Of a DNA stretch of 53,825 nt, positions 1-53,825 are shown piece after piece; positions within the stretch are counted from its first letter, which is position 1, and each line of letters starts with the position of its first letter. This stretch comes from Candidatus Eiseniibacteriota bacterium (GTDB taxonomy: Bacteria > Eisenbacteria > RBG-16-71-46 > SZUA-252), in the NCBI GenBank assembly GCA_038060295.1, contig JBBTHR010000034.1, forward strand, positions 1 through 53,825, given 5' to 3'. A program made the position numbers and the translations under genes. The notes beneath the pieces are model-generated. The model saw nothing but the letters and a program-made list of their open reading frames with translations, made no database searches and was not told where the DNA came from.

Positions 1-287
1 CGCAGGCGGACAAGATCCTCAACAAGAACGGGATCCTGGTCATTCCGGACATTCTCGCCAACAGCGGCGGCGTCACGGTCTCCTACTTCGAGTGGGTGCA
101 GGACCGCCAGGGGCTCTTCTGGCGAGAGGAGGAAGTGAACACCCGCCTGGAGCAGATCATGGTGGACGCCTTCCACGACGTGGCCACGATGGCGGACGAG
201 CACAAGGTCTCGTTCCGCGTCGCCGCGTTCATGCTCGCGATCAAGCGGGTCGTCGACGCCATTCAGCTCCGCGGAGTCTACGCGTAA
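1..287 (+). CDS. gdh: Glu/Leu/Phe/Val dehydrogenase (glutamate dehydrogenase), C-terminal part; 5' end outside the window
   Basis: Frame from base 3 reads [34 protein letters not shown], the conserved GDH C-terminal motif; TAA ends at 287. Confidence 0.93.
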
Positions 288-300
288 CCCGGACGACGCA

Positions 301-1242
301 TCAGGAGACGAGACCTTCCTCGAATTCCAACGTGCCGCGGAAGGGATCCAGGGTGGCCTTCGCTCCCAGGGGGAACGGCATGTTGCGGCCGCCGTGGCCG
401 GCGGGAAGCCCTCGCAGGACGGGGATCGCCAGGGGCGAGAGATGATCGCGGAGGACGGCCGGGAGCGATAGCTCGCGGTGCCCCTTCTGCGGGACGCAGT
501 TCGTGAACCCTCCCAGGACCGCTCCCTTCACGCCCGCCAGGGCGCCGGAGAAGCGGAGCGACGCCAGTAGGCCGTCGATCCGATAGGGCGCCTCGTTGAC
601 CTCCTCGAGGAAGAGGACGCTTCCCCGGAGCGATGGGAGCAGGCCGGTGAGGGCCGCGTAGTGGAGGAGGACGAGGTTTCCGCCCATCACCCTCCCCCGG
701 ACGCTCCGCGCGGGCCCGGCGAACCTCCGGGGGGCGGGCAGGACGCGCCACCGCGGATCGGGCCGCGGCGTGGTGACCCATTCCAGCCAGCGCCGCAGCT
801 CCCGGGCCGAGGAGCCGCCGAAACTCTGCGCGTTGGGACCGTGAAGGGTCCGCACGCCGGCGCGGAGCGAGAAGCCGGCGTGGATGTAGGTAGCGTCGGA
901 AAATCCGGCGTAGATCTTCGGGTCGCGTCGCATCGCCGCCCAGTCGATTTCCGGAGTGATCCGCATCGTCCCGTATCCCCCACGCGCCATCAGGACGCAG
1001 CGGACGTCGCGATTTCGAAGCGCTCGGTTCAGATCGTCGGCGCGCGCGGCGTCGCTTCCGGCCAGGTGGCCGCGGCGGTCGAAGAGGTGGCGGCCGAAGG
1101 TGATCGTGAAGCCCGCTTCCTCGAGGAGGCGTGCCCCCGCCAGGATCAACGGCCGCTTCACCGGGCCGGAAGGCGCGACCAGCTCGATCCGGTCGCCCGG
1201 ACGAAGTCGCGGAGGCGCGACGAGGGCGCGGCGAGCCGTCAT
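301..1242 (-). CDS. ldcA: LD-carboxypeptidase (peptidase S66, muramoyltetrapeptide carboxypeptidase)
   Basis: MTARRALVAPPRLRPGDRIELVAPS, RGGYG, and triad motifs GFSDAT (Ser), LEEVNE (Glu), PAGHG (His). ATG at 1242 overlaps the dacB stop (ATGA). Confidence 0.92.
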   Translation of the reverse strand: MTARRALVAPPRLRPGDRIELVAPSGPVKRPLILAGARLLEEAGFTITFGRHLFDRRGHLAGSDAARADDLNRALRNRDVRCVLMARGGYGTMRITPEIDWAAMRRDPKIYAGFSDATYIHAGFSLRAGVRTLHGPNAQSFGGSSARELRRWLEWVTTPRPDPRWRVLPAPRRFAGPARSVRGRVMGGNLVLLHYAALTGLLPSLRGSVLFLEEVNEAPYRIDGLLASLRFSGALAGVKGAVLGGFTNCVPQKGHRELSLPAVLRDHLSPLAIPVLRGLPAGHGGRNMPFPLGAKATLDPFRGTLEFEEGLVS

Positions 1243-2957
1243 CGTGGGAGTCTCCCCGGAGGAAGGAACGGCGCCCCGCGATGGCGCGGCGTGCGGGCGA
1301 GGAACGAGACGAGACGCTCCTCCGCGTCGCGCGCCGCCGCGACCGACCGGCGGGCGCCGTTCACCACCATGGCGAAGACGATCTCTTCCCCTTCCGCCGT
1401 ACGCAAATAGCCGGAGAGAGAGCTCACGTTCGTGAGCGTGCCGGTCTTCGCGCTCAGCTCGGCCCCGGGTGGGAGCGCGGCGAAGCGCCGTTCCAGAGTC
1501 CCCGGCTCCCCCGCCACCGCCAGCCCTCGTCGAAGCACGCCACGCAGCGAGTCCGCCCCATCCGACGCCGCGAGCCACCGGACCAGCGCCCGCGGCGTGG
1601 CCAGGTTCTGCGGGGAAAGGCCGGAGCCGTCGACCAGGGAGAGATCGAGCGTGTCGATCCCCGCCTCCGCGGCGAGCCGGTAGATCTGCCCAATCCCCTC
1701 GCGGCGGCTCTTCGACCACCCCGCGGGGCCGACCAGACGCAGGATCCCTTCGGCCTCGATATTCAGGCTGCGCGCGTTCACGGCCCCGATCGCCTCGGCG
1801 ACCGTGGTCGAGGGGAGCGCCGCCACCGTGGCGGAGCGGGAGGCCGACACCGAATCCCAGCCGGCGATGGGCGCGTCGCCGCTCCAGGCCCGATTCGATT
1901 CGGGCTCGATGCCACGCCACGCCTCAGGTCCCAGCGGGCCGCTCCCCTCCCGGCCGGGGAGGAGAAATCCGAGCGACACCTTCTTCAACTCGATTCCCTC
2001 CCGGCGCATGGCGGCCAGCAGCAGATGGGCCGCGGCCGAGTCGGGATCGGACATGGCGACCGACCGCTTCACGCTCCCGCCGCGCGGGACCATGCCGGAG
2101 AGTTCGAGAACGCGCGACCCGAGGGCCCAGCGCGGCGTGAGCCAGCCGGCGGCGCTCGAATCGCCGATCTCGATCCCGGTCACGCGCAGCGCGATCGGAG
2201 TCTCGGGAGGATCGAGGACCAGGCGCACCCTTCCCCGCTCCTCCGTGGCGGTCACGAGCGCCGAGTTGCCGTTCGCGAGGACCGGTCCGAGCGGAGCGCC
2301 GTAGGAGTAGGCGAGATCGTCCTGGCCCCACCCCGCCGGGTATGGTTCGCCCGCGAAGAGGGTCCGGTCGACGTAGAGCGTTCCCTCGAAGCGCCTCAAC
2401 CCGCCGGCGCGCAGCAGCGCGGCGAGCGAATCGAGGAGCCCTCGCGATCCGGGCTGGAGAAGCGGCACGACGTCCGGCATACCGCAGGGCCGAAGCGTCA
2501 GGTCGCCCTTGAAGTCGATGGAGCGCTCCCTGCCCCCCTTGCCGGAGCGTTTCACCTTCCCCCGCGCCTCCAGAATTGTCACGCGCCTCGCGAGCGGCCC
2601 GTGGAGCGCCAGGAGCGCCGCGGTGGGAAAGAGCTTGGCGTTGCTGCCGGGAATCAGCCGGCGGCCGTCGTGGTAGGCCAGGAGCGTGTCCAGGCGGTCC
2701 GAGGAGACGGCCAGAAGGCCGATTTGGGCGCCCCGTAGGTCCGAGCCCAGGATGGAGTCGAACGACTCGGCGTAGTAGCCGCGCGGTCCCTCCGGGGGAC
2801 GCGACGACCGCAGGCTGGCGGCGGACGCGGAACGCGCGCCGGAAACGCCCCCCAGGAGGAGCGCGATCGCGAGGCCGGCGGCCGCCACCCGAAACGGAGC
2901 GGGGCGGACCAGTAACGGTCCGCCCCGATAGGAAGCCTTCGACTTCTGTACGATCAA
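1239..2957 (-). CDS. dacB: D-Ala-D-Ala carboxypeptidase/endopeptidase, PBP4 (peptidase S13)
   Basis: PGSNAKL (SxxK), SLNIEAE (SxN), DGSGLS, AKTGTL (KTG); hydrophobic signal AAAGLAIALLLGG. Start uncertain: TTG 2957 overlapping the upstream TGA, or GTG 2888. Confidence 0.9.
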   Translation of the reverse strand: MIVQKSKASYRGGPLLVRPAPFRVAAAGLAIALLLGGVSGARSASAASLRSSRPPEGPRGYYAESFDSILGSDLRGAQIGLLAVSSDRLDTLLAYHDGRRLIPGSNAKLFPTAALLALHGPLARRVTILEARGKVKRSGKGGRERSIDFKGDLTLRPCGMPDVVPLLQPGSRGLLDSLAALLRAGGLRRFEGTLYVDRTLFAGEPYPAGWGQDDLAYSYGAPLGPVLANGNSALVTATEERGRVRLVLDPPETPIALRVTGIEIGDSSAAGWLTPRWALGSRVLELSGMVPRGGSVKRSVAMSDPDSAAAHLLLAAMRREGIELKKVSLGFLLPGREGSGPLGPEAWRGIEPESNRAWSGDAPIAGWDSVSASRSATVAALPSTTVAEAIGAVNARSLNIEAEGILRLVGPAGWSKSRREGIGQIYRLAAEAGIDTLDLSLVDGSGLSPQNLATPRALVRWLAASDGADSLRGVLRRGLAVAGEPGTLERRFAALPPGAELSAKTGTLTNVSSLSGYLRTAEGEEIVFAMVVNGARRSVAAARDAEERLVSFLARTPRHRGAPFLPPGRLPR

Positions 2958-3997
2958 AACGTGAGGCCGAGCGAGAACTGCTGGTTGTCGTCGAAGAACT
3001 CGCCCGCGTGGGAGCCGGCCCAATCGAAGTGGAACGGCCGGTCGCCCAGCTTGAGATTCACCCCGGCTCCGTAGGTGTAGGAGTAAACGTAGTCCTGCTG
3101 CCGGTCTTCCTTGCTCAGCGGCATCTGGCCCTGGAACCCGCCTCGCAGGTTGAGCCACTCGCCGATCGGAACGTCGGCGCCGATGCGGTACTCATCGGTC
3201 GAGAAGTTGTTGCCCTGGAAGGCTCCGTAGAGCCCCACATGGCGGTTCTCGCCGATCGGCAGGTCGTAGGCCATCCCGATCTGGAGATACGTCGGAATCT
3301 CGAACTCCGCCGTCTGCAGGCGCACCACGTGCGGCTGCGCGGAGGGGTCGCTTCCCGGAAGGGCTACCCGTTCCTCGAAGTTCGGACCGTCGAACCGCAT
3401 GTTCGGCCCGATGTTCTTCATCGCGAAGCCGAATCGGAGCCCGCGCCATCCGGTGTCGTATTGCACGCCGAGATCGACGGCGAAGCCGGAGGCCTGCGCG
3501 TCGGCGACCTTCTCGTTCACGAACGACGTGGTGAACCCGAGAAGGACGCGGTCGGTCATCCGCCGGGCGTAGCTAACCCCGACGACCGAGAAATTGGGAG
3601 TGAGGATCTCGCCCGTGCCCTCGGGCGCGTCCTCGGTGGTCACCGTGATGTCTCCGATGTTCAGCACCTTCGCGTGGAAGGCGATCTCTCCCTGGGACCC
3701 GAGGTGCGTGGCCACCGCGCCGTAGTTCACCTTGGCGTCCGCGAGATAGGTGCTGTAGGAGACCAGGGCCTGCGACTCGTCCGTCGAGGCGAGCGAGGCC
3801 GGGTTGTAGTAGAGATTCGCCAGTCCGCCGCCCAGCGCGACCGTCGACCCGCCGATGGCGATCGACGATGCCCCGACCGGGATGCGGAGTTCCTGCGCGC
3901 CCGACGTCCCGACGCGATCGAGCCCGCCCGCCGACGCGGCGGCGGCGGAGCCCAGAACCGCGACCGAGACCAGGACCTTCGTCACCCATGACTTCAT
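2954..3997 (-). CDS. PorV/PorQ-family outer-membrane beta-barrel
   Basis: Signal peptide MKSWVTKVLVSVAVLGSAAAASA; family-type motifs GTSGAQELRIPVGA...YYNPASLA, AVDLGVQY, GFAMKNIG; ends FSLGLTF. Alternative in-frame ATG at 4045. Confidence 0.82.
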   Translation of the reverse strand: MKSWVTKVLVSVAVLGSAAAASAGGLDRVGTSGAQELRIPVGASSIAIGGSTVALGGGLANLYYNPASLASTDESQALVSYSTYLADAKVNYGAVATHLGSQGEIAFHAKVLNIGDITVTTEDAPEGTGEILTPNFSVVGVSYARRMTDRVLLGFTTSFVNEKVADAQASGFAVDLGVQYDTGWRGLRFGFAMKNIGPNMRFDGPNFEERVALPGSDPSAQPHVVRLQTAEFEIPTYLQIGMAYDLPIGENRHVGLYGAFQGNNFSTDEYRIGADVPIGEWLNLRGGFQGQMPLSKEDRQQDYVYSYTYGAGVNLKLGDRPFHFDWAGSHAGEFFDDNQQFSLGLTF

Positions 3998-4058
3998 CAC
4001 GCTGCCCCTCCGTCCGTTGGAAGGATTCCATTGATCGTTTCGCATGGCGGCTCCTTCC

Positions 4059-7016
4059 TTAGAAGTTGTCGAGCCGTTCCTGCTCGACGAAGACCGCGAG
4101 CCGGTCGGTCTTGCTGCCGACGCCATCCACATCCACGCGATAGATGTAGATTCCGCTCGCGACCGGCAGGTTTCGGTCGGTGTTGAGGTCCCAGTTGATC
4201 GTGGCCACCGCTTGCTCGTCCGCCGTCGTCGCCTCGCGGCGAATCGTCCGCACGAGGTCGCCGCCGAGGTTGAAGATGCGAATCGTCACTCGCCCGGACG
4301 CCGGGATGTTCGTGAACTTAAGCGTGCGGTCGAACTGCGTGAGCTCGTACTTCGAACTGGCGTAGTACGGGTTCGGCACGGCCAGGATCTTCTTCACGTC
4401 GCGGCCGACGACCGTCCCGGGACCGCTCCCGACCTTCTGCGTCGTGAAGGTATAGGAGTCGGCGCTGGTGAATCGCTCCGAGATGATCCGGATCGTGGTC
4501 GGCGCGGGCCAGTCGACGCCGGAGGGATACGTGTCGTTCCTCGGGCGGAACCGGCCCCAGACCTGATCGGAGCCATCCGCCACATAGTCGGTCGACTGCG
4601 TGACCGGATTCGGGGCACCCGCCGTCGTGTCCCAATCCACCGACGCGTACGGGATGGTCCGGATGAAGACCTGGTCGCCCCAGGTCCAGGTCCCGGACAG
4701 GTCGCGGTCGCGCACCATGACACTCATCTTCACGTCGTCGAGCGTGTTGGAGAGAGAATTGAATCCGAGATCCCAGATCTCGAACGGGACCTTGTAGGTC
4801 GCCACGAAGGAGCCCTCTCCGCTTGCATAGCCCCAGGCGAACTCCGTCGTGTCGGGGAGGACGCGGATTTCGAAGTCGTGGTTCGTGGTGGAATGGAACG
4901 AGTAGACGCCGAGCGGAGTCGTCTGGAAGTGCCACGACCCCGTGCCGTCCGTCTGCCCGGCCGTCATGTCCGTCTGCGTCGTGGGCGAGGTCGCCTCCCC
5001 GAACGTCGACACTTGGCGCGGCGCGGTCACGCGGACCATGAGCCCTTCGACGACCGGGTTGTCGTAGTCGCCGCTCACGTTCGTCTGCCCCGTCAGGAGC
5101 GTCGTGCTCGTGGTCGTGTTCGTGAGCGTCCATTGTTCCAGACTGTCCATCTGGACCCGGTAGTTGTTTCCGGTGATGTCGTTCTGGATGAGCTGATCGA
5201 CGTCCGCGAGTCCGGTCGTGTTGAGCGGTCCCGTCGTCCCCGTGGCCGAGACGCCGAAAACAGCGCTGCTTGTGCGGGGCGCGATGGCGATCACATTTCT
5301 GGCGCTCTCGAGTACTTCGGAGATGGCTCCGACGGAGGCCCCCCCGACGATGTAGGGCGGCGCGTTGTTCACGTCGTACGAGTAGGCCGTGACCGCGTAG
5401 TAGTAGTCGCGGTTGTTGATCAGCCTCCCACCCACGATGGCGTCGTTCGTGATGTCGAGTTGGAACGAAAGCCCGTGGTCGGTGCCCGCCACTTTCAGCC
5501 GGCGCTCGACCGTGCCGCTCCCCGAGTTGAACTCGTCGCTGAAGATGTTCGTGACCCCGTTCACCTCGTCGTACGTGGTGATGACGGTCGGATCGGCGTC
5601 GGAGCTATTCGAGGACATCTGCCAGACGCGGAACCCCTCGAAGTGGAACTCCTGCCCGAGCGCCGGATTGGGCTGAACGTCGCCAACCGGCTCCGATCCC
5701 CACACGAGGCGCACGCCATTGTCGAGGGCCTGCGCGTAGATGGTGGGAGACGGCGGCGGCGCCGGAATGTCGAAGTTCAGATCGAAGACGAGCTGCGCGA
5801 CGGCGTCCTTCGCCTTCATGTCCGAGATCGACTCAAGCCGGTTGCCGCCCTGGCCGATGATGATGGCCGTCACGACCTCCTGCGTGTCTCCGGGAGCCAT
5901 CGTGAAGGGGCCCGCGGAGAGGAAGAGCCGACGATCGGCCGGATTCGAATCGAGCCATCCCGTGTTGGTCACAGGATCGCCGGAAACCTGGAAGGTCGTG
6001 ATCGGCTGGAGCGGGTCGTCGTTGGTGTAGATCGGAGATCCGTCCGCGTGGAGCCCCTGCATGTAATTGAAGGTCTCGTCGGGCGCGGCGGGATCGGTGC
6101 CGTTGATGTACTTGTTGAAGGAGGTCATCGGGAGCCGGACGAAGCCTCCGAGCCCGTCCGGTACCTTCGGGCCCTGGAAGAAGTCGTATCCGACCGCCGG
6201 CGGCCGGGCACCATACTGGCCGTCCGAGTTCGTGGCGTTGTAGCAATACCCCAGGCTCAGCGTCGTGTCGCAGCCGACCAGGTCGTCTGTGAACCCGCCC
6301 AGATCGGGATCGCTCCAGACCGAGACGTAGCTGCTGTCGAGCTGACTCCCGCCCTTGTTGATGAACAGCCATTTCACGAAGATGATGTTCCCGAGCGCGC
6401 CGGCGCGGTTGAAGGCGAACACCGTCTGCTGCACCTCGAGACCGAGGGGCGTGGTGCTCCCGGCGTCGTTCGTGTGGGTCCCCGGATCGGCGTCGTTGAA
6501 GACGCTCCAGATCGTCGCGTCGCCGAGGAGGAGCGGATCGCCCAGGCCATCGACGGGCGCGCCCTGCGGCACGGCGTTCGCGAGATAGTCGGCGTAGCCG
6601 ACGCCGCCGCGCTCGATTCGATAGTTACGGAACTCCGGCACGTCGGGCTGAAAGGTGCCGCCCGCCATCGGTCCCGGCGTGAATTCCTGCGAGTACTCCC
6701 CGATCGCCAGCCTTGTCTCCCCGGCCACCCTGGCGCCGACCCAGAGCCCCGCGGCGAAGACCGCGGTCCGGGTGCCGCCCTTGGGGTAGATGAGACCCCC
6801 GTTCCCGGTGATCAGGTCGTAGGCGATCGAACCGTGATTCGTCACGACCATGTCCAGATTGTTGACGTCCATCCGTCCGGAGTTGTCGATCGTCGCCCCG
6901 GCCCGATGCGGCGTCCGCGTCCGGGCGGCGGAGCCGGCACGCGGCGCCGCCCATGCCTCGGGAGCGGCGAGCGCGACCGCGAGCACCGCCACTCCCACCC
7001 ACTTCACAGATCGCAT
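4059..7016 (-). CDS. Large secreted protein (985 aa) with FlgD/T9SS-like C-terminal sorting domain; function unknown
   Basis: SD TAAGGAGG; signal MRSVKWVGVAVLAVALAAPEAWA; FN3-like segment FEGFRV...YYYAVTAY; CTD VPNPY...VTIRIFNLGGDLVRTI...WDL...VASGIYIYRV. Confidence 0.85.
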   Translation of the reverse strand: MRSVKWVGVAVLAVALAAPEAWAAPRAGSAARTRTPHRAGATIDNSGRMDVNNLDMVVTNHGSIAYDLITGNGGLIYPKGGTRTAVFAAGLWVGARVAGETRLAIGEYSQEFTPGPMAGGTFQPDVPEFRNYRIERGGVGYADYLANAVPQGAPVDGLGDPLLLGDATIWSVFNDADPGTHTNDAGSTTPLGLEVQQTVFAFNRAGALGNIIFVKWLFINKGGSQLDSSYVSVWSDPDLGGFTDDLVGCDTTLSLGYCYNATNSDGQYGARPPAVGYDFFQGPKVPDGLGGFVRLPMTSFNKYINGTDPAAPDETFNYMQGLHADGSPIYTNDDPLQPITTFQVSGDPVTNTGWLDSNPADRRLFLSAGPFTMAPGDTQEVVTAIIIGQGGNRLESISDMKAKDAVAQLVFDLNFDIPAPPPSPTIYAQALDNGVRLVWGSEPVGDVQPNPALGQEFHFEGFRVWQMSSNSSDADPTVITTYDEVNGVTNIFSDEFNSGSGTVERRLKVAGTDHGLSFQLDITNDAIVGGRLINNRDYYYAVTAYSYDVNNAPPYIVGGASVGAISEVLESARNVIAIAPRTSSAVFGVSATGTTGPLNTTGLADVDQLIQNDITGNNYRVQMDSLEQWTLTNTTTSTTLLTGQTNVSGDYDNPVVEGLMVRVTAPRQVSTFGEATSPTTQTDMTAGQTDGTGSWHFQTTPLGVYSFHSTTNHDFEIRVLPDTTEFAWGYASGEGSFVATYKVPFEIWDLGFNSLSNTLDDVKMSVMVRDRDLSGTWTWGDQVFIRTIPYASVDWDTTAGAPNPVTQSTDYVADGSDQVWGRFRPRNDTYPSGVDWPAPTTIRIISERFTSADSYTFTTQKVGSGPGTVVGRDVKKILAVPNPYYASSKYELTQFDRTLKFTNIPASGRVTIRIFNLGGDLVRTIRREATTADEQAVATINWDLNTDRNLPVASGIYIYRVDVDGVGSKTDRLAVFVEQERLDNF

Positions 7017-7051
7017 CCTGTCAGCCCTCCTTAGCCTACGGGTCCAGAACG

Positions 7052-10000
7052 TCAGAAGCTCCAACGGGCGCCGAACCGAACCATGCGCGGGATGCCGTAG
7101 AGATTCGGGTTGTATTCGGCCAGACCGAACCGCTCGGCGGCCACGTCCGCTCCGTACGTCCCGGCGTTGGTGTCGAGGAACGACTGGCCGTCGGGCGTCT
7201 CTAGGAAGTTGGTCGTCACGGCGCTTCCGCTGCCGGTGTAGACGGTGTTCACGTTGTCGCGATCGAACAGATTCAGCACCCAAACGTAGAAGTCGAGATC
7301 CTGCCGGGCGATGGAGACCGTCTTGTTCAGCTTCGCGTCCACCTGGAACGTCCAGGGGCCGTAGCGGCTGTTGAGCGGCCCGATCGGCTGCGTCGCCACG
7401 GCCGCCAGCGTGACCTCGTTGTAGACGGTCGTCGGCGTGTAGGGCGTCCCGCTCGCGGCGTTGACCAGGACGTTGAGTCCGGCATTCTCGAGGAATTTCG
7501 TGGCGCCCCATGTCGGGCCCTGTCCCTTGTCGTACCGGAAGTCGAAATTCATCGAAACCTTGTGCCGCTGGTCGAAGGCGAGCGGCGTGGAGATCTTCGG
7601 CGTCTCGCTGGCGGTCCAGGCGATGTTCCGCTGGGTCTGCGAAACGGAACCGGTGCCCTGGGCCCACGAGAGGCTGTAGTTGGCGCCCATCGAGACGAGA
7701 CCCACCCTACGAAGCGTGTAAGCGATGTCGAGCCCCTTGATCGTCGCGAAGTCGCGGTTCCGGTAGGTGGAGAACGAGTTCGGCGACGAGGGGATGTTCG
7801 TGATCTCGACGAGGTCTTTCACGTCCTTGTAGTAGGCGGTCGCCTGAATGCGCGAGCGATCGGTCGGCGTGTGCGTGAGGCCCAGTTCGTAGGCCGTCGT
7901 CTGCTCCGGCTTGAGGTTCGGATTTCCGAAGCCGACGAAGTAGCCACCCGTCCGGATCTTGTGCTCCAGGAAAGCGTAGGAGACGTAGAGATCCTGGAGG
8001 TTCGGCTGCTGGAAGAACTTTCCGTAATTGACGTGAATGAGCGTCTGATCCGAGACGGGGAATCCGACCCCGAGCCGGGGGCTCAAGCGGTTGTAGACCT
8101 TCGAATCCTCGAGATCGGTATCCTGGAGCCTCGAGTCGTTCAAGGCGTCCGGATCGAGAGGGACCGACTCGCTGCGGAGCGACTTCGTGTTCGGCGTCAG
8201 GTAGTCCCAACGAAGCCCCGTGTTCAGCACCAGGCCGAGGCGCTCGTACTTCCCCTGCACGTAGAGGGAGGCGACCGTCGGCGTCTTCGGCTTGTCCAGG
8301 TCGGTGTCGTAGAGACCGTTCCCGTTCGAATCGTTGAACAACTCGCCGACGTCGTAGCTGCCGTTGGCGTTGCCGTCGGTGAAGGTCTCGCCCTCGTCGA
8401 CTTCGTTCCCCAGCGCGTCGTAGCCGTAGCGGTCCACGTCGCGGGTGTTGTCCGGATTCCCGTTCGCGTCGTAGAGCTGCACCGGGAAGTAGTGGTTGTA
8501 GTAACGGAGCTTGTGCTTCTGGTAATCGCCGCCCGCCTTCAACTGGAAGTCCTTCGTCATCTGGCTGGAGTAGTTCACGGCGGCGCCGATGTAGGACGAC
8601 TTCCGGTGGAGGAAGTCGTCGAAGACGTGCTCCCCGGTCGGATCGCCGTTCGAGTCGAGGTCGTCCGGGCCGTAGAAGAAGAGCGCCTCGTTCGGATCGA
8701 AGCGCGGATTTCCGGTCGGCCGGGCGTACGCCTTCAGATCGTCGAAGTAGACGCCGTCGCCGCGCTTCCGCTCGGTGGTGAAGTAGTTCGCCTTCACCTC
8801 GTAGTAGGCGCGGCTGCTGATGCTGTGATTCCAGGTCGAATAGAACGAGTAGTTCAGATCCTCGTACCGCGGCGCGTGCTTGAGATTGAAGCGGTAGGTG
8901 TTCGCGTACTGCTGCCAGTCCTCCCGGTTCCACGTGCCGCCGAACTTCAGCGTCTGGAGCGGCGTGGGATTGAACGTCAGTTTTCCGACGGTCGCCCACG
9001 AGTCGCTGGAGTTGGAGGGGAGGATCCCCTCGGCGAACGAGGATTTCTGGTCCAGCGAGTAGACCACCTCGTCCGCGATCGACGAGGGGTCGCGGTCGAG
9101 GTTGTACTTGCGCTCGCCGGAGAAGTAGAAGCTCCCCTTCTTGAAATTCGGGACCAGGGGGCCGCCCAGAGAGAGCGAGTAGATGTTGTTGTCGCGGCGA
9201 TCGGAGCCGAGGGCAAGGAAGTCCGAGACGCCCTCGATCGATCCGAAGTAGCGGTCGCGTCCCTCCTTCGTGACGACGTTCACCACGCCCGAATTGATGC
9301 GGCCGTACTCGGCGTTGAACCCGCCCGAATGAACGACCACTTCCTCGATCGCGCCGCTGTTGATCAGGGTGGTCGAGTTGCCGGTGAGAGGATCCTGCTG
9401 CGAGAAGCCGTCCACGTAGTAGGCGACCTCGTTCGGGCGCCCGCCGCGGATGATGAGCGTGTTCCCGTTGTTCGACTCGTTGTCGATGTTCAGCTTGAAG
9501 TTCACGACGCCCGCCTGCTGCGCGACGGCGTCCTGGTAGCCGCGGAGAGGCTGGTTACGGATTTCCTCGCCGCTCAGGAAGCGGGTCGTCCCGGTGACGT
9601 CCTTCTGGATCAGCGGCCGCTCGGCCTTCACCTCGACCTCTGGCACGTTCTGCAAGACGGTCGATTCCATGGAGAAGTCGAGTTTCGTGACGAAGTCGGG
9701 GAAGACCTGGACTTCCTGGCGGGCCTGCGGGACGAAGCCGAGGAGCGAAGCCCGCACCGTGTACTTGCCGGCAGGCAGGTTCACGATGAAGAAGTTCCCC
9801 AGTGCGTCCGTCACGGCGCCGCGCTTCAGCTCAGGGATGGAGATGCTGACCATCCCGAGCGGATCGCCGCTCTTCCCGTCCCGAACCGTCCCCGAGATCT
9901 GGCCTGTCGTTCCCGCCCAGGCAACCCCGGAAACAAAAACGGCGACCGCCATGGACATCATGGCGACGCCTAGCCAACTCCGCGACCGAGGTCGATACAT
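7052..10000 (-). CDS. TonB-dependent receptor with N-terminal carboxypeptidase-regulatory-like domain
   Basis: GTTGQISGTVRD...GKYTVRASLLGF; plug IRGGRPNEVAYYVDG...GGFNAEYG; GNPNLKPEQTTAYELG; ends PRMVRFGARWSF. SD GGAGG before ATG 10000; alternative ATG at 10036. Confidence 0.92.
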   Translation of the reverse strand: MYRPRSRSWLGVAMMSMAVAVFVSGVAWAGTTGQISGTVRDGKSGDPLGMVSISIPELKRGAVTDALGNFFIVNLPAGKYTVRASLLGFVPQARQEVQVFPDFVTKLDFSMESTVLQNVPEVEVKAERPLIQKDVTGTTRFLSGEEIRNQPLRGYQDAVAQQAGVVNFKLNIDNESNNGNTLIIRGGRPNEVAYYVDGFSQQDPLTGNSTTLINSGAIEEVVVHSGGFNAEYGRINSGVVNVVTKEGRDRYFGSIEGVSDFLALGSDRRDNNIYSLSLGGPLVPNFKKGSFYFSGERKYNLDRDPSSIADEVVYSLDQKSSFAEGILPSNSSDSWATVGKLTFNPTPLQTLKFGGTWNREDWQQYANTYRFNLKHAPRYEDLNYSFYSTWNHSISSRAYYEVKANYFTTERKRGDGVYFDDLKAYARPTGNPRFDPNEALFFYGPDDLDSNGDPTGEHVFDDFLHRKSSYIGAAVNYSSQMTKDFQLKAGGDYQKHKLRYYNHYFPVQLYDANGNPDNTRDVDRYGYDALGNEVDEGETFTDGNANGSYDVGELFNDSNGNGLYDTDLDKPKTPTVASLYVQGKYERLGLVLNTGLRWDYLTPNTKSLRSESVPLDPDALNDSRLQDTDLEDSKVYNRLSPRLGVGFPVSDQTLIHVNYGKFFQQPNLQDLYVSYAFLEHKIRTGGYFVGFGNPNLKPEQTTAYELGLTHTPTDRSRIQATAYYKDVKDLVEITNIPSSPNSFSTYRNRDFATIKGLDIAYTLRRVGLVSMGANYSLSWAQGTGSVSQTQRNIAWTASETPKISTPLAFDQRHKVSMNFDFRYDKGQGPTWGATKFLENAGLNVLVNAASGTPYTPTTVYNEVTLAAVATQPIGPLNSRYGPWTFQVDAKLNKTVSIARQDLDFYVWVLNLFDRDNVNTVYTGSGSAVTTNFLETPDGQSFLDTNAGTYGADVAAERFGLAEYNPNLYGIPRMVRFGARWSF

Positions 10001-10241
10001 TGTTCGCCCTCCCCTGTATTTCTGTGGAAGCGCCATTCGAGGGTCACTCCTTCCCTGGTTTCACGGCGATTGCCGCGCGGCGGCCTCCGCCGACTTGCCA
10101 TACACCCCTTCTCGGGGCCCCTCCTCGACTTCGATCCACGGTACCCGGCTTTTCTCTTGTGACTCCTCCTTCACGCTCAAGACATGTCTCCAGCGGCGAG
10201 GCGGCAGGCCTGGCCGCAATCGCTTGCCCTCTATGGAGGTC

Positions 10242-10270
10242 AAGGTAGGAACCCACCCCTGGGCTGTCAA
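10242..10270 (-). promoter_or_regulatory. sigma70-type promoter of the TonB-receptor operon
   Basis: Minus strand TTGACA (10270-10265), 17-nt spacer, TACCTT (10247-10242). Confidence 0.75.
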
Positions 10271-10294
10271 GGGAATTTGCGGAGTAATCGGCGA

Positions 10295-10352
10295 AGGGCC
10301 GCCCGGCTTGATCGCCGAGCGGCCCTCGATTCGTCGGGGCGCGAAGGCCCCG
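10295..10352 (-). terminator. Tandem GC-rich hairpins downstream of the orphan barrel gene (terminator or mRNA stabiliser)
   Basis: Inverted repeats AGGGCCGC/GCGGCCCT (10295-10326) and CGGGGC/GCCCCG (10335-10352); no clear U-tract. Confidence 0.5.
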
Positions 10353-10370
10353 GGAGTCTGTCGCTTGTTT

Positions 10371-11705
10371 CTAGTAGTGGTAGGTAGCCGAGACGCGCGT
10401 GAAGGCCGCCTGCTCCGAGCCGGAGAGGAAATTGCCGCCCGTGAAGGGGAACTCCTCGTTGAGCGTCATGTCGATGTCGAGGTTGTTCCACCGGATGCCG
10501 GTGCCGAGCGCCAGGTTGAAGTCCGTGAAGCGGATCTTCTGGCTGAACGTGTTCGTCGGAGAGTCGAAATCCGACTGGTCGGAGCGATCGTTGGTGATCA
10601 TGTTCGTGGCGCCGATGCGAACCTTCAGCCAGCTCGTGGCCTGGGTCTCGACGGCGGCGAAGAGGATCGGGAGCATCGTCGACTTCTCTTCGAGCGACTT
10701 GGTATCGCCACTGATCAGGGCGTCATTGTTGTCGCCGCGATCGTACTGGTGCTTCGTCTGCCACGCCGCCAAGCCCCAGATCAGCGTGTTGTTGTCGTTC
10801 ACCTTCATGTTATTGGAGATGCCGATTCCGTAGTTCTTGTAGGTCTCCTCGGCGGAACGCGACAACACCGTCGCCGACGCGTTCGTGACTTCCCAGGAGA
10901 GGTCGTTGTTCACGTACCAGCCCGCGACGTACCACTGGCTAGCCGCGCTCTTGTTCATGAAGTACCGGGCGAGGAGCGCATAGGACGCGTTGCCGCCGTC
11001 TTCCCACTTCTCAGGGGTCGGGGCGTAGAACGTGCCCGACTCGGCGCGCTCGAGCGAGTAGCGGCGATAGGTGGCCGCGATGTCGAGACGATTGTCGTCC
11101 TGCATGTGAAGGGCGATGGACGGCGTGATTCCGTAGGTGTTCAACTCGACGCCGGTCCCGGTGATGGCGTCCGAGAAGAAGGAGGTTCCGAACGGGTACG
11201 GATCGAAGGAACCGAAGTCGTTGCCGCGCGCCGTGTAGGTGCCCGGCGTCGGCGTGTTGAACTCGCCTTCGTAGTACGAATTCGCGACATCGAAGCGAAC
11301 CGCGAAGTCCATCTTGGTGAACGCCTTGCCCCAGATCAGGTCGAACCACTCGTTATTGACGTTGCTCGAGCCGTCGTGGAGGTTCAGCGAGCTCTGCTTC
11401 ATCTGGACCGCGACGATGCCTAAACGCGGGAAATTGCGAATGAGCGTGAAGCTCTGGTCTTCCGGCGTGAATGCATCCTCGGACTCGCTCGGATTGTTGC
11501 CGAGTTCCGCGAGCACGAGGTTGTTCTGGCGAACGACCGACGCCGGATACGTGTAGATGTTCACGTAGTCGTCGGTGAGCTGGCTCAGGACCGGCGACGA
11601 AAGTCCCATGCCCTCGACGCGGGAAAGGGATGCGTGGCCCATGCCCGCCGTCACGGCGAGCAGGGCGATGACGCTGAGAACCGCAATCAGCTTGCGCTGA
11701 AACAT
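10371..11705 (-). CDS. Putative outer-membrane beta-barrel (porin-like) of unknown family, 444 aa
   Basis: SD AAGGAGG; signal MFQRKLIAVLSVIALLAVTAGMGHA; SRVEGMG...DDYVNIYTYPA; alternating beta-strand pattern; BAM-type C-terminus FTRVSATYHY. Confidence 0.75.
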   Translation of the reverse strand: MFQRKLIAVLSVIALLAVTAGMGHASLSRVEGMGLSSPVLSQLTDDYVNIYTYPASVVRQNNLVLAELGNNPSESEDAFTPEDQSFTLIRNFPRLGIVAVQMKQSSLNLHDGSSNVNNEWFDLIWGKAFTKMDFAVRFDVANSYYEGEFNTPTPGTYTARGNDFGSFDPYPFGTSFFSDAITGTGVELNTYGITPSIALHMQDDNRLDIAATYRRYSLERAESGTFYAPTPEKWEDGGNASYALLARYFMNKSAASQWYVAGWYVNNDLSWEVTNASATVLSRSAEETYKNYGIGISNNMKVNDNNTLIWGLAAWQTKHQYDRGDNNDALISGDTKSLEEKSTMLPILFAAVETQATSWLKVRIGATNMITNDRSDQSDFDSPTNTFSQKIRFTDFNLALGTGIRWNNLDIDMTLNEEFPFTGGNFLSGSEQAAFTRVSATYHY

Positions 11706-11956
11706 CTGATTTAGCCTCCTTGATTGGTTGGACCCCAGCCCATCCGGGGTCCTAGCGCCTGGGTCGCTGCATCTGCGATGTCGTACGGCGACCCAGGGAG
11801 ATCCGATGGAGCAATTCCTGCTCGTTGGACCTGCCGCTCCCCACCCCCTTTCCGATTTGAATTTTTCCGCAATGACCGTTCGTACAAACCTGTGTCGCAC
11901 AACTCCTTCAAAGCCTTCCGCCTCGGGCCGCGGAGGCCCTCTCGAAATCCGGCCGC

Positions 11957-11985
11957 AACGTAGGCGAACCCGGAACCGGTGTCAA
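11957..11985 (-). promoter_or_regulatory. sigma70-type promoter of the orphan barrel gene
   Basis: Minus strand TTGACA (11985-11980), 17-nt spacer, TACGTT (11962-11957); AT-rich UP-like tract immediately upstream. Confidence 0.75.
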
Positions 11986-11993
11986 ATAAAAAT

Positions 11994-12011
11994 TTGTGAA
12001 TCTATTCACAT
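11994..12011. promoter_or_regulatory. Palindromic operator (CRP-type TGTGA-N6-TCACA, or Rex-type)
   Basis: TTGTGAATCTATTCACAT: exact TGTGA-N6-TCACA at 11995-12010, and one mismatch from the Rex consensus TTGTGAA-N4-TTCACAA. Confidence 0.7.
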
Positions 12012-12038
12012 TCCATTGAAAAATAATGACTTACGGTC

Positions 12039-13409
12039 CTACCGGGACTGCTGTCCCAGAGCCTGATCAAGCTCGAATCTGCCGAATCCGTTCCGATCGA
12101 CGAAGACGAACCGGACCTGGTCCTTGTAGTAGAACCAGATCTCTTCCGGAGGCCGATCGAAGTTGAAGGGGTTCCGCACGACCTCGTCGGGGGCGCCGTT
12201 TTGGATGTAGATCCGCCCCATGTCCGTGCGCCACCCGGCGATGCCGACCGCGAAGTGCTGGTTCGCGTACTGCACCCGGCGATAGAACTCCTCCAGCCGC
12301 TCGTTCCGTTCGGTCTCGGGGGTTGGATCGAGGCGGCGCCAGAACTGTTCCCAGTACGCCTTCCGGGCATCGGGACCCTCGAGCCGCTCCATCTCGTCCA
12401 CCTCGGCGGGCGCGGCCACGTAGCGGAGGACTTCCAGGGAGGAGCGCGATTCCCACGCGAGGTTCTCGCTCGTCTGCTCGACCTCGAAGGCCCGCTCACG
12501 CCGGATCGGCTCGGCTTTCTTCTTGCCCGGCGCGGCAATCTGGGGACCCACCAACTCCAGGACGACGCGGTAGCTCCCTGCTTCCAGGCCCCGGAGCCGC
12601 GGCCGAAGGAGGAACGGGGTGCGGGCCCCGGCCCGGACGATCGTGGTATCCCCTTTCCAGACAGCCTCCTGTAGCTCGTTCACCACGCGCACGGCGATCC
12701 GGTACGACTCCCCGGCGCCCGCCGCCGCGAAGGAGCGCCCGTCCACGACCTCCCCGATCACGGCCAGGGCGGGTAGGTCGAGCCCGAACCGTCTCGAGGG
12801 GACCGGGACGAAGCGTTCGCGGGAAGTGCCGCCCGCCGACGACGAATCGGATACCGTGCCGAGGGAGAGGTCGCTGAACCAGACCGACTGCTTCGACGCG
12901 GAGGGGACCTCGAAGGGAATTTCGGTCCCCGAGGCGCGCTCCGCGACGAGATCGGTGATGACGACCCGCACGCGATACTTGCCGGCCGGCGCTCGGAGCG
13001 TGACGTGGTCGATCAGGTCCGCGCCCCGAAGTCTCGTGTCCGCGTAACTCGCCACTCGCACGCTCTTCTGGAAGACCTCCCCGGTCGCCTGGGCCCCTCC
13101 CTTAGACTTGTAGAAGATGACCCGGACTTCGTAGGACGCGTGGTACCCCTCGCTCGTCCGCTCGAAGAGGAGCTCGTCGCGCACCATCCGGTAGTCAATG
13201 CGGACGTCGGCGCCTCCGTCTCCCGGCTGAAGGGTCGCGTCGACGGCGAATCGGGGCCGTGTCGCGCTCGTGCCAGGAGCCGGGGCGTCGTCGTGCATGG
13301 CCGGGCCGGGATTGGGGTACTGGGCCGAGGCGGGCGACACGGCCACGCCCAGCCAGACGGCCAGGAGAACCGAGAGGGCGCGCGGGAGGCGAGGGAGAGG
13401 GAGGGTCAT
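12039..13409 (-). CDS. GWxTD domain-containing exported protein
   Basis: FWRRLDPTPET...EEFYRRVQYAN...GWRTDMGRIYIQNGAPD; N-terminal signal peptide ending ASA. Confidence 0.9.
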   Translation of the reverse strand: MTLPLPRLPRALSVLLAVWLGVAVSPASAQYPNPGPAMHDDAPAPGTSATRPRFAVDATLQPGDGGADVRIDYRMVRDELLFERTSEGYHASYEVRVIFYKSKGGAQATGEVFQKSVRVASYADTRLRGADLIDHVTLRAPAGKYRVRVVITDLVAERASGTEIPFEVPSASKQSVWFSDLSLGTVSDSSSAGGTSRERFVPVPSRRFGLDLPALAVIGEVVDGRSFAAAGAGESYRIAVRVVNELQEAVWKGDTTIVRAGARTPFLLRPRLRGLEAGSYRVVLELVGPQIAAPGKKKAEPIRRERAFEVEQTSENLAWESRSSLEVLRYVAAPAEVDEMERLEGPDARKAYWEQFWRRLDPTPETERNERLEEFYRRVQYANQHFAVGIAGWRTDMGRIYIQNGAPDEVVRNPFNFDRPPEEIWFYYKDQVRFVFVDRNGFGRFELDQALGQQSR

Positions 13410-13416
13410 GAGGCGA

Positions 13417-15987
13417 TTATCGGAGGTGGACGACCGACCGCGCATCGTCGAGCCCCGCCCCCCTTACATATAGATAGTAGACACCGCTCGCCACCCGGCG
13501 ACCGTCGCCCCGCTTGCCGTCCCAGCCGATCTCGCCGAATCCGGAGGTCACCGGCTGCGTGACTTCCCGAACGAGGCGCCCCCTCACGTCCACGACGCGG
13601 AGCGTGACGGTTCCCCCCGCCGCGATCGTCCGGAACGGCAGGGAGACCGCGCCGTCGGCGGGGCGAAACGGATTCGGGTAGGGGCGGCCAAGCCGGGAGT
13701 TCGACGGGACGTAGATCGATCCCTCCGCGACCGTGAGAGCCCGCCCGTCCTGAAAGACGGCCTCCAGGCGATAGCGATGCTCCAGCCCGGCCGACAGGCT
13801 CCCGTCGATCGCGCTCGAAGCCGCGGGATCGAGGAGGGCCGAATTCACGCGCGTCCCTCCGGGGGTCGCCGAGCCTGCGTTCGGCGGGCCGAGTTCCCGA
13901 TAGAGATTCCAGCCCACCTGCCCTCCCGCGGCGGCGGCGCTCCAGGAGAGCACCGCGCGCGGCAGCACGGAGGCGGCATCGAGCGTGACCGAGAGGCCGG
14001 TCGCGGCGGGGAGCGCGGTCGAGAGGAGGAATCGGTCGATGGAGGTCCCTCCGGTCACGAGAAGCGTGTCACCCACCCACGAGGCGTCGCGGGGAAGTCC
14101 GGCGGCGGGCACGATCGATCGAAGGCGCGCGGAGGCCGGGACGGAGATGTCGATCAGCGCGACCCCGGCCGCGCCGAGCGCGGCGACCGCCACCGATCCC
14201 TGTCGCGTGACGCCGAAGACCGGCGGCAGGAAGAGCTCGGAGCGAAGAAGCGGGTTCGCGGGATCGAACACCTCGACGACTTGAAGCCCGCGCGAACGAG
14301 ACGCCACGAGGAGCAGGTTTCCCTGCAGGTCGAGATCGCGCGCGCCGGCGCCGGACGGGAGCCCGAAGGTGGCCGGGGCGTCCGGGTCGCCGAAGCCGAC
14401 CGACAGGACTCCAAGTTGCTCGTCCGCCACGTAGAGCACGGTGTCGCGCGCCGCGAGAGCGCGGGGATCCTGGAGGAACGGCGCGTTCACCGATCCGCGC
14501 GCGAGCGGCGAGGTCGGGATGGAGACGTCGATGAAGGTCACGCCGGCCGAGAACCCGCCCCGCCGCGCGACGGCGACGGTCGTCGCGTCGATCACGGTGA
14601 CCGCGCTGGCCAGGCCGGGAACGACGAGCGAACCGAGACGCTGCGGATTCGATGGGTCGGAGACATCCACGACCTCGAGGCCGGCCGAGCCGGAGGCGAG
14701 ATAGAGCCTCGACTGGGTCGCGTCGAGCGCCAGATCGACAGGGCGCGCGCTGCCGATCGGGGGGAGGACTCCGACCAGGCTCGTGTCGGCGCCTCCGGCC
14801 CGGTAGACGCGGAGCCCGCCCGTGTAGTCGGCCACGTAGGCGTACCCGGCTTGGATGACCATGCGCCGCGCGCGGCCGGCATGACGCACCGGCGCGATAG
14901 GCGGGAGCGAAACGCTGCTCGAGACAGGGAATTCGATCTGCGATCTCCCCACTTCGTCCGGCTCCGTCGACACCAGCACGGCGCGCGTCGTGACGTTGGC
15001 GCGCGGCCCGTCGACGGCCACGGAATGCGGCTCGAGTTCGAGCGTCTCCCCCGGACGAACGAGAAGCGATTCTCCCAACGAGCCGAATCGCGTGAAGCGC
15101 TGAAGCGATCCCGCCTCTCCGACGGCGAAGAGATCTCCGGCGCCTTCGTCGAGCGAACGGGCGAAGAGCCCGGAGCGATAGAGCGTCGTCTGCACGACGG
15201 CGCCCGTGGCCGTATTGAATGTGGTGATCCCGTTGTTGCCATCGGCCACAAACGCCACCGGAGGCCGCCAGACCGCGTCCACGGCGCCGCGGCCGTTGAA
15301 GATCCACTCGTGCAGGCGGGTCACCGACGTGGCGCCCGCCGGGAGGCGGTAGACCGTGATGTAGAGCCGCGGGAGGACCCCCGGGCGGGCGGCGACCACG
15401 AGGATCGAGTCCCCCGAGGCGCGCACGCTCCGGATCTGCCGGCCATCGCCGTATGAGAGTGTCTCGATCAACCGAAGGTCGTCGCCGCTCTCGAGCCGGA
15501 CGATCTGGAGGAAGGAATCGCTGGCGGCGACGCAGGAGCCGTCGCCGAGAATGGTCCCCAACTCCGCCGGATGGGGCGTTTCCAGACTCGCCGCGAGGCG
15601 GGGAGACGCCGGGGTCGTGAGATCGAGGAGCGAGAGCCCTCGGCCTCCCTGGAAGAGGTAGGCCCGCGATCCACGCGCGTCGATCGCCTCGACGACGCCC
15701 GCGGCGCGGTAGATCCCGAGAGGAATCCCGCCGGGATCGCTCGGCAGGCGAACCTCCACCCCCTCCCGCGTCGAGACGAGGAGGGTCCCTGTCCCGGTTC
15801 CCGGCGCGGAGAGGACGACGTCCCCATACTCGGGCGCGAACGCCAGGGGCGTCTGCCGCGCGCCGAGCGAGAGTGGATCGGCTCCGGCGCCCCGGGGACC
15901 GAACGGCAGGCACGCCACGAGGAGGAGCAGTAGCGCGGGTTGTATGGCCGTGGGAAGCGCCTTCTCGGATCGGGGGCTGAGTCGCAT
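13417..15987 (-). CDS. LVIVD-repeat beta-propeller protein with FlgD/T9SS-like CTD
   Basis: Repeats YAYVADYTGGLRV, GLEVVDVSDPSNP, GLQVVEVFDPANP; CTD PYPNPF...VVDVRGRLVR...WDGKRGDGRRVASGVYYL. Start uncertain (15987 or 16005). Confidence 0.8.
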   Translation of the reverse strand: MRLSPRSEKALPTAIQPALLLLLVACLPFGPRGAGADPLSLGARQTPLAFAPEYGDVVLSAPGTGTGTLLVSTREGVEVRLPSDPGGIPLGIYRAAGVVEAIDARGSRAYLFQGGRGLSLLDLTTPASPRLAASLETPHPAELGTILGDGSCVAASDSFLQIVRLESGDDLRLIETLSYGDGRQIRSVRASGDSILVVAARPGVLPRLYITVYRLPAGATSVTRLHEWIFNGRGAVDAVWRPPVAFVADGNNGITTFNTATGAVVQTTLYRSGLFARSLDEGAGDLFAVGEAGSLQRFTRFGSLGESLLVRPGETLELEPHSVAVDGPRANVTTRAVLVSTEPDEVGRSQIEFPVSSSVSLPPIAPVRHAGRARRMVIQAGYAYVADYTGGLRVYRAGGADTSLVGVLPPIGSARPVDLALDATQSRLYLASGSAGLEVVDVSDPSNPQRLGSLVVPGLASAVTVIDATTVAVARRGGFSAGVTFIDVSIPTSPLARGSVNAPFLQDPRALAARDTVLYVADEQLGVLSVGFGDPDAPATFGLPSGAGARDLDLQGNLLLVASRSRGLQVVEVFDPANPLLRSELFLPPVFGVTRQGSVAVAALGAAGVALIDISVPASARLRSIVPAAGLPRDASWVGDTLLVTGGTSIDRFLLSTALPAATGLSVTLDAASVLPRAVLSWSAAAAGGQVGWNLYRELGPPNAGSATPGGTRVNSALLDPAASSAIDGSLSAGLEHRYRLEAVFQDGRALTVAEGSIYVPSNSRLGRPYPNPFRPADGAVSLPFRTIAAGGTVTLRVVDVRGRLVREVTQPVTSGFGEIGWDGKRGDGRRVASGVYYLYVRGAGLDDARSVVHLR

Positions 15988-16077
15988 TCGAACCGACGCT
16001 AGCACGCCACGGTTAACCCCTCAAGAATGAACTCTTTCCGCTTGTCGCCCCCGGTCCATTCCGGGTACCGTTCCGCC

Positions 16078-16719
16078 GTGCATTTTCTCGAGCAGATCCT
16101 CGCGCCGCTGTCGGCCTTCATCCTCTCCACGATCTCCGTCCTCGGCTACGGCGGAATCGTCCTCTGCATGGCCATCGAGAGCGCCTGCATCCCGCTCCCG
16201 AGCGAGATCATCATGCCCTTCTCCGGCTATCTCGTGACGACCGGGCGCTTCACGCTCTGGGGCGTTACGCTCGCCGGGGCCGTCGGGAATGTGCTCGGAT
16301 CGTGGGTCGCCTACTGGGCCGGAATGAAATTCGGACGAGCCGCGGCGGAGGGCCTGGCCCGCCTGAGGCTCATCCGTATCGAGGAGTACGACCGCGCCGA
16401 GCGCTGGCTGCAGAAGCACGGATTACAGGTGGCGTTTTGGACGCGGCTGCTTCCGATCGTCCGCACCTTCGTGTCGCTCCCCGCCGGGGCCGCTCGCGTC
16501 CCCTTCTGGCGCTTCACCCTCTACACGTTCCTCGGCTCCCTTTTCTGGTCGCTCGCGCTCGCCTACGTCGGCGTCCTCTTCCGCGAAAACTGGGAAAAAA
16601 TCAAAACCTTCTGGCACGGTTTCGACCTGGTCGTCGTCGTGGGCCTCCTCGTCCTCTTCATCCTCTTCCTCCGACAGCACTTCCGCGGCCAGAACCCCGG
16701 TACGCGTCGGGCTGGTTGA
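16078..16719 (+). CDS. dedA: DedA family membrane protein
   Basis: AIESACIPLPSEIIMPFSG and TRLLPIVRTFVSLPAG; probable GTG start at 16078. Confidence 0.92.
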   Translation: MHFLEQILAPLSAFILSTISVLGYGGIVLCMAIESACIPLPSEIIMPFSGYLVTTGRFTLWGVTLAGAVGNVLGSWVAYWAGMKFGRAAAEGLARLRLIRIEEYDRAERWLQKHGLQVAFWTRLLPIVRTFVSLPAGAARVPFWRFTLYTFLGSLFWSLALAYVGVLFRENWEKIKTFWHGFDLVVVVGLLVLFILFLRQHFRGQNPGTRRAG

Positions 16720-16744
16720 CCGGCCGCGGCGCCCATGCTAATTT
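16716..16744 (+). promoter_or_regulatory. sigma70 promoter of the tRNA pair
   Basis: TTGACC, 17-nt spacer, TAATTT with extended TG, 11 nt before tRNA-Gln. Confidence 0.7.
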
Positions 16745-16755
16745 TTTCAGCCCGT

Positions 16756-16829
16756 TGGGGGATCGTCCAGTGGTAGGACACGTGGCTCTGGACCACGGTA
16801 CAGGGGTTCGAATCCTCTTCCCCCAGCCA
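16756..16829 (+). tRNA. tRNA-Gln(CTG)
   Basis: Acceptor stem TGGGGGA/TCCCCCA, anticodon arm CGTGG-CT-CTG-GA-CCACG, GGTTCGAATCC, encoded CCA. Confidence 0.97.
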
Positions 16830-16860
16830 ACTTAACGATCCGCGAGTGGAAGCCGGATGG

Positions 16861-16935
16861 GGCGCTATCGTCTAGGGGTCAGGACGGATGGTTCTCAGCC
16901 ATCAAACCGGGGTTCGATTCCCCGTAGCGCTACCA
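16861..16935 (+). tRNA. tRNA-Glu(CTC)
   Basis: Acceptor stem GGCGCTA/TAGCGCT, anticodon arm GATGG-TT-CTC-AG-CCATC, GGTTCGATTCC, encoded CCA. Confidence 0.97.
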
Positions 16936-16979
16936 ACCGGCTTCCCCCATTTCCCCATCCAACCCGGTCGAATCCCGCG

Positions 16980-17006
16980 GAACCCGACGAACCCGACGAA
17001 CCCGAC
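16980..17006. repeat. 9-bp tandem repeat (GAACCCGAC)x3
   Basis: Read directly between tRNA-Glu and the SD of the M16 gene. Confidence 0.85.
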
Positions 17007-17024
17007 ACGGAAAGGATCCATCTC

Positions 17025-19823
17025 ATGACGTCTCGCCACGGCTTCGCCGCCGGCGCGGTGGCTTTGCTGTCGCTGCTCGGCTTCCTGCTCGCTCCGGCGC
17101 CCGCGTCCGCGCAGCCGCGCGAGGCGCTGCGCCGGGAGCGCTCCCATCCCACGAACGTCGAGCGCGTCGATTCGCTGGGCGGGATCGCCGAATTCCGACT
17201 TCGCTCGAACGGGATGAACGTCCTTCTGGTGCCGAACCGGAGCGTTCCCGTCGTCACCTTCCTCGTCGTCTACCACGTCGGTTCGAGGAACGAATGGCCG
17301 GGCGCCACCGGTTCCGCGCACCTCCTGGAGCACCTCCTCTTCAACAAGAGCACGAGGAACTTCGGAAAGGCGAACGGGAAGAAGACCTTTCAGGAGGTGC
17401 TCTACGAAGCCGGGGCCGATTTCGGCTCCTCCAACATGACGACCTGGAACGACCGGATGACCGGCTACTCCACGCTCCCCTCCGACAAGCTCGAGCTCGC
17501 GATGAAGATCGAGGCCGACCGGCTGGGTCGCGCGCTCCTGCTCGACTCCGAGCGGCAGCCGGAAATGTCGGTGGTCCGGAACGAGTACGAGATCGGCGAG
17601 AACAACCCCTACGGCGCACTCGACAAGGCCGTCGTCGGCGCGTCGGTCACGGCGCACCCCTATCACTGGGACACGATCGGCTACCGGAGCGACATCGAGG
17701 GCGTCTCGACGGAGACCCTGCGCGAGCACTATCGCCGCTACTTCCATCCCGACAACGCAACCGCGATCGTGGTGGGCGACTTCGATCGCGCGACGGCGCT
17801 GCGCCTCTTCGATCGTGAATTCGGCGCGTTCCCGCGCTCCACGGAGCCGATCCCCCGGGTGATCACCGTCGAGCCGCCGCAGGAGGGCGAGCGCCGCGTC
17901 GTCGTGAGGCGGCCCGGCACGTTTGGCATCGTCCAGATCGCCTACCTCCGCCCCGGCTCGCTTCACCCTGACTTTCTCCCGCTGGAGCTTCTCCAGATGA
18001 TCCTGGCGTCAGGCGTGAACTCGCGGCTCTACCAGAGCCTGGTGGAGAAGCAGCTGGCGACCGAGATCGACGCATGGAACTACACGCTGGCCGATCCGTA
18101 TCCCTTCTCCGTCCAGGCCACCGTGGCGCCGACCTCGTCGCACGAGGCGGTCGAAGCCGCCCTGAAGTCGGCGCTCGCCGCCGTGGCGCGCGACGGGGTC
18201 TCGGCGGACGAGTTGAAACGCGCGAAGAAGAAACTGGAGGTCGCGACCGTGCGTGGCCGTGACGGAACCTACGAGCTCGCCTCCTCGCTGGGCGAGGCGG
18301 TCGCCTCCGCGAACTGGATGTGGTTCGTGTCGTACGTCGACGGACTCAGAAAGACCACCGCGGACGACGTGAAGCGGGTGGCGGCGACCTATTTTCAACC
18401 CGACAAGGCGACCGTCGGCTGGTACGTCCCGCAGCGGGAGGAGGCGAGCGCGCCGCCCGCGAAGGAACCCCCCAAGGCGAAGGGCAAGGCGAAGTCGAAA
18501 CGCGCGGGCGCGGGGGGCGCGGCCGACACGGAAGATCTGGCCGACGCGGCGCGGTTCGCCGCGCGCACGGTGCGGGAGGAGTTGCCGAACGGACTCGTCG
18601 TCCAGGTGCTGGCGAACCGAACGCTTCCGACCGTTGCCATCCACGGCATCATTCTCGCGGGGCGGGTCCACGCCCCCGCGGGCCGGCCGTCCGTCCCCGC
18701 GCTGGTGGCGAAGATGGTGACGCGTGGTGCCGGAGGGCGCGACAAGCGCGAGATCGCCGCGCACCTCGACGACGCGGGAGCCCGTCTCGCGATCTTCCCG
18801 GACTTGCTGGACATCGGGATCGTCGGGTCGGGCCTGGCGCGCGACCTGCGCCTCCTGCTCGAGACGATCGCGGACGACGTGATTCGACCGACCCTCGCGC
18901 CGGACGAACTGGCGAAGGCGAAGGAGGAACTCCGCGCCGAGGTCTTGAGGAGCGACGACGACACCGCCCAGCGCGCGTCCGACCGGCTTTCGCGCCTCAT
19001 CTACCCCGCGGGACATCCCTACGCGGCTCCGACCCGCGACGCGATGACGGCGAGCCTCGACGCCGCGACGGTCGCGAGCCTCCGCGCCTATCACGCCGAG
19101 CGCTACGTCGGTTCGGGGACCGTCCTCTCCATCGTCGGCGACGTCGATCCGCGGGAGGCGATCGCGCTCGTCGCGTCGCTATTCGCGGACATGCCGCGGG
19201 GCGCCAGGCCGGCGGCGGCGCCGCCGCGCACGGAGCCGGGAAGCGCGCAGGAAGTGGTGGAGACGATGCCCGGCAAGGCGAACGCCAATTTCACCATCGG
19301 ACACTCGAGCGGACTCGCGCGTCGAGATCCCGACTTCGAGGCGGCGCTCATCGCGAACGCCGCGCTGGGACAGTCGGGGCTGACGTCCCGCGTGGGGAAA
19401 CGGGTGCGCGACGTGGAGGGCCTCTCCTATTCGATCAATTCGCGGTTCTTCTGGACCGACGCGATCGACGGAGCGTGGGCCCTCGTCGCCGCCGTGGCGC
19501 CGCAGAACGCCGCGAAGGCGATCCGCTCGTCCCGCGAGGTGATCGCGCAGTACGTGCGCGACGGGATCGGCGCGGAGGAGGTGGAGACGCAGAAGAGCTT
19601 CTTCGCCGGCAATTTCCAGGTCCGCCTCGGCACGAACACGGGCGTCGCCACGCAGCTGACCTACGCCGAGAAGTTTGGATTCGGAGCGAAGTATCTGGAC
19701 GAGTATCCCGCGCGGTTTCGCGCGGTGACGCGGGAAGAGGTGGACGCGGCGATCCGGAAGCATCTCCACCCGGATCGGATGCACGTCGTCGTCGCGGGCG
19801 ATCTCCGCGACGTGCCGAAGTAG
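17025..19823 (+). CDS. M16 (pitrilysin/insulinase) zinc peptidase, exported, two halves fused
   Basis: Signal peptide; GSRNE...GSAHLLEH (HxxEH); VVRNE; second half ELPNGL...RVRDVEGLSYS; K/A/P-rich linker. Confidence 0.92.
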   Translation: MTSRHGFAAGAVALLSLLGFLLAPAPASAQPREALRRERSHPTNVERVDSLGGIAEFRLRSNGMNVLLVPNRSVPVVTFLVVYHVGSRNEWPGATGSAHLLEHLLFNKSTRNFGKANGKKTFQEVLYEAGADFGSSNMTTWNDRMTGYSTLPSDKLELAMKIEADRLGRALLLDSERQPEMSVVRNEYEIGENNPYGALDKAVVGASVTAHPYHWDTIGYRSDIEGVSTETLREHYRRYFHPDNATAIVVGDFDRATALRLFDREFGAFPRSTEPIPRVITVEPPQEGERRVVVRRPGTFGIVQIAYLRPGSLHPDFLPLELLQMILASGVNSRLYQSLVEKQLATEIDAWNYTLADPYPFSVQATVAPTSSHEAVEAALKSALAAVARDGVSADELKRAKKKLEVATVRGRDGTYELASSLGEAVASANWMWFVSYVDGLRKTTADDVKRVAATYFQPDKATVGWYVPQREEASAPPAKEPPKAKGKAKSKRAGAGGAADTEDLADAARFAARTVREELPNGLVVQVLANRTLPTVAIHGIILAGRVHAPAGRPSVPALVAKMVTRGAGGRDKREIAAHLDDAGARLAIFPDLLDIGIVGSGLARDLRLLLETIADDVIRPTLAPDELAKAKEELRAEVLRSDDDTAQRASDRLSRLIYPAGHPYAAPTRDAMTASLDAATVASLRAYHAERYVGSGTVLSIVGDVDPREAIALVASLFADMPRGARPAAAPPRTEPGSAQEVVETMPGKANANFTIGHSSGLARRDPDFEAALIANAALGQSGLTSRVGKRVRDVEGLSYSINSRFFWTDAIDGAWALVAAVAPQNAAKAIRSSREVIAQYVRDGIGAEEVETQKSFFAGNFQVRLGTNTGVATQLTYAEKFGFGAKYLDEYPARFRAVTREEVDAAIRKHLHPDRMHVVVAGDLRDVPK

Positions 19824-19831
19824 CCGATCCG

Positions 19832-21016
19832 CTACTCGGGGTGCTCCGGGTCGAGGGGAAACGGAGCGCCCTTCCGGGCGGCGAATCGCTCCCGCGCGCG
19901 GAGGAGTGCATCGCTCATTCGGCTCCGGTAGGCCTCGCGGGAAAAGTGAAGCGAGCGCCGCCGGAGTTCCTCGGAATCGAACGTGAGCCGTTCGAACGCC
20001 GTGAGCGCCGCGTCGAGTCCGGCATCGGTCGGATCGTCGTAGAGGACGCCGCACTCCGGCGTCACGACCTCCGACGCTCCACCCTTCGCCAGCGCCACGA
20101 CCGGGCGTCCCGCCGCCAGCGCTTCGACCGGAGCGATCCCGAAATCCTCCTCGTGCGCCTGGATGAGCGCCCGGCAGTCACGATAGGCCGCGCGCAGCGC
20201 CTCGGCCGAGAGCCAGCCGTCGAAGCGCACTCCCGAGCCGGCCAGCGCGCGCAGGCGGCCCTCATCGGGCCCGGTGCCGACGATCCTCAGCGGAACCCCT
20301 CGCGCGGCGCAGACGCGAATGGCGCGCTCCACGCCCTTGTACGGGACGAGCGCGGAGACGACGAGATACGGTGAGTCCTTGGCAGCCGGAGCATTCGCCG
20401 GGGTGAACGCGGCGGTATCGACCGGCGGATGGATCACGAGCGAACGGCGCCGGTAGTGCTTCGCGATTCGGTCTCGCACGTGTTCCGAGTCGGCGATGAA
20501 GAGATCGACGCGGTCGGCGCTGACGCGGTCCCAGAGCCGGTAGTAGTGCCCCAGGAGCGGCGCCGTGGCGCGAGAGACGGCGTTCCCCTTCCCCGGGCCG
20601 AAATACTCGGAGTAGAGGTCCCAGAAATAACGGACGGGCGTGAAACAGTAGCAGACGTGGAGCGTGTCGGCGCGCGTCACGGCCCCCTTCGCGACGCAGT
20701 GGCTCGTGGAGACGACGAGATCGTAGGCACTCAGGTCGAACGATTCGATCGCCAGCGGAAAGAAGGGGGCGTACCAGCGATAGTGTTTCCGCCCACCCGG
20801 GAGGCGCGCGATCCACGATTCGACGACGCGGCGCCCCTCGATGACCGGGGCCACCGTCCCCTTCTGGTGGACGAGCGTGTAGAGGTCGGCGGACGGGAAC
20901 ATCTCCGCCAGCACCTCGAGGCACTTCTCGCCCCCGCGCATCCCCGTCAGCCAGTCGTGAACGAGCGCGACGCGAAGTCCCTTCAGCGCGGGAGGGAGGC
21001 CGTCCGTGGCGCTCAC
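19832..21016 (-). CDS. Glycosyltransferase family 4 (GT-B)
   Basis: VALVHDWLTGMRGGEK, ALVPYKG, EDFGIAPVEALAAGRPV. Confidence 0.92.
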   Translation of the reverse strand: MSATDGLPPALKGLRVALVHDWLTGMRGGEKCLEVLAEMFPSADLYTLVHQKGTVAPVIEGRRVVESWIARLPGGRKHYRWYAPFFPLAIESFDLSAYDLVVSTSHCVAKGAVTRADTLHVCYCFTPVRYFWDLYSEYFGPGKGNAVSRATAPLLGHYYRLWDRVSADRVDLFIADSEHVRDRIAKHYRRRSLVIHPPVDTAAFTPANAPAAKDSPYLVVSALVPYKGVERAIRVCAARGVPLRIVGTGPDEGRLRALAGSGVRFDGWLSAEALRAAYRDCRALIQAHEEDFGIAPVEALAAGRPVVALAKGGASEVVTPECGVLYDDPTDAGLDAALTAFERLTFDSEELRRRSLHFSREAYRSRMSDALLRARERFAARKGAPFPLDPEHPE

Positions 21017-21023
21017 GCGGAGA

Positions 21024-22508
21024 TCAGGAGGCCGCCGCCGGCGACGCGCTCTCGAGCCGGTCGGCCATGTCGCGGAGACGGCGCACGGTCCGCTCCCGCC
21101 CGAGGAGCATGATGACGTCGAAGATCCCGGGGCTCACCTTCTTCCCGGTCAGAGCGATGCGCGCCGGCATGACCAGGTCCCCGAACTTCACGCCCACTTC
21201 CGTGGCGAGCGCGCGCGCCGCCTGATCGAGCGGATCGTGCTCGAACGCGACGCCTCCCTCCAGAAGCTCGGCGAAGCGGCGTAGCCTCCCCGCGGCGCCA
21301 GCCTTCGCCTGGAGTTCGGCCCAGGGGCCCGGCTCCGGCTCCACGCGCTCGACGAAGAGATAGGCGGCGTAGTCGAGGAAGTGCTGCGGGCGTTTCATCC
21401 GGTCCCCCACCGCCGCGACGGCCCGCTCCAGATACGGGCGATCGGCGTACGCCTCGGGAGGGAGCGCGTTCGTCTCGCGCAGATGCACGGCGACCATCTC
21501 GGCGCGCGTCTCCAGCGGAAGCGCGCGGAAGTACTCCCCGTTCATCCAGTCGAGTTTCTCGTAGTTGAAGATGGCGGGGTTCTTCGAGACCCGCTCCAGG
21601 GTGAAGGCCTTCGCCAGTTCCTCCATGGTGAAGATCTCCCGCTCGCCGTCGTACGCCCAGCCCAGAAGCGCCATGAAATTGACGAGCGCCTCGGGGAGGT
21701 AGCCCGCGTCGCGGAACTCCGTCACCGCCTGGGCGCCGTGCCGTTTGGAGAGCCGCGTGCCGTCGGGGCCGAGGATCATCGGCACGTGCCCGAAGATCGG
21801 CGGCGTGAGGCCGAGGGCGTCGTAGAGACAGAGCTGGCGCGGCGTGTTCGAGATGTGGTCGTCGCCGCGGATGACGTGCGTGATCTCCATGGCGGCGTCG
21901 TCCACCACCGCCGCGAAGTTGTAGGTCGGGTGCCGGTCGGCGCGGAAGATCACCAGATCGTCCAGGGTCGCGTTCTGGAACGTCACGTCGCCCCGGACGG
22001 CGTCGGGCCACGTCGTGCCGCCGTCGTCGGGCATGCGGTAGCGGATCGCGTGGGGTTCCCCCTTCGCGGCGCGCGCGTCGGCCTCGCCCGGCGGGAGCGC
22101 CAGGCAGGCGCGATCGTACTTGGGCGGCTCTCCCCGCCCGAGCGCCGCCTCCCGCCGCCGCTTCAGTTCCTCGGGATGGCAGAAGCAGCGATACGCCTTC
22201 CCCTCCGCCAGGAGCCGTCGTGCGGCGTCGGCGTAGCCCGGGAGCCGCTCGCTCTGGAAGTAAGGGCCGTGCGTGCCGCCGGCGTCGGGCCCTTCGTCCC
22301 ACTGGAGCCCCAGCCACCGGAGCCCGTCGAAGATCGCCCCGACCGATTCCTGCGTGGAGCGCTCGCGGTCGGTGTCCTCGATGCGGAGCACGAACGTCCC
22401 GCCGTGGTGGCGGGCGAAAAGATAGTTGAACAACGCGGTGCGCGCGCCGCCGACGTGAAGATATCCCGTCGGGCTCGGCGCGAAGCGCACGCGGACCGGT
22501 CCGCTCAT
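21024..22508 (-). CDS. gltX: Glutamate--tRNA ligase
   Basis: VRFAPSPTGYLHVGG, LRIEDTD, CFC...YDRAC zinc site, RLSKRHG. Confidence 0.97.
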   Translation of the reverse strand: MSGPVRVRFAPSPTGYLHVGGARTALFNYLFARHHGGTFVLRIEDTDRERSTQESVGAIFDGLRWLGLQWDEGPDAGGTHGPYFQSERLPGYADAARRLLAEGKAYRCFCHPEELKRRREAALGRGEPPKYDRACLALPPGEADARAAKGEPHAIRYRMPDDGGTTWPDAVRGDVTFQNATLDDLVIFRADRHPTYNFAAVVDDAAMEITHVIRGDDHISNTPRQLCLYDALGLTPPIFGHVPMILGPDGTRLSKRHGAQAVTEFRDAGYLPEALVNFMALLGWAYDGEREIFTMEELAKAFTLERVSKNPAIFNYEKLDWMNGEYFRALPLETRAEMVAVHLRETNALPPEAYADRPYLERAVAAVGDRMKRPQHFLDYAAYLFVERVEPEPGPWAELQAKAGAAGRLRRFAELLEGGVAFEHDPLDQAARALATEVGVKFGDLVMPARIALTGKKVSPGIFDVIMLLGRERTVRRLRDMADRLESASPAAAS

Positions 22509-22578
22509 GAACACTCCTCGAGAGAAGGAAGGAAAGGGTCGCGATGCCGCTCCGGAGCGGAATTCCCCGGCGCGAGAC

Positions 22579-25500
22579 TCAGCGAATCAGCGCCAGCTTT
22601 CGCGAAAGCGTCGCCGGGCCGATCTCCGCCCGCAGCAGGTAAACGCCCGACGCGAGCGTCCCGCCGCGGTCCGATCGGCCGTCCCAGCGGACCTCATGAT
22701 AGCCGGGATCGAGCCGCCGGGAAACCAGCGTCGCCACCAGGCGGCCCGCCACGTCGAAGACCCGGAGCCGCACCTCGGCGCGTTCCGGCCCCGGCACGGC
22801 GAAGCCGATCACCGTCGAGGGGTTGAAAGGATTCGGCCGGTTCTGCCCAAGCCAGGGGCGCGCGGGCGGCGCGGGAGCTGGCGCCGGGGCCGGGGGCGGA
22901 TCGGCGTGGGTCAGGATCGGGAAGGTCATGAGCCCCGTGTGCCAGTTGTCGTGGCGCCACATCGGCCACGGGGCGCCAAGCGGCGAGAAGAACCCAGGGT
23001 AGCGCCAGACGTGAAGCTTTCGGTCCCACCCCGCCAGCGCGATCTCGGTCGCCCCGTCGCCGTCCAAGTCCCAGACCGCGGGCGTGCTCCGCGCCTCGGC
23101 CCCGATCTCGATCGGGAAACCGCTGACGGCGGTGCCGTCGGAGCCGTAGGCGTAGAGCCGCCGATCTTCGGCAGCGACGAGGATCTCGGGAACGCCGTCG
23201 CCGTCGAGGTCGGCCACAGCGGGACTTGCCTCGGTGGCGGCGCCGAAGGAGAGCGAGGCGAAACCGGCGAGAAGCGCGCCGGAAGGATCGTAGGCGCGGA
23301 CCGAGCCGTCCGCGCCGGCGATCACGACGTGAAGCGTCGGATCGCCCAGGTTGGAGCGGAGTCGAGCCAGCGCCGCCGACGGCGCGCGACCGTTGCCGGT
23401 GGTGAGTTCGAGCGGTTGCGGCCAGCCGGGCGCGCGCGAACCCGCAGCGGTCAGGACGTAGACGCTGTCGTTCGTGGAGGCCATCACGATCTCGCGCGCG
23501 CCTCCCGCCACGACGTCGCCGATCGCCGGCGAGGAGCTGAAGGCACCAGTCGCGAGGAACGGCCAGCCGGCCATGACGCCGTCGTGATGCATCACGTAGA
23601 CGCGCGACCCCGAGGTGCCGAAGACGATCTCGCGGACGTTGTCTCCGTCCAGATCGGCGATTGCCGGCGAGGAGATGACCGTGCCCGAGGGGAGGAAGAG
23701 GATGCCGTCTGTCGAGGCGTTGGCGTCGCCGTCCCGCACCTCGGTTCCGTCGGCGTGCCACGCGTAGAGCCTGGAGGAGTTCGATCCGATCACGATGTCA
23801 GGCCCGCCGTCTCCGTCGATGTCGCCGATGGCCGGCGACGACCAGAACGGCGCGGCCCCTCTCTTCGGCCACCCCGGAAGGAGCGAGCCGTCGAGGCGAA
23901 AGACGGCCACGAGGGAGTCGTTCCAGGAAGCCGCCACGATCTCCGGCGTGCCGTCGAGGTCAATGTCGGCGATGGCCGGCGACGACGCGATGTTGTGGAG
24001 GAGCGTCGAGAAGATCCCGGTGGTGACGGGATTCGCGTCGCCGTCCCTCACCTCGGTGCCGTCGGCGTGGAAGGCGTAGAGGTAGTCGGCCCCGACGACC
24101 AACTCCAGGCGCCCGTCGCCGTCCAGATCCCCGATGCAGACGTTCGAGGAGGTGGGCTGGCCGAACTCGGCCGGCCACCCGATCGCCGCGGGCGGTGTCG
24201 TGCTCGCCATGATCGGCGCCGAGAGCGCGCCCTCGTTGCCGCTCGAATCGACGGCCGTCACCGCATAGCGGTAGCGCCTGAGAAGTGCTAGCCCCGCGTC
24301 CTCGAACTCCGGAATCGCGCGGATCGGCGCGGCCGTGACGCGGACCAGAGGCGATCCGTCGTCGAACGCGCGATAGACGTGGTAGCCGAGAAGCCCCGTC
24401 TGCGGAGCCGCCGTCCAGCCGAGCGAGAGCCGGCTCGACGACGACGACGTGACATGGAGCCCCGCGGGGGCACCGGGAAGGCCGCCGCGCGCGACGGAGA
24501 CGATCGAGGCGTGGTCACGGGTGTCGAGAAGATGGAGGTCGAAGAGCCTTCCCGCGACGGGGGCGGCGAGCGCGAAGCGGATCGGGGCGGATGCGGCGGC
24601 CGACGATCCGGGGGCCACATCACCCACGGTCGCGACCGAATCGAGAAGGGTCACGCCGGGAGCCGGCGTGCGCGCGCGAATCGTCACGCCGCGCGCGGCT
24701 CCCGTCCCCTCGTTCGCGATCGTCCACGACCAGTCGGAGGTCTCCCCCGCTTCCGGAATCCCGTCGCCGTCGCCGGGGGCCGTGTCGGCGAGCGTGGAAC
24801 TAGCAAGGAGGAGCGCCGGGGCGGCGATCTCGACGGCGATGAGGAACGTGTCGGCCCGCGAGGCGTCGCGCGCGATCAGCCGGACCTGCCCGGAGCGCGG
24901 CGCGTTCGGCGACGAGGAGGCAAGGAGGCGGAGCGACGAGGGAACCGCCGCGCTCCCACCAGCCGCGATCGCGGCGAGCGCCGCCGTACCCTGCTCCACG
25001 ACGAGACCTCCGCTCAGCGCCTCGATTTCGATCGTGACCGGATCCCCGGTAGAACCCGTCCCCGTGTTCTCCAGCGTCCCTGAGAACCCGAATCGCTCCC
25101 CCGCGTCGGCCCGGCCATCGCCGTCGCCGTACGCCGAATCGTCGTTCGAAAGGGAAGCGAACCGGAAATGAGCCGCGGAGGCGGCGCCGACCTGCAGCGT
25201 GTCCTCGAAGGCGATGGCGTTCGCGCCGGACACGGTGAGGGAGAACGGCCCGACCGATGCGGGAAGGAATGGAACCCAGGCCTGTCCGGCGGCGTCGGTG
25301 TAGACCGCGCGGAAATCCTCCCCCGCCTTCAGCGCCACGACGAGCGCCGATTCCACCGGCGCTCCCCCGGACGAGACGGAGACGGCGAGACCGCCGGCCC
25401 CGAGCGGGACGGTCGAGGGGCGGGTGACCGAGAGTGTCTCCGGCTGGCAGCCCCAGACGCGAAGCGTCGGATCGCCGAGGAGAATCGTCTCGAAATAGCC

Positions 25501-26745
25501 CCAGCGCTGAGGCGTCTCCTCGGCCGCGAGAGGCAGGAGCGCCCTCCTCGCCGCGGTCACCGCCCTTCCGATCGACAGTCTCGTCCCCTGCTTCGGCGCG
25601 ACGGCGTCCGCCACGGTCTCCGCCACGACCTCGCTGACGCCGGGCCACGCATCGCGCGTGGCGCCGACATAGGCCACGGCGCCGCCGGGCTTTCGAAGCA
25701 GCGCCTCCGCGAAGCAATCGAAGTCGACCGCGGCGGAGGCGCAATTCGAGGAGACCCAGAGGAAGGCCGAGTCGCCGAACGCCGGCGACGCCACGTCGGC
25801 GAGCGTGATCAGTTCGCTTCCGACGGAGATTTGCGAGCGCGACCCGTGACCGACATGCTGCACGATTCCATGTCCTCGCCCCAGCTGCTGGAGCGCGGCG
25901 GCCTTCGTCAGGAGTTGCGATCCCGGATAGCGGGTCTGGTTTTCGTAGAAGCGGTCGATCGTCGCGCAGGCGGGCGCACGGACGCGAAGCGACTCCCCCT
26001 CCCGCGCGCCGTCGACCTGGACCAACTGTCCGGGAGTCCAGTCGCGCGGGAAAAGCACTTCCGCGAGATAGAGTTGCCTCGAAGCCGCGACGACCGGCGG
26101 CACTCGCCGGTAGCGGAGGAGCTTCGCCACCTGCGTCTCGGCGTCGAGGCGATTCGTGACGGAAAGGCGCCCGACGTCGAGGTCGGGTTCCATGTCGAGG
26201 GAGTCCCCTACCTCTCCGTAGATCCCGTTCCCGTTCCCGTCCCACGTCCCGTCGAGATCGGAGTAATAGGCGTCGGTCGCGATCTCCTCGGTCTCGGAGA
26301 ACTTTACCTGGACGAGGCGAAGCGGAATCGACTCGTGATCGCCCGCCAGAAGCACCCACTCGGTCCCCCAAAGTGTCCGCGCGCGGAGGAGGAAGGAGCG
26401 GATCGCCTGCGCGAGATCGTTGGAGCGCGGGTCGTCGGCCCGCACGGTGGCGAGCGTTCGGACCACCGTCGGGTGACCCGTGCCCGTCTGGAAATCGGCC
26501 AGCGGCTGAAGCGACGCGGCGAGCGAATCGGCGGTGAGGATCACCCCCTCGACCGCGGAGCCGGAAAGCGAGGGGGTCAGCGCGGGCGCGAACGGGGCCG
26601 CCTGCCCGGCCGACTGGACGCTCCGGGCAGGAGCGGGGGCGATGCGGGCGAGCCCTTGGGACGCCCCAGCAAAACCGAGTGCAGCGGCGACGGTTCCGGC
26701 TAGCGCCGCGCGTCCGAGCCCTCGAAAACAGAGGAGGAATCTCAC
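22579..26745 (-). CDS. C25 (gingipain-family) cysteine peptidase with Ig-like, FN3, FG-GAP propeller and FlgD/T9SS-like CTD
   Basis: WVLLAGD, TDAYYSDLDG, DLDVGRL, dyad HVGHGS/SNCAS, LLGDPTL; repeats GDLDGDG..EIV; CTD QNRPNPFNP...WDG...ASGVY. GTG 26745 preferred; ATG 26763 possible. Confidence 0.88.
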   Translation of the reverse strand: MRFLLCFRGLGRAALAGTVAAALGFAGASQGLARIAPAPARSVQSAGQAAPFAPALTPSLSGSAVEGVILTADSLAASLQPLADFQTGTGHPTVVRTLATVRADDPRSNDLAQAIRSFLLRARTLWGTEWVLLAGDHESIPLRLVQVKFSETEEIATDAYYSDLDGTWDGNGNGIYGEVGDSLDMEPDLDVGRLSVTNRLDAETQVAKLLRYRRVPPVVAASRQLYLAEVLFPRDWTPGQLVQVDGAREGESLRVRAPACATIDRFYENQTRYPGSQLLTKAAALQQLGRGHGIVQHVGHGSRSQISVGSELITLADVASPAFGDSAFLWVSSNCASAAVDFDCFAEALLRKPGGAVAYVGATRDAWPGVSEVVAETVADAVAPKQGTRLSIGRAVTAARRALLPLAAEETPQRWGYFETILLGDPTLRVWGCQPETLSVTRPSTVPLGAGGLAVSVSSGGAPVESALVVALKAGEDFRAVYTDAAGQAWVPFLPASVGPFSLTVSGANAIAFEDTLQVGAASAAHFRFASLSNDDSAYGDGDGRADAGERFGFSGTLENTGTGSTGDPVTIEIEALSGGLVVEQGTAALAAIAAGGSAAVPSSLRLLASSSPNAPRSGQVRLIARDASRADTFLIAVEIAAPALLLASSTLADTAPGDGDGIPEAGETSDWSWTIANEGTGAARGVTIRARTPAPGVTLLDSVATVGDVAPGSSAAASAPIRFALAAPVAGRLFDLHLLDTRDHASIVSVARGGLPGAPAGLHVTSSSSSRLSLGWTAAPQTGLLGYHVYRAFDDGSPLVRVTAAPIRAIPEFEDAGLALLRRYRYAVTAVDSSGNEGALSAPIMASTTPPAAIGWPAEFGQPTSSNVCIGDLDGDGRLELVVGADYLYAFHADGTEVRDGDANPVTTGIFSTLLHNIASSPAIADIDLDGTPEIVAASWNDSLVAVFRLDGSLLPGWPKRGAAPFWSSPAIGDIDGDGGPDIVIGSNSSRLYAWHADGTEVRDGDANASTDGILFLPSGTVISSPAIADLDGDNVREIVFGTSGSRVYVMHHDGVMAGWPFLATGAFSSSPAIGDVVAGGAREIVMASTNDSVYVLTAAGSRAPGWPQPLELTTGNGRAPSAALARLRSNLGDPTLHVVIAGADGSVRAYDPSGALLAGFASLSFGAATEASPAVADLDGDGVPEILVAAEDRRLYAYGSDGTAVSGFPIEIGAEARSTPAVWDLDGDGATEIALAGWDRKLHVWRYPGFFSPLGAPWPMWRHDNWHTGLMTFPILTHADPPPAPAPAPAPPARPWLGQNRPNPFNPSTVIGFAVPGPERAEVRLRVFDVAGRLVATLVSRRLDPGYHEVRWDGRSDRGGTLASGVYLLRAEIGPATLSRKLALIR

Positions 26746-26839
26746 GGAATCGATTGTACCCATGCTGGTTAACGAGGTGATTCGTGGGCCAAAGCCGGGC
26801 TGCGACTTCCCACTAGTCTACTCCTCGCGCCGGCGCGAC

Positions 26840-28417
26840 TCAACGCTCCGCGAGTTTGGGATGAAGGCGGTCCCAGGTCGCCCAGTCGATGGCGTAGACC
26901 GAATAGACCCACTCCCCCGGCCTCGTGATGCCGAGGTTGGAAATCGCGCGGGCGAAGAGGAAGCGGTAGGGGTTGTCGGGCTCCGGCGTCGCCGTCAGTC
27001 GCGCCTCGGTTCTCGCGCGGTCGACCAAGTAGTCGGGGCGGGCAATCCCCTCGAATCGGAGATCGAGGACGACGCGATCGTAACCCTCGCGGACCGAGAT
27101 CGGCCCCATGGGGGGGGTCACGAGTCCGTAGAGATCGAGCACGGGGCGGTCGCTGTAGTACCCGAACGCGCCGATGTCGGCCACGGCGAAGAGGGTCCGC
27201 GGCGGAGTGTTCTCGCGGGCCCAGAGGCCGATGCCGCCGAGCGAGGCGAGGAGCCCCCTCGTGTGTTCCCGGGCCGAGGGGGCGCTCACGCGAAAGGTGA
27301 CGTACAGGCCCTCGGCGGCGTGGAGCGTGACGAAGAGGATGGCAGCGACTCCGGCGGCGCGCGCCCGGGAGACGGAACTCCCGGTCAGATGCCGGAGCGA
27401 GGCCACGCCGAGCAGGAGAACGCACGGCGTCGCCACGATCAGATAGCGCGAGACGACCTGGACCCCGCTCAGCGCGAGGAACGCGACCAGCGCCAGCGGC
27501 CAGAGCGCCACGAGGAGCCAGAAGGCGCGCCGTCCGGAAGCGAGGCGTCCGAGGCGCTCTCCGCCACCCAGCGCAAGCACCACGACCGCCACCGCGATCG
27601 GAATCAGTTCCGCGGCGAGGACGATGCGGATCGAATCGCGCAGCGCCGCGATCGCCCGTTCGAGATCGAGCCAGGCCCCGGCCTTGGCGCCGCTCGTGTT
27701 CGGCAGGAGGCGATGGAAGAGAAACCACGCGGTGACGAGCCACGCGCCGTAGGGAATCGCGAAGCCCGCCGAGAACGATCCGACGCGCCGGGCGCGCGGC
27801 GCGCGCGAGTCGCCCGCTTCCCCCTTCGCGAGCGCGAGGGCCGCGCCCGCCATGGCCGCGAGGAGGAGCGCTTCCGGCCGTGCCAGCGCGGCGCCGGCCA
27901 GCGCGGCGCCGGCGGGCCAGGCGGATCGCCCATCGAGGAGCGCGGCCGCGAGGGCCTCGAGCGAGACCAGCACCAGGAAGAACGCCAGCGGCGTTTCCAT
28001 CCCAGAGACCGCCCAGCGCGTCGACCAGGCGTGGAACGCCGCGAGCGCCGCGAGGATCAGCCCCGCGCGCGCGTCCCATCCGAGCCGGCGCGCCACTCTC
28101 CCGCACCAGATCACGGCGAGCGCCGTGAAGAGCGCGCCCCACGCCTTGGAGATCCACCCGAGGAGCGGCATGACGGACGTGGAGTCGGGCGTGGCCGCGG
28201 CGCCCGGAACGAAAAGTCCCGCCGCCGCGAGGAGGAGAACCCAGAGCGGGCTCGTCGCCCCGTAGGTCGGCTCCCCGGCATTGAAGGCGAAACCCTCCCC
28301 GCGCAGGAGGTGCTTCGCGAATTGAAAGTGGATGAAGCTGTCGTCGGTCAGGTAGGCGGCGTACGGGATCAGGAGCGCCAGCGCGATCAGGAGGACGGCG
28401 GCGCGCGCGAGTCTCAT
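26840..28417 (-). CDS. Polytopic membrane protein, GT-C-type glycosyltransferase-like
   Basis: [14 protein letters not shown]...[32 protein letters not shown]...DLYGL; ATG overlaps the tkt stop. Confidence 0.72.
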
Positions 28418-30447
28418 CCTCGGCGGAGCCACCCCGAGACGCGTTCGGCCACCGCCGCCGGCGTGAGCGCGAATTTCTCGGCCAGGACTTCCGCCGGAGC
28501 CGAGGCGCCGAAGCGGCCGATCCCGATGCGGAGAGCGTCGCGACCGACCGTGGCGCACCAGAGATCGGTCTTCGCCGCCTCGATCACGGCGATCGGGCCG
28601 CCCGGCGGGAGGACCTCGTCGCGATAGTCGGCGGACTGGAGTTCGAAGCGCTCCACGCACGGAACGGAGACGACACGCGCGAGAATGCCGCGCTCCTGGA
28701 GGAGCGCTCTCGCCTCCAGCGCCAGCGGTGTCTCCGATCCCGACGCGACCAGCGTGACGTGCGACGCGCGGTCCGCGGTGTCCGCCGCGACATAGCCGCC
28801 CCGCCGGATCTCGGAGCGATCGAACGACGCCGGTCGCGGGATCGGCGCGAGCCTCTGCCGCGTCAGGACGAGCGCCGTCGGCGCCTTGTCGCGCCGAATC
28901 GCCTCCGCCCACGCGACGGCCGTCTCCAGCCCGTCCGCCGGCCGCCAGACCTCGAGATCGGGGATGAGGCGGAGCGCCCCCAGGTGCTCGATCGGCTGGT
29001 GCGTCGGGCCGTCCTCGCCCAGGAAGACGCTGTCGTGCGTGAAGACGTAGATGGCGCGAAGGCGAGAGAGCGCCGCCAGCCGCATCGCCGGACGCATGTA
29101 GTCGGAGAAGACGAGGAAGGTGCCGCCGAAGGGGATCCACGCGCCGTAGAGTCCGAGACCGTTCAGGATCGAGCCCATGGCGTGCTCGCGGACGCCGAAG
29201 TGGAGCGTCTTCCCCGCGAACGACATCGGCGCCCCCGCCTTCAGCCCTTCGGGAGCGACGTCGCCGCCGCCCTTGATGTCGGTGACGTTGGAGGGACCGA
29301 GGTCGGCCGACCCGCCGATCAGCGACGGGATCGCCGCGGCCGCGACCTGGATCATCCGCCCCGACCACGACCGCGTGGCGAGCCCCTCGCCGCTCGACGC
29401 CTCCGCCGCAAACATCGCCTCGAGATCGTCCGGCACGGCCCGGGCCCAGAGCGAATCCCACCGCGCGGCTTCCTCGGGCTCCGCGCGACGCGCCTCCTCG
29501 AAGCGGGCGCGCCATGCCGCGGCGGCCGCGCGCTTCGCGCTCGCCAGCGCCGCGAAGTGCGCCCGGGCCTCCGCTGGAACGTGGAAGGTTGGTTCCAGGG
29601 GCCACCCCGCGGCCTCCTTGGCGCGCTTCGTTTCGTCGGCGCCGAGCGGCTCGCCGTGCGTCTTCGCCGTCCCCTCCTTGCCGGGAGCGCCCTTACCGAT
29701 CGTGGTCCGCGCCAGGATGAGCGACGGGCGCCCCGTCTCGGCGATCGCCGCGTCGAGGGCCGCCGACACCGCCGCCCGGTCGTGCCCGTCGACGTGAATC
29801 GTCTGCCAGCCGTACGCCTCGAACCGGCGTCCGACGTCCTCGCTCCAGGCGAGCGTCGTGGGACCCTCGATCGAGATTCGGTTGTCGTCGTAGAGAAAGA
29901 CGAGGTTACCCAGATTCCAGTGTCCGGCCAGGGCGGCCGCTTCCGCGCTGACTCCCTCCATCAGATCGCCGTCGCTCACGAGCGCGAAGACGCGATGATC
30001 GAGGAGCCGGCCGAGGGCCGGGAATCGCGCCTGTGCCAGGCGCTGCCCCAGTCCCATGCCGACCGCGTTGGCGAACCCCTGCCCCAGCGGCCCCGTCGTC
30101 GCCTCGACGCCGGGCGTGTGGCCGACTTCGGGGTGCCCGGGCGTGCGGGAGTCCCACTGACGGAAGCGGCGGATCTCTTCCATCGGCAGCCCGCACTCGA
30201 AGAGGTGGAGGAGCGAATAGAGGAGCATCGACGCGTGTCCCGCCGAGAGAACGAACCGGTCGCGGTTCACCCACGCCGGATCGTCGGGATCGAACCGCAG
30301 ATGGCGGGACCAGAGCGCGTACGTCGCGTCGGCGGCCCCCATCGGCGCCCCCGGATGTCCGGAGCGGGCCTGTTCCACGGCGTCCACGCTGAGGAACTTG
30401 ATCGTCTGGACGGCCAGGAGGTCGAGGTCGAGGGAGGTGGCGGGCAT
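28414..30447 (-). CDS. tkt: Transketolase
   Basis: [56 protein letters not shown]. Confidence 0.97.
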
Positions 30448-30578
30448 CGGCTCCTCTGGATGGCGGAATGGACGGCGATCGCGTCGTGGCCGGAGCGGCG
30501 GGCCGGTTGTCGGTGTATCATATCGCGGTTCCGGTTGCACTCACTTCGCCGGGGGAAGTCCCCCAGGGAGAAATTCGA

Positions 30579-32048
30579 ATGATCCGTTCACGCAGGACAG
30601 GAGTTCTGCTCGTCACGTTGGCGGCGCTCGCCGCCGCCGCGCTCTGGACCGGGTCCGGCTGCGCCGTCAACCCGGCGACCGGAAAGCGCCAGATCAATCT
30701 CGTCTCCACCGGCCGCGAGGTCGAGATGGGTCGCGAGGCCGATCCAGCCATCGTCGCCGAATTCGGACTCTACGGCGACGCCTCCACGCAGTCGTACGTC
30801 GACTCCATCGGCCAGAAGCTCGCGCGCGTGTCGCACCTGCCGAATCTCAAGTGGACCTTCCGCGTCCTCGACTCTCCGGTGGTGAACGCGTTCGCCCTTC
30901 CCGGCGGTTACATCTACATCACGCGCGGGATCATGGCGTACGTGAACTCCGAGAGCCAACTGGCCGGAATCCTGGGACACGAGATCGGACACGTGACCGC
31001 GCGCCACAGCGCGCAGCAGATGACGCAGCAGCAGATCGCCGGCATCGGGCTTTTGGCCGGCGCGATCTTCGTGGACGCCTTCCGCCCCTACAGCGGGCTC
31101 GCGCAGCAGGGGCTGGGGCTCCTCTTCCTCAAGTACAGCCGCGACCACGAGACGCAGGCCGACGAGCTGGGGATTCAGTACTCGCTCCGCTCGGGGTACG
31201 ATCCGCGGACGATCCCCGCGACCTACGCGACCCTGAAACGGATCAGCGAGCGCACCGGAAGCACCCTGCCCAACTTCCTCTCGACCCACCCCGATCCGGG
31301 CGATCGCGAGGTGCGGACGACGCAGCTGGCTCAGGCCGCCGCCGGCGGCGCGCCCCGCGGCCTGGCGATCGGCGACGCGGTCTACCGCAAGCGGGTGGAG
31401 GGAATCGTCTACGGCGACGATCCGCGGCAGGGGTACTTCGAGGGGAACCGCTTCTATCACCCGGAGATGGGATTCCAGCTCATCTTCCCGGACGGCTGGA
31501 AGACCGAGAATCAGCCCTCCGCCGTGGTGGCGCAGAGCTCCTCGGGGGCGATGCAGCTCCGCCTCGGCACCATCCGCGACACGACGGTCACGCCGACGCA
31601 ATTCGTCGATTCCCTGCGGGCCCACGGCGCCATCGTGGCCGCGTCGGGACACGCGGAGCCGTTCCGCGACTATCCGGCGTGGGTCGGGACCGTGACGGCA
31701 GCGGCCGAGGGGGGACAGCAGAACTACGCGGCGGGTTACGTCCAAATTCGCGGCGGGCAGTTCCTGGAGGTTTACGGACGGGGGAGCGACCAGGTCTCCA
31801 TCGATCAGGTCTACGCCTCGATCCGGAGCATCGCCGCGCTTCGCGATCCGGCGAAACTGAACGTGGAGGCGAACCGGCTCTCCATCAAGCCGGCGAAGCG
31901 CGGCGCCGCGTTCGCCACCGTCTGGGCTGATTTTCCCAATCAGGCGATCGGGCTCGAGGATGCCGCGATCCTGAACGGCGCGCGGTCGACGACGCCCTAT
32001 GCCCTGGGCGCGCCCGTGAAGATCGTGCCGAAGAATCCCCGTGGCTAG
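30579..32048 (+). CDS. M48 family metalloprotease lipoprotein (BepA/YfgC-like)
   Basis: Lipobox GSGC, NAFALPGG, HEIGH, YSRDHETQAD, STHP. Confidence 0.92.
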   Translation: MIRSRRTGVLLVTLAALAAAALWTGSGCAVNPATGKRQINLVSTGREVEMGREADPAIVAEFGLYGDASTQSYVDSIGQKLARVSHLPNLKWTFRVLDSPVVNAFALPGGYIYITRGIMAYVNSESQLAGILGHEIGHVTARHSAQQMTQQQIAGIGLLAGAIFVDAFRPYSGLAQQGLGLLFLKYSRDHETQADELGIQYSLRSGYDPRTIPATYATLKRISERTGSTLPNFLSTHPDPGDREVRTTQLAQAAAGGAPRGLAIGDAVYRKRVEGIVYGDDPRQGYFEGNRFYHPEMGFQLIFPDGWKTENQPSAVVAQSSSGAMQLRLGTIRDTTVTPTQFVDSLRAHGAIVAASGHAEPFRDYPAWVGTVTAAAEGGQQNYAAGYVQIRGGQFLEVYGRGSDQVSIDQVYASIRSIAALRDPAKLNVEANRLSIKPAKRGAAFATVWADFPNQAIGLEDAAILNGARSTTPYALGAPVKIVPKNPRG

Positions 32049-32668
32049 AAGCCGAAGTGGTTCCAGCCCAGCGCCGCGCCCGCGGCGATCAGGACATCCT
32101 TGGGGAGCCGCCCCACCAGCACCGCCAGCGTGAACGGACCCCACGCCATCCCGACGATTCCGGAAACGAAGCAGAGCGCGTCGGCCGGCGAGAAGGGGAT
32201 GAGAAAGATGACGGCCAGGGCGACCCAGCGCTTTCCCTGGAGAAGGTCATGCGCCTTGTCGAGCGCGGGCTTGCCGATCCAGCGCTCGGCCACGACGCGC
32301 CCCGCGAGCCTTCCGATCCAGTAGGCCACCGCCGATCCGACCAGCGTTCCGCCCATCGTGAGGAGCGGGCCCACCACCGGACCGTAGAACACGCCGGCCA
32401 GGATCGGCACGAAGACGCCTGGAATCGGCGCCGCCAGGATCTGCACCGCCTGCATGCCGAGGAGCACGAGCGGTCCCCACGCTCCGGCGGCCTTGACCCA
32501 CGACGCGAGGTGCTCGCGCGTGAAGATCGGCGCGGCCCACCGCGCGAAGAGAACGGTCGCCACGACGAGAACGACGACCGCGGCCCCCAGGAGCCACCAA
32601 CGAAGCCGCTTCGGCGCGCCATTCGGCGCGATCGTTGGCGGCGTTTCATCGTGCGACTCCGGTTCCAT
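32045..32668 (-). CDS. TVP38/TMEM64 (VTT domain) membrane protein
   Basis: QILAAPIPG, AYWIGR, FLIPFSPADALCFVSG, GRLP. Confidence 0.85.
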   Translation of the reverse strand: MEPESHDETPPTIAPNGAPKRLRWWLLGAAVVVLVVATVLFARWAAPIFTREHLASWVKAAGAWGPLVLLGMQAVQILAAPIPGVFVPILAGVFYGPVVGPLLTMGGTLVGSAVAYWIGRLAGRVVAERWIGKPALDKAHDLLQGKRWVALAVIFLIPFSPADALCFVSGIVGMAWGPFTLAVLVGRLPKDVLIAAGAALGWNHFGF

Positions 32669-32826
32669 GCGGCCGGACTCTACGCGATGCGCCGCGCCAT
32701 GGCAGCCGAAATCGGGCGGGTCCCGAGCCTGTTTCGTCCGCGACGCGCATGCCGTATGATCGTCGCGCGAATCTCGCTGTTCCCCCCGCCCGCGCGGTCG
32801 GGCCGCGCGGCTGACGGAGACCATCC

Positions 32827-35577
32827 ATGACCGAGCCATTCGGCGCTCGCGGCACGCTTCGTGTCGGCGGGCGCGACGTGACCATCTACCGCCTCGACGC
32901 CGTCGCCAGGGCCGGCCATGCGATCGACCGCCTGCCCTTCTCCCTGAAGATCCTCCTCGAGAACCTGCTCCGAACGATGGACGGACGCACCGTGCGCGCC
33001 GAGGACGTCGAGGCGGTCGCTTGCTGGAACCCCACGGCGGAACCGAATCGAGAGATCGCGTTCACGCCGAGCCGGGTTCTGCTCCAGGACTTCACCGGGG
33101 TGCCGGCCGTCGTCGACCTCGCCGCGATGCGCGACGCGATGGCGGCGTTCGGCGGCGACCCGTCGAAGATCAATCCGCTCCAGCCGGCCGAACTCGTCAT
33201 CGACCACTCGGTCCAGGTGGACGAATACGGCTCCGCCGCCGCGCTCCTCCTGAACTCGAACAAGGAGTTCGAGCGGAACCGCGAGCGCTATCTCTTCCTT
33301 CGCTGGGGCCAGCGCGCGTTCCGGAATTTCCGCGTCGTCCCCCCCGCGACCGGCATCGTCCATCAGGTGAACCTCGAGTACCTGGCGCGCGTCGTCTTCC
33401 TCACCGAGGGAGACCCGCCGGTCGCCTACCCCGATACCCTGATCGGAACGGATTCGCACACGACCATGATCAACGGGCTCGGCGTCCTCGGCTGGGGCGT
33501 CGGTGGCATCGAGGCCGAGGCGGCCCTCCTGGGCCAGCCGGTCTCCATGCTGGTGCCGCAGGTGGTCGGCTTCCGGCTGAGCGGGCAGCTGCGCGAGGGC
33601 GCGACCGCGACCGATCTGGTCCTCACCGTCACGGAGATGCTCCGGAAGAAGGGCGTCGTGGGCAAGTTCGTGGAGTTCTTCGGCCCGGGCCTCGGGACCT
33701 TGCCGGTGGCCGACCGCGCGACGATCGCGAACATGGCTCCCGAGTACGGCGCCACGTGCGGCATCTTCCCCATCGACGCCGAGACGCTTCGCTACCTCCG
33801 CTTCAGCGGGCGTTCCGACGAGCATGTCGCGCTGATCGAGGCGTACGCGAAGGAGCAGGGGCTCTTCCACGCTCCCGGGACTCCGGAGGCGACCTACACC
33901 GAAACGCTGGGGCTCGATCTCGGCCAGGTGGAGCCGAGCGTCGCCGGACCGAAGCGCCCGCAAGACCGGCTGCCGCTCGGCCGGGTGAAGTCGAACTTCG
34001 CGGAATCGCTTTCGGGACTGAAGGCGACGCCGAAGGCCGCGCCGGCCGCCGATCCGGGCGGACGCTGGGAGAACGAGGGAGGCGACGGCAACGTCGCCGC
34101 CATGGCTCCCCCGGTGACGATGAAGGGAGAGTCGTTCACGCTTCACGACGGCTCCGTGGTCATCGCCGCGATCACCTCCTGCACGAACACCTCGAATCCC
34201 TCCGTCATGGTGGCCGCCGGTCTCGTCGCGAAGCGCGCCGTGGAGCGGGGGCTCAAGACGAAGCCGTGGGTCAAGACGAGCCTCGCCCCCGGGTCGAAGG
34301 TCGTCACCGAGTATCTGAAGCTCGCGGGCCTCACGGCCCCGTTGGAGTCGCTCGGCTTCCACACGGTCGGGTACGGATGCACGACCTGCATCGGGAACAG
34401 CGGTCCGCTGCCGGAGCCGGTCGCCAAGGCGCTCGAGGGCTCGGGGCTGGTCGTGGCGGCGGTCCTGAGCGGCAACCGGAACTTCGAGGGGCGCGTTCAT
34501 CCCGATGTCCGCGCGAACTATCTCGCCTCTCCCCCGCTGGTGGTCGCCTACGCGCTGGCGGGCCGCGTCGACATCGATCTCACCACCGAGCCGCTCGGCA
34601 TCGGATCGGACGGAAAGCCGGTCACGCTCCGGGATCTCTGGCCGACGCAGCGGGAGATCCACGACACGATCGAGAAGGCCGTTCGCTCGGAGACCTTCCG
34701 CGCGACCTATCGCGACGTCTACACCGGCGACGAGGCGTGGCGCGCGCTGCCGATCCCCGAGGGGGACCGCTACGCCTGGGAGCCCGGTTCCACCTACGTG
34801 AAGCGTCCTCCCTACTTCGACGGGATGCCGACCACGCCCGCCCCGGTCGCGGATCTCGCGAACGCGCGGGCGCTCGCGATCTTCGGCGACAGCGTGACGA
34901 CCGACCACATCTCCCCCGCCGGCTCCATCAAGCGCGGGAGCCCCGCGGCGAAGTATCTGGAATCCGAAGGGGTGGCCCCCGCCGACTACAACTCCTACGG
35001 ATCGCGCCGCGGAAATCACGAGGTGATGGTTCGCGGCACGTTCGCCAACGTCCGGATCCGGAACAAGATGGTGCCCGGCGTCGAGGGGGGCTTCACGGCG
35101 CACCAGCCCACGGGCGAATCGATGACCATCTACGACGCCGCCATGCGTTACGAGGGCGAAGGGACGCCGACGATCGTCCTGGCCGGTAAGGAATACGGCT
35201 CCGGCTCCTCGCGCGACTGGGCGGCCAAGGGGCCGAAGCTCCTCGGCGTGCGCGCCGTGATCGCGGAGTCGTTCGAGCGGATCCACCGGAGCAACCTGAT
35301 CGGGATGGGGATTCTTCCGCTCCAGTTCCTGCCGGGGGACTCGGCCGACTCGCTCGGACTCGCCGGGACGGAGCGCTTCCACGTCGACGGAGTCGCCGCG
35401 GCGGTCGCCGGCGGCGCGACGCGCGCGTCGGAGGTCACCGTCCGCGTGGAGGGGGGCCGCACCGCCGCGTTCCGGACGCTCGTTCGCCTCGACACGCCGC
35501 AGGAGGTCCGCTACTACGAGCATGGCGGAATTCTTCCGTACGTGCTTCGCCGTCTCCTCGGAGGCGCCGGCGTGTGA
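32827..35577 (+). CDS. acnA: Aconitate hydratase A
   Basis: [58 protein letters not shown]. Confidence 0.98.
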
Positions 35578-37595
35578 CGACCGCCACCGCGAAAACCGCA
35601 CGGCCGCCCCGGAAGCTTACGTTTCTCGCCTCGGCCGACTGGCAGATGGCGCTCACCGCGGTCTGCGCGATCACGGGACTCGGCGGCGCCGCCGTCGGCC
35701 GTTGGGGGCCGGATCCCCTCTGGCGCATCCCCCTCTACGCCGTCTCGTATCTCTCCGGCGGCTGGGGGCCGACCCGCGAGCTGCTCGCGAACATCCTTCG
35801 CAAGCAGCTCGACATCAACCTCCTCATGATCGCGGCGGCGGCGGGCTCGGCCGCACTCGGGCACTGGGGCGAGGGCGCGGTCCTCCTCTTCCTCTTCTCG
35901 CTGAGCGGGACGCTCGAGCGCTACACGATGGAGCGGACGGCGCGCTCCATCGAATCGCTGATCGAGCTTCGCCCCGACACCGCCCTGGTCGTGCGCCATG
36001 GGCGCGAGGAACGGGTTCCGGTCGAATCGATCGGCGTCGGCGAACGGGTCCGCACGCTCCCCGGGGAGCGCTTCGCGGTGGACGGCACGATCGAGGAAGG
36101 CGAGACCGCGGCGGACGAATCGACGCTGACGGGCGAATCGGCCCCGGTCACGAAGCGCCCCGGCGACCGGGTCTTCGCGGGAACGGTGAACGTCCACGGC
36201 GCGCCGCTCGTGCGGGTCGAGAAGATGCCCGACGAGACCACGATCTCCAAGATCGTCCGAATGGTGCAGGAGGCGGGGCGCGCGAAGTCTACGTCGGAGC
36301 GCTTCGTGGAGCGTTGGCAGCGCCCGTACGTCATCGCGGTCTTCGCCGGCGCCGCGGTCGCGGCGCTCCTTCCTCTCCTCTTCCTCCACGCGAATTGGAA
36401 CGAGGCCTGGTACCGCGGACTCGTCCTCCTGGTGGCCGCCTCCCCCTGCGCGGTCGTCATCGCCTCCCCCGCGGCCATGCTCTCCGCCATCACGCACGCC
36501 GCGCATCACGGAGTGCTCTTCAAGGGGAGCATCCACCTGGAGCGGCTGGGCGAGGTGGGGGCCCTGGCGATCGACAAGACGGGGACCGTGACGGAGGGCA
36601 AGCCGCGCCTGACCGACATCCGCGTCGTGGAGGGGTCGGCGGACGAGAACGAACTTCTACTTCTTGCGGCGGCGATCGAGGCGCGAAGCGAGCATCACAC
36701 CGCGCGGGCCGTTCGTCAGGAGGCGGCGCGCCGGGGTCTGGCGCCTCCCTCGGTCACGGAGTTCGAGAGCCACAGCGGCGAGGGGGTTCACGGCCATACT
36801 CCCGACTACTGGGTCGGCGTCGGGCGCGAGCCGCTCTTCGCGCGTCATGGGGTGACGCTCTCCCCCGCGCTCCTCGCGGCCACGGCCGCGTTGCGGGCCG
36901 AGGGGCGGACCGCGCTCATCGTCGTGGTCCGGCGCCAAGGCAACGGCCCGAACGGCGTGCCGCGCAGCGCCGCCGGTTCCGGCCCCGACAGCACGCTCCC
37001 GGGGAACGAGGTCGCGGCGGGAATTCTGGGCGTGGCCGACGTGGTGCGGCCGCGTGCGCGCGCCGCGATCGCGGCCTGCCGGAAGCTTGGCGTCGGCCAC
37101 ATCGTCATGCTGACGGGCGACCATGCCTCGGTCGCCGCGGCGATCGGAACGGAAATCGGCGTGGATGAAGTCCGCGCCGGGCTCCTCCCCGATCAGAAGG
37201 TGGCGGCGATCCGCGAGTTGAAGGCCGTCTGGCCGACGCTGGCGATGGTCGGTGACGGGGTGAACGACGCCCCGGCGCTCGCCACGGCCACCGTGGGGAT
37301 CGCGATGGGAGGCGCCGGCACCGACGTGGCGCTGGAGACGGCCGACGTCGTGCTGATGCGGGACGACCTGAAGGGAATTCCGTTCTCGCTCTGGCTGGCC
37401 CGGCGCGCCCGGCGCGTCGTGACGCAGAGCCTCACGTTCTCCTTCTGCATGATCGGGCTGCTCGTGATCACGACCCTGCTCGGAATCCTTCCCCTCTGGC
37501 TGGCGGTCGTGGGACACGAGGGAAGTACGCTCCTCGTGATCGCGAACGGGGTGCGGCTCCTGGGCGAGCCGCACCCCGAATTCGATCTCGCCTAG
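35574..37595 (+). CDS. Heavy-metal P-type ATPase, P1B-4 subclass (Fe2+/Co2+/Zn2+ exporter type)
   Basis: [31 protein letters not shown]; no N-terminal metal-binding domain; GTG overlaps the acnA stop. Confidence 0.9.
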
Positions 37596-37609
37596 CGGCT
37601 CCTCCCGCG

Positions 37610-38326
37610 CTAGCGCGCGTCCTTCCCCTCGGCGATTTCCAGGAGCCGCTCGCGCGACGGGAGAACGAAGCGCTTGTCCCCCGTGATCAGAACTCCCTCC
37701 CGTCCCCACCGCGATAGGATTCGGATCGCGGTTTCCACGGTGGTCCCGACCAGATCGGCCACCTCCTGGCGCGAGAGGGCGATCGGAATCTCGATGGCGC
37801 CCCCCTTCGCCGGCTTCCCCATCCGCTCCGCGAGGTTCAGAAAGAGTTGGGCGATCCGCACCTCGATTCGCTGTCCCCGCATCTCCTCGACCTTCCGAGC
37901 GAGGGAGAGGAAGAGCTTCGTCAGCTCGCGGATGATCGCGCGGGCGAACTCGGGATAGCGGTCGAGGAGCTCGAAGTAGTCGCGCCGCGGCAGCAACAGA
38001 AGCGTCGAGGGCTCCATGCAGACGGCGCTCGCGGGATAGGGAATGTAGTTGTAGACCGCGATGGCGCCGACCGGTTCGCCGGGACCGAAGAGTTCGAGAA
38101 TGACGTCGTTGCCTCCCGAGTGGCCGACGATCTTCACACGCCCTCGAACGATGGCGGTCAGGTTCTCGGCGGGATCGCCGGCGCGCCAGAGGTAATCGCC
38201 GCGCGCGTACTCCCGCAAGGTGGCGAGCGACGCGAGCCTCGACTGGTCTTCCTGCGATAGACCTTGAAACATCGGAATGGCGAGGACCGCCTGGAGCGTC
38301 CGATCGCTTCGAGTTTCCGTGGCCAC
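37610..38326 (-). CDS. Crp/Fnr family regulator (DNR/NnrR/HcpR-like, no Fe-S Cys cluster)
   Basis: cNMP-type sensor domain; HTH SRQEVADLVGTTVETAIRILS; only one Cys. Confidence 0.92.
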   Translation of the reverse strand: MATETRSDRTLQAVLAIPMFQGLSQEDQSRLASLATLREYARGDYLWRAGDPAENLTAIVRGRVKIVGHSGGNDVILELFGPGEPVGAIAVYNYIPYPASAVCMEPSTLLLLPRRDYFELLDRYPEFARAIIRELTKLFLSLARKVEEMRGQRIEVRIAQLFLNLAERMGKPAKGGAIEIPIALSRQEVADLVGTTVETAIRILSRWGREGVLITGDKRFVLPSRERLLEIAEGKDAR

Positions 38327-38349
38327 GCTCGTTCCGTCCTTGGCGGGAG

Positions 38350-38363
38350 ATGACGCCGATCAT
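38350..38363. promoter_or_regulatory. Putative Crp/Fnr operator 1 (ATGA-N6-TCAT)
   Basis: ATGACGCCGATCAT overlaps the -10 and predicted start site of the regulator's promoter. Confidence 0.6.
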
Positions 38364-38390
38364 GGTACGAAAGGCGTAACGGGGGTTCAA
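38362..38390 (-). promoter_or_regulatory. sigma70-type promoter of the Crp/Fnr gene
   Basis: Minus strand TTGAAC, 17-nt spacer, TACCAT. Confidence 0.6.
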
Positions 38391-38449
38391 CCCGATGACC
38401 TTCGCACAGATAGAGCCTTCGCGGAACCCTGGAAATTTCTGATCGTCCG

Positions 38450-38491
38450 ATGAGCCGCGTCATGCACCGACGGCGCCGGATCCCCGACACT
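38450..38491 (+). promoter_or_regulatory. Putative Crp/Fnr operator 2 and -10 of the nos operon (class II geometry)
   Basis: ATGAGCCGCGTCAT (38450-38463) and GACACT (38486-38491); box centre is -41.5 if +1 is 38498. Confidence 0.6.
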
Positions 38492-38499
38492 TCCTCGTG

Positions 38500-39066
38500 A
38501 TGGCACCGCGACCGCCAAAGAAGGTGATGAACGAGCCCCGGCTCTTCCAGCAATTGCGACGGGATCATGCCCGCGTGCTGGAGGCGATCGGGGCGCTCGA
38601 AGCGTCGCTCTTCAAGCCCGGCCGCGCCAAGAGCGCGGCGGCGACCGCGGAGGGTTCCCTCCCCGCGCTCGTGGTCCTTCTGAAGGCGCAGTTCGATTCC
38701 CACATGGCGGCCGAGGAAGAAGTTCTCTACCCGGCGCTCCTCGGAGCCATCCCCGCCGCGAGCGGGAGCATCGAACCGCTTTTCTCGGAGCACGCGGAAC
38801 TCCGCCAGATGCTCGCGCGGCTGGAGGCGACGCTGGACGAGCCGGCGACGGCCGAGCGGAGCGAGCAGATCCGGGTCCAGGTGCACGACCTGGCCGACCT
38901 CCTCCGCCTCCACATTCGAAAGGAAGAATCCCTGGTCTTCAGGCTGGCCCCTCAGTTGCTGGCCCCCGGCGAGATCGCGGCCGTCTCGGCCCGCCTCTCC
39001 CACCGGCGTGAGACCACGCCCGTCACTCGCCGGACGGCGAGGCGACCGAAAGGAGACGCTTCATGA
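38500..39066 (+). CDS. Hemerythrin-domain protein
   Basis: DHARV, HMAAEEEVLYP, EHAEL, HIRKEESLVF (H-HxxxE-H-HxxxE). Start 38497, 38500 or 38527. Confidence 0.88.
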   Translation: MAPRPPKKVMNEPRLFQQLRRDHARVLEAIGALEASLFKPGRAKSAAATAEGSLPALVVLLKAQFDSHMAAEEEVLYPALLGAIPAASGSIEPLFSEHAELRQMLARLEATLDEPATAERSEQIRVQVHDLADLLRLHIRKEESLVFRLAPQLLAPGEIAAVSARLSHRRETTPVTRRTARRPKGDAS

Positions 39067-39539
39067 TTCGTCGCATTCTCGTGTCCCTGGTGCTGCTGCT
39101 CGCGACCGTCCTTCCGCTCAGTGGTTGCGGCGGCGGAGGCGCCAAGGATCAGGCCGCGACCACACCCTCCGAGAAGTCGCCGCTCGACGTTGGGCCCCGC
39201 GCGGGTGATTCGCCGGTGGCGGCGGCGCTGGCGATCAAGGGCGAGGCGCTCTTCAAGGCCAAGGGATGCACCGCCTGTCACGCGTACGGAAAGCGCCTCA
39301 CCGGCCCCGACCTGAAGGGAGTGACGCGGCGCCGCACCGCGCAGTGGATGGAATCCCAGATTCTCCACCCCGAGGTGATGATCAAGCAGGATCCGATCGC
39401 GCGCGCGCTGTTCGCCGAATACAACCTTCAAATGGCGAATCAGGGACTCGTGCCCGACGAAGCGAAGTCGGTCATCGAGTACTTCAAGAAGCTCGACGAC
39501 GAGGCGGAAGCGAAGGGCGAACTCACGGCCCAGAAGTGA
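39063..39539 (+). CDS. Monohaem cytochrome c lipoprotein
   Basis: Lipobox LSGC, CTACH, TGPDL, distal Met in YNLQMANQ. Confidence 0.92.
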   Translation: MIRRILVSLVLLLATVLPLSGCGGGGAKDQAATTPSEKSPLDVGPRAGDSPVAAALAIKGEALFKAKGCTACHAYGKRLTGPDLKGVTRRRTAQWMESQILHPEVMIKQDPIARALFAEYNLQMANQGLVPDEAKSVIEYFKKLDDEAEAKGELTAQK

Positions 39540-39565
39540 CTCCACCCAGAATAGGAGACCATTCC

Positions 39566-41461
39566 ATGAAACGTGCGATTTCCCTCTTGTTCGTCGCGGC
39601 CCTTCTGATCGGGCTGGCGTCCCAGTTCTCCGGATGCGCCGGCGCGAAGGGAGGCGACGCGGCGGCCAAGACCTACGTGAAGCCGGGCGAATACGACAAG
39701 TACTACGCCTTCTTCTCGGGCGGGCACTCCGGCCAGGTCTACGTCTACGGCATCCCTTCCTGTCGTTACCTCACCACGATCCCGGTCTTCACACCGGAGC
39801 CGGCCAAGGGCTACGGATACGACGAGGAGACCAAGGCCCGTCTCGGCGGCCTGACCTGGGGCGACGCGCACCATCCGGGCCTCTCCGAGACCGATGGCGA
39901 TTACGACGGTCGGTGGCTCTTCATCAACGACATGCCGAACGCCCGCATCGCGCGCATCAGCCTCTCGAGCTTCACGACGGAGGAGATCTTCGGTCCGATT
40001 CCGAATCTCTCCGCCGCCCACGCGTGCCCCTTCCCAACACCGAACACGGAATACGTCTTCGCGGCCTCCCGCTTCTCCCTGCCGGTCCCGCGCGACAAGT
40101 TCAGCAAGGTCGAGGACTACGCCAAGAACTTCAACGGCATCATCGCGGGCGTGAAGGTTAGCCCGGAAGGCCACATGTCGCTCGGCTTCGAAATCCTGAC
40201 GCCTCCCTTCGACTGGGATCTGGCCGACGCCGGCAAGGGCCCCAGCCACGGCTGGGAGTTCTTCAGCTGCTACAACAGCGAGATGGCGTTCGACTCGCTG
40301 GAGATCAAGGCGTCCCAGAACGAGATGGACTTCGTCGCGGCCGTCGACTGGCGCGCGGCGCAGAAGGCCGTGGACGAGGGGAAGGGCGACATCATCGGCG
40401 GCGTCCCCGTGCTCGATCCGAACAAGGTCAAGGGAATCATCTACCTGATCCCGACGCCCAAGAGCCCGCACGGCGTCGACGTGAACCCGACCGGCGAGTA
40501 CATCTGCGCCAGCGGCAAGCTCCAGGCCGAGGTCTCCATCTTCTCGTACAAGAAGATGATCGAGGCCATCGCGGCCGGGAAGTTCGACGGCGAGAAGGGC
40601 GGCATCCCGGTCCTCAAGTACGAGGACGTGCTGGAGGCGAAGGTGCCGGTCGGACTCGGCCCGCTCCACACGCAGTTCGACGACAAGGGCTATGCCTACA
40701 CCTCGCTCTTCCTCGACTCGCAGATCGTTAAGTGGAAGGTCGGGCCACCGTGGAACGTCGCCGACAAGGTCGACATTTTCTACTCGGTCGGCCACCTGAT
40801 GACCTCCGAAGGCGACACGCGCCACCCGACGGGCGAGTACCTCGTTTCCCTCAACAAGATCGCGAAGGACCGTTACCTGCCGCTGGGGCCGTCGCACCCG
40901 GAGGCGACCCAGCTCATCGACCTGAAGAGTCCCAAGATGGAAGTGCTGTATGATTTCCCCACGTATCCCGAGCCGCACTACGCACAGATGATCCGCGCGG
41001 AGAAGTTGAAGCCGCTGAAGATCTACTCGCTGGCCGAGAACAAGAACCCGTGGAAGATCATGACCGCCGAGGAGGCGCGCGTGGAGCGGAAGGGGAAACG
41101 GGTCGACGTCTACATGCTGACGATCCGCACGCACTTCACGCCCGACATCGTCCGCGTCGCCCAGGGCGACACGGTCTACTTCCACGTGACGAACCTGGAA
41201 CAGGATCAGGACATCACCCACGGCTTCGGCATCACCTTCTCGAGCAAGAACACGCAGGTGGACCCCGGCGAGACGAAGACGATCCGCTGGGTGGCCGAGA
41301 AGGTCGGGGTGAATCCCTTCTACTGCTCGAATTTCTGCAGTGCGCTGCATCAGGAGATGCAGGGCTATATCCAGGTCAATCCCGCCGGCACGCGGATCGC
41401 CTCGATCCAGCGGCCGGATCCGAAGAAACTGGAAGAAGTCATCGCCCTGCTGAAGAAATAG
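39566..41461 (+). CDS. nosZ: Sec-dependent (clade II) nitrous-oxide reductase
   Basis: No twin-Arg signal; SGGHSGQ; CuZ His motifs DAHHP, AAHA, SPHG, GPLHT, VGHL, EPHY; CuA HGF...FYCSNFCSALHQEM; SD AGGAG. Confidence 0.97.
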   Translation: MKRAISLLFVAALLIGLASQFSGCAGAKGGDAAAKTYVKPGEYDKYYAFFSGGHSGQVYVYGIPSCRYLTTIPVFTPEPAKGYGYDEETKARLGGLTWGDAHHPGLSETDGDYDGRWLFINDMPNARIARISLSSFTTEEIFGPIPNLSAAHACPFPTPNTEYVFAASRFSLPVPRDKFSKVEDYAKNFNGIIAGVKVSPEGHMSLGFEILTPPFDWDLADAGKGPSHGWEFFSCYNSEMAFDSLEIKASQNEMDFVAAVDWRAAQKAVDEGKGDIIGGVPVLDPNKVKGIIYLIPTPKSPHGVDVNPTGEYICASGKLQAEVSIFSYKKMIEAIAAGKFDGEKGGIPVLKYEDVLEAKVPVGLGPLHTQFDDKGYAYTSLFLDSQIVKWKVGPPWNVADKVDIFYSVGHLMTSEGDTRHPTGEYLVSLNKIAKDRYLPLGPSHPEATQLIDLKSPKMEVLYDFPTYPEPHYAQMIRAEKLKPLKIYSLAENKNPWKIMTAEEARVERKGKRVDVYMLTIRTHFTPDIVRVAQGDTVYFHVTNLEQDQDITHGFGITFSSKNTQVDPGETKTIRWVAEKVGVNPFYCSNFCSALHQEMQGYIQVNPAGTRIASIQRPDPKKLEEVIALLKK

Positions 41462-41479
41462 CGACGAACGCGGAATCGA

Positions 41480-41507
41480 GGGGGCGGAGCGGAGCGCTCC
41501 GCCCCTC
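41480..41507 (+). terminator. Intercistronic stem-loop after nosZ
   Basis: GGGGCGGAGC (41481-41490) pairs with GCTCCGCCCC (41496-41505); weak U-tract. Confidence 0.6.
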
Positions 41508-41540
41508 TTGGTTCCCGACTCGAATCAAAGGAGTCTCCCG

Positions 41541-42149
41541 GTGGGCTATCTAGGCGGTGCGTTTTCGACGGCGGAGCGGCGACTGATCGTCCTGGCGGCG
41601 CTGGTGCTCCTCCCCGTCTTCTTCCTCCCGGTGCTTCCGGTCTGGCACATGAAGCTCTGGGCGCCGCAGTACCGCGAGGGGCTCACGCTTTCGATCTACA
41701 CCAACACGATTCGGGGCGATCTCGTCAAGATCAACACCTTGAACCACTACGTCGGAATGAAGGCGATCACGGCGTCCGACTTCCGGGAATTCACCTACCT
41801 CCCGCAGGCCCTCACGGGGCTCGGAGTTTGCGCCCTTCTGGCGGCGCTCCTGAATCGCCGCTGGCTGGCGATCCTCGGGTGGCTCGTCTTCACCGGCTTC
41901 GCGGTCGTCATGTTCGCCGACTATGCCCAGTGGCTTTATAGCTACGGCCACGATCTCAATCCCCGCGCCGCCATCAAGCTGCCGACCTTTACGCCGCCGT
42001 TCATCGGGTACGCCAAGATGGCCAACTTCAAGGTCCTGAGTTTCCCCGGGATGGGAACGGTCCTGCTCGGCCTCGCCTGGGCCCTCGGTCCGATCGTCGT
42101 CTTGCTGGAGCGGCGCGCCGCGCGCCGGAAGGCTGCCGCGGCGTCGTGA
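41541..42149 (+). CDS. nosB: Clade II nos-associated membrane protein (NosB-like)
   Basis: WHMKLWAPQYREGL, GDLVKINTLNHYVGM, YGHDLNP; four hydrophobic segments; directly after nosZ. Confidence 0.8.
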   Translation: MGYLGGAFSTAERRLIVLAALVLLPVFFLPVLPVWHMKLWAPQYREGLTLSIYTNTIRGDLVKINTLNHYVGMKAITASDFREFTYLPQALTGLGVCALLAALLNRRWLAILGWLVFTGFAVVMFADYAQWLYSYGHDLNPRAAIKLPTFTPPFIGYAKMANFKVLSFPGMGTVLLGLAWALGPIVVLLERRAARRKAAAAS

Positions 42150-43585
42150 TCCGCTCGTGGAGTCGGAGCGCCACCGCCCGAGCCGCGGTCTTCCTCGGAC
42201 TCTTTCTCTCTCTCCCCCTCGCGCTTCCCGCCCCTTCCCCGTCCTGGGCCGCGACGATCCGCGTTCCTCCCCGCGGGGGCGCGCTCGCGGATGCCTGCGC
42301 GGCGGCCGCCTCCGGGGACACGCTGATCGTGTCGTCCGGCGTCCATGCGGGAGGCGCCGTGATCACGCGACCGCTGACTCTGCGCGGCGAACCGGGCGCG
42401 ATCGTGGAAGGGACCGGGAGCGGCTCGGTCCTCTTCCTGACCGGCTCCCTGATCCGCATCGAGAGCCTCGCGATTCGCCGGAGCGGAAACCAGCCGCTCA
42501 CGATCGACGCGGGAATTTTCGTGAAGGGCGGTTCCCGCGTGCGGATCTCGGACGTGCGGATGAGCGACGTTCTCTACGGCGTGGCGGCCGAACGGGCCGA
42601 GTCGCTGGTCGTCGAGCGGTGCGTGCTGCGCGGCCGGGCTTCCGCCGGCGGCGGCGTGGAGCACTCCATGGACGCCTCGAACGGAAACGGCATCCACCTC
42701 TGGTACTGCCACGACGCCGCCATCCGCGACTCCCGTATCACCCACTTCGTCGACGGCGTCTATCTCGCCTTCGCGTTCGGAACCGAGATTCGCGGGAATC
42801 TCCTCTGGGAGAACGGGCGCTACGGTCTCCACACGATGTACTGCCAGAACAACCGGCTGGTGGAGAACCGCTTCACGCGGAACATCGCCGGCTGCGCCAT
42901 CATGTTCTCGAACCACCTGGTGGTGGAGCGGAACGACTTCGTCCACAACCGCGGCTCGCGCACCTACGGGCTCTTGCTGAAGGACTGCTCGGACGGTCGC
43001 TTCACGCACAACCGGCTCGTCGACAATACGGTCGCGATCTTCATGGATGGATCGAACCGAAATCACGTCTCGGAGAATCTGGTGCAGGACAACGGGTGGG
43101 GCATCCTCCTCTTCTCCTCCTGCGCGGGGAACGAATTCGCCGGAAACAACTTCTGGAACAACGACTATCCCGTGGCGCTGGACATGCGCTACAGCGACAA
43201 CCGCTTCGACGACGGCGCCCGGGGCAACTACTGGAGCGAGAACGCGCCCTACGACCTCGACGCGAACGGGGTGAGCGACGTCGCCTTCTCGCCCGTCAGC
43301 GCGTTCGCCTTCCTCTCGAAGCAGTATCCCGATCTCGCGATCCTCGGCCGGAGTCCCGCGGCCACGGCCCTGAGCGTCGCCGAGCGGACGATCCCCGCGC
43401 TTCGTCCGAGCGAGATCGTGGACCGCTATCCGCTGGTCTCCCCCGCCTCGATGGTCCCTCCCGCTCCGGCACCGGAACCGCCGGCGCGCTCCGCGAACGG
43501 AACCCGCGCCATGGCCGGCGCCGGCTTCCTCCTGGTCGCGGCGACAGGATTGGCCGGCCTCTTCGTGAGGGGGCGGAGGCGATGA
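42146..43585 (+). CDS. nosD: NosD copper-binding beta-helix maturation protein with C-terminal membrane anchor
   Basis: GNGIHLW, RYGLHTMY...AIM (His/Met/Met site), GNYWS...YDLDANGVSD. Confidence 0.93.
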   Translation: MIRSWSRSATARAAVFLGLFLSLPLALPAPSPSWAATIRVPPRGGALADACAAAASGDTLIVSSGVHAGGAVITRPLTLRGEPGAIVEGTGSGSVLFLTGSLIRIESLAIRRSGNQPLTIDAGIFVKGGSRVRISDVRMSDVLYGVAAERAESLVVERCVLRGRASAGGGVEHSMDASNGNGIHLWYCHDAAIRDSRITHFVDGVYLAFAFGTEIRGNLLWENGRYGLHTMYCQNNRLVENRFTRNIAGCAIMFSNHLVVERNDFVHNRGSRTYGLLLKDCSDGRFTHNRLVDNTVAIFMDGSNRNHVSENLVQDNGWGILLFSSCAGNEFAGNNFWNNDYPVALDMRYSDNRFDDGARGNYWSENAPYDLDANGVSDVAFSPVSAFAFLSKQYPDLAILGRSPAATALSVAERTIPALRPSEIVDRYPLVSPASMVPPAPAPEPPARSANGTRAMAGAGFLLVAATGLAGLFVRGRRR

Positions 43586-44490
43586 TCCGCGTCGACGCGG
43601 TCACCAAGCGCTATGGATCGATCGTCGCGGTCGACGGCCTCTCCTTCGAGGTTGCCCCGGGCGAGACCTTCGCGGTGATCGGCCCGAACGGGGCGGGCAA
43701 GACGACGACGCTGAAGATGATCCTCGGGCTGGCGCGCCCCGACACCGGGCGGATCGCCCTCGGGCCGGAGGGGCTCCCCCCTCACGATCCGCGCGCCCGC
43801 GAGCGGCTCGGCTACGTTCCGCAGCGGGTGGAGTTTCCCCCCGCGCGGACCGCGGCCGAGATCCTCGCCTACTTCGCCGCGCTCCGCGGACTCCCCGCCG
43901 ACGCCGCGCCGCGCGCGCTCGCCCGGGTCGGCCTGGCCGACGTCGCCGGCCGGCGGGCCAGCGATCTCTCGGGCGGCTACGCGCAGCGGCTTTCCCTGGC
44001 GCAGGCGCTTCTGGGCGATCCCTCGCTCCTGGTTCTCGACGAGCCGACCGCCAGCCTCGATCCCGAGGCGACATGGGAGTTCCGGTCGCTCGTGGAACAG
44101 CTCCGGCGCGAGGGAACGACCATCCTCCTCTGCTCCCACCTCCTCGCCGAGGTGGAGCGCGTGGCCGACCGGGTCCTGATCCTGCTCCATGGACGGCGCG
44201 CGGCGCTCGAGTCGCTGGGCGCGCTCCGCGAGCGGCAGGTGAACGCGACGCGCCTGGTCATCGAACTCCGCGACGAGGCGGGCGCGGCGCGAGCGCGGCT
44301 GGAGCAGGCCGGATTCCCCTGCGACACACTCGATTCGCGCCGGCTCGTGATCGACGGTGCCGAGGGACGCGGGCTGGCCGCGCTCGATCTTCTGCGCGAC
44401 GGCGGCGTGGCGATCCGGTCGTTCGAGCTCTCGCGACCCACGCTCGAGGAACTCTTCCTCGCGGTGGTGCGCGGGGAGACGACCCCATGA
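43582..44490 (+). CDS. nosF: ABC ATPase NosF
   Basis: GPNGAGKTT, LSGG, LDEPT, SHLL; ATGA overlap with nosD. Confidence 0.92.
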   Translation: MIRVDAVTKRYGSIVAVDGLSFEVAPGETFAVIGPNGAGKTTTLKMILGLARPDTGRIALGPEGLPPHDPRARERLGYVPQRVEFPPARTAAEILAYFAALRGLPADAAPRALARVGLADVAGRRASDLSGGYAQRLSLAQALLGDPSLLVLDEPTASLDPEATWEFRSLVEQLRREGTTILLCSHLLAEVERVADRVLILLHGRRAALESLGALRERQVNATRLVIELRDEAGAARARLEQAGFPCDTLDSRRLVIDGAEGRGLAALDLLRDGGVAIRSFELSRPTLEELFLAVVRGETTP

Positions 44491-44981
44491 CGACGGCGGG
44501 GACGCGACGCCGCACTGCCCTCGTTCTTCCCTTCCTGCTGCTCGCGGCCGGTTGCGGCACGCGGGGCGGCGCGCCGCGCCTCGCCCTCGGAACTCCCTGC
44601 GCGACCTGCGGCATGGAGGTGCGCGACGCGCGGTACGCCGGCGCGAGCGTGGAGGGCCGGTCGATTCGTCCCTACGACTCGATCGAGTGCGCCCTTCGCG
44701 ATCTGTCCACAGCGCGCTCCGCGGCCGCGGCGCCCCCCGAGGGTACCCCGGCTCCGGACCCGATGACGCGGATCCGATCGCTCTACCTGGCCGACTACGC
44801 CACCGGCGCGCTCCATCGCTCCGACTCGCTCTGGATCGTGCACGCCGACATCGCCTCCCCGATGGCTGGGGGGCTGGCGGCGTTCCTCGACCGCGCGGAG
44901 GCCGCGCGGATCGCCGAGACGCGGGGGGGCCGCGTCATGCCGATCGATTCGCTCCTCCCCGCTCCGGAGGCGATGCCATGA
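44487..44981 (+). CDS. nosL: NosL copper chaperone lipoprotein
   Basis: Lipobox LAAGC, CATCGM, YDSIEC, SPMAGGLAAF. Confidence 0.9.
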   Translation: MTTAGTRRRTALVLPFLLLAAGCGTRGGAPRLALGTPCATCGMEVRDARYAGASVEGRSIRPYDSIECALRDLSTARSAAAAPPEGTPAPDPMTRIRSLYLADYATGALHRSDSLWIVHADIASPMAGGLAAFLDRAEAARIAETRGGRVMPIDSLLPAPEAMP

Positions 44982-45391
44982 ACCGCTCGTATCTCCGGCT
45001 GGCGTTGGCGGTCGTGGTCGTGGGACTGGCGCTGGGCATCGTGTCGCGGCTTCCGCGCCGCGAAGCCGTGAAGCCGCGGGTGGAGCCGGCGGCCGAGCGC
45101 GTTGAACTGGTGCTGGAGATCGGCCCCGGCGGCGCCGTCGATTCGGATCGTGACGGCGCGCCGAAAGGGGCGATCGTCGAGCTGCGCATCGTCAATCGCG
45201 GCTCGGTCGCGCGCACGCTTTCCCTCTCCGGTTACGAGGAGAAGCTCCGTCTTCCCGTGGCGCCGGGGGAGATCGCGCACGCGACGTTTCGCGCCGACCG
45301 TCCCGGCGGCGACTTCGCCTGGCTCGTGGACGGGGTCCCGACCGGGCACTTCGCGGTGAGCGGTTCGCACCTGGAGGAGGGCCGCCAGTGA
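44978..45391 (+). CDS. Membrane-anchored cupredoxin-like hypothetical protein (137 aa)
   Basis: N-terminal TM; PKGAIVELRIVN...VAPGEIAHATFRADRPGGDF resembles cupredoxin strands; overlaps both neighbours by 4 nt. Confidence 0.65.
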   Translation: MNRSYLRLALAVVVVGLALGIVSRLPRREAVKPRVEPAAERVELVLEIGPGGAVDSDRDGAPKGAIVELRIVNRGSVARTLSLSGYEEKLRLPVAPGEIAHATFRADRPGGDFAWLVDGVPTGHFAVSGSHLEEGRQ

Positions 45392-46227
45392 GTCGCCCGG
45401 GTCGCTTCACCCGCATCCGGATCGTCGCCGCGGAGGAGTACCGCCGGGCGCTCGAGACGCGCTGGCTCTTCGCCTTCACCGCGCTCTTCGCGCTCCTCGT
45501 CCTCGGCCTCTCCTATTTCGGCCTGGCGCAGAGCCGCGAGGTCGGCTTCCAGGGCTTCTCGCGCGTCACCTTGAGCCTCATGAACCTGGTCCTCTTCCTC
45601 GTTCCCTTGACCGGGCTCGTCGTCGGAGTGGGGAGCGTGGCGGGCGGCGGCGATGCCCTGCCTCTCCTCCTGGCACAGCCGGTGTCGCGCGGCGAGGTCC
45701 TGATCGGCAAGTACCTCGGCCTCTGCGCGGCGCTCACCGTCGCGCAGGCGCTGGGGTTCGGAGGCGGTGGCGTCGTCGTCGCGTTCCAGGCGGGAAGCGA
45801 TCAGATCGCCGGCTTCGCGGCGCTGACGGCCCTCTCCTTCCTCCTCGGCTGCCTCTCGCTTTCGGCGGCGCTTTGCATCGCGTCGCTCTTCCCCGATCGG
45901 CTGCGCGCTCTCTCGATGGCGCTCTTCCTCTGGCTCCTGATGGTCGTGCTCTACGACCTCGCCGTGCTGGGGACGACGGCGATCCTGCGCGGGCTGCCGC
46001 TTCAGGCGGTCCTCATTCCGGCGCTCCTCGTCAATCCGGTCGATCTGGTCCGGATCCTGATCACCATCGCGGTCGGATCGGGCGCGCTCTTCGGTCCCAC
46101 GTCGGCCGTGCTCGTCCAATTCTTCGGCGGGACCGGCGGTGCCCTCCTGGCGCTCGGCGTGCTCGGGATCGAAACCGTCGTTCCCCTGATCGTGGCGCTC
46201 CGCATCTTTCGACGAAGGGATTGGTGA
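45388..46227 (+). CDS. nosY: ABC permease NosY
   Basis: SLMNLVLFLVPL, LLLAQPVSRGEVLIGKYLG, YDL, NPVDLVRI. Confidence 0.9.
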   Translation: MSRPGRFTRIRIVAAEEYRRALETRWLFAFTALFALLVLGLSYFGLAQSREVGFQGFSRVTLSLMNLVLFLVPLTGLVVGVGSVAGGGDALPLLLAQPVSRGEVLIGKYLGLCAALTVAQALGFGGGGVVVAFQAGSDQIAGFAALTALSFLLGCLSLSAALCIASLFPDRLRALSMALFLWLLMVVLYDLAVLGTTAILRGLPLQAVLIPALLVNPVDLVRILITIAVGSGALFGPTSAVLVQFFGGTGGALLALGVLGIETVVPLIVALRIFRRRDW

Positions 46228-46230
46228 GGC

Positions 46231-47517
46231 ATGGGCATCCCGCTTCCCGTACGCGAAGCACCGAAAGTGGTCCCCGGGCGCGAGCCCTACCGAAGACTCT
46301 TCCCGCTCGGCATCGCCATCGGGCTGACCGGCGTCGGGCTCTGGATCGCGCACGCGGCAGGCTGGATCCCCTACCCGGGAAATCCACACGCCGCCCTTCT
46401 CCTTCTTGGGTTCCAGCAGTGCTTCATTCTTGGCTTCTTAATGACTGCCATGCCGGCGTTTCTGCACGCGCCGCATTGCCATCCGGAGGAGCTGGCGGCG
46501 GCATTCTTCCTGGTCGCCGCCGCCGCCATCAGCGCGCTCGTGGGATGGGGTTCGGCGGCCGGGCTCTTCTATGTGGGTAGTCTCTGCGTGCCGATCTGGA
46601 TGGCCGTGCGCCGCATTGCGGGCCGGCAGGCCGGGCCTCCCCCGGAGGAGTTCATTCTCGTGGCGGCCGGGTTCGTGACGGGGATGGTGGGGGCGATCTG
46701 GATGTCGGGCGCCGCCGCGGGCCTCTGGGTCGAGCCCTCTCCGCGCTTCGGGCTTCGACTGATCGCATTTGGAATGATCCTCCCGGTCGTCCTCGGTGTC
46801 GGCGGACTCCTGGTCCCGACCTTCATGGCGATGCGCGAACCGCTCACCATTCCGGGTCTGGCGCGCGCCCATGAGCGAGGCCCCCGGCGGGCGCTCTACC
46901 TCCTGGTCGTGCTCCTTCTGGTCGGCGCGGTGGCGCTGGAAGGGCGGGGACTGCCGATCGCGGCGGCGTGGGTCCGCGCCCTCGTCGGCTCCGCGCTCCT
47001 TCTCTGGGTCTGGAAGCTCTTCCGTCTCCCCGGCCGCGCGGACCGTCTCTCCTACTCGCTCTGGTCGGCGGGGTGGCTCCTCTTCGCCGGACTCTGGCTC
47101 GGCGTCCTGGTTCCGGCGCGGCCGCTCCTCGGCGAGCACGTCGTCTTCCTCGGTGGGTTCGGCTTCCTGACGCTCGGCATCGCCACGCGCATCGTGGTGC
47201 GGCACGGCGGGTATCCGCTCGTGCTGGAATCCCGCGTGATCGGGACCGCCGCGCTCGTGCTTCTCGGATTGGCGCTTCTGACGCGCGCGTTCTCCGAGAG
47301 CCTCGGTCCGGCCGGCGCGACGAAGACGTGGTTCCTGGCGGGCGCCGCGGCGGCATGGATGGCGGCGTGGGGTCGCTGGGCCTGGAAGGCGGTGCCGCTC
47401 GCGCTCCGGCTTCCTCCCCCCCCAAAAAACGCACCGGGGCAGCCCGCGATGACGGGACCGGCCCCGGTGCCGGTCAACGTGGCGCCTCCCGTGCGAGGGT
47501 CCGCAGGCGTAGAGTAG
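46231..47517 (+). CDS. nnrS: NnrS family membrane protein
   Basis: EPYRRLFPLG, HAALLLLGF...GFLMTAMP, HVVFLGG...TRIVVRHGG. Confidence 0.85.
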   Translation: MGIPLPVREAPKVVPGREPYRRLFPLGIAIGLTGVGLWIAHAAGWIPYPGNPHAALLLLGFQQCFILGFLMTAMPAFLHAPHCHPEELAAAFFLVAAAAISALVGWGSAAGLFYVGSLCVPIWMAVRRIAGRQAGPPPEEFILVAAGFVTGMVGAIWMSGAAAGLWVEPSPRFGLRLIAFGMILPVVLGVGGLLVPTFMAMREPLTIPGLARAHERGPRRALYLLVVLLLVGAVALEGRGLPIAAAWVRALVGSALLLWVWKLFRLPGRADRLSYSLWSAGWLLFAGLWLGVLVPARPLLGEHVVFLGGFGFLTLGIATRIVVRHGGYPLVLESRVIGTAALVLLGLALLTRAFSESLGPAGATKTWFLAGAAAAWMAAWGRWAWKAVPLALRLPPPPKNAPGQPAMTGPAPVPVNVAPPVRGSAGVE

Positions 47518-47521
47518 AGGG

Positions 47522-48778
47522 ATGACGCTCGGCTGGGAGGAGGCTCGCGCGATCGCCGTCGCGCTTCTGGGAGGCGCCGCCATCGGCGTGGAGCGGCAGT
47601 GGTCTGGACATGCCGCCGGCCCCTCCGCGCGGATCGGGGGCGTCCGCACCTTCACCCTGCTCGGCATCCTGGGCGGCTTGGCGGGATGGCTCTGGCGGCA
47701 GGGGGAGCCGGCCCTGGGGGCCGCGCTTCTTCTCGCCGGCGGGGCGCTGGTCGTGGCCGGCTACGCGGCCGTGAGCCGCCGGGATCCCGACGGCACCACC
47801 GAAGTCGCCGCCCTCGTGGTGCTCGCCGCGGGAACCGCGGCGGGCGCGGGGCATCTCCAGTTCGCCAGCGCCATCGTCGCCGTGACCGCGCTCCTCCTCA
47901 TCGAGAAGTCGCGCCTTCACGCCGCCGTGGCCCGCCTGGACGATGCCGAGATCCGGGCCGGGATCCGCTTCGCGGTGATGGCAATCGTGATCCTTCCGCT
48001 CCTCCCGGACGGCCCCTTCGGTCCCTGGGGAGGCGTCCGTCCCCGGGAACTCTGGCTCTGGGTCCTCCTCTTCTCGGGGCTCAGCTTCCTCGGGTTCATT
48101 CTGCGGCGCGCCGTCGGCCCGGGGCGCGGCGATCTCGTGGCCGGACTCCTCGGCGGGCTCGTCTCCTCCACCAGCGTCACCTTCACGTTCGCCCGCGCCA
48201 GCGAGAAGCACCCCGCGCGTTCGCGCACGCTCGCGTCGGGCGTGCTGGCCGCGTGCACGGTGATGATGGCCCGCGTCCTGGTCGCGGCCGCCGTGCTCAA
48301 TCCGCGGATCGCCTGGGCCCTCGTGCCCTATCTCGCGCCGCCCCTCATCGTCCTCGCCGTCGGAACGTTGAGCGGCATCCGGGCTCACGACGGGGGCGGC
48401 GGCGACGGCGCGATCGAGGGACCGGCGAATCCGCTCGAACTCCGGGCCGCGCTCCAGATGGCCGCCGTCTTCCAGGTCGTCCTCTTCGTCGTGCACGAGG
48501 TCGGGCTCGCCTACGGAGGCGTCGGACTCGCCGTGAGCGGTGCCATCCTCGGCTTGACCGACGTCGACGCCCTGACGATGTCGATGGCGCGGTGGGCGGC
48601 CTCGCCCGACGCGCTTCGCGCCGCCTCGCTCGCGATTGCCATCGGCGTCCTCTCGAACAATCTCTTCAAGCTCGCCGTCGCCTGGTTCGCCGGGAGAGGG
48701 TCCATGCGGACGCTCGCCACCGGCGCGCTCGCCGGATCGGCAGCGGCATCGGTCGCCGCGATTCTCTGGCTCCGGTGA
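47522..48778 (+). CDS. MgtC/SapB + DUF4010 membrane protein
   Basis: IGVERQ, GGVRTFTL, GTTEVA, ILPLLPD, GGLVSSTSVT, GLTDVDA. Confidence 0.88.
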   Translation: MTLGWEEARAIAVALLGGAAIGVERQWSGHAAGPSARIGGVRTFTLLGILGGLAGWLWRQGEPALGAALLLAGGALVVAGYAAVSRRDPDGTTEVAALVVLAAGTAAGAGHLQFASAIVAVTALLLIEKSRLHAAVARLDDAEIRAGIRFAVMAIVILPLLPDGPFGPWGGVRPRELWLWVLLFSGLSFLGFILRRAVGPGRGDLVAGLLGGLVSSTSVTFTFARASEKHPARSRTLASGVLAACTVMMARVLVAAAVLNPRIAWALVPYLAPPLIVLAVGTLSGIRAHDGGGGDGAIEGPANPLELRAALQMAAVFQVVLFVVHEVGLAYGGVGLAVSGAILGLTDVDALTMSMARWAASPDALRAASLAIAIGVLSNNLFKLAVAWFAGRGSMRTLATGALAGSAAASVAAILWLR

Positions 48779-48805
48779 GCGCGCCCGCCGCGTCGTGAGC
48801 GGGTC

Positions 48806-50194
48806 TCACATCTCGAGCCAGCCGGCGCGTTCGAGCGCGCGCCACCCGTCGGCTTCTCCCCGGTCCATGAGACCTTCCGCATTGCGGGGCGAGTAGGCGA
48901 GCACGCCGCCGGGGAGCGCGGCGTCGGGCTCCACCACGCAGAGGCGCCGCGGCGTCGCGGGCGCGTGCCAGTCGGCCGGGAGGCCCCTCAGCTCGCGCTG
49001 CAGATCGCGCCAGTTCGCGATGTCGAGGTAGCGGCCCCAGAGTTCCACGAGCGTCTTCGGGGTGTTTCCCGCCGGCGGCGCACCGCTCGGCGCCACGACC
49101 ACGACCAGCGCCGCGTCGGCGTCGGCGTAAAGCGCGGCGCGGAGTGGGTGCGTGGAGAGCGCCACGGCGTCGATGTATTCGCGCCCGCGGACCGAAGCAG
49201 GCTCGAAGAAGAGCGGGATCGCGCTCGATGCCACCGCCGCGTCCATGACCTCCTCCGGCGTCCGCACCGACACGACCTCGCCCAGGGTCGCCTCCGCGCG
49301 CGCGCGGAACACGTCGCTCGGCTCGGCGCCGGCGACGAACATCGCCACCCGCCCGGAGTCGAGCGAGAGACCGGTGAGAATCAGGATCGGAGATCCACTC
49401 ACCAGGCGAGCCGGAACGCCCTGTCCGACAAGCCTGGTGAGCACCCGACGCCGCGCGGCATCGCCCCAGAGGCCGCGCCCCCGCGACTCCGGGAGGAGGC
49501 GACTGAACAAGCGGCGGAGCCAGCCGCCGGCGCGTCCCGGTTTCGCCGCCAGCCAGAGGATGACGGCCACCACGAAGAGTGTCGCGCTGAAGCGATGGGG
49601 CCAGGGGATTCCGACCGCCCAGACCAGGAGGTGAAGCGCGGCCCAGGCGGCGAGGAGGAACGTGACTCCGCCGTGCGCCAGGCGCCCGCGGCCCGTACCG
49701 CTCGCCCGCGCCAGAACCTCCTCGGTCTCGCGCGAGCCGCGAAGGATGGCCGCCCCGCCGAGCGAAACGAGCGCCCAGGCGAACGCGTCGAGGAGAACCG
49801 AGCCGCGCCCGAGGCCGCCCATCCCCTGCCCCCGGAGCCACGTCGCGAGGCTCAGCTCGGGAGAACCGAGAATCGTGAGGCCGACCTCGAACGCCCCGAG
49901 CGCGACGAGGAACGCGCCGAACGACCGGCCAGCCAGAGTGCTCCAGCGCATCCCGATCGTGGCCGGCTCGATGCGCCGCCAGATCTCCTCCAGACGCTCG
50001 GTCCGGAGTCCCGCGGCGACCCAGCAGACGGCGTTCAACGCTCCCGCCGACGCCCCCGCCACGATCGCGGGCTCCAGGCCGGCCCCCCGAATCGCGCGCA
50101 GGACGCCAACCTCGTACGCTCCGAGCGCGCCGCCGCCCGAGAGGACGACGGCGATCCGCCGATACGGAAGATCGCTTCGCAGGGAGCGTCCCAT
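48806..50194 (-). CDS. Patatin-like phospholipase with internal membrane segments
   Basis: LSGGGALGAY, GASAG, ASSAIPLFF, YIDAV. Confidence 0.85.
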   Translation of the reverse strand: MGRSLRSDLPYRRIAVVLSGGGALGAYEVGVLRAIRGAGLEPAIVAGASAGALNAVCWVAAGLRTERLEEIWRRIEPATIGMRWSTLAGRSFGAFLVALGAFEVGLTILGSPELSLATWLRGQGMGGLGRGSVLLDAFAWALVSLGGAAILRGSRETEEVLARASGTGRGRLAHGGVTFLLAAWAALHLLVWAVGIPWPHRFSATLFVVAVILWLAAKPGRAGGWLRRLFSRLLPESRGRGLWGDAARRRVLTRLVGQGVPARLVSGSPILILTGLSLDSGRVAMFVAGAEPSDVFRARAEATLGEVVSVRTPEEVMDAAVASSAIPLFFEPASVRGREYIDAVALSTHPLRAALYADADAALVVVVAPSGAPPAGNTPKTLVELWGRYLDIANWRDLQRELRGLPADWHAPATPRRLCVVEPDAALPGGVLAYSPRNAEGLMDRGEADGWRALERAGWLEM

Positions 50195-50212
50195 CCGGCT
50201 ATCCTACGCGCC

Positions 50213-50878
50213 ATGTCGCTCCAATACGATCCCGAAGCAGCAGCCGTGGCGCTGGCCGAAGCCGATCCCCCGCTCGGGCGGATCATCGAGCAGGTCGGCG
50301 GCTGCACGATCCGCATCGCGCGCGCGAGCACTCCGTTCGCCGCCCTCGTCGAGTCGATCGCCTACCAGCAGATCACCGGGCACGCCGCCTCGCGCATCCT
50401 GGGACGCGTCGTGGCGCTCTACCGGCCGCGTCGCTTTCCGCGTCCCGAGGATCTCCTCGCCACTCCGGACGATACGCTCCGCGCGGCGGGGCTCTCGCGG
50501 ACAAAGGTCGCTTCCATGAAGGATCTGGCCGCGAAGTGCCTCGATGGAACCGTCCCGCCGCTCCGGACGCTCCGCCGGCTCGAGGACTCTGAAATCGTGG
50601 AGCGCCTGACGGCCATTCGCGGCATCGGACCCTGGACGGTGGAGATGCTTCTCATCTTCCGCCTCGGCCGGCCCGACGTGCTCCCGGCGACCGACTACGG
50701 CGTGCGAAAGGGATTCCAGACGGCCTTCCGCACGCGGGGACTTCCCACTCCGGCGCAGATCGTCCGGCGCGGAGAGCGCTGGCGTCCCTTTCGCTCGGTG
50801 GCGGCGTGGTATCTGTGGCGCGCCATCGATCTGAAGCGGAAGGCGGAGGGGGCGAAGGCGGGAGACGGCAGGGCCTGA
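50213..50878 (+). CDS. alkA: DNA-3-methyladenine glycosylase II (HhH-GPD)
   Basis: SIAYQQI, LTAIRGIGPWTVEM, PDVLPATDYG, WRPFRSVAAWYLW. Confidence 0.93.
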   Translation: MSLQYDPEAAAVALAEADPPLGRIIEQVGGCTIRIARASTPFAALVESIAYQQITGHAASRILGRVVALYRPRRFPRPEDLLATPDDTLRAAGLSRTKVASMKDLAAKCLDGTVPPLRTLRRLEDSEIVERLTAIRGIGPWTVEMLLIFRLGRPDVLPATDYGVRKGFQTAFRTRGLPTPAQIVRRGERWRPFRSVAAWYLWRAIDLKRKAEGAKAGDGRA

Positions 50879-50915
50879 CGCGCGGCCCCGGGATCGGGGA
50901 CGCCGCGCGCGGCGT

Positions 50916-51505
50916 TCAGGAGCGGCGGCGCGGCGGCGTAACGGCGAGCGTCGATTCGATGGCCGCGCAGAAGTTGCTCCAGGCGCGCGTCCCGACGTGG
51001 AGTTCCCCGATGTGGGTCGAGCGGATCTTTCCCTTCCGATCGATCAGGTAGAGCGCCGGCCAGTAGCGGTTCTTGAACGCGTCGAAGACCACGTGGTCGT
51101 CGTCGAGCGCCACCGGGAAGGCGATGCCGTGCGCCTTCACCGCCGCCGCCACGGCGGCCGAATCGCGCTCGTGCGCGAATTCCGGAGCGTGAATCCCCAG
51201 GACGCGAAGTCCCCGCTTGGCGTAGAGCCCGTGAATCTCCCGCATCGCCATGACCGTGTTCCGGCAATTGACGCAACCGAAGGTCCAGAACTCGACGAGT
51301 CGGGGCGTGCCGGCAAGATCGGCGGGCGTCAGCGGCTTCGTGTTGATCCAGCGGGAGAGATCGATCTCGGGAGCGACGTGACGGTCAGCCGTGGTCTTTG
51401 GCCCCTTTGGCGCCTTCGGATTCTTCGGGGCCCGCGCCCCTACCGTCCCGGCGAGCAGCAGGAGCGCGGCCGTCGCGGCGAGCGTGCGCCGGACGGCGCG
51501 CGGCG

Positions 51506-51509
<4 letters not shown>
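50916..51509 (-). CDS. Exported thioredoxin-like redoxin (TlpA/DipZ type)
   Basis: Signal peptide; FWTFGCVNC; GIHAPEF; [11 protein letters not shown]; GTG overlaps the carB stop. Confidence 0.9.

Positions 51510-53825
<2,316 letters not shown>

Follow-up and report, generated by a model that had tools for sequence, protein, structure and literature searches.

A Candidatus Eisenbacteria MAG carries three strictly linked genes on one strand, encoding a TonB-dependent receptor, a large secreted protein (here called the cargo) with its own subtype of type IX secretion (T9SS) C-terminal domain (CTD), and an outer-membrane barrel of the PorV/PorQ family. SprA, PorU and PorV are encoded in the same genome, and SusD is absent from the genomes searched. 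From this arrangement we infer a route of export, retention of the CTD, cooperation between receptor and cargo, and a type of substrate: the barrel would act as an anchor in the style of PorQ and PorZ, holding a T9SS-delivered capture protein beside a transporter, and the triad would be a lipoprotein-free analogue of SusC/SusD. We put the probability of this reading at about one in two.

Organization and conservation of the locus

The window, meaning the whole stretch of 53,825 nucleotides analysed, contains the three genes where an earlier note, made from the DNA letters, had placed a receptor, a 985-aa secreted protein and a PorV/PorQ barrel (Table 1). That note's description of strong Shine-Dalgarno sites and gaps of tens of bases also holds: the sites read directly from the DNA (GGGGAGGG, AAGGAGGG and GGACGGAGG) are strong for every gene, the receptor-cargo gap is 35 nt, and the cargo-barrel gap is 61 nt, or 13 nt with the ATG at 4045 as the start. 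A signal peptide is present in all three products. The single promoter that it had proposed found no backing, as a sigma-70 consensus scan of the window returned 0 sites (0.8 expected) and there is just the 370-nt gap 5' of the receptor; promoters of other types may operate in these phyla. This leader has no Rfam riboswitch, two tRNAs being the only Rfam matches in the window. At the other end, a hairpin lies 27 nt 3' of the barrel stop codon in a region (MFE -35.6 kcal/mol, z -2.0) overlapped by the start of the S13 peptidase gene. It was missed by the terminator scan because it has no T-run, and it may be a transcript end or a stabilizer; the orthologous locus L025 has a canonical terminator (12-bp stem plus T8) 3' of its barrel gene.

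Table 1. Features of the triad locus and its flanks, with positions in the window.
Feature	Position	Strand	Basis or remark
TonB-dependent receptor (TBDR)	7052..10000	minus	982 aa from ATG at 10000
985-aa secreted all-beta "cargo" (predicted)	4059..7016	minus	C-terminal family matches, AF2 model
PorV/PorQ-family 347-aa outer-membrane barrel	2954..3997	minus	NF033709
Cargo CTD segment, residues 868-985	4062..4415	minus	used for complex prediction
11-bp GC-rich hairpin	2900..2927	minus	fold
370-nt non-coding leader upstream of receptor, presumed promoter region	10001..10370	minus	
444-aa porin-like outer-membrane protein, upstream neighbour	10371..11705	minus	NF053618 PopA-family
GWxTD-domain protein	12039..13445	minus	PF20094 61.9 bits, TIGR04514 109.4 bits
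S13 D-Ala-D-Ala carboxypeptidase, directly downstream	1239..2956	minus	Peptidase_S13 214.6 bits

Searching with the cargo found 26 loci, 17 of which show receptor, cargo and barrel in that order along a single strand; contig ends truncate four more, which are consistent with this order, and five have the N-domain only. Another 20 loci sampled across the phylum yielded 14 full triads. Because L032 is the same record as L029, the distinct triad loci number 30, from Eisenbacteria and from MAGs labelled Ignavibacteria and Zixibacteria; their gene order is constant, and the receptor lies directly upstream of the cargo at every complete related locus. Identity to the window's triad, taken over the three proteins together, ranges from 90% down to 38-54%. 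A second set on contig C16 of the same genome, made up of a receptor, a 918-aa protein and a barrel, is 27, 23 and 24% identical to the window's proteins. The triad described in the earlier note is a conserved unit, and the co-phylogeny suggested there also agrees, with pairwise distances of the three proteins correlating over 24 triads (Pearson 0.91-0.94), a value expected of linked genes and no proof of co-evolution. Proteins that combine the same head with an ordinary CTD have a receptor or barrel adjacent in 0 of 6 and 0 of 5 cases. The N-domain family itself is found in 198 of the 206 genomes of the phylum, including 119 of 121 high-quality ones (the tally includes genome G073).

Outside Eisenbacteria, the triad alone is common to the loci and the flanking genes differ. 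The porin-like neighbour, which matches NF053618 at 64.4 bits (under the cut-off of 150), has relatives upstream of the triad in seven loci (L007-L009, L012, L013, L017 and L030); unnamed ORFs of similar size occupy its position in five others (L035, L041-L043 and L045), and it is missing from the loci labelled Ignavibacteria. Its conservation beside the triad extends to only some of the phylum, and it lies outside the universal core. A GWxTD gene is near the triad in L035, L036, L039, L041, L042, L043 and L045, and synteny of this gene, the porin-like protein and the triad is limited to Eisenbacteria; our literature search found no paper on "GWxTD". The S13 gene is downstream on the same strand in the close relatives and also in L039 and L045, whereas L036 has it in convergent orientation. 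L032-L034/L037, L035, L038 and L041-L043 lack it, with a convergent glutamate dehydrogenase replacing it in the last five of these. The S13 peptidase is probably not part of the system. Overall, the triad is flanked by genes of housekeeping or envelope function (TatA, shikimate kinase, glutamate dehydrogenase, LipB and the S13 peptidase), and the locus differs from a typical PUL in having neither a glycoside hydrolase nor a regulator nor an inner-membrane transporter.

Receptor, cargo and barrel

The receptor scores above the Pfam cut-offs for all three of its domains: CarboxypepD_reg (60.6 bits), Plug (46.0 against 23.9) and TonB_dep_Rec_b-barrel (104.4 against 27). These follow the signal peptide in the order CarboxypepD_reg, a V.V.AERPL strand, Plug and a barrel of the 22-strand TonB_dep_Rec type. 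The pre-plug strand resembles a TonB box in sequence and, like the Plug motifs, is conserved across 24 receptor orthologs. No SusC/RagA model appears among the receptor's 15 NCBIfam matches (E <= 0.1), no equivalog is among its NCBIfam matches, and a sequence search of the PDB gave no match at E <= 0.001. A third receptor of the same family, on contig C31 of this genome, adjoins a GH113 gene in a cluster that also contains an Amidase_3 protein.

The cargo begins with a signal peptide at residues 1-23 (MRSVKWVGVAVLAVALAAPEAWA) and a disordered linker to about residue 40. Next come the N-domain, a supersandwich of about residues 41-417, and FN3-like sandwiches at about 420-580; a beta region fills residues 580-875, and the protein ends in a divergent T9SS CTD (about 875-985) with a conserved F.E.E.L..F tail. 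Its AF2 model (pLDDT 83.1, pTM 0.70) is all beta with few short helices. In this model, the N-terminal 380 or so residues are predicted to have the supersandwich fold of GH15/GH94/GH116 N-domains: the head matches the N-domains of GH15, GH94, GH116 and GH65 enzymes at VIA Z 17-20.6, aligning 236-271 residues with an rmsd of 2.9-3.9 A and 7-12% sequence identity. What the cargo has in common with GH15, GH65, GH94 and GH116 is the supersandwich alone; the (alpha/alpha)6 catalytic domain is absent. No GH Pfam match was found anywhere in the cargo, and the head has no match to any model of Pfam or NCBIfam. The earlier description of a protein lacking a recognizable catalytic motif is consistent with these results, as its sole family matches are C-terminal and below cut-off and its model is all beta, and comparisons that included Foldseek matched no characterized enzyme family.

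The head defines a family that has no name and counts 10,210 representative clusters, and an ESM Atlas search with it returned unnamed clusters only, most commonly from Zixibacteria, Bacteroidota and Fidelibacterota. It is conserved, with many invariant Asp/Asn residues. Among 30 wider family members scanned, the N-domain is accompanied by dockerin (4), cohesin (1), CBM20 (1), CBM9 (1) and Laminin_G_3 (2) domains as well as by PKD and T9SS tails, and no catalytic Pfam domain was found. The region 580-875, folded alone, gave a pLDDT of 87.3, 0 Foldseek matches at E <= 0.001 and, as its best VIA-wide match, the variable domains of FlgK/FlgL (Z 8.5, 86 residues); as modelled, it has no convincing structural match, which does not in itself prove a new fold. 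Relatives of the cargo are annotated throughout as "hypothetical" or "T9SS type A sorting domain" proteins.

At its C-terminus the cargo matches FlgD_ig (17.5 bits, cut-off 27) and TIGR04183 (17.4, cut-off 23), both below cut-off. It is homologous to the CTD of PorU, matching that portion of the PorU model at 29.8 bits (E 1.2e-7) and PDB entry 6za2_A at E 9e-4. The model has a beta-sandwich at residues 898-975. The best matches of the triad CTD are the CTDs of PorU and PorZ. An alignment of 22 triad cargos (A5) has 16 invariant columns, and the motifs include VPNPYY, QFDR, RIFNLxGDLVRT, WDL, LPVASGxY and FxExERLxxF. A profile built for the triad CTD scores 127-184 bits on 14 triad cargos, compared with 23-28 bits on four of six non-triad N-domain proteins and no match (E <= 1e-5) on the other two; over all comparisons, ordinary CTD proteins with this N-domain score 23-30 bits. 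Within the genome it scores 184 bits on the window's cargo, 63 on one small protein, 39 on the C16 cargo and at most 34.5 on 23 other CTD proteins. The non-triad N-domain proteins have ordinary FlgD_ig CTDs at 32-41 bits, over the Pfam cut-off that the triad tail fails to reach. Judged by these comparisons, the tail is a distinct, divergent subtype of T9SS CTD in the lineage of the type A class (TIGR04183/PF18962/FlgD_ig-type).

The barrel matches the PorV/PorQ family model NF033709 over its full length (157.6 bits, cut-off 90; positions 1-326 of 326) and the equivalogs for PorQ (NF033711, 86.4 bits, cut-off 220) and PorV (NF033710, 54.6 bits, cut-off 250) far less well than their cut-offs. 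By these scores it is a member of the PorV/PorQ family that is neither PorV proper nor PorQ proper. A weak Pfam match to Toluene_X was also found, and the sole PDB sequence match is Flavobacterium johnsoniae PorV (6h3i_F, E 5.9e-8). In a tree, the triad barrels of the main type, 23 in number, group as a single clade (support 87/99), and the triad barrel is distinct from the PorU-adjacent PorV on contig C141.

Prediction of a complex between the barrel and the CTD segment gave an ipSAE of 0.90 in each of three runs, against 0.00 for the best of three controls, so that the interface suggested in the earlier note passed in silico. Of 157 solved complexes, 116 attain this mark, as do 2 of 215 mismatched pairs, counts that hold here only roughly because custom alignments were used. 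Contacts agree by at least 92% between runs, and partner pLDDT is at least 78. The predicted interface joins a conserved barrel segment (27-39) to invariant CTD motifs and takes in the invariant residues P14, N15, P16, G52, G88 and E111 (CTD-segment numbering). The model supports binding of the cargo CTD to its co-encoded barrel; the score may reflect likeness to solved PorV structures, the 6h3i and 8gl* entries sharing the matched PorV sequence, and does not imply an exclusive pairing. The private anchor of the earlier note is backed in part, by the distinct CTD subtype of the triad and by the separate PorU-linked PorV, and none of the three outcomes that the note had listed as refuting its reading came about.

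Secretion background and related systems

As the earlier note had observed, the window has neither sprA nor porU; the PorU-linked porV is likewise missing from it, and all three are found elsewhere in the genome. SprA is on contig C84 (233 bits; 523 with neighbouring pieces), and PorU is on C141 (450 bits against a cut-off of 420) with a PorV adjoining it. The genome has five PorV-family genes, among them two others, on C13 and C41, that come after a CTD-protein gene. A 1412-aa protein of the window (26817..22582) with Peptidase_C25, FG-GAP and FlgD_ig domains matches the PorU model weakly (42.9 bits) and is not PorU. The window also encodes an LVIVD protein (16005..13420) whose CTD is of the ordinary FlgD_ig kind. 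The reported lack of susD also held, as SusD_RagB and SusD-like_3 matched in 0 of 5 genomes and in the Bacteroides thetaiotaomicron positive control. The proposed genome search for secretion components was thus successful for SprA and PorU and returned nothing for the motor: models for GldK, GldL, GldM and GldN (TIGR03525, TIGR03513, TIGR03517 and TIGR03523) had no match in this 72% complete genome, GldL, GldM and GldN had none in four to five related genomes, and the phylum of the L015 genome, sampled with 41 genomes, likewise gave no match for GldM. As these searches had no positive control, absence of GldKLMN is not established. We found no literature linking Eisenbacteria with type IX secretion.

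A comparison of the triad with SusC/SusD (RagA/RagB) shows a shared plan, in which a CarboxypepD_reg-Plug-barrel transporter gene stands beside the gene for a large surface partner (a placement proposed for the triad), several copies occur per genome, and capture precedes import (again proposed for the triad). Unlike SusD, the triad partner is predicted to be all beta with a T9SS tail rather than a TPR lipoprotein of the SusD family; the triad also adds a barrel as putative holder, its receptor matches no SusC/RagA model, and its locus has no enzymes or regulators. The PorQ-PorZ and PorV-PorU pairs offer a parallel for the other two genes. PMC10202324 describes the CTDs of PorZ and PorU as uncleaved and retained on PorQ and PorV, respectively, and proposes "cognate PorV-like barrels"; there, too, a PorV/PorQ-family barrel goes with one particular CTD protein, a pairing that is predicted for the triad, whose CTD is nearest those of PorU and PorZ and whose barrel scores higher with the PorQ model than with the PorV model. 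In contrast, the triad barrel and cargo fall far below the equivalog cut-offs, the cargo has neither the propellers of PorZ nor a C25 peptidase, and the pair is linked to a TonB-dependent receptor.

Type B cargo, as presented in PMC9143113, is anchored by PorP-like barrels through non-covalent CTD-barrel binding, and in SprF-SprB and PorP-PG1035 a barrel gene stands beside its own cargo gene as in the triad. The triad barrel is instead of the PorV/PorQ family and the CTD of the FlgD_ig/type A lineage; the PorP/SprF model TIGR03519 reached only 17.9 bits, on the C16 paralog. The Bacteroides BAM complex supplies a further likeness, PMC12578637 describing a FadL homolog, BamG, that uses extracellular loops to hold the surface protein BamH on BamA. 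In both, a FadL-family barrel and a surface protein would be set against a larger barrel, which in the triad is a TonB-dependent receptor rather than BamA, and the triad's surface protein is no lipoprotein. A literature search with subscription journals outside its reach found no description of an operon of receptor, CTD protein and PorV-like barrel. As the idea of a cognate PorV-like barrel is already published, what is new is that, in phyla without SusD, such a pair is tied to a TonB-dependent receptor.

A proposed capture complex and its alternatives

In the reading that we prefer, Sec would export receptor, cargo and barrel, and the cargo would then cross the outer membrane via the SprA translocon of the genome's T9SS by means of its divergent CTD. 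This CTD would not be cut by PorU and would stay non-covalently on the co-encoded barrel, much as Porphyromonas gingivalis retains PorZ on its PorQ barrel and PorU on its PorV barrel. The barrel would thereby anchor the cargo at the cell surface next to the receptor, where the supersandwich head, with its carbohydrate-enzyme-type fold, may capture a polymeric and probably glycan-containing substrate and hand it to the receptor for TonB-energized import. Several observations sit less easily with this scheme. The locus has the gene content described above rather than that of a degradation cluster, with no glycoside hydrolase, regulator or inner-membrane transporter among its housekeeping and envelope neighbours; the supersandwich domain in the GH enzymes that the head resembles is itself no proven binding module; and the T9SS would have to be energized with GldK, GldL, GldM and GldN undetected in searches lacking a positive control. 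In a stronger version, the three proteins would form one stable complex in which the cargo, held solely by its uncleaved tail on a private PorQ-like barrel, captures substrate for the transporter; this would be the standard uptake system of SusD-less FCB phyla such as Eisenbacteria, the present orthologous group perhaps specializing in bacterial cell-wall debris. We regard this version as less probable than not.

A near-universal family in the phylum would suit a core role in the envelope no less than substrate-specific uptake, and the large barrel, the FadL-type barrel and the surface protein could form an outer-membrane complex that is made constitutively and serves biogenesis, a surface coat or envelope maintenance, resembling BamG-BamH, for which PMC12578637 gives a precedent. 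The phylum-wide tally of the N-domain family, a single orthologous triad held at 38-54% identity across the phylum's families, and housekeeping or cell-wall neighbours with no regulators or degradative enzymes would all agree with such a role. However, the receptor retains the full architecture of a transporter, with conserved Plug motifs and the TonB-box-like strand, the wider head family travels with dockerin, cohesin and CBM modules, and the sister receptor on C31 adjoins a GH113 gene; we consider a core envelope role unlikely. The uptake of peptidoglycan fragments, with this orthologous group capturing and importing muropeptides that dead cells release or that arise in the cell's own turnover, drew on neighbouring genes. 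In L015, L019, L021-L025, L027 and partly L028, which carry Ignavibacteria or Zixibacteria labels, ORFs of matching size and order follow on the same strand, and in L025, the only annotated locus, these encode NlpC/P60+SH3, LD-carboxypeptidase S66, MR_MLE epimerase and Amidase_3 proteins. The S13 DD-carboxypeptidase after the barrel in the window's family, L039 and L045, and the Amidase_3 protein of the C31 cluster, point the same way. This lead was downgraded, as the strong intrinsic terminator of L025 separates the barrel from the cell-wall genes, the S13 gene is inconsistent in orientation and presence (convergent in L036 and lacking from the loci listed above), and the unrelated upstream genes for NadA, E2 and LipB are equally conserved in those loci, so that adjacency of cell-wall genes may merely reflect relatedness. 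We now think muropeptide uptake quite improbable.

The three genes might also be only loosely associated, the cargo being an ordinary T9SS substrate, the barrel either an additional PorV shuttle of general use or a channel of the FadL type that admits hydrophobic compounds, and the receptor a mere neighbour. The barrel's place in the FadL/PorV superfamily, with its Toluene_X match, the number of PorV-family genes in the genome and the homology of the cargo CTD to the general CTD class would allow for this. An order kept in all the distinct loci and in a paralogous copy as diverged as that on C16, a CTD subtype of the triad cargos' own, and the consistent separation of same-head, ordinary-CTD proteins from receptor and barrel genes speak against it, and this explanation, the least probable considered here, is already disfavoured.

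TonB-dependent transporters with surface partners are central to the nutrition of Bacteroidota, and to our knowledge the characterized partners, such as SusD and BtuG, are all lipoproteins. If the anchored-capture reading is true, entire phyla of uncultured bacteria from soil, sediment and groundwater would build the same kind of machine differently, with type IX secretion and a dedicated barrel replacing lipoprotein export. A further question is how export of the T9SS type operates where a GldKLMN motor is not recognizable. The roles of PorV/PorQ-type barrels would extend past the housekeeping of secretion, a head family of about 10,000 representative clusters with no Pfam or NCBIfam model would gain a function, and the triad could be used to mark uptake loci in the genomes of lineages that lack SusD.

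Architecture and conservation of the triad

The three-gene set described in the earlier note, comprising a TonB-dependent receptor, a 985-aa cargo and a PorV/PorQ-family barrel, was confirmed in place by domain models, coordinates (see table), intergenic gaps of 35 nt (receptor/cargo) and 61 nt (cargo/barrel), and a strong Shine-Dalgarno site at each of the three co-directional starts. The single promoter claimed for it was not recovered, as a promoter scan gave no sigma-70-like site; the 370-nt leader upstream of the receptor contains no Rfam element, and an 11-bp GC hairpin lies 3' of the barrel gene. The host genome is a 2.23-Mb MAG (156 contigs, 72% complete, ~70% G+C) in which the window is contig C34, and the closest public relatives of the locus carry the label Candidatus Eisenbacteria. 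The barrel falls far under the equivalog cut-offs of the PorV (54.6 bits) and PorQ (86.4 bits) models. The cargo's family matches are solely C-terminal and weak (FlgD_ig, 17.5 bits, cut-off 27; TIGR04183, 17.4, cut-off 23); the PorU model, through its CTD part, scores 29.8 bits there.

Triads and other features of the window and related loci
Feature	Location	Strand	Details
TonB-dependent receptor	window, 10000..7052	minus	signal peptide; CarboxypepD_reg 60.6 bits, Plug 46.0, barrel 104.4
985-aa cargo	window, 7016..4059	minus	Sec signal peptide
347-aa PorV/PorQ-family barrel	window, 3997..2954	minus	NF033709 157.6 bits, cut-off 90
Two tRNA genes	window, 16756-16826 and 16861-16932	plus	second overlaps 5' end of M16 frame
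Long M16-peptidase open frame	window, 16836-19820		must start further downstream because of tRNA overlap
1412-aa protein	window, 22582-26817	minus	Peptidase_C25, FG-GAP repeats, FlgD_ig CTD
Crp-family regulator	window, 37613-38359		precedes nitrous-oxide reductase cluster
Nitrous-oxide reductase cluster	window, 39209-43582	plus	NosZ with nos_propeller and cupredoxin, plus NosD
M6-like peptidase with FG-GAP repeats and CTD, then PorV/PorQ-family barrel	C13 (L003 11479-15734)		barrel 168.7 bits
2466-aa Ig-repeat CTD protein, then PorV-like barrel fused to C-terminal TPR repeats	C41 (L004 5186-14487)
Giant CTD protein and barrel-TPR fusion	L046 1608-7734
Two TldD/PmbA-family metallopeptidase genes	C16 (L002 2745-5527)		precede second triad; contig ends right after barrel
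Third receptor of family	C31 (L052 1492-10127)		674 bits, triad-receptor profile
312-aa protein with triad-subtype tail	C74 (L053 3163-4098)		63 bits; 33% identity over 101 residues
Barrel gene in two pieces	L028 8968-9967		residues 4-89 and 90-347, abutting in different frames

Scanning species-representative genomes with the cargo, and checking gene content by tblastn, gave 26 loci. Receptor, cargo and barrel occur in order on one strand in 17; contig ends cut four more, whose remaining content is consistent with a triad, and in the other five only the first 400-440 cargo residues are common (56-62% identity), with receptor and barrel absent nearby. Some of the triads come from MAGs with Ignavibacteria and Zixibacteria labels, where identity is 39-46% for each protein of the set. 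Within the phylum, a profile of the cargo's N-terminal head domain matched 198 of 206 genomes (119 of the 121 high-quality ones), a tally that takes in the unpublished genome G073, mostly with 1-7 copies per genome and a maximum of 9. Twenty head-domain places were sampled over 9 of the phylum's 18 families, and 14 hold full triads, their cargo CTDs scoring 127-184 bits on the triad-CTD profile. The receptor is absent at the remaining six, where CTDs score 23-28 bits in four and have no match in two; at one of the six places, L046, the nearest thing to a barrel is a weak PorV-like/TPR fusion at a distance of two genes. With duplicate records removed (L032 = L029, L046 = L016, L048 = L018), the three genes are kept in order in 30 distinct loci. 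In the comparison of gene histories proposed in the note, pairwise distances of the three proteins correlate in 24 triads (Pearson 0.91-0.94), but linkage alone predicts such a correlation. A second triad in the same genome, on contig C16, is 27, 23 and 24% identical to that of the window (receptor, cargo, barrel), which indicates an ancient duplication of the whole cassette. A PorV-family tree, unresolved at its base and with long-branched outliers, groups the 23 main-type triad barrels in a single clade (support 87/99) that excludes the PorU-linked PorV.

The split barrel gene of L028 is a frameshift or assembly error. Five loci labelled Acidobacteriota, Limnocylindrales, Bacteroidota or Hyphomicrobiales (L010, L013, L020, L026, L030) are 57-74% identical to the Eisenbacteria cargo; their contigs have probably been mis-binned in public MAGs.

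The cargo and its head domain

At least 1,372 of the 8,000 candidates scored are relatives of the cargo; among the matches listed, each either has no name or is annotated as "hypothetical" or as a "T9SS type A sorting domain" protein, and none carries a Pfam domain other than an occasional FlgD_ig. The AlphaFold model (pLDDT 83.1, pTM 0.70) is all beta, with a supersandwich at residues 40-417 that aligns with the N-terminal domains of GH15, GH65, GH94 and GH116 enzymes (VIA Z 17-20.6; 236-271 residues, rmsd ~3-3.9 Å, 7-12% identity). Unlike these enzymes, the cargo lacks the (alpha/alpha)6 catalytic domain, and in sequence and structure searches it matched no characterized enzyme. Structure searches with residues 580-875, folded separately (pLDDT 87.3), brought no convincing match. 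The head is the most conserved part of the cargo, with invariant N60, Y108, D175, N220, D236, D238, D245, D308, D361 and R363 kept also in a 26% identical paralogue; its DPDLGG..DD motif is likely a calcium site.

The head lacks a Pfam or NCBIfam model, although its profile, searched against 1.84 billion representatives, matched 10,210 clusters (E <= 0.001), 3,311 of them at E <= 1e-30. In 30 atypical-length members it is found with dockerin (4), cohesin (1), CBM20 (1), CBM9 (1), Laminin_G_3 (2), PKD, FG-GAP and T9SS tails, and never beside a recognized catalytic domain. These partners point to an extracellular role tied to carbohydrates.

Type IX secretion components and predicted barrel binding

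The window indeed lacks sprA and porU, and both are found elsewhere in the genome: SprA, by profile search, on contig C84, and the true PorU on C141 (450 bits, cut-off 420), directly adjoining the genome's best PorV-family gene. SprA is present in all five genomes searched. The motor half of the suggested profile check came out differently: models for GldK, GldL, GldM and GldN had no match in this genome, the last three had none in 4-5 related genomes either, some of these single-contig, and GldM matched none of 41 from a second phylum, with no positive control ringing in any of these searches. SprA, PorU and PorV together with no Gld match is the pattern in this and five or more related genomes. 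The motor may be missing or have diverged too far, or the models may be drawn too narrowly. The reported absence of susD extends beyond the window: SusD_RagB and SusD-like_3 matched none of five genomes (this one, three Eisenbacteria and that of L015), and a B. thetaiotaomicron control rang.

Across the genome, some two dozen open frames match the PorU model in its CTD part. The 1412-aa window protein resembles gingipains and PorU in its domains, but with 42.9 bits on the PorU model it is not the true PorU. Five PorV-family genes are present: the PorU-linked PorV, the triad barrels of the window and C16, and two that follow other CTD proteins, on C13 and C41. The PorU-linked gene scores higher with the PorV model (144 bits) than with the PorQ model (91 bits), and the triad barrels show the reverse order. 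The C13 barrel has a very long branch in the tree. The C41 and L046 loci, each with a giant Ig-repeat or propeller CTD protein and a barrel-TPR fusion (635-868 aa), represent, in two genomes, another way of pairing a cargo with a barrel of its own.

With its motifs (VPNPYY, QFDR, RIFNLxGDLVRT, WDL, LPVASGxY and a conserved terminal FxExERLxxF), the triad CTD is a recognizable subtype. The models nearest to it are the PorU CTD and, for locus L025, the PorZ CTD, which the review PMC10202324 gives as the two retained CTDs, on PorV and PorQ, respectively. The interface proposed between barrel and CTD was recovered in complex prediction from alignments of 21 (barrel) and 22 (CTD) rows: all three runs scored 0.90, and none of the three controls exceeded 0.00; at least 92% of contacts are shared between runs, with partner pLDDT of at least 78. 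The score mark, met by 116 of 157 solved complexes and 2 of 215 mismatches, is rough here as our own alignments were used. This prediction supports, but does not show, binding of the CTD to its co-encoded barrel; because structures holding PorV have already been solved, the pass may reflect likeness to them, and it is silent on exclusivity. The C74 protein with a triad-subtype tail has neither barrel nor receptor nearby.

Gene neighborhoods and the proposed role of the triad

In one Eisenbacteria context, a GWxTD protein and a porin-like protein precede the triad, which is followed either by an S13 DD-carboxypeptidase, sharing the triad's strand in the family of the window and in L039 and L045 but convergent in L036, or by a glutamate dehydrogenase in convergent orientation. 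In another, pilin-like genes lie upstream and TatA and shikimate kinase downstream. The universal part of the neighborhood is the triad alone, and the linkage data speak against a loose, coincidental association of its genes, which we disfavor. The third receptor, on C31, adjoins a 452-aa unknown protein, GH113 and an Amidase_3 plus Cu_amine_oxidN1 protein, with no head-domain protein or barrel beside it.

Loci labelled Ignavibacteria or Zixibacteria have four same-strand genes after the triad, which in L025, the sole annotated locus of that set, encode NlpC/P60, LD-carboxypeptidase, an L-Ala-D/L-Glu-epimerase-type enzyme and Amidase_3. As cell-wall enzymes these would fit uptake of muropeptides (peptidoglycan fragments), but a canonical terminator separates them from the L025 barrel gene and unrelated upstream genes are kept equally in those loci, and thus we regard this substrate as quite improbable. 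The main rival, a constitutive envelope complex, draws on the near-universal head family in the phylum, the housekeeping neighbors and the BamG-BamH precedent (PMC12578637), and seems unlikely, if less so than muropeptide uptake.

We favor, at a probability of about one half, a capture-and-import apparatus. Its component ideas, cognate PorV-like barrels and a transporter plus surface partner, are already known; we found no description of their combination in literature outside subscription journals. In this apparatus, the T9SS would deliver the cargo, whose tail the barrel would retain, as PorQ does that of PorZ, so anchoring the protein next to the TonB-dependent receptor. The anchored cargo would then stand in for the SusD-type lipoprotein that these phyla lack.
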